The notes under the pieces: generated by a model
The model's database searches: none
The model's input: only the letters and a program-made list of their open reading frames with translations
Told to the model about the DNA's origin: nothing
Position numbers and translations under genes: made by a program
NCBI GenBank assembly: GCA_965207905.1
Contig: OZ242316.1
Span: forward strand, 4,163,848 to 4,227,847
From: Phototrophicaceae bacterium
GTDB taxonomy: Bacteria > Chloroflexota > Anaerolineae > Aggregatilineales > Phototrophicaceae
DNA length: 64,000 nucleotides
Direction of reading: 5' to 3'
In this document: in pieces, positions 1 through 64,000 of the stretch
How the letters are laid out: each line of letters begins with the position of its first letter
Numbering within the stretch: the stretch's first letter is position 1

Positions 1-630
1 CGCAGGCAGGATGAGATGCGACAGGGCGTCGCCGAAGGTATTCCAATCGCCGTTCAACAGGGCGTCGATGGTGTACATGCCGGTGACGGTCGGCGGCGGA
101 CGCATAATGATTTTGAGCCGGCCCGGCCCCGCGGCGATTCCCAATTGGGCATAGAAGACATTCAAGAGTACCAAGCCAATCAAGAAGACCGGAAAGCTGA
201 TACCGATCAAGGCGATCACGCGCGCGATATAATCTGCCCAACTGTCCTTCCAAATGGCGGAGACCAGCCCCAAACCCACACCCAAAGCCACGCCATAGAT
301 GATGCCGAGCGTGGCCAGTTCAATGGTGGCGGGCAAGCGTTTGGCGATGTCTTCTGATACCGGCCTGCGCCACTTGATGGAAACGCCCATATCGCCTTGC
401 AGTAAATTGCCGAGATAGGTCAGGTATTGTTCGTGCAGCGGTTTATCCAAGCCCCATTTCTTGCGGAAGGCGGCGATGGTGTCCTCGTCGTTCAGCGCGT
501 TGGGCGGTAGATTGGCGTTGATAGGATCGGCCGGGATGGCGTTGGCAATGATGAAGGCGACCACGGTGATGCCCAGCAGAATAGGAATCACCAGAATCAA
601 GCGGCGGACGAAATAGCGAATGAAACTCAT
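1..630 (-). CDS. ABC transporter permease, Dpp/Opp (peptide/nickel) type, DppB-like; C-terminus lies beyond the window start
   Basis: Not in the ORF track because there is no stop in the window. My minus-strand translation from ATG (628-630) reads MSFIRYFVRRLILVIPILLGITVVAFIIANAIPADPINA...GNLLQGDMGISI...ATIELATLGII, a typical DppB/OppB N-terminus. It lies directly downstream of the family-5 binding-protein gene. Confidence 0.8.
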   Translation of the reverse strand, partial: MSFIRYFVRRLILVIPILLGITVVAFIIANAIPADPINANLPPNALNDEDTIAAFRKKWGLDKPLHEQYLTYLGNLLQGDMGVSIKWRRPVSEDIAKRLPATIELATLGIIYGVALGVGLGLVSAIWKDSWADYIARVIALIGISFPVFLIGLVLLNVFYAQLGIAAGPGRLKIIMRPPPTVTGMYTIDALLNGDWNTFGDALSHLILPA

Positions 631-770
631 GGGCATCCGGTCGAATCTTGGCGAACGAATCTTAGTTTAACACATCAAGGCTGGGACGATAAAACATGCG
701 GCTCAACTAAAGAGGGGCGAGCCACCGACCCGCCCCCATTCGCAATCAGACTTGAGTTAGCGCAGCGAAG

Positions 771-2360
771 CTACTCCGCGCGGCTCAAAATCCCGACGTC
801 CAAGAGCCAGTGCGGGTGCCAAATATAGCCCTCAATGTCAGCCCCGTAGGCGGTGGCAACATCCGGCACGTTAAAGGGCGCGAATGGTCCGTACTGCATG
901 GTGTATTCTTGCAGCGTGGTGAATAGCGCCAGGCGCTCGTCCGGGTCGCTAGCGACCTTGGCGGCCGCGATCATATCCTGGATCTCTTGCGGCAAACTCT
1001 CCAGCTGCCAGTTATTGCGCTCTGTCGCGACCTTGCCGGGCGGCATGAAGCTGAGGAAGTCCAGCGAGTCAAGGATATCCGGACCCCAGAGCCAATAGCC
1101 GATGCCGTGCAGGCCGCTGCGGTACTTGTCAAGCGCCACTTGCAACTCGCCCGGCTGCAACGTCACGTTGATGCCAACTTCGGCCAGATCGGCCTGAATC
1201 TTTTGCGCGTTGGTGTTGAAGTCGACGCCGCCGGCGCCAAAGTCGGGGTATTCCAGCAGCATATCAAGCCCATCGGGGTATCCGGCTTCCGCCAGCAGCT
1301 CGCGGGCTTTGTCCAAATCGCGCGAAAAAGCGGCCTCTTCGCCGAGGTTGCCGAAGAAACCGGCCGTCATATTCGTCGCCGGCTTAACGCCGCCCCACAG
1401 GGTCTTGTAGCCTTCGTAATCCAGCGCGTAACGCACAGCCAGCTGAACAGTCGGGTTGGCGAAGGGACCACTATATTGTTCATCAGTGTTCATGATGATG
1501 AAGTGCGTCAAGACGCCGGGTCCCCTAAAGATATTGATGTCTTCATTACCTTCCAGGGTCGCGACTTGGTCAGGGCTAAGGTCGAGCGCCAGATCAATAT
1601 CGCCGGCTTCCAAGGCGGCCTTTTGCGTGGCGCCTTCCGGCATGTGGATGAAGATTACGCGATCGAAGTAGGGCTGCTCACCCCAGAAGTTGTCGTTGCG
1701 GACCAGCTCAGTGCGATTCTGCGGCTCCCACAGATCCAGCACGTAGGGCCCGGAACCGGCCGATGTGCTGTCCAGATAAGCGCCGGCGTCATCAGTCTCG
1801 GCCGCGTCCATGGCGTCTGTGCCGCCATTTGCCCGTACCACATCGGCATTGGTGACGCTGAAGACACCGGTGGTGATCTCCGACAAGAAGGAAGGACGCG
1901 GATCAACCAAGGTGATAGCCACGGTGTCATCATCAAGCGCTTCCAGCGAATCAATCGGGTTCGCCATGAAAGAAGGATTGCCGTCGCGATACTTCAGGCG
2001 GTTGAACGAGAAAACGACATCGTCAGCCGTCACGTCATCGCCATTGGCGAAGACGGCGTCCGGATTCAACGAGAAGGTGTAGACCTTTCCATCATCGGAA
2101 ATCTCCCAACTTTCGGCGAGCACCGGCACAATCCGGCTGGCGTCTTCATCGGGGAAGGTGACCAACTGGCTGTAGGTCACGTGATTGACGATATGCGTCG
2201 AATGGGTGAAGCCATTGGCCGGGTCGTAGGCGTCTGTCTGTTCCTTCCAACCCACGATCAGCGTTTTCTCGTCCTGCGCCAGGCCCGTAAAGGCACTGAG
2301 GGCGAGCGCCAGCAGCACCAGCAGGACAAACAAATACTTAGAGCGGTTCATTTTGTACAC
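771..2360 (-). CDS. ABC transporter substrate-binding protein, family 5 (peptide/nickel/oligosaccharide type), secreted
   Basis: 529-aa ORF with an N-terminal signal peptide (KYLFVLLVLLALALSAFTGLAQ). Its length and layout are typical of SBP_bac_5, and a DppB-like permease follows it. Confidence 0.85.
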   Translation of the reverse strand: MYKMNRSKYLFVLLVLLALALSAFTGLAQDEKTLIVGWKEQTDAYDPANGFTHSTHIVNHVTYSQLVTFPDEDASRIVPVLAESWEISDDGKVYTFSLNPDAVFANGDDVTADDVVFSFNRLKYRDGNPSFMANPIDSLEALDDDTVAITLVDPRPSFLSEITTGVFSVTNADVVRANGGTDAMDAAETDDAGAYLDSTSAGSGPYVLDLWEPQNRTELVRNDNFWGEQPYFDRVIFIHMPEGATQKAALEAGDIDLALDLSPDQVATLEGNEDINIFRGPGVLTHFIIMNTDEQYSGPFANPTVQLAVRYALDYEGYKTLWGGVKPATNMTAGFFGNLGEEAAFSRDLDKARELLAEAGYPDGLDMLLEYPDFGAGGVDFNTNAQKIQADLAEVGINVTLQPGELQVALDKYRSGLHGIGYWLWGPDILDSLDFLSFMPPGKVATERNNWQLESLPQEIQDMIAAAKVASDPDERLALFTTLQEYTMQYGPFAPFNVPDVATAYGADIEGYIWHPHWLLDVGILSRAE

Positions 2361-2449
2361 TCCTTCTAGAGTTTATAGAACGATACTTTGTAGCAGGGGG
2401 AGTATAACGAATCGCGCTGACCTGCGCAATCAGGTGGAGTGAGATAAGC

Positions 2450-3340
2450 TCATCCCTTGACGCCGCTCAAGACAAAGCCCTGGATGAAGTAGCGCTGCGC
2501 CAGAAAGAAGACGATCATTGGCGGCGCAAGCGCCATGCCCGATGCCGCCATCATCAAGGCGAAGTCGGAGCGGTACTCGGAGATAAATGCCGAAATGCCG
2601 ACCGAAATGGGGAATTTGCTCTGATCCTGAATGTAGATCAAGGGCAGCAAGAATTCATTCCAGTAAAAGAAGAAAGCGAAGATGGCCACGGTCGCCAGCG
2701 CCGGGCGCGAAAGCGGCAGCATGATATTGAGGAAGATCTGCAGCCGATTGGCGCCGTCGATGCGCGCCGCGTCTTCCAGGTCTTGGGGCACGGTCATGAA
2801 GAACTGCCGCAAGAGGAAAGTGTAGAAGGGCTGGGCGAAGAAAGCCGGCACCAAAATCGGCAAATAAGAATTCAGCCAGCCGAACCAGCGGAACATCAAA
2901 AACGACGGGATCAGCGTCACCCAAATCGGCACCATCATCGTCGACAGCATCAGCAGGAAAAGCGCGTCTTTGCCCGGAAAGCGAAAACGGGCGAAACCGT
3001 AAGCCGCCAGCGAACTGCCGACCAAGGTGCCCACGACGCCGATCACGGTGATAACGGCGGTGTTAATGGTGTAAGTCAGGAAGGGGACCTGGTTGAAGAC
3101 CTCGCCATAATTGGACCACATCCAGGTATGGGGGATCCATTCGATGGGGTAGGTGAAGATCTGATCCTTGGGCTTCACGCTGGTGGAGAGCATCCAGAGC
3201 AAGGGATAAAGAAAGAGCAGTGCGCCCGGGATCAGTATCAAATAGGTCACCAGGTGGTTCTGCAAGTGCAGCCGTTTGCGGCGCGACCAGAAGCCGCCGC
3301 TCTTACTCTTGCTGGTTGCTGATGCTGTCGCCGTGGCCAT
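2450..3340 (-). CDS. Carbohydrate ABC transporter permease (CUT1, MalG-like)
   Basis: The ORF track gives 2450-3388. I prefer ATG at 3340 (MATATAS...), which removes the overlap with the upstream gene. It has multiple TM segments and the EAA loop LEDAARIDGANRLQIFLNIMLP. Confidence 0.85.
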   Translation of the reverse strand: MATATASATSKSKSGGFWSRRKRLHLQNHLVTYLILIPGALLFLYPLLWMLSTSVKPKDQIFTYPIEWIPHTWMWSNYGEVFNQVPFLTYTINTAVITVIGVVGTLVGSSLAAYGFARFRFPGKDALFLLMLSTMMVPIWVTLIPSFLMFRWFGWLNSYLPILVPAFFAQPFYTFLLRQFFMTVPQDLEDAARIDGANRLQIFLNIMLPLSRPALATVAIFAFFFYWNEFLLPLIYIQDQSKFPISVGISAFISEYRSDFALMMAASGMALAPPMIVFFLAQRYFIQGFVLSGVKG

Positions 3341-3348
3341 GACGCGTC

Positions 3349-4236
3349 CTACACCAACTCGTAATTGACGCGATAACGCGAGACCCACAAGATGCAGAGC
3401 GTGACGATGAAAATAATGACAAAAAGTACGCCGGCCTGGGCTGAGGCGTAACCCAGCCGCAGCTCGCGGAAGGTCGTCTGATAGAGATTAATCGAATAGA
3501 AATAAGTGGCGTAATTAGGGCCGCCGCGCGTCATGATATAAGCCTGCGTGAAGACCTGCATCGAATTGATAAAGCCGACTATGAGCACAAAGAATATCGT
3601 TGGCGACATCAGCGGGATGGTGATGCTCCAAAGGCGCCAGCGCCGGTTGGCGCCATCGACCTCGGCCGCCTCGTAGAGCTCGGGCGGGATGCCCTGCAAG
3701 CCCGCGAGGAAGATGATGATGGTGCTGCCGACGCGCCAAAGCTCCATGATGATGATAGAGGGCAGCGCCCAACTCTCGGAGACGATCCAGCCGATCCGCT
3801 TGATGCCGAAGAAGCCCAGCAGCCAGTTCAACGAGCCGAATTCGCGGTGGAAGAGGAAGGACCACAAAACCGCCACCGCCACGCCGGAGAGCACCGCCGG
3901 CAGATAATAGATGGTGCGGAAGAGCCGCATCCCGCGCACGGGCTGATTCATCACTATGGCCAGGGCGAAGCCGATGATGAGATTCAATATCAAGTAAAAG
4001 AAGGTGAAAACCAGCGTGACCTTCAGCGATTGCCAGAAGCGCGAATCTCGCGAAAGCTGAATATAATTCTCGAAGCCGATAAACTCGATGGCGGAGACGC
4101 CATTCCAGTCGGTGAAGCTGAAACCGAGCGCGGCGGTCAAGGGGCCGGCGGTGAAAACCAGGAAGCCGATGAACCAGGGCAATATGAAGAGATAGCCTTG
4201 TATCGCCTCGCGGCGGAGCAGGTCGCTGCGGAACAT
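3349..4236 (-). CDS. Carbohydrate ABC transporter permease (CUT1, MalF-like)
   Basis: The ORF track gives 3349-4296; the likely start is MFRSDLLRREAIQGYLFILPWF at 4236. The EAA loop is EAAEVDGANRRWRLWSITIPLMSP. Confidence 0.85.
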   Translation of the reverse strand: MFRSDLLRREAIQGYLFILPWFIGFLVFTAGPLTAALGFSFTDWNGVSAIEFIGFENYIQLSRDSRFWQSLKVTLVFTFFYLILNLIIGFALAIVMNQPVRGMRLFRTIYYLPAVLSGVAVAVLWSFLFHREFGSLNWLLGFFGIKRIGWIVSESWALPSIIIMELWRVGSTIIIFLAGLQGIPPELYEAAEVDGANRRWRLWSITIPLMSPTIFFVLIVGFINSMQVFTQAYIMTRGGPNYATYFYSINLYQTTFRELRLGYASAQAGVLFVIIFIVTLCILWVSRYRVNYELV

Positions 4237-4369
4237 GGGTTTAGATATTCGCTCGAATGATGTCTGCGTACAAGAATTAACGGCGCGCAAAACCACAACC
4301 CGGGGCGCCCAGCTCAGCCAAGCGCCCCGATGTTGTCAATTCAAACCGCCAGTCCAAACACCGGCGACG

Positions 4370-5698
4370 TTATTCATCCTCGGCGTAGCGCGCGGCCGCG
4401 GCATTGGCTTCTTCTTCAATCTGGGCCAGCGCTTCTTCCGGATCGTTGCCTTCAAAGACGCCGATGATGCGCGCGTTCCAGGCCGCGTCATACTCGCCCA
4501 TGAAGACGGGATAGGACCAATTTATGGCGTCATTCAGCATCTGTTCGGGGAAGACCTGCACGTACCTGCCCTTCCAGATATCCGTGCCCGCCACCTCTTC
4601 CCAGCGCGGCACAGAGGAAAGCCGCCCCGGCACGCTGCGCAGGTTATTCGATATCAGGATATTGGTCGATTCCGTATTGGTGATGTACTTGCAGAATTCC
4701 CAAGCCACATCGAGGTCTTCGGTGTTGGTGGCGATGCCCCAGGCGCCGCCGGCGGCCGAAACGCTGGTCAAGCCGGTGGAGCCGCGCGGCAGCTTAACGA
4801 TATCCCATTCAAAGGAATCGCCGATGCCGTCCAGCATGTAAAATGCCGCCCAGGATCCCTGCACCTCCATCGCGATATTGCCGGTCAGGAATGGATCCAG
4901 CCCGGCGGGCGTCATGCCGCGGTGCACCGCATTGCCGGCCGCGATCTCATCCTGGATCCGCTTCAAGGTAGCGACATTCTCGGGATTATTGACGATGCAG
5001 CTGCGGTTGTCTTCACTGAAGGTGGCGCCGCCGCCGGCATGCAGCAAGCCCATCATCATCCAGCCCCAGGTCCACAGTTCCACGCCCCAACGGGTTTGGT
5101 CGCCCGGCTCGCCGTCTTTGAAGGCGGACGCGATCTCAAAGCAGTCGTCCCAGGTCCAGTCGTTGGTGGGGTAGGGTACACCCACTTCATCAAACATGGT
5201 CTTGTTGTAATACATGGCCACGTTGGAGAAATCGTAGGGCAGGGTCATCAACTGACCCTCGTAGGAATTCTGCGCCACTTGCGCCGGCCAGAAGTCCGAA
5301 AAGTCCATACCATCGCGCTCCATCAGCTCGTTCAGCGGCGTGATCCAGCCGCGCGCGCCGAAGGGAGCAGCGTCAAAGGAGCGGACGTAAAAGAGATCGG
5401 GCAAGGTCCCGCCAACGCCTGCAGTGTTGATCTGCGTGTAATAAAGCGAAGCATCGCCGCTATTGATGAGATTGATAGCAACATCGGGATACTCTTCATT
5501 GAAATTCTCGATGACGATTTTGAAGTCATTCACGCTCAATGTGTTGTGGTTCGTATTCCACTGAAGCGCGCCTGACATATCGCTCTGCGCGAGTGATGCC
5601 AAGGGCAAGGCGCTCGATGCCGCGAGCCCGCCCGCCATTGCGCCCGCTGACTTCAAGAAGTCCCGCCTGCTTAAGCCGCCAGAATTTCTTCTATACAT
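4370..5698 (-). CDS. Extracellular solute-binding protein family 1 (sugar ABC transporter), Tat-exported
   Basis: 442 aa with a twin-arginine signal (SRRDFLKSAGAMAGGLAASSALPLASLAQ). It sits upstream of two CUT1 permeases. Confidence 0.85.
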   Translation of the reverse strand: MYRRNSGGLSRRDFLKSAGAMAGGLAASSALPLASLAQSDMSGALQWNTNHNTLSVNDFKIVIENFNEEYPDVAINLINSGDASLYYTQINTAGVGGTLPDLFYVRSFDAAPFGARGWITPLNELMERDGMDFSDFWPAQVAQNSYEGQLMTLPYDFSNVAMYYNKTMFDEVGVPYPTNDWTWDDCFEIASAFKDGEPGDQTRWGVELWTWGWMMMGLLHAGGGATFSEDNRSCIVNNPENVATLKRIQDEIAAGNAVHRGMTPAGLDPFLTGNIAMEVQGSWAAFYMLDGIGDSFEWDIVKLPRGSTGLTSVSAAGGAWGIATNTEDLDVAWEFCKYITNTESTNILISNNLRSVPGRLSSVPRWEEVAGTDIWKGRYVQVFPEQMLNDAINWSYPVFMGEYDAAWNARIIGVFEGNDPEEALAQIEEEANAAAARYAEDE

Positions 5699-5756
5699 TG
5701 TTGCCTCCTTATAACTTCAGCAAAACCTGCAAATGTACAAGTTACACTCGAAGAAA

Positions 5757-5785
5757 AGCATAGCGAAGCTAGCGGCGCTTGTCAA
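5757..5785 (-). promoter_or_regulatory. Candidate sigma70-type promoter for the sugar ABC operon
   Basis: The minus strand reads TTGACA (5785-5780), a 17-nt spacer, then TATGCT (5762-5757). It lies about 55 nt upstream of ATG 5698, and the SD AAGGAGG precedes the start. Confidence 0.45.
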
Positions 5786-5810
5786 AAACACGCGTCAAGG
5801 GCGGCTAGCG

Positions 5811-6845
5811 CTAGAGCTCTACGCGCCGCCCCTCGCGCGCTGACTGATAGGCGCCCAGGATCATCTCAATGCACACTTTGCCGTCTTCGGCGGTCGCCAG
5901 CGGCGGACCATCGCCCTTGATGAAGTCGACTACCGGGCGGGCGACGCCGTGGATGCGGCTGCCGTGTGGCACGAAGGGGAAGTCGAAGCGCTCCCAATCC
6001 TCTGCGCCGGCGCGGAAGAGCTTCAGCGGCGTGGCATCGGGCGGCGGTATGGTGGAAGGCGCGTCGCCGAAGTTCTGATGGATCGTGCCGGCATCGCCGT
6101 AGATCTCGGTAGTGGCTTCGGCCGCCAGTTGGGTCGAGCTGTTGAAGAGGATGCCCATTTCGCCCTTGCTGAAGCGATAGATGGCGACGCCGTTGTCATC
6201 GGGCGCGACATCGGTGACGATGTTGTCGATCTCGGCCATAACGCTGACCGGGCGCCCCAACATCCAGTAGAACCAGTCGGCGGCGTGCGAGGCGTCGTCC
6301 ATGAACATGCCCATGTTCTGGGCAGGATCCATATGCCAGTTGCCGGAATCGGCGAAGCTAGGCATGAGCAGGGCGGGAATGGCGTGGCGGCGGCGAATCG
6401 CCGCGATATTGCCGACCGCGCCCTCGTCGATCAGCGCTTTCATCTTCTGATTGATGGGGTCGCCGCGCATCTGATAACACATGCTGAATTTGACGCCCGT
6501 CCGTTCCACCACTTCAATGATGGCGTCGCAGTCTTCCAGAGTCAGCGCCATCGGCTTCTGCAGCAAGACGCCCTTGCCTGCTTCGGCGGCGGCGATGACG
6601 TGCTCGGCGTGTCTGTTGGTCGGGCTGGTGACGAAGACGGCGTCGATGTCGGCGCGCGCCAGCAACTGATCGAGATCAGGCATCCAGTCCAAGCCGAATT
6701 CGGCGGCCTGCGTCTGGCCGCGTTCGTGGTCGTCATCCCAGGCGGCGACTATGTCGGCATCGTCGTAGTCGGCGATGACCTGGCAATAACGGATTACGTG
6801 GCCATGGGCGAAGCTGATGACGCCGAGGCGAATGGGATCGGGCAT
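5811..6845 (-). CDS. Gfo/Idh/MocA family oxidoreductase
   Basis: 344 aa. The N-terminal Rossmann segment (IRLGVISFAHGHV...VTSPTNRHAEHVIAAAEAGKGVLLQKP) is typical of the family. Confidence 0.85.
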   Translation of the reverse strand: MPDPIRLGVISFAHGHVIRYCQVIADYDDADIVAAWDDDHERGQTQAAEFGLDWMPDLDQLLARADIDAVFVTSPTNRHAEHVIAAAEAGKGVLLQKPMALTLEDCDAIIEVVERTGVKFSMCYQMRGDPINQKMKALIDEGAVGNIAAIRRRHAIPALLMPSFADSGNWHMDPAQNMGMFMDDASHAADWFYWMLGRPVSVMAEIDNIVTDVAPDDNGVAIYRFSKGEMGILFNSSTQLAAEATTEIYGDAGTIHQNFGDAPSTIPPPDATPLKLFRAGAEDWERFDFPFVPHGSRIHGVARPVVDFIKGDGPPLATAEDGKVCIEMILGAYQSAREGRRVEL

Positions 6846-6850
6846 TCTGT

Positions 6851-7249
6851 TTATCCTTCCTGTATAAAGTCGCTGACATCAACATCGACGATGAGGTCCT
6901 CGCCGTCGACGATTATCGGGTAGGTCTTGACGCGCACCGCCGGATCGACCAGGCACTGGCCGCTGGCGATGTCAAATTGCCAGGCATGCCAGGGGCAGCG
7001 GATGATCTCGCCCTCGCGCTCGTAGCCGACAAAGCCGTCCGTCAGCGATGGCGGCGCTTCTGTGCTGCTGCGCCCGGCCACTTCGCCGGTGCAGAGTGGT
7101 CCGCGCTTATGCGGGCAGATATTGCGCAAGGCGTAGTAGGCGCCCTTCACGTTGAAGATGCCGATGCCGGCGCGCCCGCGGAAGGGCACGATGATTTTGC
7201 GCCCGCCGTCCGGGATTTCCGCGACGTTGCCGACCACGATGCCGCTCAC
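6851..7249 (-). CDS. Stand-alone Rieske [2Fe-2S] domain protein
   Basis: 132 aa with CPH...CPWH cluster ligands (NICPHKRGPLCTG ... IIRCPWHAWQF). It overlaps the upstream amidohydrolase gene stop by 4 nt. Confidence 0.8.
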   Translation of the reverse strand: MSGIVVGNVAEIPDGGRKIIVPFRGRAGIGIFNVKGAYYALRNICPHKRGPLCTGEVAGRSSTEAPPSLTDGFVGYEREGEIIRCPWHAWQFDIASGQCLVDPAVRVKTYPIIVDGEDLIVDVDVSDFIQEG

Positions 7250-8430
7250 GCCACGACCGCCTCGATCATGTCGTCCGTAATGCGCAGCATGTCCAGCGCG
7301 TTCTCGGCGAAGATGCGCCGGTGCATGCGCTCGTCCAGCTTGGGCAGCACGGTCACCGGGTCATTCCAATCGAAATGCGGGAAGTCGGTGCAGAATATCA
7401 GCGTCTCATCGGCGTGTAACATCTCCAGCATTTGGTAGACCTGCTCGGTCCGCGGCGGCTCGTGCATGGGCTGGGAGCCGATGCGGATATGCTCGCGGAA
7501 GTATTCGCTGGGCGGGCGCTTCAGCCAGGGCGTCTGGTCGCCGATGGCTTTCCAGTCCGTGTCCATGTGCCACATCAGCGGCACGGCCCACATTTGCTGC
7601 ACTTCGATCAGCGCGACTTTGAAGTTGGGGAACTTCTCGAAGACGCCCTCGACGATCAGCGAAGCCGCCTGCGCGCTGGCCACGCTGGGGCGGGTCATGC
7701 GGTTTTCCATGTAATAGCTGGGGAAGCCGACCGGCGTGAGCGTCGAACCCGGGCTGCCGCCGCCGATATGCGAGACCACGGGCAAATCGTGCTCGGCGCA
7801 GGCCTCCCAGATGGGATGGTACCTGCGCTTGCCGAAAAGGTCCGGCGTCTGCATCGGCATCATGACGGCGGCCGTGTCTTTGCGATGCGCCAGGCGGTGA
7901 ATCTCCTTGACCGCCAGCGCCGGGTCGTTGGGCGCGACCAGGATGGCGTTGACCACGCGCGGGTCTTTGTCCAGCCAGTGCTCGATCGTCCAGTCGTTGA
8001 ATGCCGTGCAGAGCGCCGCCGCCCAATCGGGATCGGGCAAGCCGGCCACGGCCAGGAAGACAGGCGGGCCCGTCAGCAGGGCGAAGTCGATATTCCAGCG
8101 GTCCAGCAGCTCTTTCTGCGTGAATTCCAGCGAGAAGTTGAAGTCCCGCTCTTGCAGCGCCGGGTCCTTGATATCGGGGCGCGTACGGCGGAAGGGCGTA
8201 TTGGCATAGCCGCTGCCCGGCAGGTGCAGCCCCTGATCGAGCAGGTGCTCCTGATAGAACTTGGGCAAATAGGGCAGCAGCTGATGCGGATCGTGGAAGT
8301 TGTGGTGGACGTCGCAATCGACCAGCTTGACGCGGTCGGCGGGTTTGCCTGTCCAGCCCGGTGCGGCGATGGGCGCGGCGCCTTTCTTGCCGATGTGGAT
8401 CTGTGCGAGTTTATCGGCGGTTTGAGTCAT
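7246..8430 (-). CDS. Amidohydrolase family 2 (ACMSD-like metal-dependent hydrolase/decarboxylase)
   Basis: The ORF track starts at a TTG at 8442. I prefer ATG 8430 (MTQTADKLAQIHIG), which is preceded by GGAGGGA. It has the VDCDVHHNF metal-binding motif and a family-typical length. Confidence 0.75.
   Translation of the reverse strand: MTQTADKLAQIHIGKKGAAPIAAPGWTGKPADRVKLVDCDVHHNFHDPHQLLPYLPKFYQEHLLDQGLHLPGSGYANTPFRRTRPDIKDPALQERDFNFSLEFTQKELLDRWNIDFALLTGPPVFLAVAGLPDPDWAAALCTAFNDWTIEHWLDKDPRVVNAILVAPNDPALAVKEIHRLAHRKDTAAVMMPMQTPDLFGKRRYHPIWEACAEHDLPVVSHIGGGSPGSTLTPVGFPSYYMENRMTRPSVASAQAASLIVEGVFEKFPNFKVALIEVQQMWAVPLMWHMDTDWKAIGDQTPWLKRPPSEYFREHIRIGSQPMHEPPRTEQVYQMLEMLHADETLIFCTDFPHFDWNDPVTVLPKLDERMHRRIFAENALDMLRITDDMIEAVVA
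8375..8430. repeat. Direct repeat copy 1: the first ~55 nt of the amidohydrolase CDS, duplicated at 9103-9152
   Basis: gcggcgcc...gccgatgtggatctgtgcgagtttatcgg...cat recurs at 9103-9152. The shared blocks are gcggcgcc, gccgatgtggat and gcgagttt, about 80% identical by eye. Confidence 0.75.
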
Positions 8431-8626
8431 ATCTCCCTCCAATGTCTCCCCGCAGCCTGAGAGCAGGAGAGAATACTTGAACCGTGGCCTATGCCGTAAT
8501 TCAAAACAACCCAGGCCATCAGGCGCAAATCAGATGCGAGAGGGCCCAACACAGAACTTGATGAGAGCATATGGTGCGGTTATGTTGCCCGCCTTTCTGA
8601 TGTTGGGTTACCAGTTGCCGTGCCCC

Positions 8627-8983
8627 TTAGGCCGCGGAGTCGGCTTCGCTTTGGGACGCAAATCGATCCTCGCGACCTTCAAACCTGCCTTCCAGCCGCG
8701 CCAGGCGTTGGTTGCTGTCGTCAACTTTTGTCTCGACAGTTTCGATTCTTTTCTCCAACCTCTGAATGTCGTTTTTGAGTTCCTGGCGAGTCTCGGCGAT
8801 GTCGTTTTTGAGTTCCTGGCGAGATTCGGCGATGTCCCCTTTCAGTTCCCGGCGCAAGTCAGAAATATCGCCTTCGAGCTTGTCGCGCACTTCGGCGATT
8901 TTTCCGTCCAGACGCCAAACGGCGCCAAAGATTACCAGAATTGTAATGACAACGTCCAACGATAGCGATGTGTCCAGGGTCAT
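8627..8983 (-). CDS. Small membrane-anchored coiled-coil protein with 11-aa tandem repeats (function unknown)
   Basis: 118 aa. An N-terminal TM helix (LSLDVVITILVIFGAVW) is followed by DISDLRRELKG / DIAESRQELKN / DIAETRQELKN / DIQRLEKRIE repeats. The opposite-strand ORF 8477-8965 looks like a shadow of it. Confidence 0.55.
   Translation of the reverse strand: MTLDTSLSLDVVITILVIFGAVWRLDGKIAEVRDKLEGDISDLRRELKGDIAESRQELKNDIAETRQELKNDIQRLEKRIETVETKVDDSNQRLARLEGRFEGREDRFASQSEADSAA
8768..8899. repeat. 4 x 33-bp in-frame tandem repeat inside the coiled-coil gene
   Basis: The units are 8768-8800, 8801-8833, 8834-8866 and 8867-8899. The first two differ at only 2 of 33 positions. Confidence 0.85.
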
Positions 8984-9053
8984 TGGAATCCCTCTCCTTC
9001 ACGTGCCGCTAGTCTACAGCATTTGCGGCGGGTTGGCAAAGTTATCGCGCGGA

Positions 9054-9152
9054 CTACGACAGACGGTTGCTTTGAGGCAGCCAGGCATCAAGGCGAACTG
9101 AAGCGGCGCCTCTCATGCCGATGTGGATTTGAGCGAGTTTGTCGGGTTGCAT
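9054..9152 (-). pseudogene. Orphan 5-prime fragment copy of the amidohydrolase gene (direct repeat copy 2)
   Basis: The minus strand from ATG 9152 reads MQPDKLAQIHIGMRGAA..., against MTQTADKLAQIHIGKKGAA in the intact gene at 8430. It stops after 32 codons. Confidence 0.6.
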
Positions 9153-9205
9153 GGTTTGCCCCAGATTGCGCTAGCAGTCTCCGGATTACGAAACGCTCGT
9201 GTCAC

Positions 9206-10555
9206 TTAGCGACCCATTTTGCGGATTTCTTCTAGTTGCTCTTCGCCAAGCTCAAACCACCTGCCTTTTCGGCGCTGCTGACGGTAGCGCTTGTGCAGGA
9301 AGCTTTTGAAGGACTGAGCATGTGCCGCTCGAACTACGCATTTGAATCTAATTGGCATTGAGGAAGCACGCAACTCACGTGGGCTGTTCAACTTACGCGC
9401 GCGCCAACTGTATCTGGTCCAACGCTTGGGCTGTCGACTACTCCAGATCTTCCTGCGCTCACCGCACTGTACGCCTTGTACGCCTTGTACGACACAAATA
9501 TAGCCAGCGTCACCCTCCAAGCGAGGGTATTCGCGGAAGCCCTCTGTCGGCAAGGTCTCAAGCCCAAAATGCGTCTTAGGACCCACGTAGAGGCTGCCGT
9601 GAACAAAAGCCCCTTTAGCCGACTGCTTAAATTCTCCGAGCTCTTCCTGTGTCAGTTCAACCCATTCGGTTCCATTCTTGCGTTCTGACGGCGACAGTAG
9701 CGATTCCACTGCCTTTTTGATTTTGTCTACCTTCAAGATCAAGACGATCTCTAGCGGAAAACGAAGCGACGTTTCCAGAAATGCCGCCTCAATGGAATCC
9801 ACGGGATGATCGTCAAAAAAGATCTTGCTCCGCCGGGCATCGTTGTCTCGAATGATGCAAATGTATCCAGACTTGCCCTTCGCCTTTGGTAGGTCGCGGT
9901 AATTCTTGTCCAGAACGCTTTCCCACTCCCAATCCAATTCGGGAATAGTCGAAAAGTCATCGAATTCGGATTCAGGTTCAACAGGATCATCTACTTCGTC
10001 AGCTTGCGTTTGTTTGGACTGCACGTTGACAAACATTGTCTTTGCCAACGCCTTTGCATGTTTGAACAGCTGTTTCCCTAACTCGAGGATTTCTTCGCCG
10101 ACTGGCGCCATTCCAAGAGAGTCTCCTGTAACGGCAATTACTAGCGCGGCGATAACAGATATCTCACGGCTCCTACGCTGATTTAGGGTGAACCACTGGC
10201 CTCTTCTAGTGCCCCTTGCGTAAGCTTTCCGCAGCTTTTTCTCCAAGGCACTTGCGTCCTTCGCCGGAATGATTAATACAAAATCCTGAGACTCTCCCAT
10301 ATGTGAGCGCAGTTGACTATCACGCCAGGGTGGTCTAGCGCGGTAGCCAGACTTGAATCGCTCGCCATTTGACTTATCTTTGATTACATAGACAAAACCT
10401 GCGTTGCCAGACTGTTCGGGCCTGTTGTTGCTGTCAGCATTTGCCAATGAACCATCAAATTGTCTTAGAATTTCAAGGATAAAGCGGATTGCTGGAAAGT
10501 GAATGCGCGCCTCGTTGGCGATTGCGACAGCTTGTAAGAATGCTCTCCAATTCAT
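9206..10555 (-). CDS. Hypothetical protein with three tandem GIY-YIG-superfamily (T5orf172/MUG113-like) modules
   Basis: 449 aa. Three segments each begin G[FY][VI][YC][VI][IV] and end in a basic stretch plus (Q/E/R)W(F/V)(T/E)L. They are aa 53-126 (GFVYVIKDK...RGQWFTL), 230-305 (GYICIIRDN...GTEWVEL) and 351-440 (GYICVVQGV...KGRWFEL). Confidence 0.45.
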   Translation of the reverse strand: MNWRAFLQAVAIANEARIHFPAIRFILEILRQFDGSLANADSNNRPEQSGNAGFVYVIKDKSNGERFKSGYRARPPWRDSQLRSHMGESQDFVLIIPAKDASALEKKLRKAYARGTRRGQWFTLNQRRSREISVIAALVIAVTGDSLGMAPVGEEILELGKQLFKHAKALAKTMFVNVQSKQTQADEVDDPVEPESEFDDFSTIPELDWEWESVLDKNYRDLPKAKGKSGYICIIRDNDARRSKIFFDDHPVDSIEAAFLETSLRFPLEIVLILKVDKIKKAVESLLSPSERKNGTEWVELTQEELGEFKQSAKGAFVHGSLYVGPKTHFGLETLPTEGFREYPRLEGDAGYICVVQGVQGVQCGERRKIWSSRQPKRWTRYSWRARKLNSPRELRASSMPIRFKCVVRAAHAQSFKSFLHKRYRQQRRKGRWFELGEEQLEEIRKMGR

Positions 10556-10622
10556 CAGCTCCCCTCAGCTTACGACCAATACGCGCCTTCGAAATATGTT
10601 ATGCACTGACTTGGTTCTGGGA

Positions 10623-11624
10623 TTACCCCGGCCGCAGCTCGCCCAGCGACCGCTCGCCTTGCTGAATGTAGCCCGCCACCGGGCTCTCAATGCGTCCGTA
10701 GGCATTCCAGATTTTGAAGCCCAGAAGCGCCAGCAAGTCGTCGTCCGCTTCCGCCACTACCTCGGGCGCGGTGGCCATGGTGAAGTTGACCTGTGTGCGG
10801 AATTGCGGCGCCACAAAAGTCGTCAGCACACCCAGCCGCTGCTGATCGCTGACGTTGGCGCCGGTGCCGTGCCAGATGCGCCCGTCGAAGAGCATGGCGC
10901 TGCCGGCCACGCCTTCTGCCGGAATGCTGACCACATCCTTGTCGCGCTCGGCATCGGGGCGGCGGCCGTAGAGGTGGCTGCGCGGCACGATGCGGGTGGC
11001 GCCGATTTTCTCCGTGAAGTCGTTGAGCATCCACATGACGTTGACGACCACAGGCGGCGCGATCATGGGCGGGTGGTCATCGACGCGGTTGCTTAGCTCG
11101 CGCGTCAGTGAGCCGGCCGGCACCGGATTGGGGTTGCGATGGATCGGCTCGGGCATCCACCACTGGTCGGTGTGCAGGTTCATGGCGATGCCGCCCGGCT
11201 TGGCAATGTTGGCGCCGTAGCTGGAGAGCAGATAATCCGCGCCTAATACGTGCCCGACGACCGCGCGCATGGTCTTCTGCGCCAGCAGTTCGCGCCAGAT
11301 CGCGCCCTTGTTGATCAGCATCCAGACGCGCTGGTTGACGCCGCCGGCTTTGGCGGAGAAAGCCTCGCGCCGGACGCGCCCCTCGTCGTCGGTGAATTGG
11401 CCCCACTGTTGTTTGGCGCCGCCGTCTTCAAAGGCGTTGCCGCCTTCAAGTTCCGCCTGCGCCTGTTCCATCAAGCGTTGCTTTGCCGCGGAAAGCTGGT
11501 CGGGGGTGATCGCGTTTTTCATCAGGCAGTAGCCGAATTCGTCGATGTTGGATTGCAAGGTGGCGACGTCGGTCGTCGGTTGTGGTAGTTCTTCGTGTGT
11601 CCAGTTGAACATAGAGTATTGCAC
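10623..11624 (-). CDS. Phytanoyl-CoA dioxygenase (PhyH) family Fe(II)/2-oxoglutarate oxygenase
   Basis: 333 aa with an HxD motif (NLHTDQWW) and a distal His (DGRIWHGTGAN). Confidence 0.8.
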   Translation of the reverse strand: MQYSMFNWTHEELPQPTTDVATLQSNIDEFGYCLMKNAITPDQLSAAKQRLMEQAQAELEGGNAFEDGGAKQQWGQFTDDEGRVRREAFSAKAGGVNQRVWMLINKGAIWRELLAQKTMRAVVGHVLGADYLLSSYGANIAKPGGIAMNLHTDQWWMPEPIHRNPNPVPAGSLTRELSNRVDDHPPMIAPPVVVNVMWMLNDFTEKIGATRIVPRSHLYGRRPDAERDKDVVSIPAEGVAGSAMLFDGRIWHGTGANVSDQQRLGVLTTFVAPQFRTQVNFTMATAPEVVAEADDDLLALLGFKIWNAYGRIESPVAGYIQQGERSLGELRPG

Positions 11625-11772
11625 CTCTCATGATGATATCTGTTGCAGAGTAGACATTTCGACGTATAGGCTGAGAGAATACTCTCTATCCGCTAGCGTC
11701 GCAATCACGCAAATGAGAAATGTAGAATCGGAATTAAGCGCGAGCCGCCGAGCGAGGACAATATTTGAAGAA

Positions 11773-12108
11773 TCAGCGCAAAATCGAACGAATCACTTTG
11801 AGCGCTTCAGTAACAACATCGTCAGGCGCATTCACTATAAACTCAATGTTGCGCGTTCTCCAATCAAGAGACTTAACCTGATGAGTTAGAATCACGCCCT
11901 TCACGCGCAAATCATCTGGCAATGGAATTTCAAATCGATATCGCTTGGCGCGGCTTGTGATTGGACATACCAGCGCCAATCCCATCCGGTGGTTGAACGA
12001 TGTGGGAGAGACAATTAGCGCTGGCCGATGCCCCGCTTGCTCGTGCCCGGATTGGGGATCAAAGTTCATCCAAGCGATATCACCGCGCTTGGGAATATAA
12101 TTCACCAC
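11773..12108 (-). CDS. mazF: Type II toxin MazF/PemK family endoribonuclease
   Basis: 111 aa. IPKRGDIAWMNFDPQSGHEQAGHRPALIVSP...LALVCPITS is the canonical MazF/PemK pattern. It overlaps the upstream antitoxin gene by 7 nt. Confidence 0.9.
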   Translation of the reverse strand: MVNYIPKRGDIAWMNFDPQSGHEQAGHRPALIVSPTSFNHRMGLALVCPITSRAKRYRFEIPLPDDLRVKGVILTHQVKSLDWRTRNIEFIVNAPDDVVTEALKVIRSILR

Positions 12109-12350
12109 CAGACCTCTTTACCGACGGCCGGTCCTACGTCCCATTCCTCCGGCTCATAGTCGTCCGGGACGCTTGCCAGGAGCTCGTCCAGGTCGTAATG
12201 GTCCTCTTCTACGGGAACAATCCGCAGTTCTCCATCCACGGACATAATTTCTACCTTTGTGCCCAATTCCAGTCCAACTTCTACAGCCAACGCCTTCGGT
12301 ATACGCACGGCTCGACTATTGCCCCATTTCTGTATCGTCGTTAACATCAT
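12102..12350 (-). CDS. mazE: Type II antitoxin MazE (AbrB/SpoVT fold)
   Basis: 82 aa with IQKWGNSRAVRIPKALAVEVGL and a C-terminal acidic tail ending GKEVWW. Confidence 0.9.
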   Translation of the reverse strand: MMLTTIQKWGNSRAVRIPKALAVEVGLELGTKVEIMSVDGELRIVPVEEDHYDLDELLASVPDDYEPEEWDVGPAVGKEVWW

Positions 12351-12436
12351 TCACACTCCGTGTCTAAAGCGAAGTTTAATTCTACAATTTGTCTGCCTTG
12401 CTTTTCTAGCTCATGACAGCCGACTTTGCTCAGCGA

Positions 12437-12682
12437 TCACCAAACCTCATTGCCGACAGGAGGACCGAGGCCCCAGTCTTCCGGCTCAAAATCATCCGGT
12501 ACACTCTCCAGCATTTTATCCAAATCATAGCGCTTTTGCTTACGAGCGCGCTTGATGCGGATTTCCCCGTCCACCAATTGCATATCCACCGCTTGCCCAA
12601 AGTCGAGCCCTGCTTCTTCAGCCAGGGCTTTTGGGATGCGCAACGCTCGGCTGTTGCCCCATTTAGTAACCTTGGTTAACAT
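12437..12682 (-). CDS. Orphan MazE-like AbrB-fold antitoxin (no adjacent toxin)
   Basis: The ORF track gives 12437-12721; the likely start is MLTKVTKWGNSRALRIPKALAEEAGL at 12682. It ends PPVGNEVW like the cognate MazE. Confidence 0.8.
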   Translation of the reverse strand: MLTKVTKWGNSRALRIPKALAEEAGLDFGQAVDMQLVDGEIRIKRARKQKRYDLDKMLESVPDDFEPEDWGLGPPVGNEVW

Positions 12683-12695
12683 GATAGCTTCCGTT

Positions 12696-12708
12696 TCTAC
12701 ATTGTAGA
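12696..12708. promoter_or_regulatory. 13-bp palindrome TCTACATTGTAGA upstream of orphan mazE copy 2 (putative operator overlapping a TACAAT -10)
   Basis: It has perfect 6-bp arms. The 21-bp box atgtatctacaatgKagaaac is shared with copy 3 (13076-13088 region), and a TTCTACAAT half-site also lies upstream of mazE at about 12380. Confidence 0.4.
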
Positions 12709-12789
12709 TACATACTAACACGGACAGATGTCATTTACAAATTTTGGCGTCTTTTGCCGACTGATAGATGATTGAACGTAGTTCGTGCA

Positions 12790-13059
12790 TTAAGGTTGTG
12801 ATCTGGTATATAGGCCACTACCAGACCTCGTTGCCAATAGGTGGACCCCAGTCAATTTTCCGTGCCGATTTTCCGGCGTAATTTGAGCGACCAGTTCCTC
12901 AAGCGTATAGTGAGGTTTATGCTGATGAACGACGTGCAAGCGCCCATCCTCTGCGCGAAGTTCAACCTCGATGCCGACTTCGAGCCCGGCTTCTTCCGCC
13001 AATGCCTTCGGGATACGCACTGCCAGGCTGCTTCCCCATTTCTGAACTTTAACTAGCAT
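12790..13059 (-). CDS. Third MazE-like antitoxin copy with a frameshifted C-terminus
   Basis: The likely start is MLVKVQKWGSSLAVRIPKALAEEAGL (13059). After ...ENRHG the frame reads KLTGVHLLATRSG..., while the neighbouring frame encodes KIDWGPPIGNEVW-stop (stop at 12828-12830). That second reading is the family-typical tail, so a 1-nt indel near 12855-12860 is implied. Confidence 0.6.
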   Translation of the reverse strand: MLVKVQKWGSSLAVRIPKALAEEAGLEVGIEVELRAEDGRLHVVHQHKPHYTLEELVAQITPENRHGKLTGVHLLATRSGSGLYTRSQP

Positions 13060-13075
13060 TTCAACCCTCGATGTT

Positions 13076-13088
13076 TCTCCATTGTAGA
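13076..13088. promoter_or_regulatory. Near-palindrome TCTCCATTGTAGA upstream of mazE copy 3 (same box as 12696-12708)
   Basis: It has one arm mismatch relative to the copy-2 palindrome and sits at the same distance from the start codon. Confidence 0.35.
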
Positions 13089-13221
13089 TACATGCTACCA
13101 TTGCTTTATCTTGCGCTGCAGAATAATGTGTCGCGCTCAGCGACAGTTGCTCGCGACCGGGCAATATATACGCTAAAATAGATTCATATTGTAAATACTT
13201 ATTGCTAGCGAGGCCCTAGAG

Positions 13222-14040
13222 ATGACCGTACCCGCCACAAGCAAATCCGAATTCGCCGAGCAAGGCTATACGCTCGCGCGTGGACTTTTCTCCTCACATG
13301 AGGTCGAGGCCCTGCGAGCGCATTTCCACCGCGTCAACCGCGACCATCATCGCGCTTCCGACAATATCACTGACGCCAGCGACCCGCTCGCGCGCTATCC
13401 GCGTGTCATGCAGCCGCACCGTTGGGACGAAACCAGCTTGAATTGGATGATCGATCCGCGGCTTAACCAATGGATGAGGGCAATCCTGGGCTGCGAACCC
13501 TACGCCGTCCAGACCATGTTCTATTTCAAGCCGCCCGGCGCGCGCGGACAAGCTCTGCATCAAGACCAGTTCTATCTGCGCGTCGACCCCGGCACCTGCG
13601 TCGCCGCCTGGCTGGCAATCGACCGCTGTGAAGAAGCCAACGGCTGTTTGCGCATCGTGCCCGGGACGCACGATATACCGGTGCTGTGTACGATGGATGC
13701 CGATACCGAAGTTAGCTTCACCGCCGATACGGTGGAACTGCCGCCCGGCTACGAACCGATTCCGCTGATTATGGAGCCGGGTGATGTGCTCTTCTTCAAC
13801 GGGCAGCTTGTACATGGCAGCTACCCCAACAGCACTGCCGACCGCTTCCGCCGCGCCATGATCGGCCACTACATCGTCGGAGAAGCCGAGGCGGTGGCCG
13901 AATGGTATCACCCGGTTCTGCGCATGGATGGCAGCGAAATTGACTTCGGCGTCAGCGAGCAGGGCGGGCCCTGTGGCGTCTGGGTCGAGCGCGATGGCGA
14001 GCAAGTCGCCGTCCTCGAAGGCCTGGAGACACGTCAATAG
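13222..14040 (+). CDS. Phytanoyl-CoA dioxygenase (PhyH) family oxygenase
   Basis: 272 aa with HQDQFY (HxD) and NGQLVHGSYPN motifs. Confidence 0.8.
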   Translation: MTVPATSKSEFAEQGYTLARGLFSSHEVEALRAHFHRVNRDHHRASDNITDASDPLARYPRVMQPHRWDETSLNWMIDPRLNQWMRAILGCEPYAVQTMFYFKPPGARGQALHQDQFYLRVDPGTCVAAWLAIDRCEEANGCLRIVPGTHDIPVLCTMDADTEVSFTADTVELPPGYEPIPLIMEPGDVLFFNGQLVHGSYPNSTADRFRRAMIGHYIVGEAEAVAEWYHPVLRMDGSEIDFGVSEQGGPCGVWVERDGEQVAVLEGLETRQ

Positions 14041-14219
14041 CACCGCTCCCGCCGACGCGCCAGAGCGATTGGCATCCCCAATACTACGACAATCGGCGCG
14101 CCTCTGATTGTCGGCGATTTTCTGCCCTCTAAATTGGATTAGCCTTTTGTCTTCGCATTGGATACAATCCCGCGCATTGTATTTTTGTACGCCTTTTACG
14201 AGACCTTAAGAGAGTTGAT

Positions 14220-15215
14220 ATGAGTACCAGAACTGCCTTGATCGGTGCGGGCGGCATGGCGCGTTACCATCTGCCTTTGATGGTCGAAACCGGCGCCGAT
14301 ATCCGCGTCATCTGCGAGCCTTCTTCGAACAACTACGAGCTGGCGCTGGCCTGGCTGGAGGAGCTGGGCGGGCCATCCCCACCTAACGAGCCGGTGCTGG
14401 CGGAACTGCTGGAAAAGCACGCCTCTGAGCTGGATGCCGCCTTCATCATCACGCCGCACAATCTGCATCACGACCATGCCAAGATGTGCATGGAGGCGGG
14501 CTTGGATGTGCTGCTGGAAAAGCCCATGGTGATGAACGCCGCCGAAGCGCTCAGCCTGATGGAAACGCGAGACCGCACTGGCCGTCATTTAGTAGTGGCC
14601 TTTCAAGGCGGCCTGTCGCCACAGATCCGCCATGCCGCGGAGTTGATCGCTTCCGGCGAACTGGGCGAATTGCAGACGGTGACCGGCATGGTCTGGCAGG
14701 GCTGGAAGGACCTGACCGGCGGCACCTGGCGGCAAATCCCCGAGACCGCGGGCGGCGGCTTCCTCTTCGATTCCGGCGCGCACATGATGAATACCGTCTG
14801 CACGCTCGTAGGCGAGGACTTCGCGAGCGTGGCCGCCTGGACGGACAATCGCGGTACGCCGGTTGATATCAATGGCGTGGTGATGGGCCGGCTGGGTTCG
14901 GGCGCGCTGGTCACGCTGAACGGCTGCGGCGATTGCATCCCCGGCCTGGAGAACGAGATATTCGTCAACTTGACCGGCGGCGTTATCCGTACCGGCATTT
15001 ACGGCGAGCGCTTGTTCGTCCGCCGCGCTGGCGAGGCCGAAGCGACAGAAGCCGAATTACCCAAGATGCGCGGCGCCTGGCAGCAGTTCACGCAGGTGCG
15101 CGCCGGCGAGATCGAGAATCCCTGCCCGCCGGAGGTGGGTTTGCGCATGGCCCGGCTCTGGGACGCCATCGTCCTATCGGCGAGCAAAGACGGGCAGCCG
15201 GTCAGCTGCGCATAG
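14220..15215 (+). CDS. Gfo/Idh/MocA family oxidoreductase
   Basis: 331 aa with TALIGAGGMARYH and ITPHNLHHDHAKMCMEAGLDVLLEKP. Confidence 0.85.
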   Translation: MSTRTALIGAGGMARYHLPLMVETGADIRVICEPSSNNYELALAWLEELGGPSPPNEPVLAELLEKHASELDAAFIITPHNLHHDHAKMCMEAGLDVLLEKPMVMNAAEALSLMETRDRTGRHLVVAFQGGLSPQIRHAAELIASGELGELQTVTGMVWQGWKDLTGGTWRQIPETAGGGFLFDSGAHMMNTVCTLVGEDFASVAAWTDNRGTPVDINGVVMGRLGSGALVTLNGCGDCIPGLENEIFVNLTGGVIRTGIYGERLFVRRAGEAEATEAELPKMRGAWQQFTQVRAGEIENPCPPEVGLRMARLWDAIVLSASKDGQPVSCA

Positions 15216-15295
15216 TCAAAACGAGCGCCGTGAGTAAAATGCTGGCGTAACAATCAACCATCACTTCAACTGTCATTCAACATAGGAGAGTACGC

Positions 15296-16165
15296 ATGAA
15301 GACTGCAACTGGCAATTTCCCGCTGGGCTGGCGGCGGCGCAACTTCGCCTGGGAGCAAGACCTGGACGGCATGATCGCCTGGGCGCTGGAAAACGACCTG
15401 GAAGTCATCGACTTGGGGCGGGATGCCGATGAGATCACCAAGACGGTGGCGGACGCCGGGCTGCGCGTCGGCTCGGCTGACTTGACCGTCTGGACTGAAA
15501 TGATGTCGCCCGACGCGGGCGCGCGCCGTGATGCCGTGGCGCGCAATGCCGAGTACATCCGCGATTGCGCGGCCGTCGGCGCCAAGACCTTCTTCATCTG
15601 CATGGTCCCGGAAGACCCGTCCCGCAGCCGCGCCGAGAACTTCGGTTACATGGTCGAAAGCTACAGCGCGCTGCGCTCAGCCTTTGAAGACAACGACGCC
15701 TATCTGGTGATCGAAGGCTGGCCGGGGCCGGGCTCCCTGGTCTGCACCCCGGAGACCTACCGCGCCTTCATCGAGCAGGTGGGCTCGCCCAATATGGGCG
15801 TCAACTACGACCCGTCTCATCTGGTGCGCATGGGCATCGACCCGATACGTTTTCTCAAGGAATTTGTCGGCCATGTCTTCCACGTCCACGGCAAGGACTG
15901 CATGATCATCGACGAAAACCTGTATCAATACGGCAACCTGCAAGAGGCGACCTTCGCCGCGCCCTACAAGTACGGCGGTATGAACTGGCGCTATACCATC
16001 CCGGGTCACGGCATTTCCGATTGGAAGATCATCCTCGGTATCCTGCAAGACAGCGGCTACGACGGCTGCGTCAGCATCGAGCTGGAAGATCACTACTATG
16101 ACGACACGGAATACGAGCAAAAACAGGGCATTTTGCAGGGCGTGAAATTCCTCGCCGGTTCATAA
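15296..16165 (+). CDS. Sugar phosphate isomerase/epimerase (xylose isomerase-like TIM barrel)
   Basis: 289 aa. YDPSHL, HVHGKD and SIELED are motifs typical of AP_endonuc_2 / TIM-barrel family proteins. Confidence 0.8.
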   Translation: MKTATGNFPLGWRRRNFAWEQDLDGMIAWALENDLEVIDLGRDADEITKTVADAGLRVGSADLTVWTEMMSPDAGARRDAVARNAEYIRDCAAVGAKTFFICMVPEDPSRSRAENFGYMVESYSALRSAFEDNDAYLVIEGWPGPGSLVCTPETYRAFIEQVGSPNMGVNYDPSHLVRMGIDPIRFLKEFVGHVFHVHGKDCMIIDENLYQYGNLQEATFAAPYKYGGMNWRYTIPGHGISDWKIILGILQDSGYDGCVSIELEDHYYDDTEYEQKQGILQGVKFLAGS

Positions 16166-16180
16166 TCCGGTCAAGTAATG

Positions 16181-16340
16181 CGTCGGGGCGAGCAGATGCT
16201 CGCCCGCAACCAACCCAAATAGTGTGTAAGGGCGAGCGGGAGGCTCAGCCACAACCAAGCCAAATAGTGCGAATGGGCGAGCAGGTGTCTCGCCCGCAAC
16301 CAAGCCAAATAGTGTGTAAGGGCGAGCCGGTGGCTCGCCC
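16181..16340. repeat. Array of four ~45-bp tandem units, each carrying a GGGCGAGC-loop-GCTCGCCC hairpin (REP-like)
   Basis: The hairpins are at 16186-16205, 16230-16250 (degenerate), 16275-16295 and 16320-16340. The inter-hairpin segment gcaaccaaSccaaatagtgNNNaWg is conserved while the loops differ. Solo hairpins of the same type lie at 17304-17324 and 49263-49282. Confidence 0.85.
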
Positions 16341-16364
16341 AAAGAAAAAAGAGGACTTCATACA

Positions 16365-17246
16365 ATGACCAAGGTAGCGGTAGTTGGTTTGGGAAATATG
16401 GGCTTGGGCATGGCGCGAAACTTGCTCAGCGCCGGGTTTGAAGTGACCGGCTTCGACCTGCGCCCTGAGCGCGCGCGGAAGCTGGCGGAACAGGGCGGCC
16501 AGGCGGCGGATTCGCTGGGCGACCTGGCGCATGCCGATGTCGTTTTCGTCATGGTCATGACCGGCGCGCAAGTCATGGATGTGGCGGGCGAATTGCGAGA
16601 TACGCTGCAAAGCGGCGCGACCGTCATCGTTACCGCCACCATCGAGCCGGCGGAGATGCGCGCGGTTGAAGCAGCGCTGACCGGGTCCGGGCTGCGCTTG
16701 ATCGACAGCCCGGTCAGCGGCGGCCAGTCCGGCGCTGAAGCCGGCACGTTGACGATGATGGTCGCGGCGCATGATGACGACTTCGCCGCCAATCAAGTTG
16801 CGCTCAATGCGGTCGGCGGGCAGATCTTCCACGTCGGCGACAGCATCGGCATGGGGCAGACGGTCAAGGCGGCCTTGCAAGCCTACATCGGCGTGACCTT
16901 CGTCGGCATCTTCGAATCGCTGGCGTTGGGCGCGGCCGCCGGCGTCAAAGGCGAGACGCTCTACAAGGTCTTCAGCAGCACGCACGTCGGCAATACGCCC
17001 TTCTTCAAGAGTTGCGCCGAGTTGATCATGGCGCGCAAGTTCGAGGACACCGGCAGTCACATCGCCACGATGGCCAAAGATCTGGGCATCAGCATGGCAA
17101 TGGCGCACGAGAAAGGCATGCCCCTCTTCGCCACCAGCGCCGCCAATGAGCTGTTCCAGGCCGGCATTTCACGCTTTCCCGAAGGCGACAACTGGGCCAT
17201 CGTCAAGCTGCTGGAAGGATTCTCCGGCGTGGAAGTGAAGTGGTAA
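16365..17246 (+). CDS. NAD(P)-dependent beta-hydroxyacid dehydrogenase (3-hydroxyisobutyrate dehydrogenase family)
   Basis: 293 aa with the N-terminal VAVVGLGNMGLGMARNLL dinucleotide fold. Confidence 0.85.
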   Translation: MTKVAVVGLGNMGLGMARNLLSAGFEVTGFDLRPERARKLAEQGGQAADSLGDLAHADVVFVMVMTGAQVMDVAGELRDTLQSGATVIVTATIEPAEMRAVEAALTGSGLRLIDSPVSGGQSGAEAGTLTMMVAAHDDDFAANQVALNAVGGQIFHVGDSIGMGQTVKAALQAYIGVTFVGIFESLALGAAAGVKGETLYKVFSSTHVGNTPFFKSCAELIMARKFEDTGSHIATMAKDLGISMAMAHEKGMPLFATSAANELFQAGISRFPEGDNWAIVKLLEGFSGVEVKW

Positions 17247-17303
17247 GGGGATTCAAAGGGCGCGCTACGTAGACTTCCGCTCTTCACACTCAACTAATCG
17301 TAG

Positions 17304-17330
17304 GGGCGACCCGGTGGGTCGCCCACTTTT
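17304..17330 (+). terminator. Candidate intrinsic terminator / REP-like hairpin
   Basis: A 9-bp GC stem gggcgaccc (17304-17312) pairs with gggtcgccc (17316-17324) across a 3-nt loop. ACTTTT follows, and it lies 58 nt after the stop at 17246. Confidence 0.45.
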
Positions 17331-17347
17331 CGAGGAACGGTCAAACT

Positions 17348-18214
17348 ATGGCAAAACTAGGCGTCATCACCGACGGCATCAGCCGCGAATTCGAGCATGC
17401 GCTGTCGGTGATGAACGAATTCGACCTGACGCAAGCCGAGCTGCAATTCCTCTGGGATAAAGAAGTCGGCGACCTTTCGGACGCGCAGCTGAACCGCGTG
17501 CAGCAGCTTGTACATGCTCACGAAGTTGAGGTCTCCTGCATCTCCCGGCATGTCTTCGGCGGGCTAGCGCTGAGCGATATTTCGCCGACCGCGCCCGCCT
17601 ACCTGGCGCATCTGGACGCGTTGGGCCGCTGCATTGATATGGCGCAGGCGCTGGATTGTGGCCTGGTTCGCATCATGAGCTTCAAGAAAGAGATGATCCT
17701 CTTCGGCAGCCACGGCGCGGAAGAATGGAATGTGGCGAGCGGCGCCTGGGACAAGGCGCGGGAATTGATCGCCGGCGCCGTGCAAATTGCTGAAGACCGC
17801 GGCATCACGCTGGTGGTCGAAACCGGCAACAACGCCATCACCAACTCCGCCTTCCTGGCATGCAAGCTGATTGATGAGTTGGGCTCCGAGCGGTTGAAGC
17901 TGCTCTGGGATCCGGCCAACGCGCTGTATTCTACGGAAGTCGCTTACCCCGACGGCTATAGCGCGCTGCGCGGCGGTTACCTGGGGCATGTTCATCTAAA
18001 AGATGTGGTGGTGGACATTGCCCGAGCGACTGTGACTTGCCGCCAACTGGGCAGCGGGCAGATGGCGCCCTACCTTACAGACTTGGCGACCGCCCTGGCC
18101 GCCGACGGCTATGAAGGATCTATTTCGCTGGAATCGGTATATCGTCCGCTGGGCGGCACATTCGAGGACGGCTTCCGCGCTTCGGTGGGGGTATTGAAGG
18201 AGTTGTTTGGCTAG
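17348..18214 (+). CDS. Sugar phosphate isomerase/epimerase (TIM barrel)
   Basis: 288 aa with VVETGN, WDPANA, HVHLKD and SLESVY motifs. Confidence 0.8.
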   Translation: MAKLGVITDGISREFEHALSVMNEFDLTQAELQFLWDKEVGDLSDAQLNRVQQLVHAHEVEVSCISRHVFGGLALSDISPTAPAYLAHLDALGRCIDMAQALDCGLVRIMSFKKEMILFGSHGAEEWNVASGAWDKARELIAGAVQIAEDRGITLVVETGNNAITNSAFLACKLIDELGSERLKLLWDPANALYSTEVAYPDGYSALRGGYLGHVHLKDVVVDIARATVTCRQLGSGQMAPYLTDLATALAADGYEGSISLESVYRPLGGTFEDGFRASVGVLKELFG

Positions 18215-18265
18215 TCTAGCTCGCCTCCATCTACTGCACATAGTCAAATCTTATATACTTAGCGT

Positions 18266-20521
18266 GTGAGCACCGAACAGAAATCGCGTATGCGCGCTTG
18301 GATTAGCCTGCGTTGGCGGCAGGGCCGCCTCCCCCTGCTGCTGTACCTGATCACTTTCATCGTGATGACCTACCCGTTATTCTTCCGTATGCACGACTCG
18401 CTGCCGATGGACAATCCCGACACTCATACGGCGCTCTGGCAGAATTGGTGGATTCGGGAATCGCTCCTGGAAGGCAAGGCCGTAAGCCATAGCGAGTTGC
18501 TCTTCCATCCATCGGGCTTGGACGTCAGCTTACAGCCGCGCCGCTGGACGACGTTTCCGCTTTGGACCGCGCTTTACTCGATATTTGGCGATCCGCTGGC
18601 TTTCAATCTGGTTGCGACGATTGGCATCTTGTTCAAAGCCTATGGCATGTACTTGTTCGGCTTGACGCTGTTCAAACGACGGATTCCCGCCTGGGTTTGC
18701 GGCGGATTCTATGCATTTGCCGCGCCGGCCTTAGCGCATGCCTTGCAGCAGCCGAACACTGGAGCGACCGAGTGGATTCCTTGGTTTATGCTGGCTTTTG
18801 CTTCGGGCTTGGCGCTCAGCAGAGAATCAGACAACCCTCGTCGATGCCTTGCAGTTATGGTGCTGGCAGGCCTGCTCTTTTCCCTTAATGCGTACAACAA
18901 TCGAAAGATAGGCATATTTGCAATGCTGCTTGGTGGCAGTTACCTCCTCTGCCAAGCAATCATATATCGGTTATGGCGGCGGCAACGGTTTTGGCTGTCA
19001 ACAGCGGCTTTTGCCGGGTCTGCAATCGTCTTTACTGCGCCGCTTCTGGTCAGCTCGCTGTCATCCGACGGGCTTCAACACGCTATTCAAATGAGTTTTC
19101 CCCAAAATGCATACAACAGCGTAGATCTCTTATCGTACGTCAAAGCGGACTACTCGAAACCTTTGCTTTACATGCAAAGCATAGCCAGTCTCGACGGCTC
19201 GCAGTTGCCTGTTGGAGTTGCGGCGAGGGATTTGTTGCACTTGGGCGTCGTCAGCATCGCCTTCGCGTTTTCGGGCGCACTGTACACCCTGAGAGTTTAC
19301 CGCAAAGCGATCACATGGCTGCTTATCGCCCTTGTGTTTTGGCTGCTGAGTTTTGGCACGCAGGTCTATCTCGCGGGCGAATTGCTTGAAGGCATCGGTT
19401 GGACGCCATTCCGCCTAGTGGAAAACATCGTGTTTTTCAGGGTGCTGCGCGAGCCCTGGCGCATGACATTTGTGTGGTTATTCGCCTATTCTGTGCTCAT
19501 CGGCTACGGACTGGACTGCAAACTGCGGTCAATTGAACTTGATCGCCAGCAGACAATATTGCTTGTTGTCTCCGTGCTTATTCTGTTCTACGGTACCAGC
19601 CTATTCCCAATTCCCGTTCGAGCAGCGCAGCGCCCACATTATGTTTCAGCGTTAGCCGGCTTGCCGGAAGGCGCAGTTATTGATGCGCCCTTGGGTCGCC
19701 AAGAGTCCAAATACTACATGTCCGTGCAGCGCTTCCATCGTCGGCCGATTGTCGAAGGCATGATTGCGCGTATGCCCCCCGACGCATACGACTACATCGA
19801 CTCGAATCTGCTGCTGACTAGCCTAAAAGATCCGTGGGGGCTATCGACCGCTTCTGTCTCAGGCGAGAAGTGGCGAGCTGCTATTGAGTCGCTAAAGCAA
19901 GACGGCTTCCGCTACCTGATACTGCATGAACGCGTCCCCGTATCGCACTCAATTCGCGCCAGCCTCCCCGACTCCATCGCCGATGACCTCGCCGCCTGGC
20001 CCGCCGTTTATCAAGACGAAGACGTCCGCATCTATGATCTCAGGCACTGGGACGGGGCAATTCCGGTAGCTTTCAGGGGCGGATTCACTCACCTGCCTGA
20101 CGATGGTGGCATCAGCATCAACATCGGCGAGAATTTTACCATGCACAGCTGGTTCTTGCTCGATTCCGTTGATGTGCGCCCTTGCCAAGCCGTAACGGTC
20201 GAAAGCTGGTGGTCAGTCGACGAAACTGACGCCGTCCCGCATTCGCTCCTGCTCATCCTGGCCGATTCGGACGGCGACGGCCAGCTGGCGCTCGTGGACA
20301 AAGCGCCGGCGGACCGGTTTACGACTGAGTGGCATGAAGGCGTCTACTACAGAGACCAAAGCGCCATCACGATTCCCTGCGCGATAGCCAATGGCAATTA
20401 TCCGCTGCTGCTGGGATTGAAGGAGTCAATGAGCGGTGCATCCTTGCCTATTCTTCATGCGGATGGCAGCCCAGGTGGCTCGCATTACTACCTCACCACT
20501 CTCAAGGTCGCCGGGGACTAG
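18266..20521 (+). CDS. Large polytopic membrane protein with a soluble C-terminal domain (possibly glycosyltransferase-C-like; function uncertain)
   Basis: 751 aa with a GTG start. There are more than 10 hydrophobic segments in the first ~470 aa, followed by a ~280-aa hydrophilic tail. I found no motif I can name. Confidence 0.6.
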
Positions 20522-20604
20522 TCCCACCGTTTGAGAAGCGGGTAGTCTTGAGTATACTTGTGCGGCAAGCGCAGTTCGGCAACTCAGTTCAGAAAGGTCT
20601 CACG

Positions 20605-21465
20605 ATGCCTATCCCCAAGAAAGCCTTTGGACGCACCGGCCACATGAGTACGCGTACGCTCTTCGGCGCGGCCGCCTTCGGCGATGTCACGCAGGACGAA
20701 GCCGACCGCACGATGGAGCTGCTGCTCGCCCACGGCGTCAATCACATCGATACCGCCGCCAGCTACGGCGATTCGGAAGTGCGCCTCGGCCCCTGGATGG
20801 AGACGCATCGCGACCAATTCTTCCTCGCCACCAAGACGGGCGAACGCACTTACGACGCCGCCAAACGCCAATTCGAGCGCTCGCTGCAACGCCTGCGCGT
20901 CAGCCAAATCGACCTGATCCAACTGCACTATCTCGTCGGCGAAGACGAGTGGGAAGTGGCGATGGGGCCCGGCGGCGTACTGGAATATCTGCAGGAAGCG
21001 CGCGAGCAGGGCTTGGTCAAATACATCGGCGTGACCGGCCACGATGTCGCCATCGCGCGCATGCACCAGCGCAGCCTGGAGCGCTTCGACTTCGACTCGG
21101 TGCTGCTGCCTTACAACTACCTGATGATGCAGAACCCGATTTATCGTGCCGGCTTTAATGAAGTGGTCGAGATCTGCAGAGCCCGCGACTGCGCGGTGCA
21201 GACGATCAAAGGCATCACCCGCCGGCCCTATCTGGGCGAGCAGCGCAGCCACGCCACCTGGTACGAGCCGCTCACCGACCAAGCCAGCATCGACAAAGCC
21301 GTGCACTGGATCCTGGGCAATGACGACGTCTTCCTGAATACCGTCGGCGATATCCACGTCTTGCCGCTGGTGCTGGACGCCGCCGAACGTTACCAGGAAC
21401 GCACGCCGGACGCTGTCATGCAGGAGATGGCGGCCGATTGGGAGATGGCGCCGCTGTTTGTGTAG
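20605..21465 (+). CDS. Aldo/keto reductase
   Basis: The ORF track starts at 20548. I prefer ATG 20605 ([16 protein letters not shown]), which has AAAGG 8 nt upstream. It has [12 protein letters not shown] and IDLIQLH motifs. Confidence 0.85.
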
Positions 21466-21485
21466 TAAGGGACACGGCTTTATGA

Positions 21486-21510
21486 GAGCGTCTCTAAAAA
21501 GTAGACGCTC
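21486..21510 (+). terminator. Weak candidate terminator hairpin after the aldo/keto reductase gene
   Basis: gagcgtct (21486-21493) pairs with agacgctc (21503-21510) across a 9-nt loop. The following T tract (cctttgcg) is poor. Confidence 0.3.
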
Positions 21511-21552
21511 CTTTGCGCGTTCATTCTATTTGCTCCGCGAGACCTCAAGTTA

Positions 21553-21993
21553 ATGACCGACGCTACCAATACATCGTTTGACTGGATAAAGGTAACTAGA
21601 TGGGTTGTCTTTTCTATCCTGCTGCCTCTTTTTCCGATGCTTTTGGCATTGCTAGTGTTGATAGGGCAGGGAAGATCGGTGCACTATGAGAGCCTATTGG
21701 GTGGTACGGAGATTTACATTTTGTCGGTGACAGTTCTGGCCTCTACGAAGAATGATCTAGATAATTCGGGAGCAAATTTCTCTCGATCCCGGATTTACTC
21801 GCTTCTAACGATTTTTTTGCTTCCATATGCTATCTTTATAAGTATGGTATTTGGGGTCGTTTACATCAACGAATACGTAAATGACTTCGGATTGGCTGAA
21901 TCATTTATCGCCAATGTAGGGATTCTATTGGGTATCATAGCCTCGGTAATCTGCGTTTCGCTCCAAATAATGCTTTCTGTTGCGGAAGGCTAG
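21553..21993 (+). CDS. Hypothetical integral membrane protein (about 4 TM)
   Basis: 146 aa, hydrophobic throughout, AT-rich coding sequence, no recognisable motif. Confidence 0.5.
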   Translation: MTDATNTSFDWIKVTRWVVFSILLPLFPMLLALLVLIGQGRSVHYESLLGGTEIYILSVTVLASTKNDLDNSGANFSRSRIYSLLTIFLLPYAIFISMVFGVVYINEYVNDFGLAESFIANVGILLGIIASVICVSLQIMLSVAEG

Positions 21994-22011
21994 TAGAGAA
22001 AGAACATAATC

Positions 22012-22203
22012 ATGGAAACACTGCTAATAGTTGCGCTTATTGTCTCGTTTATATATGCGGCTGCTCTCGTTTCGACTCTGGCCATTGATCTGGTCACTGG
22101 CCGCTTTGAACGTCTGAAGTCTCTGCGAAGAGATTTGGATGAGGCTCAAAGCGACCTCCAAGGTCGACGAAACCGAAGCGACAAATTCTGGGAGTCTGTG
22201 TAA
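22012..22203 (+). CDS. Hypothetical small single-pass membrane protein with a charged tail
   Basis: 63 aa. A TM helix (LLIVALIVSFIYAAALVSTLAI) is followed by RFERLKSLRRDLDEAQSDLQGRRNRSDKF. It starts 18 nt after the preceding gene. Confidence 0.4.
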   Translation: METLLIVALIVSFIYAAALVSTLAIDLVTGRFERLKSLRRDLDEAQSDLQGRRNRSDKFWESV

Positions 22204-22295
22204 GCAGGTATAAACATTTCAAATGCAGATTTCGAAGAATACCTGATGCTATCTTCTATTGCAGCAACGTGTATTGCTAATCCGCAAGCGAAATA

Positions 22296-23033
22296 TCACG
22301 ACGTCAACGCTGCGATGATCCCCCGTATCCGCTGCGCCGAGGCGTAACTCCGCGCATACTCCGAGTCTTGATCTCCCAGCCTCAGTCGCGGACTGCGATA
22401 TTCCATCGGGCCATCCACCATCTGCTTGCCCGAAAAGTGAAAGGTTTGCGCGCCGGTTGCCTCGGCGATGCGGCCGATATTGCCCGGATTGATGCCCGCG
22501 CCAGGCATGATCTCGATTTTGCCTGCCGCCCGCGCCACCAGCTCGGCGATCAAGGGGATGCCTTCCGCGGCAGTTTCCGCCTGACCCGATGTGAGCAGTG
22601 TATCCACGCCCATATCGATCAGCTGCGACAGCGCGGCGCGCGGATCACGGCACATGTCGAATGCGCGATGGAAGGTGACGCTCAGTGGACGCGCCGTCTC
22701 GACCAAAGTGCTCGTTCGCTCAATGTCTACTCCGCCGTCCGCCAGCAGAATGCCGAAGACGACGCCATGCGCGCCGGCCGATTTCACCAGCTCAATGTCG
22801 CGCCGCATCGCTTCAAATTCGGCGTCTGTATAGAGGAAGTCGCCTCGCCGCGGGCGGATCATTACATGGATCGGGATTTGCAGCCGCTCAAGGGCCAGTT
22901 GAACCGCGCCTAATGACGGCGTGATGCCGCCGCTGCCCAGGTCGGCACAGAATTCCACGCGGTCGGCGCCGCATTTCTGCGCGATCAACGCCGATTCCAG
23001 CGAGTCGACTGCGACTTCAAAGCGGTAGGCCAT
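22296..23033 (-). CDS. cutC: Copper homeostasis protein CutC family
   Basis: 245 aa. FEVAVDSLESALIAQKCGADRVEFCADLGSGGITPSLG is the typical CutC N-terminus. Confidence 0.85.
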   Translation of the reverse strand: MAYRFEVAVDSLESALIAQKCGADRVEFCADLGSGGITPSLGAVQLALERLQIPIHVMIRPRRGDFLYTDAEFEAMRRDIELVKSAGAHGVVFGILLADGGVDIERTSTLVETARPLSVTFHRAFDMCRDPRAALSQLIDMGVDTLLTSGQAETAAEGIPLIAELVARAAGKIEIMPGAGINPGNIGRIAEATGAQTFHFSGKQMVDGPMEYRSPRLRLGDQDSEYARSYASAQRIRGIIAALTS

Positions 23034-23968
23034 CAGTTGGGGTAGGGGATCAGCTCAACCTGCGGCAGGAAGCGCTGCATATCGGCGATGTCATAGGCCG
23101 CCGTGCCCGGTTGCAGGCACACCGCCGTCGCCGCCGCGACGCCCAGGCGCAGGCCCGCTTCCAGCGGCTGCTCGTGATGTATGGCGTGCGCCATTCCAGC
23201 CAGCACCGCATCACCGGCGCCCGCTGGGCTGCTGACCTCGACCGCTATCGGCGGGATGCGATAGCTGCGTTCCCGCAAGACTGCCAGCGCGCCGTCCTTG
23301 CCCATGGTGATGACCACCTGCGTGCCGTAGCGCTCCAATATTTCGCGCCCGGCCTCATACAGCTCGGCATCGCTCTTCAGCTTGCGGCCGACCAAGGCGG
23401 ACAGCTCGTGCTCGTTCGGCTTGATGAAGTCGGGGCGGGCGCGTAATCCGGCGTCGAGATTCGGCTCAGACGCATCAAAAATGACCGGCACATCGTGAGC
23501 GCGCGCCAGCTCAATCGCCTCAAAGTAGAAGTCGGGCCTCATGCCGGGCGGCAGCGAGCCACCCGTGATCACCACCGTGGCGCCATCCAGCGCCTCCAGG
23601 TAGCGCTCGCGCAGTAGGTAGAGGTGCGCGGGCCGCACCATCATCGACGCTGATGTGATGGTGGTGTGCTCGCCGCTGCTCTCGTCAATGATGACTGTAT
23701 TGATGCGCGTCTCGCCCTCGGCGGCCACAAATTCGGTTTGTACGCCAAAGTCTTCCAGCAGCGCCTTCACTTTCTCGCCGATAGCGCCGGCCGCCAATCC
23801 CAGCGCCAGGCTGCCCAGTCCCATGCGGCCCAGAATCCAGGCGGCGTCGGTCGGCTTGCCGCCCAAGCTGTAGACAGTACGCGTGGCGCGGATGGTGGTA
23901 TTGGTCTGCAGGCGGTCTACAAATACCGTGAGGTCAATGGTGGTATTCGGCGTCAGGGAGACGATCAT
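23033..23968 (-). CDS. PfkB-family hexose-phosphate kinase (1-phosphofructokinase / tagatose-6-phosphate kinase type)
   Basis: 311 aa. It has an N-terminus like IVSLTPNTTIDLTVFV and the C-terminal GAGDAVLAG anion-hole motif. Confidence 0.8.
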   Translation of the reverse strand: MIVSLTPNTTIDLTVFVDRLQTNTTIRATRTVYSLGGKPTDAAWILGRMGLGSLALGLAAGAIGEKVKALLEDFGVQTEFVAAEGETRINTVIIDESSGEHTTITSASMMVRPAHLYLLRERYLEALDGATVVITGGSLPPGMRPDFYFEAIELARAHDVPVIFDASEPNLDAGLRARPDFIKPNEHELSALVGRKLKSDAELYEAGREILERYGTQVVITMGKDGALAVLRERSYRIPPIAVEVSSPAGAGDAVLAGMAHAIHHEQPLEAGLRLGVAAATAVCLQPGTAAYDIADMQRFLPQVELIPYPN

Positions 23969-24672
23969 CGCGCTTCGGTGTGACTGAAGTCAGCGATGGC
24001 GGATTCCATGGCGGCGCTCTCGTCGCGCAGCAGCGGGCTGGCGCCCAACTGGCGCGACATCAAAATCACGTAGGCGTTGGTATCGAGGCGCTCGACCGCG
24101 TCCATGGCAGCCGGCAGGTTCTTGCCAATTAGAAACAGTCCGTGCCAGGGGGCGATTGTGCCGGCGGCGTGTTTGGCGATTATCGCTTCACGCCCGCGCA
24201 TGGTGGCGACGATGCGCTGGCCGAGTTTGGGGCTGTGCGCCGGCGCGTAGTCGATCACGGGCGTCGTGCCGAATTTGCGCGTGGCTTCCATCACCGGTGG
24301 CAGCGGCTGGTTGGCGCAAGCGAAGACCATCAGATTGCGCGGATGAGCGTGAATCACCGCAGTGCCGAATTCGCTGAAATTCTCATGCAGGCCGAAATGC
24401 ACCGAGATCTCGCGCGTCAGGCCGCCGTCGCCTGCCAGGATCTCGCCGCGGCCATCGACCACAAGTACATCCTCCGGCGTCAATTGCCACTGCTTGTTCT
24501 GCCCGGCCAGCGTAGGGGACATGCAGAAGACATCGCCGACGCGCAGGCTGATGTTGCCGCCGCCGGCATCGGTCAAGTGACGGTCGAACAAGAAGCGGCC
24601 GATACGCGCCACCTGCTCGCGCCCGGCTTGCACTTCATCCGTCAGCACCGATTCGATTTGCAGCATTGGCAT
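23965..24672 (-). CDS. Class II aldolase/adducin family protein
   Basis: 235 aa with GGGNISLR and VIHAHP motifs. It overlaps the kinase gene by 4 nt. Confidence 0.8.
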   Translation of the reverse strand: MPMLQIESVLTDEVQAGREQVARIGRFLFDRHLTDAGGGNISLRVGDVFCMSPTLAGQNKQWQLTPEDVLVVDGRGEILAGDGGLTREISVHFGLHENFSEFGTAVIHAHPRNLMVFACANQPLPPVMEATRKFGTTPVIDYAPAHSPKLGQRIVATMRGREAIIAKHAAGTIAPWHGLFLIGKNLPAAMDAVERLDTNAYVILMSRQLGASPLLRDESAAMESAIADFSHTEAR

Positions 24673-24760
24673 TTATCTCCTATTTTCGACATAATGCGAC
24701 AATACTGGCACAGTCCAGGATCGTATTCAAGGTTTGCGAATAATCGGCATGTATGAAGGT

Positions 24761-24792
24761 TTTTTACCACAGAGACACAGAGACACAGAGAA
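24761..24792. repeat. CACAGAG-family repeat, left-end type (TTTTTACCACAGAGACACAGAGACACAGAGAA)
   Basis: 24773-24792 is the exact reverse complement of 25201-25220. 24761-24774 is the exact reverse complement of 26737-26750. Confidence 0.9.
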
Positions 24793-24815
24793 TTGAGGGG
24801 AGTTCGCTTCAAGAA

Positions 24816-25196
24816 ATGAGCCCAACTGATACACGTGACCCATTAACATACAGAATTATCGGCGCCGCCATAGAAGTACATCAGATCTTGGGAGCAGGAC
24901 TACTTGAAAACATTTATGAGGACGCGCTGTGTATCGAATTGGCAGAGCGCGGGCTCAGTTTCGAGCGTCAGAAACACCTTGAAATCAATTACAAGGGCCA
25001 TGATATTGGTGATCTTTTTGTAGATATCATTGTCGAGGATCGAGTGATCGTAGAATTGAAGTCGGTAAGAGAACTGGCGCCGATCCATAAGGCTCAGTTG
25101 ATGACATACCTTCGTGTGTCGAACATGGGGTTGGGGCTGCTGATCAATTTCAATGTTCCAAACTTGACGCAAGGAATACAGAGAGTTGTGCTTTGA
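24816..25196 (+). CDS. GxxExxY protein (PD-(D/E)XK nuclease superfamily)
   Basis: The ORF track starts at 24753 inside the repeat (HRDTETQR). The likely start is MSPTDTRDPLTYRIIGAAIEVHQILGAGLLENIYEDAL; the GxxExxY motif is GLLENIY, followed by VELKSV. Confidence 0.85.
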   Translation: MSPTDTRDPLTYRIIGAAIEVHQILGAGLLENIYEDALCIELAERGLSFERQKHLEINYKGHDIGDLFVDIIVEDRVIVELKSVRELAPIHKAQLMTYLRVSNMGLGLLINFNVPNLTQGIQRVVL

Positions 25197-25200
25197 GCAT

Positions 25201-25238
25201 TTCTCTGTGTCTCTGTGTCTACTTTCACAACCCCTCAA
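25201..25238. repeat. CACAGAG-family repeat, inverted copy (TTCTCTGTGTCTCTGTGTCT ... CCCCTCAA)
   Basis: It forms a perfect 20-bp inverted repeat with 24773-24792. CCCCTCAA (25231-25238) is complementary to TTGAGGGG (24793-24800). Confidence 0.9.
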
Positions 25239-25447
25239 TGAATCAAAGCAGAAACTAGCACAACTTGCAGTTTTTTTGTAGAATTTTGGTGCGGTGCGCG
25301 ATCCCCGTGTGTCTTTGGCAGAAAGTATGCCCTACAGAGTTTGGGACGGAGGCGAACTGACGAGCCGCTTGGCACTTAATTGATGCCCAAAAGTAGAGTA
25401 GGTCTTAGAACCTCAAAGCGCCTCTGCACCGCGGTATTACTGGCTCA
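25239..25447 (+). ncRNA. Possible IS110 bridge-RNA-encoding non-coding end (hypothesis)
   Basis: A ~200-nt ORF-free segment lies directly upstream of the IS110 recombinase gene. That is where IS110-group elements are reported to encode a structured guide (bridge) RNA. I did not verify any structure here. Confidence 0.3.
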
Positions 25448-26677
25448 ATGGTACAACCTACGAAACATAACCGCGTTCGCATCTCGCAAGGCGATTTCGC
25501 TGTAGCGGGTCGCTATGATTGCACAGCAGGTTGCGATGTAGACGCAGACTATGTCGTTGTCTCGCTTTTGAACTTCAAATCACAGACAAACGAAATTCGG
25601 CAAATACCTCAGACTCAGGCAAAAGCGAATGCAGCTGCAAAGTGGCTCAAACAGAACAAAGTAGAGTTCATAGTTCTAGAATCGACCGCAAATTATCATT
25701 TGACTTTTTATCACGCTTGCCGAAAACTTGGTCTGAATGTACACATCATCAATCCCGCTCAAGTCACGGCGCTACTTCGAATAGAGGGCAAGTCGGATAA
25801 GGCGGATGCGACAAATCTAGCCATGCTAGCCGCTACTTTTCCCCTAAGAACTTCCAATGTTCCAGATGCCCAACAAATAGAGATTCGTAGCAACTTGCGG
25901 AATTATGACCGCGACAGAAAAGCATTAACTAAAGTTAAGCAACGGGTTCATCAAGAACTTGCGCAGTTTGGAATAAATATCTTCCGGGAAACTACGTTGA
26001 GAACCCAATCAGGCCGGGCGTTTCTGGAAGCGCTTTCTCAGACAGAGGACGCGGCGGAAATGATTGTTCAGAATCACTGGAAAGGTTCACCTAGCAGCCG
26101 CCCAAGATTGATAGAGGCAATGGGGAAGACGGAAGAACTCCCAACTTGGCTTCGTCAGGAACTTGAAGTGCTAAGAATTGACCTACTTGTTCAAGAGCAA
26201 AGAATTAGAAACCGAGAACAACAAGCGCTAAATCATATCGAACATTTTGAGCTAGCGCCTCAGATCGCTTGGATGTCCACGACACCAGGAGTAAACTGGC
26301 TCGTAGCTTTACGACTAATTGGTGAAATGGGATCGGACTTTTGGCAACGATATTCAACATCAAGAGCCTGGTGTAAGGCTTTAGGGGTCGCCCCGAACAC
26401 TCTTGTTTCTGCCGGGAAAGTCCTTAAAACCTCGAAAGCCTTAGGAAATAATCATGCCAAGCGACATCTCCTCATGCAAATGCGTAATTGGTTATTGCGA
26501 AACCATGAGCACCCATTGAAACAGTGGCAAGTACAATATAGAGCTAAAGCAGGCTTTCGCAAATCAGTATCCGCGTGCTGCAATAAAGCCATGACCAGTT
26601 TATATCATCAAGGCCGGCACGGCGGTTTACCGTATAATCCGAGTCGGATGAAGTTACGATTCCCTGAAACTATCTAG
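25448..26677 (+). CDS. IS110 family transposase (DEDD recombinase)
   Basis: 409 aa. VEFIVLESTANYHLTFYHACRKLGLNVHIINPAQV...KSDKADATNLA is the typical N-terminal DEDD_Tnp_IS110 region. The C-terminal Transposase_20-like region includes PGVNWLVALRLIGEMG. Confidence 0.9.
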   Translation: MVQPTKHNRVRISQGDFAVAGRYDCTAGCDVDADYVVVSLLNFKSQTNEIRQIPQTQAKANAAAKWLKQNKVEFIVLESTANYHLTFYHACRKLGLNVHIINPAQVTALLRIEGKSDKADATNLAMLAATFPLRTSNVPDAQQIEIRSNLRNYDRDRKALTKVKQRVHQELAQFGINIFRETTLRTQSGRAFLEALSQTEDAAEMIVQNHWKGSPSSRPRLIEAMGKTEELPTWLRQELEVLRIDLLVQEQRIRNREQQALNHIEHFELAPQIAWMSTTPGVNWLVALRLIGEMGSDFWQRYSTSRAWCKALGVAPNTLVSAGKVLKTSKALGNNHAKRHLLMQMRNWLLRNHEHPLKQWQVQYRAKAGFRKSVSACCNKAMTSLYHQGRHGGLPYNPSRMKLRFPETI

Positions 26678-26736
26678 ACGCACGCATTCGCGACATGGTT
26701 GTGTTTTTGTGGCTGCCCCGAATTACGGGCGAGCAA

Positions 26737-26750
26737 CTCTGTGGTAAAAA
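26737..26750. repeat. CACAGAG-family right-end motif CTCTGTGGTAAAAA
   Basis: It is the exact reverse complement of TTTTTACCACAGAG at 24761-24774. Together they bracket GxxExxY plus IS110. Confidence 0.8.
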
Positions 26751-26773
26751 TTCTTCAAAGTTAAGGAATCGCC

Positions 26774-27931
26774 ATGCAATTTGAATTCGCCACCGCAGCC
26801 CGCATTATCTTCGGCGATGGCAGCGCCGCGCAACTGCCGCAACTGGCCCATGAGCTAGGCAGCCACGCCTTGCTCGTCACCGACAGCTTTCAGCCCGAGC
26901 CCGTGACGCAGCTGATCGACGCCCTGCGCGACTCCGAGCTGAAGCTGACTCACTTTCCTGTCAGCGGCGAGCCTGCTGTCGAGGTGATCGACGAGGCGAA
27001 AGCAATCGCCACGGAAGCAGGCTGCGACCTGGTGATCAGCATCGGCGGCGGCAGCGTCATCGACAGCGGCAAGGCGGGCGCCGCCCTCATCCCAAACGAG
27101 GGCGCGGTGCTGGACTACCTGGAAGTCATCGGCGCGGGCAAGAAGCTTTCGGCTGATCCGCTGCCCTTCATCGCCATGCCCACCACAGCCGGCGCCGGCG
27201 CCGAAGTCTCCAAAAACGCCGTGCTCGGCTCGAAAGCGCATCGCGTCAAAGTCAGCCTGCGCGACAACCGCATGTTGGCCGATATCGCCCTGGTCGATCC
27301 GCTGCTGACCCACTCCGTGCCGCCTGCCGTCACCGCCAGCACTGGCATGGACGCGCTGACGCAAGTGCTCGAACCCTTCGTCTCGCACCAGGCCACGCCG
27401 CTAACCGACGGCATGTGCAGCGAGGGTTTGCGCCGGGCGGGGCGTTCCTTGCGCAGCGTCTACCAGCAGCCGGATGATGCCGCCGCCCGCTGCGATATGG
27501 CCCTGGTCAGCTTGCTGGGCGGCTTGGCGCTGGCCAATGCCAAGCTAGGTGCGGTGCACGGTTTCGCCAGCGTTCTGGGCGGCATGTACGGCGCGCCCCA
27601 CGGCGCCATCTGCGCTGCGTTGTTGCCACCCGTGATGGCCGCCAATATCAAAGCGCTGGCTGAACGCGAAAGCGAGAATCCCGCACTAAAGCGCTACGAG
27701 TACGCCGCGCAATTTTTGCTCTTCGACCGCTCGGCGACGGCGCAGGACGCAATGGACTGGATCGGCGATACCAGCCAGCAATTCGGCATTCCCGGGCTGG
27801 GCGCCTATGGCGTGCGCGCCGAGGACTTCGACGAAATCGTCGCCAAGTCCAGCGTCTCCAGCAGCATGAAAGGCAACCCGATTGTGCTTGGCGCTGACGA
27901 GTTGACCGCGATTCTTCAGGCGGCGCTCTGA
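26774..27931 (+). CDS. Iron-containing (group III) alcohol dehydrogenase
   Basis: 385 aa with GGGSVIDSGKA and conserved His-rich C-terminal half motifs (GAVHGFASVLGGMYGAPHG). Confidence 0.85.
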   Translation: MQFEFATAARIIFGDGSAAQLPQLAHELGSHALLVTDSFQPEPVTQLIDALRDSELKLTHFPVSGEPAVEVIDEAKAIATEAGCDLVISIGGGSVIDSGKAGAALIPNEGAVLDYLEVIGAGKKLSADPLPFIAMPTTAGAGAEVSKNAVLGSKAHRVKVSLRDNRMLADIALVDPLLTHSVPPAVTASTGMDALTQVLEPFVSHQATPLTDGMCSEGLRRAGRSLRSVYQQPDDAAARCDMALVSLLGGLALANAKLGAVHGFASVLGGMYGAPHGAICAALLPPVMAANIKALAERESENPALKRYEYAAQFLLFDRSATAQDAMDWIGDTSQQFGIPGLGAYGVRAEDFDEIVAKSSVSSSMKGNPIVLGADELTAILQAAL

Positions 27932-27948
27932 GCATAGGAGGGCAGGGC

Positions 27949-28935
27949 ATGATCAGCAGAGGGCGCTCCCGCCGGACGACCATCATCACCGTCTACGTTA
28001 TGGTGGTCGTCCTGCTCTTTCTCGGGCGGCAGTTGGCGGCGCCGATGGTCTCACCCGTCCGCGAAACGGTCAATGACGCGCTGATCTTCATCTCGGACAC
28101 CGACTCGATCGACGCCGGGCGCGACTCTAATTCGGTTTACCGCATCGGGCTGGACGGGCGCGGATTGAAACGCATCGCCGGCTCCATATCGCATGGCGAG
28201 GGCTACCTGCGCACAACAGACATCGATTGTCACCCGGCGTCGCAGCAGCTGGTTATCGCCAGCCATCGGCGCGATCTAAACGGCTTCCACCACGCCCTGC
28301 TCGATGGCTCCGGGCTGCATCTGGACAAGCCGGCTACCGGAGACATGCTGTCTGCTACGCGGCAAATCGCCATAGCACCGGACGGCAGGGGCATCGTCGT
28401 CTCGCGCCAATTCGAAGACTTTGAAGAACCGCGCTTCGGCCTGGTCGCCGGCGATCTGATTAACCGCGATTTCGACATTGTCAAAGCGCCAACCTTGGAT
28501 CAGTCGTATATCTCGCCGAGCTTTTCACCCTCTGGGCGCCTGCTCGCCTACATCGTCAAGCGCTATGATGCTGCTGCCAGCTGGACCTCCCGGCTGGTCA
28601 TCGCCGTTCCCGCCGGGCGTACGGAGTGGGTCATCGCCGAGACGCGCCTGCAGATAAGCGATATAGACTGGTCGCCGACGGGCGAGTGGCTGGCGCTGGT
28701 GGCGGATGGGCAAATCTACCGCATTCACGGCACAGGCGGAGAGTTCACGCGGCTGACCGACCACCTCGGCGGCGCGACCTCGCCGCGCTGGTCGCCGGAT
28801 GGCGGGCGGATCAGCTACGTGACGGCTTCGACCTTCCCCGGCGTTCAGCAGATCATGATCATGAATGCCGATGGCTCGGGCAAGCGCCAAGTGACCACAA
28901 TCCGCGGCGATGTGACGAATGGCTGCTGGGTGTGA
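27949..28935 (+). CDS. TolB-like PD40/WD40 beta-propeller repeat protein, membrane-anchored or secreted
   Basis: 328 aa. An N-terminal hydrophobic segment is followed by PD40-type repeats (SPSFSPSGRLLAYIV, DWSPTGEWLALV, SPRWSPDGGRISYV). It ends ...IRGDVTNGCWV. Confidence 0.75.
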   Translation: MISRGRSRRTTIITVYVMVVVLLFLGRQLAAPMVSPVRETVNDALIFISDTDSIDAGRDSNSVYRIGLDGRGLKRIAGSISHGEGYLRTTDIDCHPASQQLVIASHRRDLNGFHHALLDGSGLHLDKPATGDMLSATRQIAIAPDGRGIVVSRQFEDFEEPRFGLVAGDLINRDFDIVKAPTLDQSYISPSFSPSGRLLAYIVKRYDAAASWTSRLVIAVPAGRTEWVIAETRLQISDIDWSPTGEWLALVADGQIYRIHGTGGEFTRLTDHLGGATSPRWSPDGGRISYVTASTFPGVQQIMIMNADGSGKRQVTTIRGDVTNGCWV

Positions 28936-28936
28936 G
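28900..28936. repeat. 37-bp direct repeat DR1 (the 3-prime end of the PD40 gene)
   Basis: atccgcggcgatgtgacgaatggctgctgggtgtgag matches 30061-30097 at 34 of 37 positions. Confidence 0.9.
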
Positions 28937-28964
28937 ATTGTCGAGTCCCTTGCTTGGGCCCGCC

Positions 28965-29369
28965 TTATTCGACTTCCCAATCTTCGACGTTCAAGCCGGG
29001 AATCCGCTCAAACTCGCTGATGTTATGTGTAACTACGATTAATCCCCTGGCGCGAGCAATGGCGGCTATCAGCATGTCGTGTTTGCCAATAGGAGAGCCG
29101 CGCTTTTCCAGAAAAGCGCGAATGCCGCCATACTCTTCCGCGGCGTCGTCATCAAAGGGTATACTTTCGAATTGCCGCAGAAAGTCGTCTTGTTTGGCGC
29201 GCGAACGTTCCGGCGTCTGACTCTTGCTGGAACCATAATACATTTCGCCCTTCGTAATCGCGCTTATGACGATGTCTGAAGAGGACTTGCTGTTAACTTG
29301 ATCGCGAACGCGGGGTGCTCTGCCATTGATATAATTTATGCAAGCATTGGTATCAAGCAAGTATTTCAT
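28965..29369 (-). CDS. vapC: PIN-domain toxin VapC
   Basis: 134 aa with MKYLLDTNACINYI...ISAITKGEMYYG...HDMLIAAIARARGLIVVTHNISEF, which includes the PIN acidic residues. Confidence 0.9.
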   Translation of the reverse strand: MKYLLDTNACINYINGRAPRVRDQVNSKSSSDIVISAITKGEMYYGSSKSQTPERSRAKQDDFLRQFESIPFDDDAAEEYGGIRAFLEKRGSPIGKHDMLIAAIARARGLIVVTHNISEFERIPGLNVEDWEVE

Positions 29370-30043
29370 TCACGCCGATCTTCATTCTCTACATATTCCG
29401 GCGGATGCCATTCAATCGGGTCGTCAGCCAGGCTGCCATAAGTCCGCTCGACGAAATCCGCCCAAGACATCTCGTGATCGTCTGTCGCGCCTTCCCGTCC
29501 CGCAGCGGGAATTGCTTCATGGTCGGTGGCTTCGATCGCCCTCAGCGTTGCCGCGAACGCGGGATTCTGCGTATCCGTAAAGCGTTCAAGGCAAGCGTCG
29601 TCCCGAAATAGCGCCCCGTCGGGCAGGATGGCGCCTGCGAAATCAGCATCGACAACGTCTGCGTCAGCCAGCCGCGCTCCCAACAAGTTTGCCCGATGCA
29701 GATTCACATGAGTCAGATTCGCTCCCTCCAGGCAGGCAAAACGCAAGTCCGCCATACCCAAGTTTGCTCGGCGCAGGTCTGCGCTATTGAGACTTGCGCC
29801 ATACAGGCGCGCTTGCCTCAAATTTGCGCCTTGCAGGTCACTTTCGCGGAGATTTGCGCCATCAAGAACAGCTCCGGCCAAATTCGCCCGGCGCAGGCTG
29901 GCGCCCGCCAAGTTCGCGTCCCGCAAATCGGCGACCGGTGCATCCTCGTGGCGGTCACCAACCGCAATGGTCTGTTGCTGCGTGTTTATCACAATCAGTC
30001 TGCTCAGCGAATCTAGGCCATGTCGTTGAACTGAGTGTATCAC
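29366..30043 (-). CDS. Pentapeptide-repeat protein in the antitoxin position of the VapC module
   Basis: 225 aa with a GTG start. About 20 consecutive A(D/N)LxG-type pentapeptides are present (ANLAGASLRRANLAGAVLDGANLRESDLQGANLRQARLYGASL...). The C-terminal tail is MSWADFVERTYGSLADDPIEWHPPEYVENEDRRE. There is a 4-nt ATGA overlap with vapC. Confidence 0.75.
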   Translation of the reverse strand: MIHSVQRHGLDSLSRLIVINTQQQTIAVGDRHEDAPVADLRDANLAGASLRRANLAGAVLDGANLRESDLQGANLRQARLYGASLNSADLRRANLGMADLRFACLEGANLTHVNLHRANLLGARLADADVVDADFAGAILPDGALFRDDACLERFTDTQNPAFAATLRAIEATDHEAIPAAGREGATDDHEMSWADFVERTYGSLADDPIEWHPPEYVENEDRRE

Positions 30044-30060
30044 AGGTGGATTACGATTTC

Positions 30061-30097
30061 ATCCGCGGCGCAGTGACGAATGGCTGTTGGGTGTGAG
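30061..30097. repeat. 37-bp direct repeat DR2 (orphan copy of the PD40 gene 3-prime end)
   Basis: atccgcggcgcagtgacgaatggctgttgggtgtgag encodes IRGAVTNGCWV-stop, with no gene body in front of it. Confidence 0.9.
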
Positions 30098-30101
30098 TCG
30101 C

Positions 30102-31286
30102 CTAGCGCGTGGAGCGGCTCAGCTTGCGCGGCGCGAACAGGCCCCAGATGAGGACCGTGCCAGTCGCCAGTAGGGCGCTGAGCAAGAGCAGCGTTGAGGC
30201 ATAACCCAGCGCGGCTATCGCCAGGCCGCCCAGCACCGGGCCGGCCACCTTGCCGAAATTCTGCAGCATGCCGATCAAACCCATGCCCGCGCCCAGGTGC
30301 TCGGCGCTGATGCGATTCGACACCAGCGCTTTCGCCGCCGGGAAGATCAGCGCTTGAGCCAGGCCCATCAGCGCCGCCGGCAGCAGGAAGAGCGCTCCCT
30401 GATCCAGTAGGCGAACCAGGGGCAGCGATAGCGCCAGAATCAGCATGCCCAGGCTGATGCTCGACAGGTAGCCCCAGCGATCGCCCAGCCGGCCGCAAAA
30501 GGGCTTGCAGAGCACGTGCACGGCTTCGTTCAAGCTGAAGAAGAGGCCGATCAGCGCCACGCTGACGCCCGCCTCCAGCGCGAAGATGGGCAGGAAGGCT
30601 TTGAGCGTGTAGAGCGCGATAAAGGTGACGGCTTCCAAAGCGCCGGTCAGCCAGACGGCTGAGGTCCGCCCGCCATCGCGGATCGCGCTGATGATATGCT
30701 GCCAAACGGGCATGCGCTTGCGTTTTGTAACCGCTCGCGGTTCGGGCAAGCTCAATACCGGCAGGAATACGCCGCAGCTGATGACGCCGATGATGGTGAA
30801 GACCGTCGCTGGGTCAAAGGAGAGCAGCAGCCAGCCGGCCAGCAGAGGGCCAAATACATAGCCGCCGCTGCGCGCCATCTCGAACCAGCCGATGTCTTCG
30901 GCTACACTTTCGCCTTTGGCCAGCTCGGCGATAAAAGCCAGCGTCACCGGGCCGTAAATCGCTGTCGCCAAGCCGTGTGCCAGCCGGATGACGAGCAGCT
31001 GTTCCGGCGTCTGGATGAAGCGGTACAAGAAGGGCATGAAGGCGAAAAAGCAGGCGCCAATCAGCAGCCAGACGCGCCGCCCCCAGCGGTCGGACAAAAT
31101 GCCGAAGAGTGGCTTGAGGAAGAGCCCGGTAACGGTCGATACGGTGACGATCAAGCCCAGGAATGCGCCCGATGCCCCCAAAGCCGCGGCGAAAATGGGC
31201 AGCAGCGGCGTCTTGCCCATCTGATAGGCGGAGCGCGCGATGAAGTCCGCCAGCATGAGATTGAGGAAGGGTCTAGAGCGTTTCAT
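30102..31286 (-). CDS. MFS transporter
   Basis: 394 aa with about 12 TM segments and the loop motif GILSDRWGRR between TM2 and TM3. Confidence 0.85.
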   Translation of the reverse strand: MKRSRPFLNLMLADFIARSAYQMGKTPLLPIFAAALGASGAFLGLIVTVSTVTGLFLKPLFGILSDRWGRRVWLLIGACFFAFMPFLYRFIQTPEQLLVIRLAHGLATAIYGPVTLAFIAELAKGESVAEDIGWFEMARSGGYVFGPLLAGWLLLSFDPATVFTIIGVISCGVFLPVLSLPEPRAVTKRKRMPVWQHIISAIRDGGRTSAVWLTGALEAVTFIALYTLKAFLPIFALEAGVSVALIGLFFSLNEAVHVLCKPFCGRLGDRWGYLSSISLGMLILALSLPLVRLLDQGALFLLPAALMGLAQALIFPAAKALVSNRISAEHLGAGMGLIGMLQNFGKVAGPVLGGLAIAALGYASTLLLLSALLATGTVLIWGLFAPRKLSRSTR

Positions 31287-31304
31287 CGGGGTTGGCTGAC
31301 AAAT

Positions 31305-34300
31305 CTATTCCACCTTCAGCGCGACCACCCCGAAGCCGGCGTTGCTCAGCATGGTGTTGAACTCCGCCAGATTGCCATCGACGATGTCGCTGAACTTGTC
31401 GGCCACGCCGTCAATATCAGACGCGATTTCGGCCAAAGCCTCGTGTTCGTAGTCGGTCGGCTTGTAATCGCCCAGATTGACGTTGAAGCTCAAATTGCTG
31501 AGCTGAGCCGCCAGCCGGTCGCCGTGATTCATGGCATCGGGCCAGCCGGCGCGCGTTTCCGGGATCATCAGCTCTTTCTCGACTTCCAGCACCTGTTCTT
31601 CCAGCGCCTTAGCCCCGTCGATGATGCCGGCCGCCGATTCCAGTCCGGCCAGCCGTTCGCGCCAGCCTTTGAGCTGCGCCCGCACATCGCGCATCTGGTT
31701 GACAACCTTGTGCGTCGAAGAGACCTTGTCGCGGATGCTCAGCAGCAAGTCGAATTGCGCCTGTAAATCGGCTTGGCTGGCTGCGACGCCGGCTTCCTTA
31801 ACGATCTCCAGCGGTTGGCTGAGTTCTTCCTCGCCAACGGTCAGCGTGACGCGGTAGCTGCCCGGCACGGCATGCGGCCCCTTGATGAAGCCCTGCTGAT
31901 TGTCGTCGTGCGGCGCGACCTTGTGCGCGTCCGGGTATCGCATGTCCCAGACAAAGCGATTCCAGCCGGCGTTTGACGGGATGCGCAGCTCTTTGGGCGA
32001 GTCGTCCGTGCGCGTCCCCGCAGCCTTCTCTTCCTCATCGGCGTGCAGGCTCTTGAAAGTCTTGACCTCATTGCCGTCGGCGTCTTCAATGCGCAGCGTG
32101 ATGGTCGACTCCGGCGCTTCGAACAGATTGTAAGTGATGACCGCGCCTTTGGGTGGGTTCGTGCCGCTGTCGAGGTAGGTGTGCTTGACGCCGTGCTCGG
32201 GCGTCTCCTCCTTGACGTAAGCGGCCACCATGCCCAGCGTGCTCATATACTGTTTGCCGTCACCGCTGTCGAAGAGGCCTTCGAAGACCTTGGGCAAATG
32301 CCGTTCCACCGCGCCCGGCTTGAGCAGGTGGGCCGCTGTACCTACCCCATCCCCCGGCCCCTTCCCCGAATCATCAGGGAAGGGGAGCGTCGCGTCGCTC
32401 GAATCTGCCGCATCCATGCTGCTACCTTCCCCCCGTTGATACGGGGGGACCGAGGGGGGTAGACCCGCAACCTGGTGAAGCGCGCCGACGTCATCAAGCA
32501 CCCAGAATGAGCGCCCGTGCGTGGCCACGACCAGGTCCGCGCCCTTGAGCTTGAGATCGTAGATCGGCGATACGGGCAAGTTCAGCTGGAAGCGCTGCCA
32601 GTTGGCGCCGGCGTCGAAGGAGACGTACAAGCCGAACTCGGTACCCAAATAGAGCAGCCCCTCGCGCTTCGGATCCTCGCGCACGACGCGGCAGAAATGA
32701 TCTTCGGCGATGCCGGCGATGATGGCTGTCCAGCTGGCGCCGTAATCAGTCGTCTTGTAGGCGTAGGGCGCGTAGTCGTCGTTCTTGTAGCGCGTGGCCG
32801 TGACGTAGGCGGTCGCCGGGTCATGCGGCGAGGGCTCGATCATCGTGAACATGACCCCCACCCCAAACCCCTCCCCCATAAAGAGGGAGGGGCTTTTTGC
32901 TCCCCTTCCCTCCCCTGTGGGGGAAGGGGCCGGGGGATGGGGGGTAATATCGCTCCAGTTTTCGCCGCCGTCGCGCGTGATATGCAGCAAGCCGTCATCG
33001 GAGCCGGCCCAGATCACGCCCGGCTCATGCGGCGACTCGGCCAGCGTGTAAACCGTAGCGTAATGCTCGGCACCGACCGCATCGCGATTGATCGGCCCGC
33101 CCGACGGCTTCAGGGTCTCGGGATCGGCATTGGTCAAATCGGGGCTGATCTCCTGCCAGCTCTGCCCCTCGTCAGTCGTCTTGAGTATCTGACTGCCGCC
33201 GATGTAAATCGTGTCGGAGTCATGCGGCGAGAAGACGATGGGGTAGGTCCAGGCGAAGCGGTATTTGTCGGCCTGCGCGCCCAAGCCGGTCGAGCTGCGC
33301 GGCCAGGTGGCGATGAGGCGAATCTGCTGCGTGCGATGGTCGTAGCGCTGCAAGCTGTTGCCGCCGCCCGGCGAGCTGCCGATGGCGCCGACATATACGA
33401 TATCCGGATCATCCGGATCCACGGCGATATAGCCGCTTTCGCCCGAGCCGATGATGTCGCAGTCCTCCCAGGTGATCGAGGAGTAGCGGCTGCGGCTGGG
33501 CACGCGCAAGCTGGAGTTGTCCTGCTGCGTGCCATAGACGTAGTAGGGTTCGCGGCTGTCGAAATCGAGATGATAAATTTGCGCCGTCGGCTGATTGTAA
33601 ATGCTCGACCAGGACAGCCCGCCATTCAACGAGACGCAGGCGCCGCCGTCGTTGCCGTGCACCATGATCTGGTTGTTGCTCGGATGAATCCACACATCGT
33701 GGTCATCGCCGTGCGGCGTGGTGATTTCGGTGAAATTATGCCCGCCATCGGTCGATTTCCAGAAGTTGAGATTGTTGATGTAAACCGTGTTGGGGTCGAC
33801 CGGGTCGGCGGTCAGGTGCATATAATACCAGGCGCGCGAGATGAAGCGGTTGTCTTTGCTGCCGACCACCCAGGTCTCGCCGTAATCATCGCTGCGATAG
33901 ATGCCGCCATCGGGCTGATTCTCAATGATGGCCCAGACGCGCCCGGGCTGCGCGGGAGAGGCGGCCAAGCCGATCTTGCCCAGCAAACCCTTCGGCAAGC
34001 CTACCCCCCTCGTTCCCCCCGACGAGTCAGGCGGATGATTTGACAGCTCCTTGACGCCTGTCAGGCATTGCCAGGTGTCGCCGCCGTCCATGCTGCGCCA
34101 GATGCCGCTGTCCTCGCCGCCGGAGCTAATCTGCCAGAAATTGCGATAAGCCTGCCAAAATGAGGCGTAGATAATACGCGGATTGTTCTTGTCGATAGTC
34201 AGGTCAATGGCGCCGGCTTGGTCGCTGACATGCAGCACATTCTCCCAGGTCTCGCCGCCATCTTTCGAGCGATAAACGCCGCGCTCGGGGTTGGGCCCGA

Positions 34301-34727
34301 AGGCGTGCCCGAAGACCGCCGCATACACCAAATCGGCATTCTGCGGATGGGTACGGATCTTGGCGATCTGGCGCGTTTCTTTCATGCCCAGGTGCTTCCA
34401 ACTGCGCCCGGCATCGGTCGATTTGTAGATGCCGTCGCCGATGGAGACATCAATGCGAATTGTCGTCTCGCCCGTGCCGGCGTAGATGACGTTGGGGTCG
34501 GCCGGCGCCACTTCCAGCGCGCCCACTGACGAAGCCGTGAAGTAGCCGTCGCTGATGTTCTCCCAATATTGGCCGGCGTCAGTCGTCTTCCAGACGCCGC
34601 CACAGACGCCGCCGAAGTAGAAGGTGTTCGCGTCGCGCGGGTCGCCGGCGACAGCGACAACGCGCCCGCCGCGGAAGGGCCCGATGCAGCGGAATTCCGC
34701 CAGCCCGGCGAATTTGGAGTCGGTCAT
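31305..34727 (-). CDS. Large BNR/Asp-box (VPS10/sortilin-like) beta-propeller repeat protein
   Basis: 1140 aa with many S/TxDxGxTW Asp-boxes (TTDAGQYW, STDAGRSW, SKDGGETW, SMDGGDTW, SDDYGETW, STDGGHNF, TTDEGQSW, TRDGGENW, TTDYGASW). It carries three extra G/P-rich segments that coincide with palindromic DNA elements. Confidence 0.85.
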   Translation of the reverse strand: MTDSKFAGLAEFRCIGPFRGGRVVAVAGDPRDANTFYFGGVCGGVWKTTDAGQYWENISDGYFTASSVGALEVAPADPNVIYAGTGETTIRIDVSIGDGIYKSTDAGRSWKHLGMKETRQIAKIRTHPQNADLVYAAVFGHAFGPNPERGVYRSKDGGETWENVLHVSDQAGAIDLTIDKNNPRIIYASFWQAYRNFWQISSGGEDSGIWRSMDGGDTWQCLTGVKELSNHPPDSSGGTRGVGLPKGLLGKIGLAASPAQPGRVWAIIENQPDGGIYRSDDYGETWVVGSKDNRFISRAWYYMHLTADPVDPNTVYINNLNFWKSTDGGHNFTEITTPHGDDHDVWIHPSNNQIMVHGNDGGACVSLNGGLSWSSIYNQPTAQIYHLDFDSREPYYVYGTQQDNSSLRVPSRSRYSSITWEDCDIIGSGESGYIAVDPDDPDIVYVGAIGSSPGGGNSLQRYDHRTQQIRLIATWPRSSTGLGAQADKYRFAWTYPIVFSPHDSDTIYIGGSQILKTTDEGQSWQEISPDLTNADPETLKPSGGPINRDAVGAEHYATVYTLAESPHEPGVIWAGSDDGLLHITRDGGENWSDITPHPPAPSPTGEGRGAKSPSLFMGEGFGVGVMFTMIEPSPHDPATAYVTATRYKNDDYAPYAYKTTDYGASWTAIIAGIAEDHFCRVVREDPKREGLLYLGTEFGLYVSFDAGANWQRFQLNLPVSPIYDLKLKGADLVVATHGRSFWVLDDVGALHQVAGLPPSVPPYQRGEGSSMDAADSSDATLPFPDDSGKGPGDGVGTAAHLLKPGAVERHLPKVFEGLFDSGDGKQYMSTLGMVAAYVKEETPEHGVKHTYLDSGTNPPKGAVITYNLFEAPESTITLRIEDADGNEVKTFKSLHADEEEKAAGTRTDDSPKELRIPSNAGWNRFVWDMRYPDAHKVAPHDDNQQGFIKGPHAVPGSYRVTLTVGEEELSQPLEIVKEAGVAASQADLQAQFDLLLSIRDKVSSTHKVVNQMRDVRAQLKGWRERLAGLESAAGIIDGAKALEEQVLEVEKELMIPETRAGWPDAMNHGDRLAAQLSNLSFNVNLGDYKPTDYEHEALAEIASDIDGVADKFSDIVDGNLAEFNTMLSNAGFGVVALKVE
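32342..32462. repeat. G/C-rich nested-palindrome element inserted in frame in the BNR gene (copy 1)
   Basis: The stem pairs are 32358-32366/32377-32385 (ccccttccc/gggaagggg), 32429-32435/32442-32448 (ccccccg/cgggggg) and an outer pair ctacccc/ggggtag (32342-32348/32456-32462). The element encodes ...LPPSVPPYQRGEGSSMDAADSSDATLPFPDDSGKGPGDGVG... Confidence 0.75.
32855..32944. repeat. G/C-rich palindromic element inserted in frame in the BNR gene (copy 2)
   Basis: The stem pairs are 32868-32875/32885-32892 (cccctccc/gggagggg) and 32902-32910/32921-32929 (ccccttccc/gggaagggg). The element encodes HPPAPSPTGEGRGAKSPSLFMGEGFGVGV. Confidence 0.75.
34000..34034. repeat. Short G/C-rich element in frame in the BNR gene (copy 3, smaller)
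   Basis: cctacccccctcgttccccccgacgag contains the ctcgt/acgag stem (34009-34013/34022-34026). It encodes the extra segment HPPDSSGGTRGVG just before the conserved LPKGLLGKIG. Confidence 0.5.
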
Positions 34728-34782
34728 GGTGTGGTCCTTTGGTCGGTTAAGAGTGGCGAGTATTGTAGCGCGGGGGATGCGA

Positions 34783-34857
34783 TTTCACCACAGAGGGCGG
34801 AGGTCACGGAGGTTTTTTCACCACAAAGGGCACAAAGACACGAAGGTCACAAAGGGG
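34783..34857. repeat. CACAGAG-family repeat cluster, left-end orientation
   Basis: tttcaccacagagggcggaggtcacggagg is followed by ttttttcaccacaaagggcacaaagacacgaaggtcacaaag. 34813-34829 is an inverted repeat of 36623-36639 (16/17). Confidence 0.85.
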
Positions 34858-34896
34858 GTCGGCGGGGGGAACGATGCAGAAATCGACTAACCTTTT

Positions 34897-35871
34897 TTAC
34901 TGCATAGCGCGTTCTTTCCAGCGAACCGGCCCTAACTCTATCGGCAATGCACGAACAATTTCGTACAAACCGTCAAGATCATGCTGGATATCTTTCCAGA
35001 CGTACGGCTTAAGTAGGGCCGGTATCTCGGCCGATTCGGAAAACTTAAGCGCAATGATGGCGAACTTTTCTCCATACTCTCTCTTACGGCTCTTAGCATA
35101 GTTGATCTCGTCAGCCAAGATTCGTTCGTCTTTGAAGTCTTCTGTGATGAAGAAAACGACGGCACAACTTTCAGAGATTCCCCCGAAAATCCCTCTGTCG
35201 AGTTCCATTCCAGCATACATAGCGGGATCATCTAGCCACGGGTCGAAGCCCAATTGTTTGAGAACTTTGTGATATTTCTTTACTAGTTGTTTGTTTTCGG
35301 ATTTGTGACTTAGGAATATCCTTGTTTCATTCGTAGCCGGAATTCTTTCGATGGGAACAGCCTGCAATTCACGCGCTTCTTGAGATGGCATACCGATCGC
35401 TGCCTCCATTCTATCTCCCAAACTTAGGCAGAACGGCCTCACGACCAGCGAAAGAAAAAGTGACTTGCTTCCATCCATATCGCTCCAACGTGTGCGGCGA
35501 TCCTGCAAGTCTATGAAGTTCTGATCATGTTGGTTTGCATAGCCGTGGAGCAACTGGTATTGGAAGCTAAACTCTTCGTCCGGGTCGTCGGGAAATATCC
35601 AGATGCTACCGGTCTCCTTATCGAGTTTATCGTATTCGCTGTTCAGCCACGTTGTGAATCGGGCGGGTCCAGCATTTCTCATCAGAGGCGCTATAACTGA
35701 TTGCGCGACAGGATCTCGCTCCAAGAAGTTCAGCAGCGGGTGAAAATGATGGTCGAACTGCTCTATATCCTCGTTTATCAGTGCGTCTCGTCGCCTTTTG
35801 AATTGTCGTAACGTGTTGATCTGGGCGTCTCGTGTTATTTCGCTCACTTGGTGTACCTCATAGCAATACAT
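34897..35871 (-). CDS. TIR-domain protein with an uncharacterised N-terminal domain
   Basis: 324 aa. Residues ~183-305 (nt 34957-35325) read RIFLSHKSENKQLVKKYHKVLKQLGFDPWLDDPAMYAGMELDRGIFGGISESCAVVFFITEDFKDERILADEINYA, a bacterial TIR_2-like pattern. I recognise no motif in the N-terminal 180 aa. Confidence 0.75.
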   Translation of the reverse strand: MYCYEVHQVSEITRDAQINTLRQFKRRRDALINEDIEQFDHHFHPLLNFLERDPVAQSVIAPLMRNAGPARFTTWLNSEYDKLDKETGSIWIFPDDPDEEFSFQYQLLHGYANQHDQNFIDLQDRRTRWSDMDGSKSLFLSLVVRPFCLSLGDRMEAAIGMPSQEARELQAVPIERIPATNETRIFLSHKSENKQLVKKYHKVLKQLGFDPWLDDPAMYAGMELDRGIFGGISESCAVVFFITEDFKDERILADEINYAKSRKREYGEKFAIIALKFSESAEIPALLKPYVWKDIQHDLDGLYEIVRALPIELGPVRWKERAMQ

Positions 35872-36415
35872 TCTTTCTTGCGCAATATGGACAGTAGATC
35901 AAATCTAGCCAGCACGAAATGATTTTTATCGTCTCAGCACAGCACAGGAGTCGCACGACTTGCATATCGGGAAGCTCAGGTCCAGCTATCGGTTGCACCG
36001 AGATGGGCGATGATTCATGCGTAATCCGGATGAAGTCGTTTCTCCCGAATGAATTTGAAAGTCCATCAAACATGTTTCGAATTGACGGTTCTATGATGTG
36101 CCGAAACATCCACCTGTGCATGTATTCAGTAAACTCATCAGTATGCATATCTTGCTGAGCATCTGTATGTCCACAATAAGGACATGTCAATTCATCAAGT
36201 GTGTCTTCATTAACGTCTGAAGTTGATGAGACTAACGAATTTCCAGTGGTCTCGGCAAATATGGGTGCAAGCAACGTAGATAATTGTGATGGTTCGGTCA
36301 CGAGCTTGAAATGGAGTCCGCACGAGGCGCAGCCGCGTCGCATGTAACGGTCGCCGTCGAGCGAATACTCAATCTGAAATGTCCTAATGTCTGAATCGTG
36401 TTCGGACTCATTCAT
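35858..36415 (-). CDS. Hypothetical zinc-ribbon protein (Cys-knuckle pairs), partner of the TIR protein
   Basis: 185 aa with CASC (aa ~29-32), CPYC (aa ~78-81), CC (aa ~160) and a terminal CPYC. It overlaps the TIR gene by 14 nt. Confidence 0.6.
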   Translation of the reverse strand: MNESEHDSDIRTFQIEYSLDGDRYMRRGCASCGLHFKLVTEPSQLSTLLAPIFAETTGNSLVSSTSDVNEDTLDELTCPYCGHTDAQQDMHTDEFTEYMHRWMFRHIIEPSIRNMFDGLSNSFGRNDFIRITHESSPISVQPIAGPELPDMQVVRLLCCAETIKIISCWLDLIYCPYCARKNVLL

Positions 36416-36604
36416 ATCGCGTGGTAGCTCGGATACCTCATCGGACGTAGTAGGTCTTGAGAACGGGCAAATGCTATACTATCGACGCCATTATATCAAT
36501 AGAATAATAGTAACTGTTACAACACTGCAGTGGGCGAATTGGGTAAATTGATGACCATGTACTCTGGCCTGCATTCGGGCAACCCGCTGGCCCATCCAGA
36601 CACT

Positions 36605-36689
36605 TTCTTTGTGCCCTTTGTGCCTTTGTGGTCAAAAAAACCAATCCCCTAACTCGGTGCCCTCGGTGTACTCGGTGGTAAAGAAAAAA
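36605..36689. repeat. CACAGAG-family repeat cluster, right-end orientation (two units ending GTGGTCAAAAAAA and GTGGTAAAGAAAAAA)
   Basis: ttctttgtgccctttgtgcctttgtggtcaaaaaaa ... ctcggtgccctcggtgtactcggtggtaaagaaaaaac. Confidence 0.85.
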
Positions 36690-36716
36690 CCCGCTTCAAC
36701 TTCGCCGCCAATGCAA

Positions 36717-36725
36717 TGGTATAAT
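36717..36725 (+). promoter_or_regulatory. Extended -10 promoter element TGGTATAAT upstream of vapB-like gene
   Basis: TGnTATAAT lies 24 nt upstream of ATG 36749, and the SD GGAGGA sits at 36735-36740. Confidence 0.45.
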
Positions 36726-36748
36726 CAGCCCAAGTGGAGGACCGACCC

Positions 36749-37024
36749 ATGACCATCGATATCGCGGAAGACGTCGCGCTGCGCCTTGAAGCGCTCGCAA
36801 AAGCAAAAGACGCCGACATCAGCGACTTGCTGCGCGACATGATCGAGAGCTACGAGGACAAGGGCGACGCCAAACAGAAGCGCTGGGCGACAGGTGCGGA
36901 CTTTGCCAGAAACGCCAAAGCCGCAGGGCTGGCATCGCCCGAGCCGGTGGATACTTCAGCGCGCAGCCGCGAGATTCTTAGCACAGAGTTCGCAGACTAC
37001 TTGATACGCCGCGCCAACCGATGA
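36749..37024 (+). CDS. Ribbon-helix-helix (CopG/VapB-like) antitoxin
   Basis: The ORF track starts at 36734; ATG 36749 follows GGAGGA. MTIDIAEDVALRLEALAKAKDADISDLLRDMIE has the RHH pattern. It overlaps the PIN gene by 4 nt. Confidence 0.75.
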   Translation: MTIDIAEDVALRLEALAKAKDADISDLLRDMIESYEDKGDAKQKRWATGADFARNAKAAGLASPEPVDTSARSREILSTEFADYLIRRANR

Positions 37025-37434
37025 CCTTCATCGCGGACAGCAACTTTGTCTATGCGCTGTACAACGCCAATGATATCCATCATCAAGACGGGATGAGTTT
37101 GCTGTCTCAAAACTCGGAAGTTATGCTCGTGCCTGATGTGGTCCTGCCAGAAGTCGGTTATCTCATTGCGCGCGACATTGGCCACAGCGGAATGCCAACT
37201 TTCCTAGAGCACTTTATGCAGTTAGATGTTCGGCTTGAAGCGGTTGGCATGGAAGACTTGGCAAGAGTTCGCGATATTGTAAGCACCTATGCGGACGCCC
37301 GATTCGACATCGTAGACTGCTGTATCATGGCTATCGCTGAACGCCTGAACATCACGAGAGTCGCGACTTTCGACCGGCGTGACTTTAATATATTTCGCCC
37401 GCGCCACTGCGATTATCTTGAATTGTTGCCCTAG
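37021..37434 (+). CDS. vapC: PIN-domain toxin VapC
   Basis: 137 aa with FIADSNFVYAL...VLPEVGYL...DIVDCCIMAIAERLNITRVATFDRRDF. Confidence 0.85.
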   Translation: MTFIADSNFVYALYNANDIHHQDGMSLLSQNSEVMLVPDVVLPEVGYLIARDIGHSGMPTFLEHFMQLDVRLEAVGMEDLARVRDIVSTYADARFDIVDCCIMAIAERLNITRVATFDRRDFNIFRPRHCDYLELLP

Positions 37435-37447
37435 CTTCGCCTCTACG

Positions 37448-37571
37448 TTTCTTTGTGCCTTCGTGCCTTCGTGCCTTTGTGATCCAAAACATACCCTCTG
37501 TGCCCTCTCATTAACTCTGTGCCCTCGGTGGCAAAAGAAAAACACCTCTGTGTCTCTGTGCCTCTGTGGCC
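37448..37571. repeat. CACAGAG-family repeat cluster, right-end orientation (3-4 units)
   Basis: tttctttgtgccttcgtgccttcgtgcctttgtgatcc ... ctctgtgccctcggtggcaaaagaaaaa ... cctctgtgtctctgtgcctctgtggcc. Confidence 0.85.
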
Positions 37572-37583
37572 AACACTCAAATC

Positions 37584-37613
37584 TTGACAACCCCGCCCCC
37601 CATCCGTTCTAAT
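37584..37613 (+). promoter_or_regulatory. Candidate promoter giving a leaderless or near-leaderless transcript for the MoaD-like gene
   Basis: TTGACA (37584-37589), an 18-nt spacer, then TCTAAT (37608-37613). ATG at 37621 is only 7 nt downstream of the -10, and no SD is visible. Confidence 0.35.
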
Positions 37614-37620
37614 CTGCAGC

Positions 37621-37893
37621 ATGGCTCACGTTAAATTCACGCCCAACCTGCAGCGCTTCTTCCCCGACCTCTGCGAGTGCGCGATCGACGCCGCCACCGT
37701 CGCCGATATCATCCCGGCTGTCGATGACCGCTGGCGCGGGCTGGCCGACTACATCGTCGACGAGCAGGGCGCCCTGCGCAAACACGTCAACATCTTCGTC
37801 GGCGGCGAGCTCCTGCGCGACAAGCAGACCCTCTCCGACCGCGTCTCCGCCGATACCCAGATCTTCATCGTCCAAGCTCTGTCAGGAGGGTAA
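37621..37893 (+). CDS. MoaD/ThiS-family ubiquitin-like beta-grasp protein with a C-terminal Gly-Gly
   Basis: 90 aa ending ...FIVQALSGG-stop. The size and the terminal GG are typical of sulfur-carrier / small-modifier proteins. Confidence 0.7.
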   Translation: MAHVKFTPNLQRFFPDLCECAIDAATVADIIPAVDDRWRGLADYIVDEQGALRKHVNIFVGGELLRDKQTLSDRVSADTQIFIVQALSGG

Positions 37894-37896
37894 ACC

Positions 37897-38985
37897 TTGC
37901 CCAACAAACTCCTAGTCGGCACCCGCAAGGGCCTGCTGATCATGAGCCGGAACGGCGCGTCAGACTGGCAGGTCGAATCGGCGCACTTCGAAGCCATCCC
38001 GGTGGTCTACGCCTTTCGCGACCCGCGCACGGACACCATCTGGGTCAGCCTCGATCACGGGCATTGGGGCGGCAAGCTGCACCGTTCGCGCGATGGCGGC
38101 GTCAGCTGGCAAGAGGTCGAAGCGCCCAAATACCCCGAAGGCGATACCGTCCCGCCTGATTTCAGCGTACCGGCCAAGACCAACTACATCTGGCTGATCG
38201 AGCCCGGCGGCGCCGATGAGCCGAATCGCCTCTATGTCGGCACCGACCCGGGCGGCCTCTTCGTCAGCGATGACGGCGGCGATTCCTTTCAGTTGGTCGA
38301 GACGCTCTGGAAGCACCACAGCAACCCGCACTGGTTCGGCGCCGGGCGCGATCATCCCGGCACAGTCGCTATCCAGGTCGACCCGCGCGACAGCCGTCAC
38401 ATCACCGTCGGCATCAGCGTGGGCGGCGTCTACGTCAGCGCGGACGGCGGCGAAACCTGGACGGCGCGCAATCGCGGCCTCTTCGCCGATTACCTGCCCG
38501 ACCCCCACCACGAGCACGGCCACGACCCGCATATCATCCTCGCCAGCCCCAGCAATCCCGATGTGCTCTGGCAGCAGAACCATTGCGGCACGTACCGCAG
38601 CGAGAACGGCGGCTTGCAATGGCAGGACATCTCCGACAAGAGCGGCGGACCGGCCGGCTTCGGCTTCGCGCTGGCGGTGGACGCGCAGGATGAGCGCGTC
38701 GCCTGGGTGGCGCCGGCTGTCAGCGCCGAGTATCGCGTGCCGGTCGAGCGCGCGCTGGTCATCTGCCGCACGGAAGACGGCGGCGCAACCTGGCAGGACC
38801 TGCGCAGCGGCTTGCCGCAAGAGCACTGCTACGATCTCATATTCCGCCACGCGCTGGATAACAAGGGCGATACGCTGGCTTTCGGCACGACCGCCGGCAA
38901 CTTCTACGTCTCCGATGACCGCGGCGACAACTGGCGCTGCCTGATGCACAACCTGGCGGTGGTCTACTCCTTGCGGTTTATGTAA
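37897..38985 (+). CDS. BNR/Asp-box repeat (sialidase-fold) beta-propeller protein
   Basis: 362 aa with a TTG start 3 nt after the MoaD-like stop. It has six Asp-boxes (SRDGGVSW, SDDGGDSF, SADGGETW, SENGGLQW, TEDGGATW, SDDRGDNW). Confidence 0.8.
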   Translation: MPNKLLVGTRKGLLIMSRNGASDWQVESAHFEAIPVVYAFRDPRTDTIWVSLDHGHWGGKLHRSRDGGVSWQEVEAPKYPEGDTVPPDFSVPAKTNYIWLIEPGGADEPNRLYVGTDPGGLFVSDDGGDSFQLVETLWKHHSNPHWFGAGRDHPGTVAIQVDPRDSRHITVGISVGGVYVSADGGETWTARNRGLFADYLPDPHHEHGHDPHIILASPSNPDVLWQQNHCGTYRSENGGLQWQDISDKSGGPAGFGFALAVDAQDERVAWVAPAVSAEYRVPVERALVICRTEDGGATWQDLRSGLPQEHCYDLIFRHALDNKGDTLAFGTTAGNFYVSDDRGDNWRCLMHNLAVVYSLRFM

Positions 38986-39029
38986 CTGAATTTGCTTATT
39001 CATCGAATCAAATAGACAAGGAATGAACA

Positions 39030-40151
39030 GTGACTGATATCTTGCAGAAGAAAATCCAAGGCTGCCTCTACGGTGGCGCAATCGGCGATGCCATGGGCGC
39101 GCCGGCTGAATGGCGCATGCCTGATGAGATTCGGGCGCGCTACGGCTATATCACCGACCTGGTCGAAGCCTGGGACGATGCCGATACGCGCGGGCGCGGT
39201 CACGGTCGTTACACCGACGACACGCACATGGTGCAGCTGCTCTGCGAGTGTTACCTCGAGCGCGGCGACCACCTGGACGCCCACGAATTCTTCCGCCGCA
39301 TCGTGCCCAAGATAGCGCTGGAAGATCGCTGGATCCCTGAGCGCGGCCGCGAGATGCCACTGGTTGAGCGGCTCTTCTATCCCGAGAAGTGGCTCTACAA
39401 TCGCTGGCTGGCCAATGCTGATCCGCGCATCGCCGGCGTCGGCAATATGGTCAACTGCGGCGCCGCCATGTACGCCGCGCCGGTCGGCATCGTCAACGCC
39501 TGCGATCCCGCGCGCGCCTACGCCGAAGCGGTCGATGTCTTCAGCGCCCACCAATACAGCTTCGGGCTGGAAGCGGCTGCCGTCATGGCCGCCTGCGTGG
39601 CCGAAGCCTTCAAGCCCGACGCCTCGGTCGCGTCGATCATCGACGCCGCGCTCACCGTCGCCAAAGAGGGCACCGCCGATTGCATCGCCGCCATCGCCGA
39701 TAAAGCCAGCACGCTGACCGACTGGCGCAGCGCCATCGCTCCCCTGCGCGATGTCATGCGCGAATACGACACCTCGCCCGATGACGCCAAGTCGCAGCGC
39801 GGCAACGGCAGCAACGACTGGACGCCCAGCCGCTCGCACAGCATTGAAGAGGTGCCCATCGCGCTCGGCTTCCTGGTGGTCACCGGCGGCGACTTCGAAG
39901 GCACGATCATGGGCGGGACTAACTACGGCCGCGATAACGACTCCATCGCCGGCATGGGCGGGGCCATCGCCGGGGCGCTGCACGGCATCGACACTCTGCG
40001 CGCCGACTGGGTCGAGCAGATCAATTCCGCCAACCGCATCGACTTGATGCCGCTCGCCGCCGACATGGCCGATCTGACGCGCGCGCTGCAGGCTGAGCAG
40101 CTGGCGTCTGCGCAGGCTCGGCGGGAGGCGTTTGCGGAGTTGGGCGGCTAA
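39030..40151 (+). CDS. ADP-ribosylglycohydrolase family protein
   Basis: 373 aa with a GTG start. The N-terminal GCLYGGAIGDAMGAPAEW and C-terminal DNDSIAGMGGAIAGALHG motifs are typical of the family. Confidence 0.85.
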   Translation: MTDILQKKIQGCLYGGAIGDAMGAPAEWRMPDEIRARYGYITDLVEAWDDADTRGRGHGRYTDDTHMVQLLCECYLERGDHLDAHEFFRRIVPKIALEDRWIPERGREMPLVERLFYPEKWLYNRWLANADPRIAGVGNMVNCGAAMYAAPVGIVNACDPARAYAEAVDVFSAHQYSFGLEAAAVMAACVAEAFKPDASVASIIDAALTVAKEGTADCIAAIADKASTLTDWRSAIAPLRDVMREYDTSPDDAKSQRGNGSNDWTPSRSHSIEEVPIALGFLVVTGGDFEGTIMGGTNYGRDNDSIAGMGGAIAGALHGIDTLRADWVEQINSANRIDLMPLAADMADLTRALQAEQLASAQARREAFAELGG

Positions 40152-40152
40152 C

Positions 40153-40181
40153 TCACCACAGAGGCACGAAGGGCATCGAGG
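40153..40181. repeat. CACAGAG-family repeat, left-end orientation (TCACCACAGAGGCACGAAGG...)
   Basis: It starts 2 nt after the ARH stop. tcaccacagag is the reverse complement of ctctgtggtga at 42528-42538. Confidence 0.8.
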
Positions 40182-40225
40182 AAAATGTAGGGTCGACATA
40201 TCATGTTGCCCGTATTCGCTTCTAG

Positions 40226-40376
40226 GAACTAGACAAAAGCCTTAGGTTGCCGCGATTGAAGGCCGTACAGCGCGGCCTGCTCGACCAGTTGATTGAAGCC
40301 GGTGGATCGGGAGATTGATGGGTTGGTGTACGCGTTGTATGGGTTGAGCGAGGAGGAGGCGGGGGTTGTGTCTGGG
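40226..40376 (+). pseudogene. Relic of the C-terminal tail of an RM/BREX-type N6-adenine DNA methyltransferase (two frames, no gene body)
   Basis: The frame from 40293 reads ...REIDGLVYALYGLSEEEAGVV. This matches the conserved EIDxLVYxLYGL(T/S)EEEIxxV tail I recall from type IIG / type I-like methyltransferases and PglX. A neighbouring frame reads ...RGLLDQLIEAGG and stops at 40316-40318. No upstream ORF exists. Confidence 0.4.
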
Positions 40377-40400
40377 GGGTGGTGTTGGGTAATTGAGTGT

Positions 40401-41558
40401 TCAGGTCGTATAGACGACAATTTTGAAGTCTTTGGGATCAACAAGTTGCCAGATTGAACCTTTCATCTGTAACATTCCAGTTACTGAAACGGTCTCCCAT
40501 TTCATATGCGCCCTATCTGCCTCAAAATAGTCATGCTTGTTAAGACGCATGCTTACCTTTCGACTGCGCTTTCTGCCAACAGTCCAATCAACAATAATCG
40601 CCCGGTCCTCCACAGTCTCGCTCAACGGGTCACCTGACGAGCTTAAGGCGATCACTCGGCCCTTGATCGTAACTCTTTGCTGAGGAACGAATCTGAGATA
40701 TTCTATGGCACTTTCTAGATACTTGAGGTGTTCACGCCCAAGACGAACGCGGTCAAAGTCTCTAACATCTGATGATGGCGGAAGCGTCTGAGACCAAGTG
40801 ATTGATAGTTCGTAAGGCGAGCTCAAGATGTAAATCATGTCACGAATTGCTTCGCACATTCTGGAATTGAATCCTTGCCCGTATTCCTTCTTCAGAAGCT
40901 CTTCATCCCGACCACTGAGTGCCTTAGCAGTGGCCTGCAGTCCGCGCGCGATCCTCTCTAACACACGACGTTCTAATGGTAGAATCCGAAAGTCCTCCCC
41001 GGGCAATTGATGTTGCTCGCGCTTGCTAATGTAACGCTTCTCTTGCCCCACAAGAGATTCAATCAATAGGCCGAAACTCCCCTCAAAAGTCTGGCCAAAC
41101 CGGAAGTGCTGTATCATTTTCGAACCAGTCGATAGCGGTTGCTTGAAATGGGCTTTGGCGTTACGCTCGGAACTCGCGGAATACTGAATAAGTTTCTTCA
41201 CATACCTCACATACTTCGAAGCTACATCATAAGGCAATGACGCATTGCTAGCGTTCTCCATAATGCGAACACGAAGTAAGTCACGGTCATGATAGCGGAT
41301 ATCGTTCGCAGTTGATTCCATTGTCTTGCGCTGTAGGGAAGAAAGTATCCTTATGGCGTGCTGAACATGCACGCGATAGTCTTCTTCTACGACATCTTTT
41401 GGCAATGCGATTTCAAAGTGCTTGCCCGACTTGCTCATTCGACCGTGAAAGACACGCCAACGCTCATTGTCAACTACGCGTTTCCAGCCATTCACCTCTA
41501 GGTAGGATGTCATGCGAGGAATCGCAAGATCCAGTTCCGCGATTTCTTTGTCAACCAT
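40401..41558 (-). CDS. Hypothetical 385-aa protein (possible HEPN-like RNAKAH motif), partner of the DUF4365-like gene
   Basis: No family recognised. A single Rx4H motif sits in SSERNAKAHF (nt 41148-41165). It overlaps the upstream gene by 8 nt (ATGGTTGA). Confidence 0.6.
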   Translation of the reverse strand: MVDKEIAELDLAIPRMTSYLEVNGWKRVVDNERWRVFHGRMSKSGKHFEIALPKDVVEEDYRVHVQHAIRILSSLQRKTMESTANDIRYHDRDLLRVRIMENASNASLPYDVASKYVRYVKKLIQYSASSERNAKAHFKQPLSTGSKMIQHFRFGQTFEGSFGLLIESLVGQEKRYISKREQHQLPGEDFRILPLERRVLERIARGLQATAKALSGRDEELLKKEYGQGFNSRMCEAIRDMIYILSSPYELSITWSQTLPPSSDVRDFDRVRLGREHLKYLESAIEYLRFVPQQRVTIKGRVIALSSSGDPLSETVEDRAIIVDWTVGRKRSRKVSMRLNKHDYFEADRAHMKWETVSVTGMLQMKGSIWQLVDPKDFKIVVYTT

Positions 41559-42078
41559 TAGGTCTGTACTCCGCCGCTTCCTCGAGTATCTGGTTCACAG
41601 CTGCTTGGTCGAAGACATTGCTTATTGGTATGCATACGCGTTTCGTCTCCTTGTTTGGAGATTTTGCTCCCAGGAGGCGGGCCCAATAGCAGCAGTTTCT
41701 AAGACACATGCAATCTCTACTAATCAGCAACCACTCTTTCTGGTCCTTTGGCATCGCAAACAGTACAAAAGCAACATAAGAACGCTTCGGATGTACCAAC
41801 TTGTTATAGGCATCTACTTTCATATCAAACTTTACGTGTGTTGGATTCTCCGCGTTTGGATAGAAAATGCAATCGGTTGATGCCTTCAGTTGGCATCGAA
41901 CGGGAGGGCCCGAGTCAGTAAAGGTCCCATTGTCATCCATGATTGCGCTTAGTGTGACATCTGTCCCATAGTCACTCGTGCCATCTATCTGCGATAATGT
42001 GGCTCCCGCTTGCGCAACAACGGCTCGGACATACGATAACTGTAGGTCTTGCATGATGTGTGTAAGTGGTCTGGGCAT
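41551..42078 (-). CDS. DUF4365-like restriction-endonuclease-fold (PD-(D/E)xK) protein
   Basis: 175 aa. LQLSYVRAVVAQAGATLSQIDGTSDYGTDVTLSAI...PVRCQLKAST matches my recollection of the DUF4365 pattern (D-Y-G-x-D ... Q-x-K). Not verified by HMM. Confidence 0.5.
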   Translation of the reverse strand: MPRPLTHIMQDLQLSYVRAVVAQAGATLSQIDGTSDYGTDVTLSAIMDDNGTFTDSGPPVRCQLKASTDCIFYPNAENPTHVKFDMKVDAYNKLVHPKRSYVAFVLFAMPKDQKEWLLISRDCMCLRNCCYWARLLGAKSPNKETKRVCIPISNVFDQAAVNQILEEAAEYRPNG

Positions 42079-42194
42079 TACCTTCTAGTCCCGCAAGAGA
42101 TTGGACAAGTATTGTGACATTAATATCGATCGCCGAAATTAGGCAGATGAACGAGCGGAGATGCGACAGATGATCGGTTACGCCCTCCGCCACC

Positions 42195-42440
42195 TCACTC
42201 CTTGAGGAAACCCGCCGGCGGCTTATAGGGCACGTCCAGGTGCTTGATGATGGCATCCACCTTATCATTGAGTTCAGCGAATTGTCGCTGGGACCACTCA
42301 TGGTTCGCCGCGACCGTTTCATTCAGTCCCAAAAGCGCCGCTTCGTACGTGTCAATTCTGTCCAGAATGTCGTCCTGTCCGTCACGAACGCTTTGATATT
42401 CCTTTTCGATCCGCTTCAAGCATATGTCGGTTGTCGCCAT
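42195..42440 (-). CDS. Small coiled-coil protein, paralogue of 54040-54402
   Basis: 81 aa. MATTDICLKRIEKEYQSVRDGQDDILDRI...IIKHLDVPYKPPAGFLKE aligns with MLTDDIRLGRIEQEYQTVRGTQDQLMDRM...IMDHLQVPKRRTGFLKTDD. Confidence 0.55.
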   Translation of the reverse strand: MATTDICLKRIEKEYQSVRDGQDDILDRIDTYEAALLGLNETVAANHEWSQRQFAELNDKVDAIIKHLDVPYKPPAGFLKE

Positions 42441-42495
42441 GTCGCCTCCTCGTGTTCACGCCCAGTATAAGGGGACTGCGTCAGCCTGTCAAAAT

Positions 42496-42549
42496 GCCTC
42501 TGTGCCCTCTGAGTGTCCTCGGTGTACTCTGTGGTGAAAAAAGAAAAGG
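42496..42549. repeat. CACAGAG-family repeat, right-end orientation (…CTCTGTGGTGAAAAAAGAAAAGG)
   Basis: gcctctgtgccctctgagtgtcctcggtgtactctgtggtgaaaaaagaaaagg lies immediately upstream of ATG 42557. Confidence 0.85.
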
Positions 42550-42556
42550 CAAACCC

Positions 42557-44275
42557 ATGTCCCAAACCGCCAAACGCAGCCAAGATTTCTTCAGCGCCGA
42601 GGGCGTCAGCGGCCTCATCCGCCGCGCCTTCACCGCCGCCTCGGGCTACGAAAGCGACGACATGTCCCGCCCGCTCATCGGCATCTGCAACACCTACAGC
42701 GAGCTCAACCATTGCAACAGCCACCTGCGCGCCGTCAGCGAAGCGGTCAAACGCGGCGTGCTGCAGGCCGGCGGCTTCCCGCTCGAATTCCCCACTATCT
42801 CGCTGGGCGAGGTCTACCTCAGCCCGACCTCCATGCTCTGCCGCAACCTGGCCGCCATGGACACCGAGGAGATGATCCGCGGCAATCCGCTCAGCGGCGT
42901 CGTGCTGCTGACCAACTGCGACAAGACCACGCCCGCCGCGCTGATGGGGGCCGCCAGCGCCGACCTGCCGACCATCATGGTCAGCGGCGGGCCCATGCTC
43001 AACGGCCACTTCCAGGGCGAAATCCTGGGCGCTTGCACCGATTGCCGCCGCTACTCGGCCGAGTACCAGGCGGGTACGATCAGCGCCGAGACCTACCAGG
43101 GCGTCGAGAAGAATCTGGTGCGCAGCGCCGGTCACTGCATGGTGATGGGCACGGCATCGACAATGAACTCGCTGATGGAGGCGCTGGGCATGGCGCTGCC
43201 AGGCAATGGCGCCATTCCCGCGTCAGACTCGCGCCGTCTGCAATTGGCGCAGGCGGCCGGGCGGCAGATCGTCCGCCTGGTCGAGGCCGATATCCGCCCC
43301 TCGCAGATCCTGACCGCCGCTGCCTTCGACAATGCCATCACGCTGCTGAACGCGGTCGGCGGCAGCACCAACGCCATCGTGCACCTGCCCGCGATCGCCG
43401 GCCGGGCCGGCGTCGACCTGCCGCTCTCGCGCTTTGACGAGATCAGCCGCCGCACGCCGCTGATCGCCAATATGCGCCCGACGGGCGACTACCAAATGGA
43501 AGACCTCTTCTACGCCGGCGGCATCCCGGCCGTGCTGAAAGAGCTGCTGCCCCTGCTGCACGGCGACGCCCTGACCGTGACCGGCCGGACCATGGCCGAA
43601 AATGTCGCTGACGCCGACATCAGCAATAGCGATATCATCCGCTCGCTGGACAACCCGCTGCAGCCGGAGGGTGGCTTGAGCATCTTGCGCGGCAACCTGG
43701 CGCCCGATGGCGCGGTCATCAAACACGCCGCCGCCACGCCCGCGCTCTGCAATCATCGCGGCCCTGCCCTCGTCTTCAAAGATGCCGCTGATGTTGCGGC
43801 GCGCATTCACGATCCCGCCCTGGACGTCACGCCCGATCACGTGCTGGTGCTGCAGAACGCCGGGCCCATCGGCGGCCCGGGCATGCCCGAAATCGGCAAC
43901 CTGCCCATCCCACAGAAGCTGCTGGAAGCGGGCGTGCGCGATATGGTTCGCATCTCCGACGCCCGCATGAGCGGCACGTCATACGGCGCCATCGTCCTGC
44001 ATGTCGCGCCGGAAGCTGCGCTGGGCGGGCCGCTGGCGCTCGTGCGTGATGGCGATGAGATCGAGCTGAATGTGGCCGAGCGGCGTTTGCAGCTGCACGT
44101 CTCCGAGGCCGAGCTGGCGCAGCGCCGGGCCGAGTGGTCGCCGCCCCCGCCGGCCTACTCGCGCGGTTACGGCCAACTCTACTTGCGCAGCGTCAACCAG
44201 GCGCCGCAGGGCTGCGACTTCGATTTCCTGCGCGGCAGCGACCCGGCCGGCCCCGTCTGGCAGCCGAAGTTTTAG
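42557..44275 (+). CDS. IlvD/Edd family dehydratase (dihydroxy-acid or sugar-acid dehydratase)
   Basis: The ORF track starts at 42431 inside the repeat. The likely start is MSQTAKRSQDFFSAEGVSG (42557). It has CNSHL, TNCDKTTP and MVMGTASTMN motifs. Whether it is IlvD proper or a sugar-acid dehydratase cannot be told from the sequence alone. Confidence 0.85.
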   Translation: MSQTAKRSQDFFSAEGVSGLIRRAFTAASGYESDDMSRPLIGICNTYSELNHCNSHLRAVSEAVKRGVLQAGGFPLEFPTISLGEVYLSPTSMLCRNLAAMDTEEMIRGNPLSGVVLLTNCDKTTPAALMGAASADLPTIMVSGGPMLNGHFQGEILGACTDCRRYSAEYQAGTISAETYQGVEKNLVRSAGHCMVMGTASTMNSLMEALGMALPGNGAIPASDSRRLQLAQAAGRQIVRLVEADIRPSQILTAAAFDNAITLLNAVGGSTNAIVHLPAIAGRAGVDLPLSRFDEISRRTPLIANMRPTGDYQMEDLFYAGGIPAVLKELLPLLHGDALTVTGRTMAENVADADISNSDIIRSLDNPLQPEGGLSILRGNLAPDGAVIKHAAATPALCNHRGPALVFKDAADVAARIHDPALDVTPDHVLVLQNAGPIGGPGMPEIGNLPIPQKLLEAGVRDMVRISDARMSGTSYGAIVLHVAPEAALGGPLALVRDGDEIELNVAERRLQLHVSEAELAQRRAEWSPPPPAYSRGYGQLYLRSVNQAPQGCDFDFLRGSDPAGPVWQPKF

Positions 44276-44844
44276 CTGGGGAAGAGGCGCTGCAAGTCCA
44301 GCGTGAAACCGGGCAAGACGTTCTCGCCGCTCACGCTGCCGTCTTGCGCGACAAACTCGCTGACGGGCTGTCCTTCGGCGTCCGCGCGCCACACCTCGAC
44401 GCCCGCCCGCTCCGGCAAAACGAGCCACACCAGTTCGGTTCCGTTTGCCAGGTAGACCGCGGCTTTGCGGCGCTGTTCAGTCAGCGTGTTGCTTGGGGAT
44501 GAGATTTCGACCGCCAAGTCCGGCATGCGGGGGACGAACTTTTCGTGTTCGTCATGCGGCGCAGCCTGCTTTCGCAGAAAGGCGACATCGGGCGCAAGCA
44601 GTGTCTGGCGATCATCGGCGGGATAATAGGCGGATTCGACAGTGCCTTCGCCCAAGTCATGCGCTTCGGCGTAGTTCAAAAGAAAGCGGAAGATATGTCC
44701 TGCAAGTCGTCCATGTCTGTATCCCGGCGCCATATCCCAGAACAGCTCCCCATCAATGAGATAATAATGCTTGAGTTCATTTTCCGGCAGCTGCGCAAGC
44801 CGCCAGACGTCGTCAACTGTGTAGAGCCGCTCCTGAATCGCCAT
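44272..44844 (-). CDS. Uma2 family (DUF820) PD-(D/E)xK endonuclease, copy 1
   Basis: The likely start is MAIQERLYTVDDVWRL (44844). PDVAFL...PDLAVEISSPSN...K...Y is the Uma2 core. Its stop overlaps the convergent dehydratase stop (44272-44275). Confidence 0.85.
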   Translation of the reverse strand: MAIQERLYTVDDVWRLAQLPENELKHYYLIDGELFWDMAPGYRHGRLAGHIFRFLLNYAEAHDLGEGTVESAYYPADDRQTLLAPDVAFLRKQAAPHDEHEKFVPRMPDLAVEISSPSNTLTEQRRKAAVYLANGTELVWLVLPERAGVEVWRADAEGQPVSEFVAQDGSVSGENVLPGFTLDLQRLFPS

Positions 44845-44983
44845 GCTTGCCTCGCGACAATCTCTGAGTAAAGACAATTATAGCGCAATCCTCGCCCCGT
44901 CGGCAGAAGGGTCGGGTGCGCCAATGCGGCATTCATTTCCTGCGCGGGCGCGACCCGGCCGGCCCCGTCTGGCAGCCGAAGTC

Positions 44984-45556
44984 TTAGCTGGGGAAGAGGC
45001 GCTGCAAGTCCAGCGTGAAACCGGGCAAGACATTCTCGCCGCTCACGCTGCCGTCTTGCGCGACAAACTCGCTGACCGGCTGACCGTCGGCGTCCGCGCG
45101 CCACACTTCGACGCCTGCCCGCTCCGGCAAAACGAGCCACACCAGCTCGGTTCCGTTTGCCAAGTAGACCGCGGCTTTGCGACGCAGTTCAGTCAGCGTG
45201 TTGCTTGGGGATGAGATTTCGACTGCCAAATCCGGCATTCGGGGGACAAACTTCTCGTGTTCGTCAGGCGGCGCAGCCTGCTTGCGCAGAAAGGGGACAT
45301 CGGGCGCAAGCAGCGTCTGGCGATCATCAGCGGGATAATAGCCGACTTCGCCGGTGACTTCGCCCAAATCATGTTGTTCGGAGTAGATCAACAAGTAATG
45401 TCCGATGAGAATTTCGAGTCGTCCATGCCTGTATCCCGGCGCCATATCCCAGAACAGCTCCCCATCAATGAGATAATAATGCTTGAGTTCATTTTCTGGC
45501 AGCTGCGCAAGCCGCCAGACGTCGTCAACTGTGTAAAGCCGCTCCTGAATCGCCAT
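44984..45556 (-). CDS. Uma2 family (DUF820) endonuclease, copy 2
   Basis: It has the same N- and C-terminal sequence as copy 1. The patch RLEILIGHYLLIYSEQHDLGEVTGEVGY diverges from RLAGHIFRFLLNYAEAHDLGEGTVESAY in copy 1. Confidence 0.85.
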   Translation of the reverse strand: MAIQERLYTVDDVWRLAQLPENELKHYYLIDGELFWDMAPGYRHGRLEILIGHYLLIYSEQHDLGEVTGEVGYYPADDRQTLLAPDVPFLRKQAAPPDEHEKFVPRMPDLAVEISSPSNTLTELRRKAAVYLANGTELVWLVLPERAGVEVWRADADGQPVSEFVAQDGSVSGENVLPGFTLDLQRLFPS

Positions 45557-45646
45557 GCTTGCCTCGCGACAATCTCTGAGTAAAGACAATTATAGCGCAA
45601 TCCTCGCCCCGTCGGCAGAAGGGTCGGGTGCGCCAATGCGGCATTC

Positions 45647-45692
45647 ATATCCTGCGCGACAACGACCCGGCCAGCCTCTCTGGCAGCTGAAG
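45647..45692. repeat. Third, degenerate copy of the cassette boundary / dehydratase 3-prime end
   Basis: atatcctgcgcgacaacgacccggccagcctctctggcagctgaag compares with atttcctgcgcggcagcgacccggccggccccgtctggcagccgaag at 44223, about 75% identical by eye. Confidence 0.7.
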
Positions 45693-45697
45693 CACTC

Positions 45698-45767
45698 GCC
45701 ACAGACCGATTCAGCGCGATCGAGGGTTTTCTCTGTGCGCTCTGCGCCTCTGTGGTTTATCAAAAAA
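45698..45767. repeat. CACAGAG-family element without cargo (left GCCACAGAC, right TTCTCTGTGCGCTCTGCGCCTCTGTGGTTTATCAAAAAAG)
   Basis: Both end types lie within 70 bp. The element overlaps the last ~19 codons of the FAD oxidoreductase ORF. Confidence 0.75.
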
Positions 45768-46886
45768 GCGCCCATACCCAAACGGCGTCAGCAGCCCCGG
45801 CCGCTGCCCGCTGAGCGCCCACTCGGCCAGCAGCCGCGCCACCGCCGGCGCGATCGCCCAGCCATGCCCCGACCAGCCCACGCCCACCAGCATATTGTCC
45901 GCGCCGGGCAGCGCGTCGATGATAGGAATCCCGTCTATCGAGACCATCTCGGCGCGGTCGGTAGTGACCTCGTCCACCGCCAGGTCCGCCAGCGCCGGGT
46001 AGACCGCCACCGCTTCCAGCCGATTGCCCTCGACCTGTTCGGCGACCGGCTCGCCGCGCGCGGTCGTCTCGTCCCAGCGGCCGCGCCAGCCACCGGAGAC
46101 CATGACCCGCCCGTCCGGCAGCGGCTTGATCGCCAGCGTGCGATGCGCGTGCCCGATGAGGCGCCTCATCGGCGGCGGGATGTCCGCCCGCAGCGCCATC
46201 ACCTGCGGCAGCATGCGCCATATCGGCAGCTCTAGGCCCAGATACTCAGCGACAAAGGCGCCGACATGCGCGTTGGACAGCAAGATGAGCCGTTCGCCGA
46301 CCGGCACGTCAACCGTTTCGCCGTCAATTTCTACGCTGAGGCTGACGACGCGCTCTCCTCGCCGCGCCATGCCTGTGACGCGGGCATTCTCCTGTATGAA
46401 TGCGCCTTGCGCCTGCGCGGCCTTCGCCATTGAGCGCGTGGTGGCGCTGTGGTCGGCCACGCCATCGTTGGGGCAATATATCGCCGCGATGACGTCTTCG
46501 CTCAGTTGTGGCTCCAGTTCGCGGGTTTGGGCCGCGTCCAGGAGCTGCGATTCGATGCCCTGCTGATTCTGCAGCCAGACTTGCGCCGGCGCCCGCGCCA
46601 GGTCTTCTTCGCGCTCAATCAGGTCTAGATGACCCAAGCGCCGATAACCGGTGAAGCCGCCGATCTGCTCATGCAGGGTAGGCCAGATATCATAGGCCAG
46701 CCGCATCAGGGGCAGTTCGCGCAGATCGCGTCCGTTGGCGCGCACGCCGCGTTCGCCCAAGCCGCCGGATGCGCCGCTGGCGATGGTCTTCGCCTCCAGC
46801 AGCTGCACATCCGCGCCGCGTTTCGCCAGCTGCCAGGCGACCGCGCAACCGTAAATCCCGCCGCCGACGACGACAAATTCCGCCAT
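45711..46886 (-). CDS. FAD-dependent oxidoreductase (DAO / sarcosine-oxidase-beta-like)
   Basis: 391 aa with the N-terminal FVVVGGGIYGCAVAWQLAKRGADVQLLE dinucleotide-binding motif. The C-terminal tail ...FDKPQRRRAHRENPRSR is encoded by the CACAGAG repeat. Confidence 0.85.
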   Translation of the reverse strand: MAEFVVVGGGIYGCAVAWQLAKRGADVQLLEAKTIASGASGGLGERGVRANGRDLRELPLMRLAYDIWPTLHEQIGGFTGYRRLGHLDLIEREEDLARAPAQVWLQNQQGIESQLLDAAQTRELEPQLSEDVIAAIYCPNDGVADHSATTRSMAKAAQAQGAFIQENARVTGMARRGERVVSLSVEIDGETVDVPVGERLILLSNAHVGAFVAEYLGLELPIWRMLPQVMALRADIPPPMRRLIGHAHRTLAIKPLPDGRVMVSGGWRGRWDETTARGEPVAEQVEGNRLEAVAVYPALADLAVDEVTTDRAEMVSIDGIPIIDALPGADNMLVGVGWSGHGWAIAPAVARLLAEWALSGQRPGLLTPFGYGRFFDKPQRRRAHRENPRSR

Positions 46887-47048
46887 TGCTCAACTCGCTC
46901 TCATCTTTGTGCCGGGCTGATTATAGAAGAAGCGCCGGCGGCCGGGCAGGCTGTTTCCACGCCGCAATAGCCGGATTTGTCGGGATCGCCATGGAGTTGA
47001 CAGCGCTTGACAAACTCGCCCGCTTCGCCTGCGCATGCTGATATGGAC

Positions 47049-47077
47049 TTGCAACATTAGAATCTGGTTCTTATATA
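47049..47077 (+). promoter_or_regulatory. Candidate sigma70-type promoter for the SH3-domain protein gene
   Basis: TTGCAA (47049-47054), a 17-nt spacer, then TATATA (47072-47077). The SD GGAG lies ~8 nt before ATG 47140. Confidence 0.45.
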
Positions 47078-47139
47078 GGTAAATCATGGTACTCTGTACT
47101 TTGATTTTGCTATTACTTATCTATAACGGAGAATTAAGC

Positions 47140-48072
47140 ATGCGGAGAATCGTGTTCATACTTCTCGCTGCCGGCCTGTGCATATTATTTGTCCACGCGC
47201 TGCAGGCGCAGAGTCATGTCTGCGTCTCTTACGGGTCTGGTCGATACCTTTCGGTTAGACCCAATGCGTTGATGAAAGGAACCTTGGCAATCTTTGATGA
47301 TGCGGATTGCCTTACACAAACTGACTCGGTTGAGCCCGGGTCGCGCGGATGGGCCTACGCAAGTACCCAATCCAGGGCTAAGGCGATCTGCCGCTCAGAC
47401 GTCGCGCAGTTGAGCGGCGCCAATCCGTCACTATGGCGCTGCATCGCGCGCAAAAGAGGCAAACTGAGCAGCAACCTTCTCCGACCCGCGCGGCCCACTG
47501 GCGAGACCATCAATAAAGAAACCCTGCTGCGCCTGTATGCCGACAACGGAATGGAAAGCGGGATTCAATTTCAACGGGTGCGCGAAATGGGCATCGGGCA
47601 GCCGGCGATCATCAATCTGGGCTGGCTGGACGCCGTTAATGTCTGGGGCAATGTCGGCGCTGGATACAAAGTCTGCTTCCCGCAGGCCGGACGACCAATC
47701 TTCCTGGACGCCGCCTACCCGCCGCGCATGCCACGGGAGGCGCCCTTTGAGATGGACGACGGCTATACCTGCGTGGCGCTGGACACGGCCGGAACGATCG
47801 TTCTGGTTGCGGATCCCGCCGCCAATACCGACAAGAGCCAAGCGATACCACTGGCAGGCTGTAGCGTCACTACTTTGAAGAATCTTTACTTGCGCGACCG
47901 ACCGGAGGGGACTGTACAGACTCGACAAATCCCGGGCGCGACGCGCTTGCCAAGCTGGTCACGTACAGCCGGCTGGTTCGCTATCCAGTATGATGGCCAT
48001 TACGGCTGGGTCGCCGAACGCTTTGTCACTGCGGAAGGAAATTGCGAATATTTCTCTCCCGCACAGGCGTGA
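47140..48072 (+). CDS. Secreted protein with a C-terminal bacterial SH3 domain
   Basis: The ORF track starts at 47086. The likely start is MRRIVFILLAAGLCILFVHALQAQ (signal peptide). The C-terminal LYLRDRPEGTVQTRQIPGATRLPSWSRTAGWFAIQYDGHYGWVAERFV is SH3_3-like. Confidence 0.65.
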   Translation: MRRIVFILLAAGLCILFVHALQAQSHVCVSYGSGRYLSVRPNALMKGTLAIFDDADCLTQTDSVEPGSRGWAYASTQSRAKAICRSDVAQLSGANPSLWRCIARKRGKLSSNLLRPARPTGETINKETLLRLYADNGMESGIQFQRVREMGIGQPAIINLGWLDAVNVWGNVGAGYKVCFPQAGRPIFLDAAYPPRMPREAPFEMDDGYTCVALDTAGTIVLVADPAANTDKSQAIPLAGCSVTTLKNLYLRDRPEGTVQTRQIPGATRLPSWSRTAGWFAIQYDGHYGWVAERFVTAEGNCEYFSPAQA

Positions 48073-48099
48073 TCAGGGGAGCGCGACAGGGGCGGATTG

Positions 48100-49197
48100 C
48101 TACGCGTCCAGTTCGCCGTCGGGCAGCCCGGCTGGCAGCGCCGCCGGCTGATCGACTGCGCTTCTGAGCGTGACATGCTGGCCCAGCGCCGCCGATTCTT
48201 CCAGCGACAGCATGATATCCAGCACATGGAAGGCCAGGTCGCCGCTGGCGCGATGCGGCCGCCCGGACTGGATGGCGTAAGCCATATCGGCCACGCCCGA
48301 CCCACGACCGATCGAGCTGGAATGCGCCTTGGCGACATCCGCCCAATCGCGCGACCCGCCTTGGACCACGCGCACGACGCCGTCAAAGTTATTGGGGTCG
48401 GGCACGCTGAGCGAGCCGTCCTCGCCGTGAATTTCGATCCAGGGCAAGTGATGCCCCCAGACGTCAAAGCTGGTGATGACGCTGGCGATGGCGCCGCTTT
48501 CGAATTCCAGCGTGCCGGCGATATGCGTGTTGACTTCGACCGGCAGGACTTGGCCCATCAGCGCCTCGCTGGTGGCGATGCGTTCCGGGAAGGTCCTGCG
48601 GGCCGAGGCGGCGACCCGCGCCACCGGCCCCATCAGAGTCACCAGCGCGGTTAAATAATAGGGCCCCATGTCGAATAGCGGTCCGGCGCCCTCCAGGTAG
48701 AAGATGCCCGGGTTGGGATGCCAACTTTCCGGGCCGTGCGCCATGAAGAAAGCGGTCGCGGCCACCGGCTTGCCGATGACGCCGTCGTCTATGGATTTAC
48801 GCGCGGTCTGCAATCCGCCGCCGAGGAAGGTATCCGGCGCGCAGCCCAGACGCAAGCCCGCCGCCGCCGCGGCCCGAAGGACGCTTTCGCCATCCGCGCG
48901 GTTGATCGCCAGCGGCTTTTCGCTATAGGCATGTTTGCCCGCGTCGATGATTTTGAGCGAGATCTCGGCGTGCGCCGCCGGGATGGTCAGGTTGACCACG
49001 ATGTCGATATCAGCGCGCGCCAGCAGGTCGTCCACGCTATAAGCGGCGATGCCGTGCTCGGCAGCGAAGGCCTGGGCGCGGTCAGCCAATATATCGGCGC
49101 AGGCGACGATCTTGATTACGTCAAATGGCGCGCAGCCGCGGATATATGCCGGCGCGATATTGCCGACGCCGATGATTCCAACATTTAGTGTCTGCAC
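48100..49197 (-). CDS. Gfo/Idh/MocA family oxidoreductase (tandem paralogue A)
   Basis: The ORF track extends to 49410 through a REP hairpin. A GTG at 49197 gives VQTLNVGIIGVGNIAPAYIRG and 365 aa, the same length and start as the paralogue 49310-50407. Confidence 0.85.
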   Translation of the reverse strand: MQTLNVGIIGVGNIAPAYIRGCAPFDVIKIVACADILADRAQAFAAEHGIAAYSVDDLLARADIDIVVNLTIPAAHAEISLKIIDAGKHAYSEKPLAINRADGESVLRAAAAAGLRLGCAPDTFLGGGLQTARKSIDDGVIGKPVAATAFFMAHGPESWHPNPGIFYLEGAGPLFDMGPYYLTALVTLMGPVARVAASARRTFPERIATSEALMGQVLPVEVNTHIAGTLEFESGAIASVITSFDVWGHHLPWIEIHGEDGSLSVPDPNNFDGVVRVVQGGSRDWADVAKAHSSSIGRGSGVADMAYAIQSGRPHRASGDLAFHVLDIMLSLEESAALGQHVTLRSAVDQPAALPAGLPDGELDA

Positions 49198-49262
49198 GGT
49201 AGCTCCTTTGGTCAGCTGCTGCTTGGCAACGGGCGACTCCCTACGGTTTCCGTCATCCATGT

Positions 49263-49282
49263 GGGCGAGCCAAGGCTCGCCC
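49263..49282. repeat. REP-like hairpin GGGCGAGCC-AA-GGCTCGCCC followed by CTACG
   Basis: It has the same stem family as the 16181-16340 array and 17304-17324. It lies between the two tandem Gfo/Idh/MocA genes. Confidence 0.8.
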
Positions 49283-49309
49283 CTACGAAATCTCCAATAG
49301 GCTATTCGT

Positions 49310-50407
49310 CTAAGTATCCAGCACGCCGTCAGCCATGCCGGCAGGCAGCGCAGCAGGCTGATCAAGCGTGCTTTTGATTTCGATATGCCGCCCTTGTTCC
49401 GCCGATTCATCCAGCGCGCTCATGATATCCAGCACATGGAAAGCCAAGTCGCCGCTGGCGCGATGCGGGCGGCCCGACTGAATCGCATAAGCCATATCGG
49501 CTACGCCGGCCCCGCGCCCGATATTGGTGGAATGCGTCAACGGAATGTCGAGCCAGTCGCTGGCGCCGCCCTCGAGCAGCCGCACGTCGCCGTCGAAGCG
49601 ATTGGGATCCGGCACGCTTAGCGAACCCTTTTCACCGTGAATCTCGATTTCGGGCAAGTTATTGCCCCAGATATCGAAACTCAATATGACCGTGGCGATG
49701 GCGCCGCTCTCAAATTCGAGCGTGCCGGCGACATGAGTGTTGACCTCGACCGGCAAGACCTGTCCCAACAGCGCTTCGCTGGTGGCGATTCGCTCTGGGA
49801 AAGTCCGCTGCGCCGAACTGGACACCCGCGCCACTGGTCCCATCAAATTGACGAGGGCGGTCAAATAGTAAGGTCCCATATCGAAGTGAGGTCCGCCGCC
49901 CTTGAGATAGTAGAAGCCGGCGTTGGGGTGCCAGCGCTCGTGGCCGCGGCTCAGCCAGAACGCCGTGGCCGCCACCGGTTTGCCGATCAGGCCATCGTCG
50001 ATGACTTTGCGCGCGGTCTGGCCGCCGCCGCCCAGGAAGGTATCAGGAGCGCAGCCGATGCGTAGTCCAGCCGCCCGGGCCTCGCTGACGACTCGCGCGC
50101 CGTCGTCGCGGTCGACGGCCAAGGGCTTTTCGCAATATACATGCTTGCCGGCTTCGATGACCTGCAGTGAGACATCGGCATGAGCGAGCGGGATGGTTAA
50201 GTTGATGACGATGTCGATATCGTCGCGCGCCAACAGGTCGTCCACACTATAGGCGGCGAGGCCGTGCTCGGCGGCGAAGGCCCCGGCGCGGTCGGTCAGG
50301 ATGTCCGCGCAGGCAGAGAGCTCGATCACGTCGAAGGGCGCGCAGCCGCGAATATACGCCGGCGCGATATTACCGGTTCCGATGATGCCGACATTTAGCG
50401 TTTGCAT
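49310..50407 (-). CDS. Gfo/Idh/MocA family oxidoreductase (tandem paralogue B)
   Basis: 365 aa starting MQTLNVGIIGTGNIAPAYIRG. It is roughly three-quarters identical to paralogue A by eye. Confidence 0.9.
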   Translation of the reverse strand: MQTLNVGIIGTGNIAPAYIRGCAPFDVIELSACADILTDRAGAFAAEHGLAAYSVDDLLARDDIDIVINLTIPLAHADVSLQVIEAGKHVYCEKPLAVDRDDGARVVSEARAAGLRIGCAPDTFLGGGGQTARKVIDDGLIGKPVAATAFWLSRGHERWHPNAGFYYLKGGGPHFDMGPYYLTALVNLMGPVARVSSSAQRTFPERIATSEALLGQVLPVEVNTHVAGTLEFESGAIATVILSFDIWGNNLPEIEIHGEKGSLSVPDPNRFDGDVRLLEGGASDWLDIPLTHSTNIGRGAGVADMAYAIQSGRPHRASGDLAFHVLDIMSALDESAEQGRHIEIKSTLDQPAALPAGMADGVLDT

Positions 50408-50427
50408 TTGACATCCTTTGTATTATC

Positions 50428-50486
50428 CCACCCCCGGCCCCTCTCGCCATCTCTATGGCGAGCATCCGAAGAATCAGGGAGGGGTG
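50428..50486. repeat. Intergenic copy of the G/C-rich palindromic element family seen inside the BNR gene
   Basis: cccacccccggcccctctcgccatctctatggcgagcatccgaagaatcagggaggggtg shares cccccggcccct and gaa(tc/ga)atcaggga(a)gggg with 32351-32386. It has an inner hairpin ctcgccat/atggcgag. Confidence 0.7.
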
Positions 50487-50538
50487 ATGCGATGTATACG
50501 GCCAGCGATGCTCTCGGTTTGGCGCCTGTGAGATGCAT

Positions 50539-51255
<717 letters not shown>

Positions 51256-51402
51256 CGTATTCCTCTCGCAACCAGTCGATTTCAACAGCCCCGAATTATG
51301 CCCCGCTGGCAAACGATTTACAATTGAAATCTGCTGATGTAGTGGATGTGATTTCGTACAGCCGTGGAGTTACGCGGCTCAGTTCGCGTGCGCGATCTCG
51401 CC

Positions 51403-52002
51403 TTAGGCTATTTCATCCGGCTCAAACTGCACTTTGCTGTAGATGAAATCGAGCGGAATTTCGTCGTCGAGGGAGGCGATGCGCAGGCTGGATTCCAGCC
51501 CGGTGCATGTGCTGTAAGCCCATTCGTCGCCCGAGCGCGTATAGGCTTCGATCAGAGGCTTGTCCTGTGAAACCAGGAAATACCCCTCTAGAGAAGGAAT
51601 TTTCAAGTATTGCTCAAGCTTGCGCGTGCGGTCGATCTTTTCTGTGGAAGGCGACGAGACTTCAAACAGCAGCGTGGGATTCTCCAAGGGACCTGCCTTG
51701 GCGCCGCCGTGGAATACGGGCTCAGCGCATACAACCGTGACATCGGGGTAGGTATATGTGGCGAGGGCGTCGACCATTACCTGCATCCCGGCATACACGT
51801 CGCCATCTCGGTCCATTAGCGCAAAGTAAAACCAACTGACAAGCGCGGCAATTATAATTTCGTGTGTACGACTGCCACCTGCCATGGGGTATATCCTGTT
51901 GTCTATGAGCTCATTTTTATAAGGCTGCTCGCTTTCCCAGAGCAGGAACTCTTCCGCGCTCATCAGGCGTTCCGCTGTTTCCGTCGCCATCATTTGCTCC
52001 AA
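51403..52002 (-). CDS. Uma2 family (DUF820) endonuclease
   Basis: 199 aa with YKNELIDNRIYPMAGGSRTHE...PDVTVV...LLFEVSSPSTEKIDRTRKLEQY. Confidence 0.85.
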   Translation of the reverse strand: MEQMMATETAERLMSAEEFLLWESEQPYKNELIDNRIYPMAGGSRTHEIIIAALVSWFYFALMDRDGDVYAGMQVMVDALATYTYPDVTVVCAEPVFHGGAKAGPLENPTLLFEVSSPSTEKIDRTRKLEQYLKIPSLEGYFLVSQDKPLIEAYTRSGDEWAYSTCTGLESSLRIASLDDEIPLDFIYSKVQFEPDEIA

Positions 52003-52060
52003 AGGCTTTGTCTATACCTCAATAGAGTAACACATCCGAGCAAGGATTTGCCGTAATCGC

Positions 52061-52648
52061 CTAAGCCTGCGCGAAGCTTACGCGACGATAGATCTCGCTG
52101 AGCGGAATCTCGCAGTCGAGCGCCGGGATGACCAAATCGGCTTCAAGCCCGGCGAACGATTCGCATAGCCACTCGTCGCCGGTGCGCTGGTGAGCTTCAA
52201 TCAGCGGTTTGTCTTGCGCGACGAGGTAGTAAGCGCTTACAGACGGGATTTGCAGGTACAGCTCACGCTTGCGATTGCGGTCGATCGATTCCGTCGATGG
52301 CGAGTAGATTTCGATAATGTGGGTCGGGTTGTCGAATGTATGCTGATTGAAGCGGCAACTCATATTCGGCTCGCCGCGAACGATGGTCATGTCCGGATAG
52401 ACGAAGGTTGAATTGCGGTCAACTTCAAGGCACATCCGGCTGCCGAGCAGCTCATAGCCTTGTTCTTCAACCAGGGGATGCAAGGCTAACATCAAGTTGA
52501 CGCTGATTTGATTGTGTCGAGCGTTCGCGCCGCACATGATCCAGACGCGATTGTCTATGAGTTCATTCTTGTATTCTTGCTGGCTCTCCCAGGCAAGATA
52601 CTCGTCCGCGTTCCATAGTCTATCGGGCGAATAAGGTTTCACCAGCAT
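52061..52648 (-). CDS. Uma2 family (DUF820) endonuclease
   Basis: 195 aa with YKNELIDNRVWIMCGANARHN...PDMTIV...HIIEIYSPSTESIDRNRKRELY. Confidence 0.85.
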   Translation of the reverse strand: MLVKPYSPDRLWNADEYLAWESQQEYKNELIDNRVWIMCGANARHNQISVNLMLALHPLVEEQGYELLGSRMCLEVDRNSTFVYPDMTIVRGEPNMSCRFNQHTFDNPTHIIEIYSPSTESIDRNRKRELYLQIPSVSAYYLVAQDKPLIEAHQRTGDEWLCESFAGLEADLVIPALDCEIPLSEIYRRVSFAQA

Positions 52649-52716
52649 ACTGAGGCGCCTCCAACCCTTGAGGTGACAGAAGCATCGTCCATTCTATTCG
52701 TTCCCAGCCTGTCCCA

Positions 52717-53607
52717 CTACATCCGCGCTTCTATGCCCGCTATTGCTTCCAGCGCCTTGATAATGCTGTGATTGCCATCGCCGCCCATGCCCTGCGCTTG
52801 CAGTGTGCGATAGAGATTGAAGCAGAGCGCGGTGGCGATCACCGGGATGCCCATTTCATCAGCCGCGCCCAGCACCAGGCGCAGATCCTTCTGCTGCAAA
52901 TCGATGGAGAAACCTGGCTCCCAGTAATCGTTGATGACCTGTGGTCCGCGGTTGGCCAGCATCCAGCTGCCGGCCGCGCCGCCGGTCACCGCTTGCAGCA
53001 TCTTGTCCAGGTCGACGCCGCCCGCCTGCGCGAAAAGCAGCGCTTCGCTGGCCGCCAGCATATTCACGACGCAAAGAATCTGATTCGACAGTTTGACCGT
53101 TTGGCCGGCGCCACTCTCGCCGACATGCGTGATGGTGCTGCCCATCGCTTCGAAGCAGGGCGTCGCGCGCTGCACATCGTCCGCGCCCCCGCCGATCATG
53201 ATGCTGAGCGTGCCATTGGCCGCGCCCTCGCTGCCGCCGCTGATAGGCGCGTCCAGCATGGCCACGCCCTTGGCCTTGAGCTGCGCCGCCATCTCGACCG
53301 TGTTGACCGGATTGATCGTGCTCATGTCGATGACCAGGTCGCCCGCCGAGGCGCCGTGGATGACGCCCTCATCGCCCAGGATGACGGCTTCGACATCGGG
53401 CGTGTCGCTGACGCAGATGATGATGATGTCGCTGTTCTCGGCGACGGCGCGGGGTGAATCGGCGGCCGTTGCGCCCCTGGCCACGAAGGGCGCCATGCGG
53501 CTGGCAGTGCGGTTCCAGACGGTCAGGTCGAAGCCGGCTTTCATGAGATTGTCGACCATGCCGCGGCCCATGATGCCCAGCCCGATGAATCCGATTTTCT
53601 CGCTCAT
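52717..53607 (-). CDS. NAD(P)-dependent beta-hydroxyacid dehydrogenase (3-hydroxyisobutyrate / tartronate semialdehyde reductase family)
   Basis: 296 aa with IGFIGLGIMGRGMVDNLMKAGFDLTVWNRT. Confidence 0.85.
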   Translation of the reverse strand: MSEKIGFIGLGIMGRGMVDNLMKAGFDLTVWNRTASRMAPFVARGATAADSPRAVAENSDIIIICVSDTPDVEAVILGDEGVIHGASAGDLVIDMSTINPVNTVEMAAQLKAKGVAMLDAPISGGSEGAANGTLSIMIGGGADDVQRATPCFEAMGSTITHVGESGAGQTVKLSNQILCVVNMLAASEALLFAQAGGVDLDKMLQAVTGGAAGSWMLANRGPQVINDYWEPGFSIDLQQKDLRLVLGAADEMGIPVIATALCFNLYRTLQAQGMGGDGNHSIIKALEAIAGIEARM

Positions 53608-53789
53608 TTTGAGTTGTCCTCGCTTATGCAGTAATAGGTATTAGCGCAATGGTAACGTGAAAGGATGGTGGGGTACAGATGGAGCGGGCTGGAGCGAAGG
53701 CACTATTAGCATCGCCAGAGCGATTGACTGCTTAGAATCACAAGTTATGTTACTATCACGGAACTGAAGTTAGTTTGCGGAGGCGGATT

Positions 53790-53969
53790 ATGGCCAGTTT
53801 GGGAGGCCCAGAACTCTTACTCATCGTCATATACCTGATTTTCTTGCTTATTCCGCTGGCTGTGCTGTACTTGATTATACGCCAGGCAGTGCTATCCGCC
53901 TTGCGGAAGTTTTATCGCGAGCTTGATGACCCGGGGAAGAAGAAAATTCAGGCGCATGGCAATCTTTGA
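53790..53969 (+). CDS. Hypothetical small single-pass membrane protein
   Basis: ATG 53790 lies 6 nt after GGAGG. The product is 59 aa: a TM helix (LLLIVIYLIFLLIPLAVLYLII) then a charged tail. Coding status is uncertain. Confidence 0.35.
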   Translation: MASLGGPELLLIVIYLIFLLIPLAVLYLIIRQAVLSALRKFYRELDDPGKKKIQAHGNL

Positions 53970-54039
53970 TCTTGCGCAACGGTCTATCGTGGAGCCCGTG
54001 ATATAATCGACGCTACACAGACAAGCAGGAGCTAGAGAG

Positions 54040-54402
54040 ATGTTGACGGACGACATTCGGCTCGGGCGGATTGAACAAGAATACCAAACCGTGCGTGGCA
54101 CACAAGATCAGCTGATGGATCGCATGAACGGGACAGGCGATGTTTTGCAGAGCCTGTTCGATCAAGTGGCCGCCAACGCGAGGTTGATAGAAGCGAATCG
54201 AGACGCCAGCCGGCAAGCGACAGAAGCGAACCGCAAAGCGATAGAAGCGAACCGAAAGGCGATAGAAGCGAACCGAGAAGAGATCGTGCTCCTTCGCCAA
54301 GCGGTTGCGGAAAACAGCCAAATGCTTATGGATATCATGGATCACTTGCAAGTGCCTAAGAGACGGACAGGTTTCTTGAAGACTGATGACAGCCCGAGCT
54401 AA
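54040..54402 (+). CDS. Small coiled-coil protein with IEANRKA heptad repeats, paralogue of 42195-42440
   Basis: 120 aa. 21-bp tandem units lie at 54187-54207 (degenerate), 54220-54240, 54241-54261 and 54262-54282. The N- and C-termini match the 81-aa paralogue. Confidence 0.55.
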   Translation: MLTDDIRLGRIEQEYQTVRGTQDQLMDRMNGTGDVLQSLFDQVAANARLIEANRDASRQATEANRKAIEANRKAIEANREEIVLLRQAVAENSQMLMDIMDHLQVPKRRTGFLKTDDSPS

Positions 54403-54410
54403 TCGCCAAA

Positions 54411-57400
54411 CTACGAAAACCCCAGCCCCCGCACTCTCTCCCAAAACCGCTCCACATTACCCAGCTTGACCTCGTCGTAGCCGCGGATCATATCCGGCAG
54501 TTGCGCCAGTTCTACCGCCTGCTCGTAGTTGTCCGCGCTGAGGTCCTCAATCGCCGCGAAGACCAGCCGGCGGTACTGCGCGATGAGGTCGCGCTCGACG
54601 CGCCGCACGCGATCGTAGCCGAAGGGGTCAAAGGCCGTCCCGCGCAAGAATCGCATTTGCCGCAGCGCGCGGTAGACGACATCAAACCAGCGACCGACCT
54701 GTAGCTTGCGTTTCAAGCCCAGCGCTTTGAGCAGCGGCGGCTGCAAGTGATACTGGACCCGCGCCCGCGCCCCAAATTGCGCGCTGAGCGTCTCGCGCGC
54801 TTCCGGCTTCAGGCTCAGCCGCGCGACTTCGTACTCGTCTTTGTAAGCCATCAGCTTGAAGAGGTAGCGAGCGACGGCTTGGCTCAAGTCGGTCTGGCCG
54901 GGGCAAGCGGCCTGCTCCGTGGCGTATACGCGTTGGACATCGTCGACGTATCGGCGCGCATAGGCTTGGTTTTGATAGGCGATCAATTCCGGCACGCGAA
55001 CTTCGATCAGCCGCTTCAATTCGCCCTCGGCCGGCAGCGAGTCAATCAAGGCTTGCGCTGCTGCCGAGCGCTCGACCTGCGGCTCTACCTCGCCGACGCG
55101 CTTGACATCCAGCCCCGCCAGCCAGTCGCGGTCGGCCACGGCCAATCTGCCCGCGCGAAAGGCGTGCTGATTGTCTTCGACCTTGACGCCGTTCAATTCG
55201 ATGGCGCGCTCGATGGCGTCGGCGGACATGGGCAGGGTACCGGCTTGGTAGGCGGCGCCGATGACGATGAAATTCGCCATCATGTGGTCGCCAAAGAGCG
55301 TCTCCGCCAGTCCCAGCGCGTCGAAGAAGACGTTGTCGCCGGCTCTGGTCGCCCGGTTGATGATCTCCAGCAGATGATCGGCTTGGGGATATTCGACGGT
55401 GGTATCGCGCACCATAGCGCCGGTCGGCACTTTGCTGGTGCTGACGATGGCGACGCTGCGCTGCGGATTGGCGCGCGCCAGATTCTTGCTCGCGGTCGCC
55501 GTCAGCACGTCAAATGCCAGGAAGGCGTCGGTCGCGCTGGCGCCGATCTTGGGCGCGATGTCGATAGGCTCCGCCGTGATCTTGAGATTGGAGACGACCG
55601 GCCCGCCTTTCTGGCTGAGCCCGGTCTGGTCCAGCGAACGGACGTGATAGCCATCCAGCGCCGCGGCTGTGCCCAGCACCTGATTGGCGGTGACGACACC
55701 CGTACCGCCGATGCCCATCATCAAGATATTCGCCGTGCCGTTTACCCGTTGCCGCGGCGCCGCAATCGCCTGCTCGACGCGATAGCTCGGCTTGGCTTGC
55801 CGCTGCGGCAGCTCGGATGGGATAACGCTCATGAATGCCGGGCAGTTGCCCTCGAGGCAGCTGTAGTCCTTGTTGCAAGACGATTGATGAATCTGGGTTT
55901 TGCGGCCGAACTCGGTCTCGACCGGCTGCACACTGAGGCAATTGGAGACGGCGCCGCAATCGCCACAGCCTTCGCAGACCGCCTCGTTGATGACGATGCG
56001 CAGCGTGGGGTCGGCCGCCAGGCCGCGCCGCCGCTTGCGCCGCAAGTTGGCCGCGCATTCCTGGTCGTAGATCAAGGCGGTCACGCCGGGCGTATCGCGC
56101 AGGAGCAGCTGCGCCTCTTCCATGCGCTCGCGCTCCCAGACTTCGGCGCCCGGCGCCCAATGCGCATCCGGCGCGAACTTGCCCGGATCGTCCGAGATGA
56201 CGATGGTCTTCTTCACCCCTTCGGCGTAAAGCAGGTGGGTCATCTCCGGCACGGGCATCAAGCCATCGGCCGCTTGCCCGCCGGTCATGGCCACGGCCGA
56301 ATTGTAGAGGATCTTGTAAGTCACTTTCGTTCCGGCGGCGACCGCCTGACGCACGGAGAGCGAGCCGCTATGGGCGAAGGTGCCGTCGCCGATATTCTGG
56401 AAAATGTGGTCGATATTGGTGAAGGTTTCCGCGCCGACCCAATTGGCGCCCTCGCCGCCCATCTGCGTGACGCCGGCGGTATTGCGATCCATCATGATCG
56501 CCAGGGTGTGGCAGCCGATGCCCGCCCCGGCCATCGAACCGTCGGGCACCTTGGTGGAGCGATTATGCGGGCAGCCGGAGCAGAAATAGGGCGAGCGCGC
56601 GGCGATGGGAATCACGCCCAGGTCGGGCTGGCGTTTGATCGCGCGCAAGCGGCGCTCCAGCAGGGGCGCGTCTACCCGCCCGTTCAGACGCCGCGCCAGC
56701 ACCAGCGTGATCTCGTCGGCGTCCAGCTCGTTGTCGGCTTTGACCAGCTTGGCCCCCGTCTCGTCTTTCTTGCCGACGATTAGCGGAGTATGCGCGCTGC
56801 CGTAGAGCGCTTCCTTGCAGAAGATTTCGATGAAAGCGCGCTTCTCTTCAATCACGAGGATTTCGTCCAGGCCGGCGGCGAATTCGCTTAAGATTTCGCG
56901 CTCGAGCGGGAAGATCATGCCCAGCTTGAGCAGGCGGATGCCGGCGCGTTGCAGCGCTTCGTCGTCCAGGCCGATGTCGTTGAGCGCCCCGCGCAAGTCG
57001 TACCAGGTCTTGCCGGCGGCGATAATGCCCAGCCAGGCATCTTCCGTCGGCACGGCAATTTCGTTGATGTGATTGGCGCGCGCGAAAGCCAGGGCCGCGT
57101 CAAGCCGCTCGTCGTGAATTTCTTTCTCCTGCTGCAAGCTGTAAGGCGAGAGCAGGGCGGTATTCTGCCTTGGGCGCCAGGGCTGCCCGTTCAGCTGGAA
57201 ATCCGGCTCGCTGATGCTGACCCGCCCTGTGCCGACCTCGACGCTGCTGTATTCATCGGCGACATCGGTGACGATTTTGAAGCCGACCCAAAGCCCGCTG
57301 AAGCGCGACAAGCTGAAACCGAGCAATCCCATATCGAGGATTTCCTGCGCGCTGCCCGGGTAGAGGATGGGCATCAGCGCATCATAGAGCGCGACTTCGG

Positions 57401-57917
57401 AGTGCGACGGGATGGTCGAGGACTTGCATGAGGGGTCATCGCCGGCCAGGGCCAGCACGCCGCCGTATTGCCCTACGCCGGCCAGGTTGGCATGTTTGAA
57501 GGCATCGCCGCTGCGATCGACGCCGGGCCCTTTGCCGTACCAGATGCCGCAGACGCCGTCGAACTTCGGGTCGGGCAGCAGATTGACCGTTTGGCTGCCC
57601 ATGATGGCGGTAGCGGCCAAGTCTTCGTTCACGGCCGGGATGAAGCGGATATGATGCTCCTCCAGCAGATGCGGGATGCCTTCCAGCACGAAATCTAGCA
57701 CACCGATGGGCGAGCCGCGATAACCGGTGATCAAGCCGGCGGTATGCAGCCCGCGCGCTAGATCCGCTCGGTGCTGGTCCAGCGGCAGGCGCGCCAGCGC
57801 TTGAATGCCGCTCATGATGACCCGGCCGTCTTCGGCGGTATAACGGTCTTCCAGCGTGAAAGTCTTGATGTCGCGTGGCTCGGCGATAGCTGCGGGCGGC
57901 GCTTTGATCTTGAGCAT
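54411..57917 (-). CDS. Indolepyruvate ferredoxin oxidoreductase family protein (fused alpha/beta, 2-oxoacid:ferredoxin oxidoreductase)
   Basis: 1168 aa. The N-terminus reads TLEDRYTAEDGRVIMSGIQALARLPLDQHRADLARGLHTAGLITGYRGSPIG. It has a TPP region and a CxxCxxC...C ferredoxin-like cluster (CEGCGDCGAVSNC). Confidence 0.9.
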   Translation of the reverse strand: MLKIKAPPAAIAEPRDIKTFTLEDRYTAEDGRVIMSGIQALARLPLDQHRADLARGLHTAGLITGYRGSPIGVLDFVLEGIPHLLEEHHIRFIPAVNEDLAATAIMGSQTVNLLPDPKFDGVCGIWYGKGPGVDRSGDAFKHANLAGVGQYGGVLALAGDDPSCKSSTIPSHSEVALYDALMPILYPGSAQEILDMGLLGFSLSRFSGLWVGFKIVTDVADEYSSVEVGTGRVSISEPDFQLNGQPWRPRQNTALLSPYSLQQEKEIHDERLDAALAFARANHINEIAVPTEDAWLGIIAAGKTWYDLRGALNDIGLDDEALQRAGIRLLKLGMIFPLEREILSEFAAGLDEILVIEEKRAFIEIFCKEALYGSAHTPLIVGKKDETGAKLVKADNELDADEITLVLARRLNGRVDAPLLERRLRAIKRQPDLGVIPIAARSPYFCSGCPHNRSTKVPDGSMAGAGIGCHTLAIMMDRNTAGVTQMGGEGANWVGAETFTNIDHIFQNIGDGTFAHSGSLSVRQAVAAGTKVTYKILYNSAVAMTGGQAADGLMPVPEMTHLLYAEGVKKTIVISDDPGKFAPDAHWAPGAEVWERERMEEAQLLLRDTPGVTALIYDQECAANLRRKRRRGLAADPTLRIVINEAVCEGCGDCGAVSNCLSVQPVETEFGRKTQIHQSSCNKDYSCLEGNCPAFMSVIPSELPQRQAKPSYRVEQAIAAPRQRVNGTANILMMGIGGTGVVTANQVLGTAAALDGYHVRSLDQTGLSQKGGPVVSNLKITAEPIDIAPKIGASATDAFLAFDVLTATASKNLARANPQRSVAIVSTSKVPTGAMVRDTTVEYPQADHLLEIINRATRAGDNVFFDALGLAETLFGDHMMANFIVIGAAYQAGTLPMSADAIERAIELNGVKVEDNQHAFRAGRLAVADRDWLAGLDVKRVGEVEPQVERSAAAQALIDSLPAEGELKRLIEVRVPELIAYQNQAYARRYVDDVQRVYATEQAACPGQTDLSQAVARYLFKLMAYKDEYEVARLSLKPEARETLSAQFGARARVQYHLQPPLLKALGLKRKLQVGRWFDVVYRALRQMRFLRGTAFDPFGYDRVRRVERDLIAQYRRLVFAAIEDLSADNYEQAVELAQLPDMIRGYDEVKLGNVERFWERVRGLGFS

Positions 57918-58030
57918 AATCGACCTAATCTCTACTTGGCCTCACCTTCATTTATAACAGATTACGCCTGCGATAGCACCCGGCGCGGGGCGTACGACAG
58001 AGCAATCGCTTCAAATAAGTTTCAACAAAG

Positions 58031-58197
58031 AGAGCGCAGAGGGCACAGAGTTCGTAGGAGTTTAGACGACTATTCTACTAAATCTGCGGCCTGGGTTAGG
58101 CAACAGTCACTAGCGAAACGTGAACCACAAATCACAGTTCAAATAAGACATGAACACATATTCTTTGTTTTTCTCTGTGTTCTCTGCGCCCTCTGTA
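58031..58197. repeat. CACAGAG-family element without protein cargo (~165 bp between inverted ends)
   Basis: The left end is agagcgcagagggcacagag (58031-58050) and the right end is ttctctgtgttctctgcgccctctgtag (58171-58197). They are imperfect inverted repeats sharing the gcgcagag and cacagag blocks. Confidence 0.7.
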
Positions 58198-58308
58198 GTT
58201 GATTTTCAGTTTAGATTCCCACCTTTTCAGCCGCTATCGTTTTGATGCAATTGCCCAGGGCGGCTAATCTGATAGTCTGCTTCTTCGAAGTTAGGCAGTT
58301 GCGCCAAT

Positions 58309-58815
58309 CTATATGGCGGTCAGCCAGGCGCTTGTCGCCAGAATTGAAACAGCGAGAAGCGCGATCAAGAGGGTAAGCCGTCTCTCTCGTCCCCGCAGCC
58401 GGCGCCACTCATCTGTATCGCCCTGGCCCCGCTCCAGCAGCAAGCTGGTCCGCTCCAGCGCCGGCGCCACGGCAATTTGAAGCAACAGGCCGGCTGCCGC
58501 CATGACGATGAGCAGCAAGTGCTTGAGCAGCAGCACTTGGCTCCAGCGATTGCTGAAGCTGAGCAAGCCTTCGTAATTGGGGTCGGTCGACATCTGCAGC
58601 AGACCGGTGACGATGAGCGCGGCCAGCGATAGATTGCCCAGGGGCGTGAAGCGCTTGCGCAGGCGGCGCAGCAATTTATGGAGCGTGGGCTGGTCCGCCA
58701 GGGCGCGGTTCAACTCGGGAACGACCAGGAAGGTCACCAGCAGGATGCCGCCGATCCAGATGACAGTCGCCCCGATATGCAAGAACAGGCTGAGCGCCAG
58801 CGCCGCTTCGGACAT
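58309..58815 (-). CDS. CopD-like integral membrane protein (4 TM)
   Basis: 168 aa. The N-terminal LFLHIGATVIWIGGILLVTFLV resembles CopD/DUF-type copper-resistance membrane domains. The assignment is tentative. Confidence 0.45.
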   Translation of the reverse strand: MSEAALALSLFLHIGATVIWIGGILLVTFLVVPELNRALADQPTLHKLLRRLRKRFTPLGNLSLAALIVTGLLQMSTDPNYEGLLSFSNRWSQVLLLKHLLLIVMAAAGLLLQIAVAPALERTSLLLERGQGDTDEWRRLRGRERRLTLLIALLAVSILATSAWLTAI

Positions 58816-58819
58816 GAGT

Positions 58820-59557
58820 CTACGACTGCTCGCGCAGCCAGGCCTCGTATTCCTCCTGCGCCTCGGCGTTCAGGGGATAGTATTTCTCCAGCGGCTCGCC
58901 TTCCTCCAGTTTCATGCGCGAGAAGACTTCCCAGGCGGCTTTCTCGGTCGCAAGCTGGGCGATTTCAGCAGCCAGCGCGATGGGCACAAGGACCGCGCCA
59001 TCGTCATCGGCCACGATCACATCGCCGGGTATTACGAATACGCCGGCGCAGGCGATGGGCGCGTTGACTGCGTGCGGGAAAATATCCGTCTGCGTATGGA
59101 AATTGGGCGTCACGCCGCGCAACCACAAGCCGAGGTCGATCTGCTGCACTTCGGGAAAGTCGCGGATGCAGCCGTCGATGACCACGCCCTGGCCGCCGCG
59201 CGCCTTAAAAGACGTCAGCATCATCTCGCCGAAGACGCCGCTGGACAGGCTGCCGCGCGCGTCGACCACCACGATATCACCCGGCTCGCAAGCGATGATG
59301 GCTTTGCGATGCAGTTCACGCTCGGGCGAGGCAGCGTATTCATCGCCCCAGTGCAGGTCTTCGCGCTTGGGCATGAATTGCAGCGTGACCGCCTGGCCGG
59401 CGACTGACTTTCCCGGATTAAAAGGCGTCAAGCCTGCCATGTGCGGATTGCGGATGCCTTTTTTCGCCAGCGTCCCGGCGATGTTGGCTGTGCCGATTTC
59501 GCGCAGGCGCTCAATCAGTCCCTGATCAATGCGTTCGAAAGTTGGAATCTCAGTCAT
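58820..59557 (-). CDS. RraA family protein (RraA / 4-hydroxy-4-methyl-2-oxoglutarate aldolase-like)
   Basis: 245 aa with GDIVVVDARG...GEMM...GVVIDGCIRD motifs typical of RraA-like proteins. Confidence 0.75.
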   Translation of the reverse strand: MTEIPTFERIDQGLIERLREIGTANIAGTLAKKGIRNPHMAGLTPFNPGKSVAGQAVTLQFMPKREDLHWGDEYAASPERELHRKAIIACEPGDIVVVDARGSLSSGVFGEMMLTSFKARGGQGVVIDGCIRDFPEVQQIDLGLWLRGVTPNFHTQTDIFPHAVNAPIACAGVFVIPGDVIVADDDGAVLVPIALAAEIAQLATEKAAWEVFSRMKLEEGEPLEKYYPLNAEAQEEYEAWLREQS

Positions 59558-59702
59558 ATCGTCAATTCGTATAGTGTAGGTAGTCCATTGGGATAGATTA
59601 TATCACTAGCGCCGCGGGCGACAGGGCGGCTGAAATTGGACCTGTGGTAAGATAATTTTATCGCCGTTGCATCGCCGCTCCGGTAGGAGTCGAGGAGGCG
59701 CC

Positions 59703-61958
59703 ATGCAAGACGTTTCGCCTTTTGCCTCTCCCGATTTAGGCTTCCGCGAGGCAATCAGAATCGCGCTGCGGCCTTCGTCGCTATTGAGGAGCGTATTCAC
59801 GAGCGCTATTATTTGGCTGCTGATAGCCAGCGCCGTGCCGTCATACGCCAAGTTGATTTTCCACGGCAAAATGGCGGACTACTTCGCCGCCGGCTTGGGC
59901 ATCACCCTGGTAAGCCAAATCGTCATGCTTGCGGTCACTTCCTTGACGAGTTCCGACCATGCGACGATTGTCATCCCGCAGAGCCCGACAGCGGTCATCC
60001 AAGGCTTTATCGCCAGCAGCGCGGTTGCGGCGGCGCCGGCCGATATGTCGCCTGAGGCGCTGTTTCCGATGGTGTACTGGATAATCGTGCTGTCGTCGGT
60101 CCTTACCGGGTGCTTCATTATGCTGCTGGGCATCACGCGCGCCGGGGACGTGGTGCGATACATCCCCTATCCCATTGTCGGCGGTTTCCTGGCGGGTTTG
60201 GGTTGGCTGATCTTCAACGCCGGATTCGCCTTTGTCGTTGACCATCGGGTCGCGGCAGAGACTTTGCCCATTCTCATGGCGGGCGATGTCTTCGCGCGCT
60301 GGCTGCCAGCGCTGATTTTTGCGGTCTGCGTGCTCGTGCTGCAGGAGCGCATGAGAAACGTGATGATCATGCCGGCCATGATTATTGTGGCTGTTGTATT
60401 GTTCTATGCTTGGGCCTACCTTGTCATTGGGGACGTGGACGCCGTGGCGGAAGCCGGCTGGTTCCTGCCCAAAGTGCCGGAGTCGATCGTCTGGCCCCCG
60501 CTTGATCTGGCTGCTATCGCTCGGATTGATCCTGCCATGATCGGCGCGAGCGCGGGCGGCATCCTGACCTTGATAATCGTTTGCACGCTCAACGTGTTCT
60601 TCAGAGCCAGCGCGCAGGAGCTGGTCAGCAGCCGTGAGCTGGACTTCAACCGTGAATGCACGGTCAACGGCGCGGCAAACATCGCCTCTGGCATAGCGGG
60701 CGGGGGTGTCCTGGGTTATCACGGCCCGGCCTCGACCGCGCTGGTTGAACTGATGGGGGTTTACGGTCGGCTGGTGGGCATCATTCTCGCGCTGATGTTC
60801 TGGCTGACGCTGATGTTCGGCAGCGCGCTGTTTTCGCTGATCCCGCGCTTTCTGCCGGCCGGATTGCTGATGTATTTTGGTCTGCAATTCATGAAAGAGT
60901 GGCTGCTGGAAAGCTGGTTCAAGCTGCCAAGACAGGACTACGTTATTGTGGTAGTCATAGCGCTCGCTACCGCGCTGTTTGGGCTGCTAACCGGCATCGG
61001 CCTGGGGCTGGTGCTGGCGATGTCGTTCTTCGTCCTGGAATACAGCCGGATGAATGTGATCAAACACGAGTTGTCGGCTGATGTGCATGGCAGCAATCTC
61101 GATCGTTCCTTTGCCGAAAATCAGTTCCTGCAGCAAGAGGGCGAGAAGATCTTGATCTTTCGCTTGCAGGGCTATCTGTTTTTCGGCACAGCCTATCGAT
61201 TCTACGAACATGTCAAGCGCGTCGTTTCCGCTGAGGCGGACATTCAATTCAGGTATATCGTCCTCGATTTCAAAGCTGTTAGCGGCTTTGATGTGTCGAC
61301 GATCAACGACTTTAGAAAGCTGAAGCAATTGCTTGACAGGTATGGAATCGAGTTGCTGTTCTCCAGCGTCTTGCCGCATTTGCAGCCGCTTTTGGCAGAT
61401 GGCGGCATTGTGGGGCGCATTTCCGGCGGGCCTCAGTTTTTCGACGATCTCGATCATGCGCTGGAATGGTGTGAGAACGCGCTGCTGGCGGGCGCAGACT
61501 TGCATACGCAGCGTCAAGTCACGGTCGAAGAGCAGCTTTCGCAGCATGCGATGATCGACAGTCGCGATGCGAGCGCCCTGCAAAGATATCTCGACCGGGT
61601 CGAGACCAAGGCGGGGGATATGGTTGTCCGCCAAGGCGACGTATCGGATGCGATGTATTTCATTGAGTCCGGCCGCGTTGATGTCTTGCTGCAGGGAGAG
61701 GGGCCGGAAGTCCTGCGATTGCGCAGTATGACCGCCGGAACGGTGATTGGCGAGGTGGGTTTTTACCTCAAGAAAGCTCGCACAGCTTCAATTGTCGTTA
61801 CCGAGCCCGGCGTCTTGCAGCGCTTGAGCCTGGAGGCGCTGCAGCAAATGGAAGCCTCGGACCCGCGCACGGCCTCGGCATTACACATGTTTATTACCTG
61901 CGCGCTGTCGGATCGGCTGTCGACCACCAATCGGGTAATACAAGAATTGATGGACTGA
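59703..61958 (+). CDS. SulP-family anion transporter with C-terminal STAS and cyclic-nucleotide-binding domains
   Basis: The ORF track starts at a TTG at 59667. ATG 59703 follows GGAGG. A ~450-aa polytopic region is followed by a STAS-like segment (ILIFRLQGYLFFGTA...IVLDFKAVSGFDVS). A cNMP-binding segment then follows (GDMVVRQGDVSDAMYFIESGRVDVLL...GTVIGEVGF...RTASIVV). Confidence 0.8.
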   Translation: MQDVSPFASPDLGFREAIRIALRPSSLLRSVFTSAIIWLLIASAVPSYAKLIFHGKMADYFAAGLGITLVSQIVMLAVTSLTSSDHATIVIPQSPTAVIQGFIASSAVAAAPADMSPEALFPMVYWIIVLSSVLTGCFIMLLGITRAGDVVRYIPYPIVGGFLAGLGWLIFNAGFAFVVDHRVAAETLPILMAGDVFARWLPALIFAVCVLVLQERMRNVMIMPAMIIVAVVLFYAWAYLVIGDVDAVAEAGWFLPKVPESIVWPPLDLAAIARIDPAMIGASAGGILTLIIVCTLNVFFRASAQELVSSRELDFNRECTVNGAANIASGIAGGGVLGYHGPASTALVELMGVYGRLVGIILALMFWLTLMFGSALFSLIPRFLPAGLLMYFGLQFMKEWLLESWFKLPRQDYVIVVVIALATALFGLLTGIGLGLVLAMSFFVLEYSRMNVIKHELSADVHGSNLDRSFAENQFLQQEGEKILIFRLQGYLFFGTAYRFYEHVKRVVSAEADIQFRYIVLDFKAVSGFDVSTINDFRKLKQLLDRYGIELLFSSVLPHLQPLLADGGIVGRISGGPQFFDDLDHALEWCENALLAGADLHTQRQVTVEEQLSQHAMIDSRDASALQRYLDRVETKAGDMVVRQGDVSDAMYFIESGRVDVLLQGEGPEVLRLRSMTAGTVIGEVGFYLKKARTASIVVTEPGVLQRLSLEALQQMEASDPRTASALHMFITCALSDRLSTTNRVIQELMD

Positions 61959-62017
61959 GGCTGCGGATTCCCTCGTGTCGATTAGCGGAACGGACCCGAA
62001 ACGAGACGCCCTGATCG

Positions 62018-63040
62018 CTAGTTTGGTATGTGATCTATCGTTTCGCCGCGCCGGTGGGCCAGGGCCGTCTCCACCATCTTGTCGAACGTAAATTGCGGAT
62101 TGTATCCCAGCATTGAACGCGCCTTTTCATTTGAGACATGCGGGCCCCAGTAGAAGGGCATCTTGACGTCGATGTAGGGCCGCGCGGTGTTATCGGCGAT
62201 CAGACGAGCAGCGGCGGTATACGCGACCGGTACGGGCCCTACCATGTTGAAGGCTTCGCCGATCGCCGTATCGCTCTCCAGCGCCAGCAGCGTGCCCGCC
62301 ACCACATCGCGTACATCGGTGAATGCCAGGGCCCATGATTTCCCATTCGCATCCGTCACGGCGCAGACGGCATCCGGCGTCTGCAGCAAGTCCGCGATGA
62401 TCGCCTGGGCTTCATCCACATGCTCCGCGCCGAACCAGGGGACGCGATTCTTGGCCACGGCGAGTTCGACAAAGTAATTCAGCCAGATCGGGTTGAGCAC
62501 GCCGAGTACCTCGTTGGCTGCCAGGATTGAACTGTAACGCAAGATCGTCACCGGCAGGCCGTACTCGGCCATGTAGGCGCGGCAGACATTTTCGGAAAGC
62601 AGCTTGGTCAGCGCGTAAATGTCGGCGGGCTGCTGTGGCGAGTGTTCAGTAAAAGTGACCTGATGGGTGACGAAGGGATTGTAAGTCTGGTCTGTGCTGG
62701 CGAGCAGGAAGCGTTTGACCGGCGTACTGGATGCCAGCGCGCCTTCCAGCAGACTGATGGTGGACTGCGTATTGATTTCGAGCATGCGCTCTGACGGATA
62801 AATGCCTTCCAGAATCTGCGCCGCCTGATGAATCACGATGTCGACGCCGTCGGCCGCGGCCCGCACGCGCTCAGCATCGGCAATATCCGCCTCTACGATC
62901 TCCACGCCTAAATTCACCGCCTTGTCTGTTTTGGGGTCGCCGGGCATCACCAGCCCGCGGATTGCATAACCGCGACCCATTAGCAGCTGCGCCAGATTCG
63001 ACCCGACGCGTCCCGTGACGCCGGAAATTAGTGCCTTCAT
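62018..63040 (-). CDS. NAD-dependent epimerase/dehydratase (extended SDR)
   Basis: 340 aa with MKALISGVTGRVGSNL (GxxGxxG) and YxxxK (YALTK). Confidence 0.85.
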   Translation of the reverse strand: MKALISGVTGRVGSNLAQLLMGRGYAIRGLVMPGDPKTDKAVNLGVEIVEADIADAERVRAAADGVDIVIHQAAQILEGIYPSERMLEINTQSTISLLEGALASSTPVKRFLLASTDQTYNPFVTHQVTFTEHSPQQPADIYALTKLLSENVCRAYMAEYGLPVTILRYSSILAANEVLGVLNPIWLNYFVELAVAKNRVPWFGAEHVDEAQAIIADLLQTPDAVCAVTDANGKSWALAFTDVRDVVAGTLLALESDTAIGEAFNMVGPVPVAYTAAARLIADNTARPYIDVKMPFYWGPHVSNEKARSMLGYNPQFTFDKMVETALAHRRGETIDHIPN

Positions 63041-63090
63041 GATTTGTCGCTCCCTACGAGTAATTTGCTAAGCCGTTCCTTGCCCTGCTG

Positions 63091-63948
63091 TTACTTGCCA
63101 GCGCCACGCGGGCGCGTCGTTGGATCGATGACATCACGCAAGCCGTCGCCCAGAACGTTCAATGAGAACACGGCGAGGAATATCGCCATGCCGGGAAACA
63201 CCGTGAACCACCAGAATCCGGTGAAGACATAATCGCGTCCGGCGCTGAGGATACCGCCCCATGTCGGCGTCGGCGGTCGCACCCCGATGCCCAGAAAGCT
63301 CAGCGACGCCTCGATGAGAATGGCGTCGGCTAGCAGCACGGTGACTTGCACCGCCAGCGGCGGAAAGGCGTTGACCAGCAGGTGCCGGCGTAGCACCGCC
63401 GCAGTCGACGAGCCCATCGCCCGGGCGGCCAGCACATAATCCTGGTTGCGTTCGCTGATGGCGACGCTGCGCGCGATGCGCGTGAATTGCGGAATGGTAA
63501 CCAGCGCGACCACGATGACTACATTAAGCAAGCTCGGTCCCAATGTCGCCATCAAGAATATCGCCAGCACAATCGGCGGAAAGGCGAAGAAGATGTCGAT
63601 CACCCGCATGATGATCTCATCGACGCGACCGCCGATATAACCGGCCGCCAAGCCGATTGTGGTGCCAACGGTGACTGCCAGGATCACCGCCAGCGAACCC
63701 AGGCCGAGAGAAATCTGCGTACCGTGGATGACTCGGCTTAGAATGTCGCGCCCGAATTGATCGGTGCCGAAACGGTAGATCTCGTTAGGTGGTTTCAGGG
63801 TGTCAGACAGATGCTGCGCAGTAGGATCAAAGGGCGAGATTTGGCCGGCGAATACCGCGCTGACGGACAGGATGAGCAGGACGATCAGCCCGATCATAGC
63901 CAGCGGGTCGTTCCTCAGCCACCACAATCTATCTACTGCGCGCTTCAT
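63091..63948 (-). CDS. ABC transporter permease, Dpp/Opp type (DppC-like)
   Basis: 285 aa. It has N-terminal RLWWLRNDPLAMIGLIVLLILS, then FGTDQFGRDILSRVIHG, and an EAA-like loop AARAMGSSTAAVLRRHLLVNA. Confidence 0.85.
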   Translation of the reverse strand: MKRAVDRLWWLRNDPLAMIGLIVLLILSVSAVFAGQISPFDPTAQHLSDTLKPPNEIYRFGTDQFGRDILSRVIHGTQISLGLGSLAVILAVTVGTTIGLAAGYIGGRVDEIIMRVIDIFFAFPPIVLAIFLMATLGPSLLNVVIVVALVTIPQFTRIARSVAISERNQDYVLAARAMGSSTAAVLRRHLLVNAFPPLAVQVTVLLADAILIEASLSFLGIGVRPPTPTWGGILSAGRDYVFTGFWWFTVFPGMAIFLAVFSLNVLGDGLRDVIDPTTRPRGAGK

Positions 63949-64000
63949 GGCTGGGTATCCCGAATGCGTGGGTCGATCAGTGTATAAAGAAAATCAATCG
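63945..64000 (-). CDS. C-terminal end of a DppB-like ABC permease (gene body beyond the window end)
   Basis: My minus-strand translation reads ...DFLYTLIDPRIRDTQP-stop, the conserved DppB/OppB tail. The stop overlaps the downstream ATG (ATGA). Confidence 0.7.
   Translation of the reverse strand, partial: IDFLYTLIDPRIRDTQP

Follow-up and report, generated by a model that had tools for sequence, protein, structure and literature searches.

The class known as 'insertion with long target duplication' is said to go back to Nobusato et al. 2000 (Gene 259:99). Restriction-modification units have been found inserted with unique target duplications of more than 30 bp and without mobility genes, some overlapping gene 3' ends (PMC2853133; PMC3874152), and insertion of this kind requires no dedicated recombinase (PMC2853133). 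Furuta, Abe & Kobayashi 2010 (PMC2853133) recognise such events by repeats that align to one copy in an insert-free relative, a duplication longer than 30 bp, an insert of less than 20 kb without a mobility gene, and a repeat that is not dispersed.

Here we describe a locus whose closest known category is this class, in a 64-kb stretch (64,000 nt, the window) of a Phototrophicaceae genome. It shares with the published cases a small selfish gene unit without transposase or integrase, direct repeats of more than 30 bp that are single-copy in insert-free relatives, and an insert of lower GC; in the 64-kb window and 47 related loci, its repeat is confined to PD40 ends and relics. The repeat covers the 3' end of a PD40 gene, much like the 46-bp repeats overlapping a gene 3' end in H. 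influenzae. The cargo differs: published units carry restriction-modification genes, for which DNA breakage by the cargo has been proposed, whereas this one carries a VapC toxin-antitoxin pair whose toxin is an RNase unable to cut DNA. The class was first screened on the presence of restriction and modification genes; we use membership for mechanism and anatomy and not for cargo, which is no restriction-modification unit. The published insertions are also strain-specific, whereas this one appears to be old (family-level), with exchange between copies and repeated clean loss.

Integrase-less, att-flanked CIMEs and IMEs, and islands at gene or tRNA 3' ends, also have direct repeats that regenerate a 3' end, exact empty sites and no internal integrase. 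Unlike them, the cassette shows no sign, in the ORFs, loci and contigs scanned, of a cognate recombinase, another integration site, a free attP or a fixed crossover, and it co-diverges with its host locus. The explanation we favour, at somewhat better than even confidence, is one old insertion. It would have been passed down together with the locus, with exchange of the cassette through homologous recombination and recurrent loss by deletion between the repeats.

Results

Anatomy of the locus

The 1,124-bp insert lies between convergent PD40 and MFS genes (Table 1), where cassette-free relatives have a 5-nt gap between the two stops. A sequence-only reading of the window had described exactly two overlapping genes between the repeat copies and no integrase, and both observations hold: vapC and the pentapeptide-repeat gene, which overlap by 4 nt, are the only genes there. 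GC is 48-53% in vapC and 62-66% in the flanks. The right inner edge of the insert ends in GGATTACGATTT and the left inner edge begins with GATTGT.

Table 1. Features of the cassette locus, in window coordinates
Feature	Position	Strand	Remarks
PD40/Tricorn_N-type beta-propeller gene, 328 aa	27949..28935	+	Pfam PD40; final 11 codons and stop lie within the left repeat
Left direct-repeat copy, working PD40 3' end, IRGDVTNGCWV-stop	28900..28936	+	Variants GAT and TGC
28-nt spacer from PD40 stop to vapC stop; left inner edge of insert	28937..28964		Alignable to L005 and L006; not to empty sites
vapC, PIN-domain toxin, tRNA(fMet)-specific endonuclease family, 134 aa	28965..29369	-	Pfam PIN 1.3e-15; NF047863; PDB matches
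Pentapeptide-repeat gene, putative antitoxin, 208 aa	29366..29992 (ORF could extend to 30043)	-	Pfam Pentapeptide
Operon upstream region; right inner edge of insert	29993..30059	-	TGTGATACACT; extended -10-like motif at about 30034-30044
Right repeat copy, orphan non-coding relic of PD40 end, IRGAVTNGCWV-stop	30060..30097	+	(Near-)identical to the single copy of cassette-free relatives
Original 5-nt spacer GTCGC from PD40 stop to MFS stop, now after the relic	30097..30101		Same in empty L001 and L002 and in filled L005
Convergent MFS transporter gene, 394 aa, right flank	30102..31286	-	Pfam MFS_1 3.4e-50

The pentapeptide-repeat gene probably starts at the GTG at 29992, which gives the 208 aa seen in all homologues. 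A TGTG-type -10-like motif stands 45-55 nt 5' of the start codon in a comparison of 22 loci and is a candidate promoter of the operon. A consensus scan gave no consensus sigma-70 promoter or terminator at the locus, and neither a tRNA nor an Rfam family was found there. The C-terminus of the PD40 protein, ...IRGxVxNGCW[VL], is conserved in more than 1,400 PD40 homologues. Exact-sequence look-ups for PD40 and VapC of the window, and for a 100%-identical hit (P0241), gave no match.

The repeat and exchange between its copies

The 37-mer at 28900-28936 recurs at 30061-30097 with 3 mismatches and with no gene body in front of it, as the sequence-only reading had reported. There is no third match in the 64-kb window, and 100 dinucleotide-preserving shuffles gave 0 matches. 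The left copy is indeed the end of the PD40 gene including its stop; the earlier count of 12 codons was one too many, since the copy consists of the last 11 codons, the stop and one more base. The duplication spans 37 nt in the window but 38 nt in relatives, whose left copies are preceded by a C like the one at 30060; at 28899 the window has A instead. Across 47 related loci the 37-mer is confined to PD40 ends and relics. Elsewhere in the window (8300-9200) lies a 43-nt duplication of a gene start; like the 26-nt duplication at L041 described below, it counts as a recurrence in support of the favoured explanation.

In principle, the right copy might be all that is left of a tandem PD40 paralogue after decay in situ, or the match might be due to chance or to a dispersed repeat; the earlier reading had named both a dispersed repeat and a second paralogue as outcomes that would overturn it. 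Neither was seen in the window and the related loci. Nothing beyond the repeat itself speaks for such an origin. The shuffles gave no match and the window holds two copies in 64 kb; in none of the approximately 27 filled loci is there a second gene body or PD40-like sequence upstream of the relic, and what comes after the relic is the exact 5-nt spacer and MFS stop known from the empty sites. These shuffles and locus comparisons refute both versions, and we give them practically no credence.

The two copies recombine with each other, because variants found on the left in some strains are on the right in another. In the window, the left copy differs at 3 positions from the single copy of cassette-free relatives; its GAT variant is also in the left copy of L137 and L138, and is found in the right copy of L135, while the left copy of L136 is a recombinant. 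Variants are not consistently partitioned between left and right copies, so that no fixed crossover is apparent in the identical core. Among six close filled genomes the relic shows the lowest divergence along the locus, with a p-distance of 0.047 compared with 0.10-0.17 in adjoining non-coding DNA.

Position and flanks of the relic are shared widely. It begins at the same CAT[CT] position in the clade of the window and in L017, L019 and L028, with an alignable inner flank, and the relics of the latter three have a 1-nt deletion in common. The shared start, the alignable flank and the shared deletion are counted in favour of the one-insertion explanation and suggest a single origin of the junction. 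In 16 filled loci the relic is undetectable; a search for decayed relics at relic-free loci found in common only a ...GATG boundary and equal spacing to the -10-like motif, which stands 14-15 nt from the relic's inner end in relic-bearing and relic-free classes alike. Because of these 16 loci, taking the relic-bearing form as ancestral is an assumption that rests on the shared junction position and weak collinearity, and not on a clean phylogeny.

A different route to the same junction is homology-facilitated illegitimate recombination, in which a relic-free donor fragment carrying PD40, its end and the cassette recombined within PD40 and was joined 38 nt upstream of the recipient's stop, orphaning the native end. 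The literature accounts in this way for 3' ends left orphaned in Rhs, CDI and T6SS arrays (PMC5361080). There, as would hold here, an incoming module brings a replacement end and the resident 3' end is displaced downstream as a non-coding orphan; unlike those arrays, the orphan here is only 38 nt and encodes the same peptide, with no polymorphic toxin domain and no array build-up. Such an event would account for a right copy that is native-like and a left copy that holds the variants in the window, and for a relic that stands in place of a TGTACA -35-like element conserved in relic-free loci, as if the cassette promoter had been cut there. However, the same junction position with a similar inner flank in two deep clades argues for one event and against recurrent illegitimate joins, the equal 14-15 nt spacing suggests that the two classes are collinear, and the L041 duplication described below has lineage-specific bases in both copies. 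We regard this route as improbable.

Filled and cassette-free relatives

From the repeats alone, it had been predicted that a site without the insert would place the PD40 stop 5 nt from the MFS stop. Precisely this arrangement is present in the cassette-free loci L001, L002 and L003: a single repeat copy, the PD40 stop, the 5 nt GTCGC and the MFS stop. BLAST segments overlap by 38 nt at the junction, and the empty sites that the earlier reading had proposed looking for in relatives were found with the exact 5-nt gap in 11 species-level genomes. On the MFS side the window is 97-99% identical to L001, beginning right at 30061. Among the indels between the window and L001, L002 or L004, overlapping (repeat) junctions occur at the cassette only.

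The PIN and pentapeptide pair occupies the same spot in 22 of 47 related Chloroflexota loci (Phototrophicaceae/Aggregatilineales), which together with 5 loci from close relatives makes about 27 filled loci. In the clades that keep the relic, empty sites have the exact 5-nt gap (the 11 genomes). Junction quality thus follows the relic: for the clade with no detectable relic, the flank tree includes 18 loci, 12 of them filled (13 of 19 with L134 added), and the cassette-free loci have irregular gaps of 11, 34, 55, 130 or 390 nt, or another insert (L036, 1137 nt). For cassette-free relatives nested among filled ones, precise loss or allele replacement is a better reading than a site that was never occupied.

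A near-isogenic pair, filled L135 and empty L001, is 100% identical over the left 300 nt and 98.7-99% identical over the right 600 nt, and the difference between them would be a recent event. The copy variants do not settle whether it was a gain or a loss, and no one-step model fits. The contigs of filled L135 and empty L002 derive from the same sample, and both forms are present in the metagenomes ERZ21861969, ERR3887490 and ERR3887496, and ERZ15614171.

These close pairs bear on the possibility that the cassette cycles without a recombinase: host recombination would excise a 1.16-kb circle, and the circle or transforming DNA would re-enter empty PD40 ends by a Campbell-type single crossover, with gains and losses ongoing. 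The GAT/GCA, AAT/AAC and TGC/TGT variants are shuffled between copies as expected of variable crossovers within 38 nt, and the near-isogenic L001/L135 pair, the co-occurrence of L135 and L002 in one sample and the three tree conflicts described below all agree with cycling. Against it, no single-step model of excision and re-entry yields the copy pairs of L135 or L136, and none of the approximately 27 filled loci shows a tandem cassette array. At 38 nt the repeat is near the lower length limit at which RecA recombines efficiently. A circle that does not replicate would not last long, and allele replacement through long homologous flanks is a simpler account of the tree conflicts. Cycling is in our judgement unlikely, although we rate it highest among the alternatives.

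The VapC toxin and its pentapeptide-repeat partner

By its sequence the toxin is a tRNA(fMet)-type VapC, with a predicted tRNA target. It scores 158.7 bits against the NCBIfam equivalog NF047863 (cut-off 140), matches the VapC chains of PDB 6ifc and 3tnd at E about 1e-30, and has the PIN acidic residues D6, E42 and D98, as read from the sequence. The pair thus resembles the tRNA(fMet)-cleaving VapBC systems (Shigella/Salmonella VapC, PDB 3tnd, 6ifc; Leptospira VapC, NF047863) in passing the equivalog, in an upstream partner overlapping by 4 nt and in tail homology.

The partner has an unusual architecture. A pentapeptide-repeat beta-helix spans residues from about 20 to 150; after it come a disordered linker and, at the C-terminus, a VapB-like tail, SWADFVERTYGSLADDPIEWHPPE. 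AlphaFold2 predicts the beta-helix as a right-handed beta-solenoid with pLDDT above 90, and Foldseek matches of this model include 2g0y (TM-score 0.76, normalised to target). A right-handed solenoid is likewise the fold of the pentapeptide-repeat proteins Np275/276, HetL, MfpA and Qnr, which, unlike the cassette protein, lack a toxin-binding tail and a PIN toxin partner; against the families of the gyrase-binding Qnr and MfpA it scores far below cut-off.

Conservation along the protein is highest in the tail. The tail matches 17 of 27 residues of the tail of a conventional 80-aa antitoxin (E 1e-7), a homology that emerged only in comparison with a conventional partner antitoxin fetched by genomic context; the tail alone gave no match in Pfam, PADLOC or PDB. 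The gene is in the antitoxin position immediately upstream of vapC, translationally coupled by the 4-nt overlap, and in all filled loci checked it adjoins the PIN gene. Gene order and tail homology make the protein a putative antitoxin. The conventional partner has an AbrB-like N-terminal DNA-binding domain (by eye, with no Pfam match); here the N-terminal 150 residues, with no AbrB/SpoVT, RHH, Phd or HTH domain, are instead the beta-helix of roughly 130 residues. Because the beta-helix replaces the DNA-binding domain, the protein may work as an antitoxin and yet be no classical VapB. The pentapeptide-repeat protein with its VapB tail is conserved in more than 20 species, and an antitoxin combining the two was not found in Pfam, PADLOC, PDB or the literature searched.

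Co-divergence of cassette and flanks

The cassette has largely diverged along with its surroundings. Pentapeptide protein distances correlate with those of PD40 (Spearman 0.79) and MFS (0.78), nearly as well as PD40 and MFS correlate with each other (0.85). Cassette DNA of the window is 94% identical to L005 and 88-90% to L009, and the flank values bracket both. Bootstrapped cassette and flank trees, which are neighbour-joining trees of two short proteins each from metagenome-assembled genomes in a visibly mosaic region, agree on the main splits. Three well-supported conflicts between them suggest allele exchange, and the relic-bearing cassettes are not monophyletic in the cassette tree. On the flank tree, a few gains are more parsimonious than the at least 7 losses required in the clade of the window, which counts against a single insertion followed by losses.

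Possible sources of mobility

The sequence-only reading had proposed an integrative cassette and suggested searching for a trans-acting recombinase. A tyrosine or serine recombinase was found neither in the insert nor among the scanned ORFs of the window (the locus, its neighbours and all low-GC3 ORFs). The sole recombinase among the scanned ORFs is an IS110 DEDD transposase. We rejected IS110 as the mobiliser: a chance-level 8-mer is all that its region shares with the site, and the element is missing from filled relatives. A transposase with a fixed stagger was also rejected, as the duplications at the PD40-end site vary (38, 26 and 8 nt) and the inserts have no terminal inverted repeats obvious by eye.

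The cassette was seen solely between PD40 and MFS. Homologues of about 207 aa sit on PD40-carrying contigs wherever the contig could be checked, and the 80 loci that the pentapeptide profile picked up in metagenomes were generic pentapeptide loci, all of them lacking the tail, PIN, PD40 and MFS. Viral contigs gave 0 matches to an attP-like copy (degenerate 36-base version of the repeat). At L041, a different insert is bracketed by a 26-nt duplication of the PD40 end, and both copies have a lineage-specific GGA codon, which indicates a target-derived duplication.

If the 38-mer were an att site served by a recombinase encoded elsewhere, as for CIME-type elements, the filled loci would be repeated gains. 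Direct repeats at a gene 3' end that regenerate the end, exact empty sites, the near-isogenic filled and empty pair and the lower GC of the insert all fit such a trans-mobilised cassette, as does the second, different insert with a duplicated end at the same gene in L041. Yet the cassette was seen at a single locus, with which it largely co-diverges; the scanned ORFs offer only the IS110 transposase with its chance-level 8-mer; the viral collection has no attP-like copy; the duplications differ in length; the GGA codon in both L041 copies points to the target as their source; and variants fall on either side of any single crossover point. Trans-mobilisation seems to us doubtful, less probable than cycling and more probable than illegitimate recombination. 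What stands of the integrative cassette is the target duplication that regenerates the PD40 end, the exact empty sites and an insert free of integrase genes; signs of targeting or moving were absent from this single, co-diverging locus.

Discussion

The favoured explanation of a single old insertion can be set out as a sequence of steps. With no mobility gene involved, an insertion with long target duplication would have brought the operon to a point 37-38 nt upstream of the PD40 stop, and the locus would then have been inherited vertically. Relatives would have exchanged alleles through ordinary homologous recombination in PD40 and MFS. The cassette would have dropped out repeatedly when the copies recombined or replication slipped from one to the other, which restored the intact 5-nt junction. 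The relic may have been kept from decay by recombination with cassette-free relatives, whose working PD40 end pairs with it, and by gene conversion between the copies. Addiction to the toxin-antitoxin pair probably makes loss slower, to judge from gene order and tail homology.

It is possible to go further and picture a minimal mobile unit without a mobility gene, excised through its 38-nt repeats, re-entering empty PD40 termini and retained by a VapC whose antitoxin has a DNA-mimicking pentapeptide beta-helix where its DNA-binding domain used to be. If this were true, release of the toxin would be coupled to a cellular partner other than operator DNA. We consider this picture unlikely, ranking it between cycling as such and trans-mobilisation.

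[quoted passage not shown] That the cargo toxin is an RNase argues that the mechanism belongs to the host and does not depend on DNA cutting by the cargo. The related loci may also provide a long time series of the fate of such an insertion, in which sequence passes between the copies, clean loss of the cassette goes with a surviving relic, and fixation goes with a relic that has disappeared. Moreover, the pentapeptide-repeat protein with its VapB tail offers a testable antitoxin architecture, of which we found no description in the literature searched. The locus would also show how genomes can acquire and shed an accessory locus with no recombinase at work.

Anatomy and distribution of the cassette

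The sequence-only reading held that a 37-nt repeat brackets two overlapping genes, and this was borne out: the 37-mer recurs once with three mismatches, the 64-kb window contains no further copy, and 100 shuffles yielded none. The left copy supplies the final 11 codons and stop codon for PD40, a gene of 328 aa. Translated, the right copy gives this peptide with D replaced by A, and no gene body lies upstream of it. The insert holds only the PIN/VapC and pentapeptide-repeat genes, which overlap by 4 nt. The latter likely starts at the GTG at 29992, judging by agreement with homologues of 207-208 aa. GC content is about 50% in vapC vs 62-66% outside.

Coordinates of the features discussed (in the window unless a related locus is named)
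Feature	Position	Strand	Context
Left copy, 37-nt repeat	28900-28936		PD40 3' end
PIN/VapC gene	28965-29369	minus	between repeat copies
Pentapeptide-repeat gene	29366-30043	minus	between repeat copies
Right copy, 37-nt repeat	30061-30097		relic
398-aa gene	7246-8442	minus	holds left 43-nt copy
43-nt repeat copies	8375-8417, 9103-9145		insert 8418-9102
118-aa ORF	8627-8983	minus	between 43-nt copies
2.4-kb segment	18213-20604		751-aa ORF 18266-20521
Low-GC insert	24782-26736		aldolase/Fe-ADH
PDDEXK_3 gene	24753-25196		low-GC aldolase/Fe-ADH insert
IS110-family transposase	25448-26677		low-GC aldolase/Fe-ADH insert
Second PIN pair	36697-37434		PIN toxin 37021-37434
Short repeats	36600-36690, 37450-37570		flank second PIN pair
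Recurrence of short repeats	42490-42545		
Low-GC3 islets	9206-10555, 12790-13164, 34897-35871, 41551-42078, 44213-45676, 51403-52648		
26-nt PD40-end duplicate, L041	6926-6951, 8380-8405		insert about 6952-8379
fn3-domain insert, L004/L007	8979-10523		PD40/MFS junction
IS3-family element, L043	about 7246-8435		inside PIN gene

The same reading predicted an empty site with the PD40 stop 5 nt from the MFS stop, and three relatives (L001, L002 and L003) have this junction, the 5 nt being GTCGC. The PD40 homologues nearest to that of the window (92% and 89% identity) lie on contigs with this cassette-free junction. The single repeat copy of the three empty relatives matches the window's right copy, which is thus the native end; the variants GAT and TGC lie on the window's left copy. 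Pentapeptide homologues of ~207 aa share contigs with PD40 homologues, and two filled loci (L005 and L006) contain both cassette genes, with the repeat (38 nt) on either side.

Scanning species-representative genomes gave 44 loci in Phototrophicaceae/Aggregatilineales MAGs. Counting each genome once, the two genes lie between PD40 and MFS in 22 of 47 loci and are absent from 25; close relatives add 5 filled loci. The exact 5-nt gap occurs in 11 cassette-free genomes; gaps of irregular length (11-390 nt) or different inserts mark the other cassette-free loci, which belong mostly to the deepest clade. A relic of the PD40 end, whether intact or decayed, occurs in the window, L005, L009, L135-L138, L017, L019, L024 and L028, and in each case 5 nt separate it from the MFS stop; none was detectable in 16 other filled loci.

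Recombination between the repeat copies

The variants GAT/GCA, AAT/AAC and TGC/TGT were compared among seven close filled genomes. GAT is in the left copy in the window, L137 and L138 and in the right copy in L135; the left copy of L136 is recombinant (GCA...TGC), and the two copies of L005 are identical, with two variants in common. The two copies therefore exchange sequence with one another. Within the locus, the relic (30060-30097 and its orthologues in L005, L009 and L136-L138) has diverged least, with a p-distance of 0.047 beside 0.10 and 0.17 in adjacent non-coding DNA, 0.070 in the coding left copy and 0.066-0.088 in adjacent coding DNA. Gene conversion, or overwriting by sequence from cassette-free relatives, may account for this; alternatively, the relic may have an unrecognised function upstream of the operon promoter.

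Between empty L001 and filled L135, identity is 100% across the left 300 nt and 98.7-99% across the right 600 nt, so the cassette was gained or lost precisely at the repeats very recently. One sample yielded both the filled contig L135 and the empty genome L002. Such precise gain or loss is compatible with recombinase-free cycling of the cassette as a circle, an account that we consider unlikely. Among the viral contigs, metagenome loci and related genomes searched, the cassette occurs at the PD40/MFS locus only. The repeat had no match in viral contigs, and none of 80 metagenome loci had a tail-bearing pentapeptide or PIN neighbour.

The relics of two filled loci, L017 and L019, no longer have their stop and continue to ...DTxPSV*, which ends 5 nt short of the MFS stop, and the working PD40 C-terminus of cassette-free L022 and L048 has the same extended ending. 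Such agreement would be expected if cassette loss in L022 and L048 had gone through recombination with a relic that was already mutated.

Probable long residence and allele exchange

Pentapeptide distances correlate with those of PD40 (0.79) and MFS (0.78), PD40 and MFS with each other at 0.85. Simple neighbour-joining trees from MAG data, bootstrapped, share their main splits between cassette and flanks, with three well-supported conflicts (L028 with L017, L032 with L041, L015 with L037). The locus region mixes tracts of high and low identity, and in a comparison of the window with L135 or L136 the cassette shows 94% identity and the right flank 99.5-99.8% from the relic onward. This pattern suggests homologous recombination among relatives, with exchange tracts stopping at heterology. 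The window's cassette has diverged from those of L005 (94% identity) and L009 (88-90%) as much as the flanks have, which makes the cassette older than that sub-clade; the nested empty L001 and L002, in which the local GTCGC spacer persists, are therefore best read as secondary losses. The cassette thus appears to be an old resident with some allele exchange. In every filled species (22 loci), GC3 is ~0.54 for PIN and ~0.57 for the pentapeptide gene vs 0.74 for PD40 and 0.79 for MFS, so that, despite long residence, the cassette genes have not drifted towards host base composition.

The VapC partner

VapC scores 158.7 bits (cut-off 140) against the NCBIfam equivalog for tRNA(fMet)-specific VapC and matches the Shigella and Salmonella VapC structures. 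Its upstream partner is predicted with high confidence to form a pentapeptide beta-solenoid (residues 20-150); the linker after it is disordered, and the helical tail is predicted with low confidence. That tail, SWADFVERTYGSLADDPIEWHPPE, is the most conserved region of the protein and is homologous (17/27 identical, E 1e-7) to the C-terminal tail (...GWPLGFFDRTYGALADDPIERPPE...) of a conventional 80-aa antitoxin that precedes a VapC of 64% identity in another Anaerolineae MAG. The pair is thus most likely a VapBC-type module whose antitoxin has apparently traded its DNA-binding domain for a beta-helix of pentapeptide repeats; no antitoxin of this kind came up in a literature search.

Other inserts and islets

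In another species, L041, a 26-nt PD40-end duplicate flanks an insert between PD40 and PIN: an AT-rich ORF of 401 aa that is unrelated to the cassette and has no match in Pfam or PADLOC. A lineage-specific GGA codon in both copies indicates that the duplication derived from the target, and this insertion is an independent event. The ~1.5-kb L004/L007 insert carries a 449-aa fn3-domain gene, and is flanked by an 8-nt duplication (GGGTCTAA), which preserves the would-be overlapping PD40 and MFS stops. Duplications at the PD40 end thus measure 38 nt (this cassette), 26 nt (L041) and 8 nt (L004). Signs of cassette decay in some lineages are the IS3-family element of L043, frameshifted pentapeptide and PD40 genes in L037 (where a pectate-lyase-like adhesin gene lies between the pentapeptide gene and MFS) and a split PD40 in L134.

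Elsewhere in the window, a 43-nt direct repeat (88% identity) has its left copy near the N-terminus of a 398-aa gene (..DKLAQIHIGKKGAA..) and its right copy behind an orphaned ATG (MQPDKLAQIHIGMRGAAS...stop), bracketing a coiled-coil/membrane ORF with a 33-nt tandem repeat; this looks like another insertion with long target duplication, here of a gene start. The aldolase/Fe-ADH spot is a hot spot for selfish modules: the window has a low-GC (~45%) insert, L002 a ParE-like pair, and L004, L005, L006 and L137 an N6/N4 methyltransferase with an SfiI-like restriction partner. The 2.4-kb segment is absent from L001, L002 and L004, its junctions have no repeat, and its ORF has no Pfam match. The second PIN gene, absent in L002, has a small ORF upstream; short CTTTGTGCC/CTCTGTGCC-type repeats, each followed by an A-run, lie on either side of the pair and recur elsewhere in the window. 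The further low-GC3 islets encode a TIR_2 protein, DUF4365, a T5orf172 protein, a MazE-like antitoxin and four Uma2-family nucleases, two of them a 712-nt tandem duplication (94-97% identity).

Origin and maintenance

Insertions with long target duplication are recognised by unique direct repeats >30 bp matching a single copy in a related genome, by an insert of small size and by the absence of mobility genes (PMC2853133), and some of the published repeats overlap the 3' end of a gene (PMC2853133; PMC3874152). The anatomy of the cassette agrees with this description, the uniqueness of the repeat being judged from its two copies in the 64-kb window and from 47 related loci, where it is confined to PD40 ends and relics. 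The class was defined on restriction-modification units, with DNA breakage by the cargo proposed as cause (PMC2853133), whereas the cargo here is an RNase toxin; a host process is therefore the more likely cause. The orphaned 3' ends of Rhs and T6SS arrays, which have been attributed to homology-facilitated illegitimate recombination (PMC5361080), provide a second analogue; as the origin of the cassette, we regard that process as very unlikely.

Integrase-less elements flanked by att sites are a third analogue, but for two of their defining features the evidence is negative: variants do not fit a fixed crossover point, and the viral contigs, metagenome loci and related genomes searched show no occurrence at other sites or replicons. 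Among the ORFs scanned with Pfam (those of the locus, the neighbouring ones and all low-GC3 ORFs of the window), the one recombinase was the IS110 transposase. We rejected it as mobiliser: its region and the site have just a chance-level 8-mer in common, and it is absent from relatives. The locus has no tRNA, Rfam family, or promoter or terminator consensus. Site-specific recombination acting in trans is accordingly quite improbable. The integrative-cassette interpretation of the sequence-only reading thus stands in part: the duplicated gene end and the empty site hold, and the two features of a site-specific element named above are not seen. All three alternatives overlap in part with insertion by long target duplication, on origin or maintenance.

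Following such an insertion, the cassette has probably been retained at a single locus across a family-level clade, its alleles swapped by homologous recombination, and has probably been lost cleanly and repeatedly via its own repeats.

What the first reader, a model, noticed from the sequence alone, without database searches (positions are those of the whole stretch)
29366..30043. A pentapeptide-repeat (nucleic-acid-mimic fold) protein occupies the antitoxin slot of a VapC module
The gene upstream of vapC overlaps it by 4 nt (ATGA), the classical antitoxin position. It is 225 aa, with about 100 residues of uninterrupted A(D/N)LxG pentapeptide repeats. This is the right-handed beta-helix fold known from the DNA mimics Qnr and MfpA. 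The repeats are followed by an acidic tail, MSWADFVERTYGSLADDPIEWHPPEYVENEDRRE, which resembles from memory the C-terminal toxin-binding tails of short VapB-type antitoxins. This would be a fusion of a nucleic-acid mimic with a PIN-binding tail. I am not aware of this antitoxin architecture being described, and it suggests neutralisation or regulation by substrate mimicry.
Basis: partly seen in the sequence, partly recalled or inferred. Interest (0 to 1): 0.6.

Follow-up and report, generated by a model that had tools for sequence, protein, structure and literature searches.

The report
Pentapeptide-repeat antitoxin paired with VapC
A small RNA-cutting toxin gene (VapC) is paired with an unusual partner: a rigid pentapeptide-repeat beta-helix joined by a floppy linker to the short peptide that ordinary VapC antidotes use, so it is a previously undescribed domain-swapped variant of an ordinary toxin-antitoxin pair, found in one genus of Chloroflexota.

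Summary
A pentapeptide-repeat (PRP) gene overlaps by ATGA an intact tRNA(fMet)-type VapC. The likely start is GTG at 29992, giving 208 aa rather than 225.

The tail is a real, portable antitoxin module:
- The same W..F..TYGSLADDP motif ends a 287-aa partner of a paralogous VapC in this genome.
- It ends 75-82-aa antitoxins that overlap VapC genes in other Chloroflexota and a planctomycete.
- It ends about 400 protein clusters worldwide, mostly 45-130 aa. Some carry RHH, MazE, ParD or FitA-like heads.

The PRP-VapC pair occurs in about 20 of 48 species of one genus, always between the same MFS and PD40 genes. It is a 1.16-kb low-GC insert bounded by 37-nt direct repeats, with empty sites in sister species and in a metagenome.

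Selection on the PRP helix is purifying (dN/dS 0.15, VapC 0.10). The linker is nearly neutral (0.65) and predicted disordered.

Substrate mimicry is not supported. The helix has only five coils, is about charge-neutral, and is closest to small cyanobacterial PRPs, not Qnr or MfpA. I found no described precedent.

Verdict: a new variant of VapBC. Neutralisation by the tail is well inferred. The role of the PRP domain is open.

The parts
28965..29369 (-). vapC: a 134-aa PIN-domain toxin of the tRNA(fMet)-specific VapC subfamily. The catalytic acidic residues D6, E42, D98 and E119 are intact.
   Evidence: Pfam PIN at 1.3e-15. NCBIfam NF047863 at 158.7 bits against a cut-off of 140. E=3e-32 to Salmonella VapC 6ifc and 9e-30 to Shigella VapC 3tnd, aligned over the full length with the acidic residues matching.
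29366..29992 (-). The PRP-tail antitoxin gene, 208 aa, probably starting at the GTG at 29992. Its stop overlaps the vapC ATG by ATGA.
   Evidence: ORF list. 22 homologues, 19 of them 206-208 aa. The upstream extension is not conserved. The 4-nt overlap is kept in 11 of 14 related loci.
29618..29932 (-). Pentapeptide-repeat right-handed beta-helix: 21 pentapeptides, about 5.25 coils (residues 38-142 of the 225-aa numbering).
   Evidence: PF00805 at 1.5e-26. AlphaFold2 pLDDT above 95. Foldseek matches Rfr32 2f3l at rmsd 0.9 A over 103 columns. dN/dS is 0.15. Net charge is about 0.
29516..29617 (-). C-terminal cap of the helix: the conserved ILPDG...LERFTD..NPAF..TL segment with helices at residues 153-156 and 161-176.
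   Evidence: Conserved columns in alignment A1. AlphaFold2 pLDDT 81-96 over the 10-residue blocks spanning residues 141-170, and 55 for the 171-180 block. dN/dS is 0.33.
29471..29515 (-). Variable, acidic, predicted disordered linker (residues 177-191).
   Evidence: pLDDT below 50. dN/dS is 0.65. Length and sequence vary in A1.
29369..29470 (-). Toxin-binding-type tail, MSWADFVERTYGSLADDPIEWHPPEYVENEDRRE. The core is nearly invariant in the family. It is shared with short VapC-linked antitoxins.
   Evidence: Invariant columns F197 to P215. A tail profile finds short antitoxins upstream of VapC genes. It finds 411 protein clusters at E<=1e-3, nearly all with the match at the C-terminus. Weak helix at residues 194-202 in the AlphaFold2 model.
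28900..28936 (+). Direct repeat copy 1. It is the last 37 nt of the PD40 beta-propeller gene, stop codon included, and forms the left boundary of the cassette.
   Evidence: the repeat finder family D2, 37 nt, 92% identical, spacing 1161.
30061..30097 (+). Direct repeat copy 2, non-coding. It lies 4 nt from the stop of the convergent MFS gene and forms the right boundary of the cassette.
   Evidence: Empty sites in sister species have the MFS stop and the PD40 stop 5 nt apart. A metagenome contig joins 28899 to 30061.

Best explanation
This is a type II VapBC-like toxin-antitoxin cassette. The usual small DNA-binding head of the antitoxin has been replaced by a pentapeptide-repeat beta-helix.

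Shown:
- The toxin is an intact tRNA(fMet)-type VapC.
- The upstream, translationally coupled gene encodes a folded 5-coil PRP helix with a helical cap, then a disordered linker of about 15-20 residues, then a 33-residue acidic tail.
- That tail belongs to a widespread family of C-terminal peptides found on short antitoxins of this same VapC subfamily.
- Helix, tail and toxin are all under purifying selection. The linker is not.

Inferred:
- The tail folds onto VapC and blocks its active-site groove, as VapB tails do.
- The PRP helix no longer provides operator binding, so classical autorepression is probably absent. No palindrome lies upstream.
- Instead, the helix most likely serves as a rigid protein-binding or oligomerising platform. 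Toxin release would then depend on what binds the helix, or on cleavage of the exposed linker.
- The nearest VapC outside the PRP clade (60-63% identical) has a 75-aa antitoxin with almost the same tail. The fusion therefore most likely arose when the head of such an antitoxin was replaced.
For: Toxin:
- Searches give the PIN domain, the VapC equivalog above cut-off, E=3e-32 to solved VapC, and D6/E42/D98/E119 kept.

Coupling:
- The ATGA overlap is in the window and in 11 of 14 related loci.

The tail is a portable VapC-partner module:
- The own-genome paralogue VapC (56% identical) has a 4-nt-overlapping 287-aa partner with no known domain. It ends in PWDKFIDLTYGSLADDPVV.
- A profile of PRP tails plus this paralogue finds 75-82-aa proteins with the same tail overlapping 133-aa VapC genes: L010, L011, L015.
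- The same arrangement occurs in a Thermoguttaceae genome (L038).
- A scan of 1.84 billion proteins gives 411 clusters at E<=1e-3. In the best 150, nearly all are 45-130 aa with the match at the C-terminus.
- Among 147 of these, some carry Unstab_antitox, FitA-like RHH, MazE, ParD, RHH_1 or Rv0623-like heads.

The fusion is real and functional:
- The reading frame across helix, linker and tail is kept in about 35 sequences.
- dN/dS is 0.15 for the PRP helix, 0.28 for the tail, 0.10 for VapC and 0.65 for the linker.
- AlphaFold2 gives a confident helix, a disordered linker and a weak tail helix.

Origin:
- VapC of PRP pairs are 68-73% identical to each other and 60-63% to the L010 VapC, whose antitoxin is short.

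Typical TA population behaviour:
- The cassette has lower GC than its flanks, 0.52-0.60 against 0.62-0.68.
- It is bounded by 37-nt direct repeats.
- It is present in about 20 of 48 species of the genus, always in the same slot.
- Empty sites exist in sister species and in a metagenome.
- Decayed copies exist.
Against: - There is no experimental or structural evidence here that the tail binds or neutralises this VapC. No complex prediction was possible with the tools.
- The tail family itself has no characterised member that I could find. Its short members are annotated 'hypothetical protein' on Nostoc plasmids.
- The tail has no Pfam or NCBIfam model.
- It shows no significant similarity to solved VapB chains.
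- The Arg of the ...PIER motif is kept in at least 90% of 147 tail proteins. In the PRP family it is an invariant Trp, so the binding mode may differ.
- In one species (L029) the tail is truncated although VapC is intact. In another (G447) a frameshift in the linker separates helix and tail although VapC is intact. These may be assembly errors, or signs that neutralisation does not need the full fusion.
- No RNA data were found. No promoter consensus was found.
Confidence: 0.7

Rival explanations
1. Sensor-antitoxin or defence module. The tail holds VapC. The PRP helix is a bait or receptor for a foreign (phage or plasmid) or stress-induced protein. Binding of that protein, or attack on the helix or linker, frees VapC and shuts down translation (abortive infection). 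This refines the best explanation rather than contradicting it.
For: - The PRP helix is under purifying selection as strong as that on the toxin.
- Outward-facing residues on two of its four faces are somewhat more conserved (mean entropy 0.89 and 1.05 against 1.30 and 1.34). This hints at a binding surface.
- Other large non-DNA-binding heads carry the same tail: a 287-aa helical protein and an HD-domain protein, P0160.
- Relatives have a restriction-modification pair 2-3 kb away.
- Earlier unchecked notes place defence candidates nearby in this window.
Against: - No PADLOC model matches either protein.
- No trigger is known.
- The slot lies between housekeeping-looking genes (MFS, PD40, Fe-ADH).
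- The face-conservation difference is small.
- There are no phage data for this uncultured lineage.
Confidence: 0.25
2. Substrate mimicry. The PRP helix imitates a nucleic-acid helix (the tRNA anticodon stem) and occupies the RNA-binding surface of the VapC dimer. It would neutralise together with the tail.
For: - The PRP fold has the diameter of a nucleic-acid duplex. MfpA and Qnr are accepted DNA mimics (established knowledge; their structures are among the Foldseek hits).
- Five coils, about 25 A, is roughly the length of an anticodon stem-loop (inference).
- The helix is tethered next to the toxin-binding tail by only about 35-50 residues.
Against: - The net charge of the helix is about 0, ranging from -5 to +5 across 23 family members. 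That is unlike the strongly acidic surfaces expected of a mimic.
- Qnr and MfpA models score 17-48 bits against cut-offs of 240-500.
- The best structural matches are small cyanobacterial PRPs that are not known mimics.
- The same tail works with many unrelated heads, so the head is not needed for the basic interaction.
Confidence: 0.1
3. It is not a toxin-antitoxin system. The pair is a domesticated, non-toxic RNase-plus-adaptor complex in which the PRP protein targets or regulates VapC for a housekeeping RNA-processing task.
For: - The chromosomal slot is the same in all 14 loci examined.
- Both genes are under purifying selection.
- There is no DNA-binding head and no operator-like palindrome.
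Against: - The cassette is present in only about 40% of species of the genus.
- It is bounded by direct repeats, with empty alleles.
- It has lower GC than its flanks.
- Copies are decayed in several species.
- The catalytic residues and the close relationship to proven tRNA(fMet)-cleaving toxins are intact.
Confidence: 0.08

Closest known systems
VapBC type II toxin-antitoxin systems with a tRNA(fMet)-specific VapC (Shigella/Salmonella VapBC, PDB 3tnd, 6ifc, 6ifm; Leptospira VapC; Rickettsia VapBC2, 3zvk)
   Same: - The toxin is a full-length homologue (E=3e-32 and 9e-30) with all four catalytic acidic residues.
- It passes the NCBIfam equivalog cut-off.
- The antitoxin gene lies upstream and is translationally coupled.
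- The antitoxin ends in an acidic peptide predicted to be unfolded on its own.
   Different: - The antitoxin head is a 5-coil pentapeptide-repeat helix, not an AbrB/SpoVT DNA-binding dimer.
- The antitoxin is 208 aa, not about 75 aa.
- The tail shows no significant similarity to the solved VapB tails.
- No operator-like palindrome lies upstream.
An unnamed family of short (about 45-130 aa) VapC-linked antitoxins ending in W..F..T(Y/A)GSL.DDPIER..QG.YE.RE. Examples are L010, L011, L015 and L038, and 'hypothetical proteins' on Nostoc plasmids.
   Same: - The tail is the same. The core FxxxTYGSLADDPIE is 11 of 12 identical to L010.
- The VapC subfamily is the same (48-63% identity).
- The 4-nt overlap is the same.
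   Different: - Their heads are small: a helical Unstab_antitox-like head, a beta RelN-like head (weak, E=0.027), or RHH, MazE or ParD heads.
- In the PRP family the conserved Arg of PIER is Trp, and QG.YE.RE is replaced by PP.Y.ENEDRRE.
Small cyanobacterial pentapeptide-repeat proteins of unknown function (Rfr32 2f3l/2g0y, Np275 2j8i, Alr5209 6omx)
   Same: - They share the right-handed quadrilateral beta-helix of about 5 coils.
- Fit is rmsd 0.8-0.9 A over 103 columns to Rfr32, with 32-47% identity in the repeats.
   Different: None of them carries an antitoxin tail or is known to be linked to a toxin. The cap motif ILPDG...LERFTD..NPAF is specific to this family.
Qnr / MfpA / AlbG topoisomerase-protecting DNA-mimic PRPs
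   Same: They share the pentapeptide-repeat fold.
   Different: - They have 8-9 coils and dimerise.
- They are acidic DNA-like rods that bind gyrase (established knowledge).
- Here the scores are far below the family cut-offs, identity is 13-25%, and net charge is about neutral.
Modular or promiscuous antitoxin architectures, such as the Panacea-domain antitoxins (named from my own knowledge; no paper was read for this). Earlier unchecked notes of this scan describe VapB tails fused to restriction subunits, methyltransferases, OB-fold proteins and ATPases.
   Same: The principle is the same: a short toxin-specific peptide is combined with exchangeable larger domains.
   Different: Here the exchangeable domain is a pentapeptide-repeat helix, which I did not find described in that role.

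Membership tests
VapBC type II toxin-antitoxin system | A PIN-domain toxin with the four conserved acidic catalytic residues | tested here: met
   PF01850 at 1.3e-15. NF047863 at 158.7 bits against a cut-off of 140. D6, E42, D98 and E119 align with those of Shigella and Salmonella VapC.
VapBC type II toxin-antitoxin system | An antitoxin gene directly upstream, co-oriented and translationally coupled | tested here: met
   The ATGA overlap is in the window. It is kept in 11 of 14 related loci.
VapBC type II toxin-antitoxin system | An antitoxin with an N-terminal DNA-binding domain (AbrB, RHH, Phd/YefM or HTH) that autoregulates the operon | tested here: not met
   The head is a pentapeptide-repeat helix. 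No inverted repeat lies in the 120 nt upstream. No consensus promoter was found.
VapBC type II toxin-antitoxin system | An antitoxin C-terminal peptide homologous to toxin-binding tails of VapC antitoxins | tested here: met
   The tail is shared with short antitoxins that overlap VapC genes. It is shared with 411 clusters, some bearing Pfam antitoxin heads. Similarity to the solved enterobacterial VapB tail is not significant.
VapBC type II toxin-antitoxin system | The toxin arrests growth and the antitoxin binds and neutralises it | not testable with these tools
   Neither an experiment nor a complex prediction was possible. The only indirect evidence is co-inheritance, selection and the pattern of decay.
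Pentapeptide repeat proteins (PF00805) | Tandem A(D/N)LXX repeats that form a right-handed quadrilateral beta-helix | tested here: met
   PF00805 at 1.5e-26. 21 repeats in register. AlphaFold2 pLDDT above 95. Foldseek top hits are all PRPs.
Qnr/MfpA-type DNA-mimic PRPs | Membership of the Qnr or MfpA sequence families | tested here: not met
   The best Qnr-family score is 47.8 bits against a cut-off of 450. MfpA scores 32.6 bits against 360.
Qnr/MfpA-type DNA-mimic PRPs | A long (8-9 coil), strongly electronegative, DNA-like rod | tested here: not met
   There are 5.25 coils. The helix has 11 basic and 13 acidic residues, and net charge across the family runs from -5 to +5. Surface electrostatics on a structure were not computed.
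Known anti-phage defence systems (PADLOC-DB 2.0) | A match of either protein to a defence-system model | tested here: not met
   No family at E<=0.01 for the PRP protein, VapC or the 287-aa paralogue partner.

The most novel reading that the evidence does not exclude
The pentapeptide-repeat helix may be an active part of toxin control rather than a passive replacement head. It could be a nucleic-acid-shaped plug that co-occupies the tRNA-binding face of VapC. Or it could be a bait that a phage or stress protein binds, which pulls the tail off and fires the toxin. Either way it would be the first pentapeptide-repeat protein outside the gyrase-protecting group with a defined molecular partner, and a new class of sensor-antitoxin.
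Probability: 0.2. Interest if true: 0.8.

Novelty: new variant of a known kind. Interest (0 to 1): 0.5.

Why it matters
Pentapeptide-repeat proteins are abundant, especially in cyanobacteria and Chloroflexota. Apart from the gyrase-protecting Qnr, MfpA and AlbG group, they are mostly of unknown function. Here one is physically wired, through a known kind of toxin-binding peptide, to a well-understood RNase toxin. That gives a simple genetic and biochemical read-out for what such a helix does.

For toxin-antitoxin biology, it is a clean natural case of an antitoxin that has lost its DNA-binding head while both halves stay under selection. It therefore tests whether autoregulation is dispensable and what else an antitoxin head can do.

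It also defines an unannotated but widespread antitoxin tail family (about 400 clusters) that combines with very different heads: RHH, MazE, ParD, an HD domain, a 287-aa helical protein and the PRP helix.

Tried and rejected
- **Family models for the tail.** Pfam and NCBIfam scans of the tail alone gave nothing.
- **Word-indexed homologue search with the 55-aa tail.** No candidate was found. One capped search was lost. The exhaustive profile search later succeeded.
- **Tail profile against PDB sequences.** Only chance hits appeared.
- **hhalign of 141 tails against Shigella-type VapB.** It reproduced the alignment I expected from memory (W..F, D, R..G..E.RE) but with probability 0.3% and P=0.19. 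Homology to the solved VapB tail is not shown. The VapB set was shallow, at over 83% identity.
- **Internal start at M192 giving a tail-only peptide.** Rejected as a general mechanism because that Met is not conserved in the family.
- **AlphaFold2 of the 287-aa paralogue partner.** pLDDT was 37, all-helical and uninformative.
- **RNA evidence.** The runs that hold the sequence look like metagenome DNA contigs up to 105 kb, so there is no expression data.
- **Promoter, terminator and palindrome scans.** Nothing was found. A TGnTACACT-like extended -10 at about 30034-30042 is shared by the window, L001 and, loosely, L003 in the alignment. This is only a by-eye consensus match.
- **A recent paralogue as source of the PRP domain.** The only other PRP-like match in the genome is 47% identical over 81 aa.
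- **PADLOC.** No match.
- **Complex prediction.** I could not predict the complex. The tools fold single natural chains only.
Full report
**1. What is in the sequence**

On the minus strand, a 134-aa ORF (28965..29369) is preceded by an ORF open from 30043 to 29366. The stop of the upstream ORF overlaps the downstream ATG by ATGA.

The downstream protein is a PIN domain (Pfam 1.3e-15). It passes the NCBIfam equivalog for tRNA(fMet)-specific VapC with 158.7 bits against a cut-off of 140. It aligns end to end with the solved Salmonella VapC (E=3e-32) and Shigella VapC (E=9e-30). The four catalytic acidic residues, D6, E42, D98 and E119, are conserved.

The upstream protein carries 21 consecutive pentapeptide repeats at residues 38-142 (PF00805 1.5e-26; register).

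The start needs one correction. Of the 22 homologues, 19 are 206-208 aa, and the closest one begins MINTQQQ. In the 84%-identical relative the frame upstream of that point holds stops. The start is therefore most likely the GTG at 29992, giving 208 aa.

**2. Anatomy of the partner protein**

AlphaFold2, run with the 23-sequence family alignment, gives:
- a very confident beta-helix (pLDDT above 95, residues about 38-145);
- a helical cap (helices at 153-156 and 161-176);
- a disordered stretch (177-191, pLDDT below 50);
- a weakly predicted helix in the tail (194-202).

Foldseek finds only pentapeptide-repeat proteins. The best geometric fits are small cyanobacterial ones of unknown function: Rfr32 (rmsd 0.9 A over 103 columns), Np275 and Alr5209. 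MfpA, Qnr and AlbG are distant at 13-25% identity. They score far below their NCBIfam cut-offs.

Across ten intact gene pairs, Nei-Gojobori dN/dS values are:

| Segment | dN/dS |
|---|---|
| PRP helix | 0.15 |
| Cap | 0.33 |
| Linker | 0.65 |
| Tail | 0.28 |
| VapC | 0.10 |

Synonymous sites are near saturation in many pairs. The closest pair gives the same ranking.

So the helix and the tail are both functional, and they are joined by a nearly unconstrained tether.

**3. Is the tail an antitoxin tail?**

Family libraries have no model for the tail. Four independent lines nevertheless support the claim.

(a) The same genome holds a paralogous VapC, 56% identical. Its upstream gene overlaps it by 4 nt and encodes a 287-aa protein with no recognisable domain. 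That protein ends in PWDKFIDLTYGSLADDPVV.

(b) A profile built only from PRP tails and this paralogue was scanned over 401 Chloroflexota genomes. It found 75-82-aa proteins with the same tail. Each overlaps a 133-aa VapC of the same subfamily by 4 nt (L010, L011, L015). L012 has the tail beside a damaged VapC. A planctomycete (Thermoguttaceae) has the same arrangement.

(c) An exhaustive profile search of 1.84 billion representative proteins gave 411 clusters at E<=1e-3. In the best 150, almost all are 45-130 aa and the match sits at the C-terminus.

(d) Among 147 of these, some carry classical antitoxin heads: Unstab_antitox, FitA-like RHH, MazE/AbrB, ParD, RHH_1 and Rv0623-like.

The tail is therefore a portable partner peptide for this VapC subfamily. 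The PRP protein carries it in the right place.

Two things are not shown. First, homology to the structurally solved enterobacterial VapB tail is not significant. hhalign reproduces the expected register, but with probability 0.3%, and a PDB sequence search finds no VapB. Second, no member of this tail family appears to be characterised. Its short members on Nostoc plasmids are annotated 'hypothetical protein' next to 'VapC family toxin'.

One difference may matter. The Arg of the ...DDPIER motif is kept in at least 90% of 147 tails. In the PRP family it is an invariant Trp.

**4. Distribution and history**

The nearest public relative is a Phototrophicaceae (Chloroflexota) metagenome-assembled genome. 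Related sequences occur in a sponge metagenome.

In a sample of 48 species of the window's genus, about 20 carry the PRP-tail gene. No genome outside the genus did so, among 32 from other families of the same order and 400 spread across the phylum.

In all 14 loci examined, the pair lies between the 3' ends of the same MFS transporter and PD40 beta-propeller genes.

In the window, the cassette has a lower GC content than its flanks, 0.52-0.60 against 0.62-0.68. It is bounded by 37-nt direct repeats, 92% identical, that duplicate the end of the PD40 gene. An earlier first-reader note pointed this out.

Three sister species have the empty site, with the two stop codons adjacent or, in the closest one, 5 nt apart. 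In one metagenome, a contig joins 28899 directly to 30061 and skips exactly 1161 nt. It stands beside a contig that carries the cassette, at word depths of about 462 and 119.

Decay also occurs:
- VapC is truncated while the partner is intact (L020).
- VapC is lost and the end of the tail is replaced (L023).
- The tail is shortened (L029).
- A frameshift in the linker leaves VapC intact (G447). This could be an assembly error.

This patchy, indel-like, decaying behaviour is what toxin-antitoxin cassettes typically show.

The VapC of PRP pairs are 68-73% identical to each other. They are 60-63% identical to the VapC of L010, from another genus of the same family. Its antitoxin is a 75-aa protein with nearly the same tail. 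The simplest history is a single replacement of the head of such an antitoxin by a PRP domain. All PRP-tail proteins found share the same cap motif, ILPDG...LERFTD..NPAF, including the more divergent P0057 and P0108.

**5. How it most likely works**

Shown: an intact VapC; a translationally coupled partner with a folded helix, a floppy linker and a VapC-family antitoxin tail; and selection on all three functional parts.

Inferred, with about 70% confidence overall: the tail folds onto VapC and blocks its groove, as VapB tails do.

The head cannot be a classical operator-binding domain. No palindrome or consensus promoter lies upstream. Autoregulation is therefore probably absent or indirect.

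The role of the helix is open. I rank the options as follows:
1. A protein-binding or oligomerising platform that makes toxin release depend on a partner, or on cleavage of the exposed linker. Outward residues on two of the four faces are somewhat more conserved.
2. A sensor or bait in a defence role. There is no PADLOC match and no trigger is known.
3. Substrate mimicry. This fits least well. The helix has only five coils, is about charge-neutral and is not Qnr- or MfpA-like. The same tail also works with many unrelated heads.

**6. Comparison and novelty**

The toxin is a member of the tRNA(fMet) VapC family. The module meets the positional and tail criteria of VapBC, but fails the criterion of a DNA-binding antitoxin head.

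Full-text searches combined pentapeptide repeat with antitoxin, with VapC, and with toxin-antitoxin plus PIN domain. They found no description of a PRP antitoxin.

Earlier unchecked notes of this scan describe VapB-like tails fused to other large proteins, and a PIN-PRP fusion in a cyanobacterium. These suggest a broader theme of portable PIN-inhibiting tails. I did not test those notes.

I class this as a new variant of a known kind, of moderate interest. The architecture is real, conserved and undescribed. It is confined to one genus, and its special mechanism remains inference.

Noticed in passing
Own genome outside the window: G000:C1:3712294-3713157 (locus L007 1492..2759, minus strand): A second VapC, 135 aa and 56% identical, is overlapped by 4 nt by a 287-aa all-helical partner with no Pfam domain. 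The partner ends in the same tail (PWDKFIDLTYGSLADDPVV). It has orthologues of 285-288 aa elsewhere (P0036, P0090, P0167). The AlphaFold2 model was uninformative (pLDDT 37).
   Followed up: partly
window 28900-28936 and 30061-30097; locus L030 (empty site); metagenome run X5: The vapC-PRP cassette is a 1161-nt indel unit bounded by 37-nt direct repeats that duplicate the 3' end of the PD40 gene. Sister species have the empty site. One metagenome holds both the filled form (depth about 119) and the precisely empty form (depth about 462). The second repeat copy is recognisable only in the window and its closest relative. The insertion or deletion mechanism is unknown, and there is no recombinase in the cassette.
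   Followed up: partly
Proteins P0160 (200 aa) and P0105 (191 aa) from the tail-profile search: The same antitoxin tail is fused to a roughly 150-aa helical head. In P0160 that head matches the Cas3 HD domain (PF18019, 1.5e-06). This is another non-canonical head on this tail. I could not look up the genomic context.
   Followed up: no
Locus L039 (G447:C4:3012300-3014800): In one species a frameshift inside the linker puts the PRP helix and the still-conserved tail in different frames, while VapC is intact. Either this is a long-read assembly indel, or it is a natural split that would leave a tail-only peptide.
   Followed up: partly
Tail alignments A1 (PRP family) and A6 (147 tail proteins): The Arg of the ...DDPIER motif is kept in at least 90% of tail-bearing proteins. 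In the PRP family it is an invariant Trp (W212), and the following QG.YE.RE is replaced by PP.Y.ENEDRRE. No matching change in VapC was examined.
   Followed up: no
Cyanobacterial plasmids (for example NC_003267.1 27958-28209, NZ_CP023283.1 3125-3355): Short antitoxins with this tail are annotated 'hypothetical protein' next to 'type II toxin-antitoxin system VapC family toxin'. A widespread antitoxin family of about 400 clusters therefore lacks a name and a family model.
   Followed up: partly
Loci L001 7285-8624 and L005 7220-8603 (relatives): In relatives, an SfiI/BglI-like restriction endonuclease and an N6/N4 methyltransferase lie just beyond the Fe-ADH gene, 2-3 kb from the cassette.
   Followed up: no

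Follow-up and report, generated by a model that had tools for sequence, protein, structure and literature searches.

How can a hairpin-forming repeat come to lie within a coding sequence and leave the gene intact? Most documented cases of in-frame palindromic elements come from Rickettsia, and their harmless entry into coding sequence still lacks an explanation. The DNA analyzed here (the window, a 64,000-nucleotide stretch of a Phototrophicaceae genome of the Chloroflexota) raises this question in a single gene, for which a preliminary description had reported three palindromic, G/C-rich segments. Their sequence is as described there, and the ORF (31305..34727, minus strand) reads through all three with neither a stop codon nor a frameshift, its translation being an intact 1140-aa two-propeller protein. 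In our judgment it is highly probable that the three stretches are lineage-restricted, non-coding G/C-rich hairpin repeats that entered a propeller coding sequence rich in dispensable loops.

Three hairpin inserts in a two-propeller protein

The host protein carries Sortilin-Vps10/BNR repeats (Pfam PF15902, E=4e-29, plus BNR) and has a GH74-like fold, with GH74 xyloglucanases as its best PDB fold matches (E about 1e-23). Its C-terminal part comprises a beta-sandwich and a coiled coil, and direct reading of the translation reveals no signal peptide at the N terminus. The AlphaFold model has a mean pLDDT of 79 and includes eight segments with pLDDT below 50. Three of these eight, at residues 226-241, 598-622 and 757-796, coincide with the inserts, each between confident beta-strands. 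The surface-loop position proposed in the preliminary description is therefore supported by the model, in which the inserts are predicted to sit in loops at surface positions compatible with the host fold. We infer that all three inserts, termed S1 to S3 along the protein, are translated and tolerated by their host.

The largest insert, S3 (32342..32462, minus strand; aa 756-796, LPPSVPPYQRGEG...LPFPDDSGKGPGDGV), is a 121-nt full composite. On the gene strand it consists of a reversed B unit, a 37-nt spacer and a forward A unit, with CTAC...GTAG ends. The A-type unit (32342..32388, minus strand; GCTCCCCTTCCCTGATGATTCGGGGAAGGGGCCGGGGGATGGGGTAG on the gene strand) is recognized by nhmmer with E=3.7e-13 and the B-type unit (32426..32462, plus strand; CTTCCCCCCGTTGATACGGGGGGACCGAGGGGGGTAG) with E=1e-10. 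S2 (32855..32944, minus strand; aa 597-625, HPPAPSPTGEGRGAKSPSLFMGEGFGVGV) spans 90 nt and joins two units head to head, one at 32857-32892 (E=2.8e-3) and the other at 32899-32942 (E=5e-8); alignment of empty and filled DNA shows that it has replaced the native 7-residue loop PGMGEWS. S1 (34002..34049, minus strand; aa 227-242, ELSNHPPDSSGGTRGV) is a solo B-type unit (34001-34037, nhmmer E=6e-6) with a short leader; about 48 nt (34002-34049) are extra relative to empty orthologs, and the adjacent native codons are changed as well, from IS.NK to LTGVK. The peptide at an insert junction of the host protein reads ...SLFMGEGFGVGVMFTMIEPSPHDPATAYVTATR. The boundaries first given for S3 and S2 stand, whereas the third copy, originally placed at 34000-34034, is larger and extends over approximately 34001-34049.

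The two large composites each fold as one long hairpin, S3 at -73.4 kcal/mol (z=-4.9) and S2 at -67.6 kcal/mol (z=-3.4), and in neither case was any of 200 dinucleotide shuffles as stable. The folding of S1 is not significant (z=-1.0), and this copy is recognized by sequence as a B-type unit. The segments had been taken for nested palindromes, but S3 and S2 are in fact head-to-head dimers, and S1 and half of S3 belong to subtype B.

The repeat family across the genome

A seed profile was built from 12 genome copies and then iterated, which yielded 85 A/C-type units in the 4.46-Mb genome; a second, B-subtype profile added 25 B-type units, including those at 32426-32462 and 34001-34037. The element is indeed dispersed, as had been proposed: among the approximately 110 units, only about 10 lie within confirmed genes, and most are outside long ORFs. 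A strict unit pattern finds 24 matches in this genome and its reversed control none; the reversed pattern likewise has no match across 151 genomes. Outside Phototrophicaceae the family is essentially absent, and among the roughly 150 genomes of that group the elements are present in 26 and missing from 125. A comparison with Rfam 15 at gathering thresholds leaves the window without a match; with E up to 10, the only hits are miRNA-like and at chance level.

Each unit is a G/C-rich, hairpin-forming stretch of 37-48 nt in which a C-run, a loop of about 8-10 nt, a complementary G-run and a 2-5-nt linker are followed by a second G-run ending in GTAG. Both main stem variants, CCCCTTCCC/GGGAAGGGG and CCCCCTCCC/GGGAGGGGG, retain pairing. 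Two units in inverted, head-to-head orientation often make up a composite of 90-123 nt, in which the outer CTACCCC/GGGGTAG ends pair with each other. Elsewhere the genome has about a dozen composites built in a similar way, with lengths of 98-201 nt; seven measure 112-123 nt, and a related spacer is visible in four of the seven. The composites carry terminal inverted repeats (TCTACCCC...GGGGTAGA) and resemble MITEs or REPINs in architecture. The genome also contains a canonical GTAG-REP family (GTAGGGGCGA...TCGCCC), which is separate from these units.

The intergenic relative that had been placed at 50428-50486 proves to be a family member at 50424..50487 (minus strand), an A/C-type unit whose E-value improves from 0.012 under the seed profile to 6e-7 after iteration. 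It lies upstream of a gene for a Gfo/Idh/MocA-type oxidoreductase, approximately 16 nt from the start. Its hairpin holds a nested 23-nt hairpin, CTCGCCATAGAGATGGCGAG (50443-50462), of which the genome has 27 copies, every one within a unit. Nested elements of 23, 24 and 39 nt occur within units, and all four kinds of nested insert start directly after TTCGG(G). None of the inserts in the window gene has a nested micro-element of its own, in contrast to the intergenic copy and to copies from relatives. The small dispersed repeats (SDRs) of Nostocales cyanobacteria, described by Elhai and colleagues in 2008, are reportedly about 21-27 nt long and nested in other repeats, heptamer arrays and mini-transposons, with hairpins said to be maintained by compensatory changes. 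Our nested elements are similar in kind, although phylum and sequences differ.

Entry into coding sequence extends beyond the window gene. Landing in frame without breaking the frame had been claimed for the propeller gene, and the claim is borne out by its intact ORF and by in-frame units in at least five other Pfam-confirmed genes of this genome: those for NuoL, a PotA-like ABC ATPase, a phage portal protein, a GMC oxidoreductase and a fused Dpp-type ATPase. In NuoL, one loop holds the same B-type unit in two reading frames across species and is empty in other species. Unit-spanning ORFs at positions 4043438, 4105393 and 3055383 of this genome (G000) were rejected as in-frame cases, since they proved to lie antisense or ahead of the true start. 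Because the units have almost no A/T, most are free of stop codons in four to five of the six reading frames. An insertion or rearrangement that changes the length of a surface loop by a multiple of three would then yield a disordered loop rich in Pro, Gly and Ser that the fold could tolerate, and the remaining genic insertions would be purged by selection. Such removal would account for the location of more than 90% of copies outside genes.

We consider it very improbable that the three stretches are local products of slippage or compositional drift in variable loops and have only a G/C-rich composition in common with the repeats. The length of the S3 loop is naturally variable among orthologs and the inserted peptides are of low complexity, as this explanation would have it. 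Profile E-values as low as 1e-13, a match to the full-length architecture that includes the spacers, the absence of matches to the reversed pattern and the 98% identity of copies at different sites all speak against it.

Loop contents among orthologs

We examined 46 intact orthologs of 1064-1185 aa from Phototrophicaceae MAGs. Homologs at 56-62% identity carry none of the three inserts, and many orthologs within the family have an empty, 1064-aa form, in agreement with the suggestion that the insertions are lineage specific. The statement that homologs lack these stretches holds for the distant homologs and for some close ones, but it fails for many close orthologs, which have elements at the same loops. 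The S3 insert is missing in most orthologs. Among the 46, any of the three loops may be empty or may contain one of several element types, a nested element or a remnant; at S2 alone we find at least five element types in addition to solo, nested and decayed forms. The distribution of inserts on the gene tree is patchy. The S1, S2 and S3 loops are recurrent hot spots, as it is exactly these loops that close orthologs fill, be it with the same elements or with others. In a set of 13 genomes from the genus, the host gene tends to be longer where the genome holds more elements (Spearman 0.70, p=0.008, for gene length against genome-wide count).

Copies at different sites are more alike than the genes that carry them. 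The S2 dimer of the window gene is identical at 83 of 85 nt to the S3 copy in the ortholog L014, and versions of it occupy S3 in L014, L029 and L036 with 98-92% identity, as compared with 84-78% for the host genes.

Such patchiness could also follow from few insertion events per loop, redistributed by homologous exchange between co-occurring strains and by gene conversion between copies, a possible account to which we give a minor but appreciable chance. The S1 insert is always accompanied by the same adjacent codon changes (IS.NK to LTG.E). Ortholog L029 has both the insert and these changes, while its sister L036 is empty with identical outer flanks. The left flank of S3 is mosaic, the window gene differing from L001 at many positions despite 94% gene identity. 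Neither the intergenic copies nor comparisons of filled and empty genic sites show a visible target-site duplication, and no transposase was found among the Y1/RAYT, TnpB and DDE_3 families. At S1 and S2, native codons beside the insert have been replaced rather than simply split; together with the mosaic flank of S3, these replacements fit allelic recombination better than clean transposition. Recombination does not, however, readily explain the same element type at different loops in different genomes, the different reading frames at the NuoL loop, the unrelated genes or the approximately 100 positions outside long ORFs. This occurrence at many sites, in several frames and in several genes requires real copying to new sites, and exchange between strains is best seen as a complement that accounts for the turnover of elements and not for their origin.

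It is unlikely, though conceivable, that the loops or their DNA or RNA structures (hairpin or G-quadruplex) are themselves selected, to vary an exposed surface or to regulate transcription or translation. Three of about eight sites of genic insertion in this genome fall in the window gene (p about 4e-8, with 88% coding density assumed), and conservation is higher in the element sequence than in the host gene. A textbook G4 motif makes up the G-run half of the A unit, and 37 of the 42 strong G4 motifs of the genome lie inside units. Nevertheless, many orthologs, close ones included, work without any insert; loop contents are interchangeable and decayed remnants are common; the host proteins are mutually unrelated; and a role at an exposed surface is not evident for a protein that has no N-terminal signal peptide.

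Known repeat classes and routes of spread

The preliminary description likened the elements to Rickettsia palindromic elements (RPEs), which are short palindromic repeats found between genes and in frame within many unrelated functional genes (Ogata et al. 2000, 2002, summarized in PMC10969869). RPEs are read as extra peptide segments at fold-compatible positions, and no transposase is known for them (PMC10969869). Our elements behave similarly: they are in frame in the window gene and in five Pfam-confirmed genes, with about 100 copies outside confirmed genes, and they lie at predicted loops compatible with the host fold. They differ in form, as RPEs are about 100-150 bp long, belong to the A/T-rich genomes of Rickettsiales and, according to PMC3733652, have CGTC ends, whereas the present elements are G/C-rich units of about 45 nt from Chloroflexota, often dimeric, that end in CTAC/GTAG and repeatedly replace one another at the same loops. 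Judged by these ends and by confinement to Phototrophicaceae, they do not appear to belong to RPE-1 to RPE-10. The comparison is valid for behavior and not for family membership, and the lineage is new.

A second point of comparison is the GTAG-tagged REPs and REPINs, hairpin units with a terminal GTAG-type tetranucleotide (Di Nocera et al. 2013, PMC3733652; Bertels and Rainey 2011, PMC3116915). REPs are found for the most part in inverted pairs, separated by 20-100 bp and with tags outward, some of them within ORFs, and different REPs have been reported at about one site of recB in Xanthomonas (PMC3733652, PMC3116915). The present units likewise have a terminal GTAG-type tag, form inverted pairs with outward tags and are in part intragenic, both large genic inserts being head-to-head dimers. 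Their tag polarity is opposite, however, with 5'-CTAC or with GTAG 3' of the hairpin, and a G-run of 12-13 nt separates tag and hairpin, whereas the REP tag is a 5' GTAG directly beside the hairpin. This genome also lacks a RAYT: a six-frame search of the whole genome, with positive controls, returned no match to the RAYT/Y1 HUH transposase family PF01797. Because of the missing Y1 transposase and the opposite polarity, we reject membership in REPIN-RAYT systems. MITEs such as ERIC are about 100 nt long, non-autonomous and bounded by terminal inverted repeats, and they can lengthen or interrupt an ORF while keeping the frame (PMC10969869). The composites described here match this in length, ends and in-frame position, but we found neither a target-site duplication nor a parent insertion sequence with matching ends. 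Overall, the elements join a known class of selfish DNA that resembles RPEs and intragenic REPs, with marked turnover at hot spots.

Other candidate mobilizers fared no better. The genome has no gene for TnpB or for an IS630-type DDE_3 transposase. An IS200/IS605-like (PATE) origin was rejected because both TnpA and TnpB are absent, and an IS630-type CTAG-TA target (ends C-TA...TA-G) because CTAC/GTAG lies within the inverted repeat in every copy and DDE_3 is lacking. IS110 is present in only two of nine element-bearing genomes and does not co-vary with the elements; reverse transcriptase, with one gene here, is found in two of nine element-bearing and one of five element-free genomes of the genus and likewise fails to track the elements, and retro-mobility was rejected as well. 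Between inverted unit pairs 1-3 kb apart, we detected no autonomous parent element with matching ends. Apart from ordinary genes, these intervals contain a single HTH ORF, which is bordered by a different MITE.

Under our preferred reading, in which hairpin repeats entered permissive loops, the elements may arrive by DNA-level copying, through either mobilization in trans or hairpin-promoted template switching. The content of an occupied loop might then be exchanged through recombination, the partner being another copy or an allele from a co-occurring relative, and such exchange would produce the turnover at hot spots. A more speculative proposal, to which we assign a rather low probability, is that the DNA of the units switches between two structures, a hairpin and a four-run G-quadruplex, and induces breaks or template switching where the hairpin has its foot. 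Spread and exchange would in that case be transposase-free, and permissive loops such as those of the propeller protein and NuoL would become cassette-like variable sites in symbiont populations.

The gene family described here constitutes a natural experiment, in which the same three loops of 46 intact orthologs are empty or are filled with at least five element types, some nested or decayed. It makes testable whether hot spots reflect target preference or survivorship, what share of the changes is due to insertion as opposed to recombination, and how far a fold tolerates such inserts. For annotation, these observations carry a warning that Pro/Gly-rich 'low-complexity' loops and length variation in Chloroflexota proteins can be repeat-derived. 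If it is true that the elements spread without a transposase, they would be of wider interest.

Extra length concentrated in three loops of a two-propeller protein

A single open reading frame on the minus strand of the window (31305-34727) encodes 1140 residues and runs uninterrupted across three G/C-rich segments, which the preliminary description had placed at 32342-32462, 32855-32944 and 34000-34034 and had taken to be palindromic elements read in frame. The protein matches the Pfam Sortilin-Vps10 family (E=4e-29) and carries BNR repeats, and the nearest folds to its AlphaFold model (mean pLDDT 79, pTM 0.82) are the two-propeller GH74 xyloglucanases (Foldseek E ~1e-23). The genome that holds the window is a single contig of 4.46 Mb with 59% G+C.

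Thousands of relatives of this protein are present in a large protein collection, the closest of which (74-94% identity) span 1062-1157 aa. When 98 sequences are aligned, nearly all the length added to the 1066-column core lies at three points, following core columns 226, 580 and 721, and these coincide exactly with the three G/C-rich segments. Homologues at 56-62% identity have none of the three inserts, their added length being a C-terminal tail. The 46 orthologous coding sequences that we obtained are all intact (3192-3555 nt); they come from metagenome-assembled genomes labeled Aggregatilineales/Phototrophicaceae (Chloroflexota, Anaerolineae), many of them derived from sponge metagenomes, as the isolate names indicate. 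The structural model has eight segments with pLDDT below 50, and the inserts coincide with three of them (226-241, 598-622 and 757-796), each flanked by confident strands. The original observation is confirmed: the stretches are lineage-specific insertions, and according to the model they lie in loops, here termed S1, S2 and S3.

A dispersed family of G/C-rich hairpin repeats

To determine how widely these elements occur, we searched the genome with a simple stem pattern, built a profile from 12 copies and iterated it. This census yielded 85 A/C-type units (consensus GCTCCCCTTCCCTGATGATTCGGGGAAGGGGCCGGGGGATGGGGTAGA) and 25 B-type units (CTTCCCCCCGTTGATACGGGGGGACCGAGGGGGGTAG), so that the element is indeed dispersed, as had been proposed. 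In each unit, a C-run is followed by a loop and the complementary G-run, and then by a short linker and another G-run with a GTAG end; pairing is preserved in both main stem variants, CCCCTTCCC/GGGAAGGGG and CCCCCTCCC/GGGAGGGGG. Units are frequently paired head to head; about 12 composites of similar architecture (98-201 nt) are found elsewhere in the genome, seven of them measuring 112-123 nt, and four of these seven visibly resemble the S3 insert in having a related spacer and identical TCTACCCC...GGGGTAGA ends. The S3 insert (32342-32462) is itself a complete composite, the S2 insert (32855-32944) is a tighter dimer of 90 nt, and the S1 insert is a solo B unit (34001-34037) with a short leader. 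The intergenic relative reported at 50428-50486 proves to be a unit at 50424-50487 that contains a nested 23-nt hairpin. Compared with shuffled sequence, the S3 and S2 copies fold far more stably (z=-4.9 and z=-3.4, respectively), and the S1 copy does not (z=-1.0). An Rfam search returned no family matching the elements, and a limited literature search found no published description of the repeat family.

The A-unit G half is a four-run G-quadruplex motif, and 37 of the 42 strong motifs of this kind in the genome lie inside units. All three strong motifs of the propeller gene are contributed by its inserts, with the G-runs on the mRNA strand at 32345-32367 and 32855-32877 and on the template strand at 32919-32944. 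We regard this motif as one clue to the mechanism. Another is the common start of the nested inserts: all four kinds (the 23-nt hairpin, a 24-nt GGTCGCGTAGACACTGACC element, a 39-nt 'NIPREAGDRGGTG' element and a 40-nt element) begin directly after TTCGG(G), at the junction of the parent unit's loop and 3' stem. These nested micro-elements resemble the small dispersed repeats known from cyanobacteria.

The nested elements have wider distributions of their own. The 23-nt hairpin, (ATG)CTCGCCATAGAGATGGCGAG or the compensatory variant CCCGCC...GGCGGG, has 27 genome copies (window 50443-50462 and 26 others), every one of them at one fixed point within a G/C unit. The 24-nt element, GG[TG]CGCGTAGACACTG[AC]CC, occupies about 30 genome sites (for example, G000:C1 669071, 2896546 and 3255255) within three different repeats, namely G/C units, CACAGAG heptamer repeats and GTAG-REP loops; its stem shows the compensatory variants GGGTC/GACCC and GGGGC/GCCCC, and in orthologues of the propeller gene (L016, L017, L020, L021 and L043) it is read in frame as the eight residues GRVDTDPS at no fewer than five different sites. 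The 39-nt element, whose reading is NIPREAGDRGG[AT]G, holds a constant position in its parent units (L003, L004, L011; G000:C1:722846, 4039611), both in copies between genes and in copies read in frame in the orthologues, at S2, at S3 and at a fourth site.

Two other repeats of this genome were also recorded. An A/T-rich MITE of ~200 nt, with a G/C unit at its center and CACAGAG-type heptamer repeats at its borders, forms two subfamilies, one of six near-identical copies (G000:C1:3722160, 2613461, 3075339, 3710669, 4046253, 3454985) and one of eight (G000:C1:158937, 1430989, 3756337, 715785, 2896342, 3298365, 3631886, 3755130). Between two inverted copies lies an ORF of 337 aa whose N-terminal part is HTH-like (G000:C1:3755238-3756248); it might be part of the autonomous form of this MITE. 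Canonical GTAG-tagged REPs (GTAGGGGCGA, loop, TCGCCC) are numerous, with 171-300 genome copies (window 17300 and 49275 among them), despite the lack of a RAYT/Y1 transposase.

Units in other genes and genomes

For most units, four or more of the six reading frames are open. The genome has five further real genes, all confirmed by Pfam, with in-frame units: NuoL, with a B unit in a His-rich loop (G000:C1:1135053-1135089); a PotA-like ABC ATPase, in its TOBE domain (2554919); a phage portal protein, after the portal domain (3119778); a GMC oxidoreductase, between domains (3685381); and a fused Dpp-type ATPase, in a linker (4007362). Several further long ORFs that span units are antisense or lie upstream of the real start, and we do not count them as in-frame cases. 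Overall, ≈10 of the 110 units are genic, a strong depletion if ≈88% of the genome is coding, as we assume, and three of the roughly eight genic insertion sites are in the propeller gene. At G000:C1:128906, 3055383 and 4043438, units closely precede the start codons of three genes (GroEL-like, trmD and DppB-like permease) and could influence translation initiation there.

The NuoL loop is a second hot spot, with recurrence like that in the propeller gene (loci L081-L110). Most genus members have nothing inserted there, and 7 of 29 have the B unit, which reads HPPPD.SGGTRGV. In a further clade a unit of this type is read in a different frame (ASPHPDGGTEGG), two units stand in tandem in one genome, and some genomes retain decayed remnants.

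Across genomes, a strict unit pattern matched 26 of 151 from the family and 9 of the 14 sampled from the genus, and a reversed-pattern control had zero matches in the 151 family genomes; among other Chloroflexota, just 3 of 300 genomes have the pattern. Across 13 genomes of the genus, the propeller gene tends to be longer where the genome-wide element load is higher (Spearman 0.70, p=0.008), and four of the five element-free genomes have the gene at base length.

Turnover at the propeller loops

A codon alignment shows that the same three loops are used repeatedly among orthologues. S2 holds at least five element types, among them the window dimer, a B/A composite, a solo B unit and a C-reverse/B-forward composite, and its empty form reads ITP-PGMGEWS-MFTM. 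The contents of S3 differ even between closest relatives: the window has a B/A composite, L001 has another composite, and a third type is common to L002 and L003, which differ in the insert nested within it. A tree of 942 core codons shows a patchy distribution of insert states. The window S2 dimer matches the S3 copy of L014 at 83 of 85 nt, although the host genes are just 84% identical, and it is 92% identical to the S3 copies of L029 and L036, whose host genes are 78% identical. Because one element type at different sites is more alike than the genes around it, it must have been copied to new sites, and it is either conserved or recently spread. The in-frame loop inserts derive from a repeat family that is mobile or at least spreads by copying, and the interpretation first put forward is supported.

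The S1 block is always accompanied by identical changes in five adjacent codons, with outer flanks that match the empty sister lineage; the S2 insert replaces 21 native nt; and no target-site duplication is seen at the copies examined. Recombination accounts for these features better than clean transposition does. Y1/RAYT, TnpB and DDE_3 transposases are all absent from the genome, neither IS110 nor reverse transcriptase tracks with the elements among genus genomes, and no autonomous partner was found between inverted unit pairs 1-3 kb apart. An IS110-family transposase has four copies here with identical domain scores, one at window ~25526-25969 (G000:C1:4189373-4189816), and occurs in just one other sampled genus genome.

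We propose that units would be copied at the DNA level, either through template switching promoted by the hairpins or by an activity acting in trans; that selection would retain just the stop-free, loop-located copies whose length change is divisible by three; and that the occupied loops would then be reshuffled as they recombine with other copies and with the alleles of related strains.

The suggested likeness to Rickettsia palindromic elements (PMC10969869) holds for behavior, and the elements resemble GTAG-tagged REPs (PMC3733652) and REPINs (PMC3116915) in their head-to-head dimers and occasional intragenic position. They belong to neither family, however, because they are not CGTC-tagged and not from Rickettsiales, and because their tags and those of REPs have opposite polarities and the genome lacks RAYT. 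The elements are a new member of an already known kind of selfish DNA, and they are of most interest for showing unusually clearly how the same protein loops have been used, and their contents replaced, time and again.
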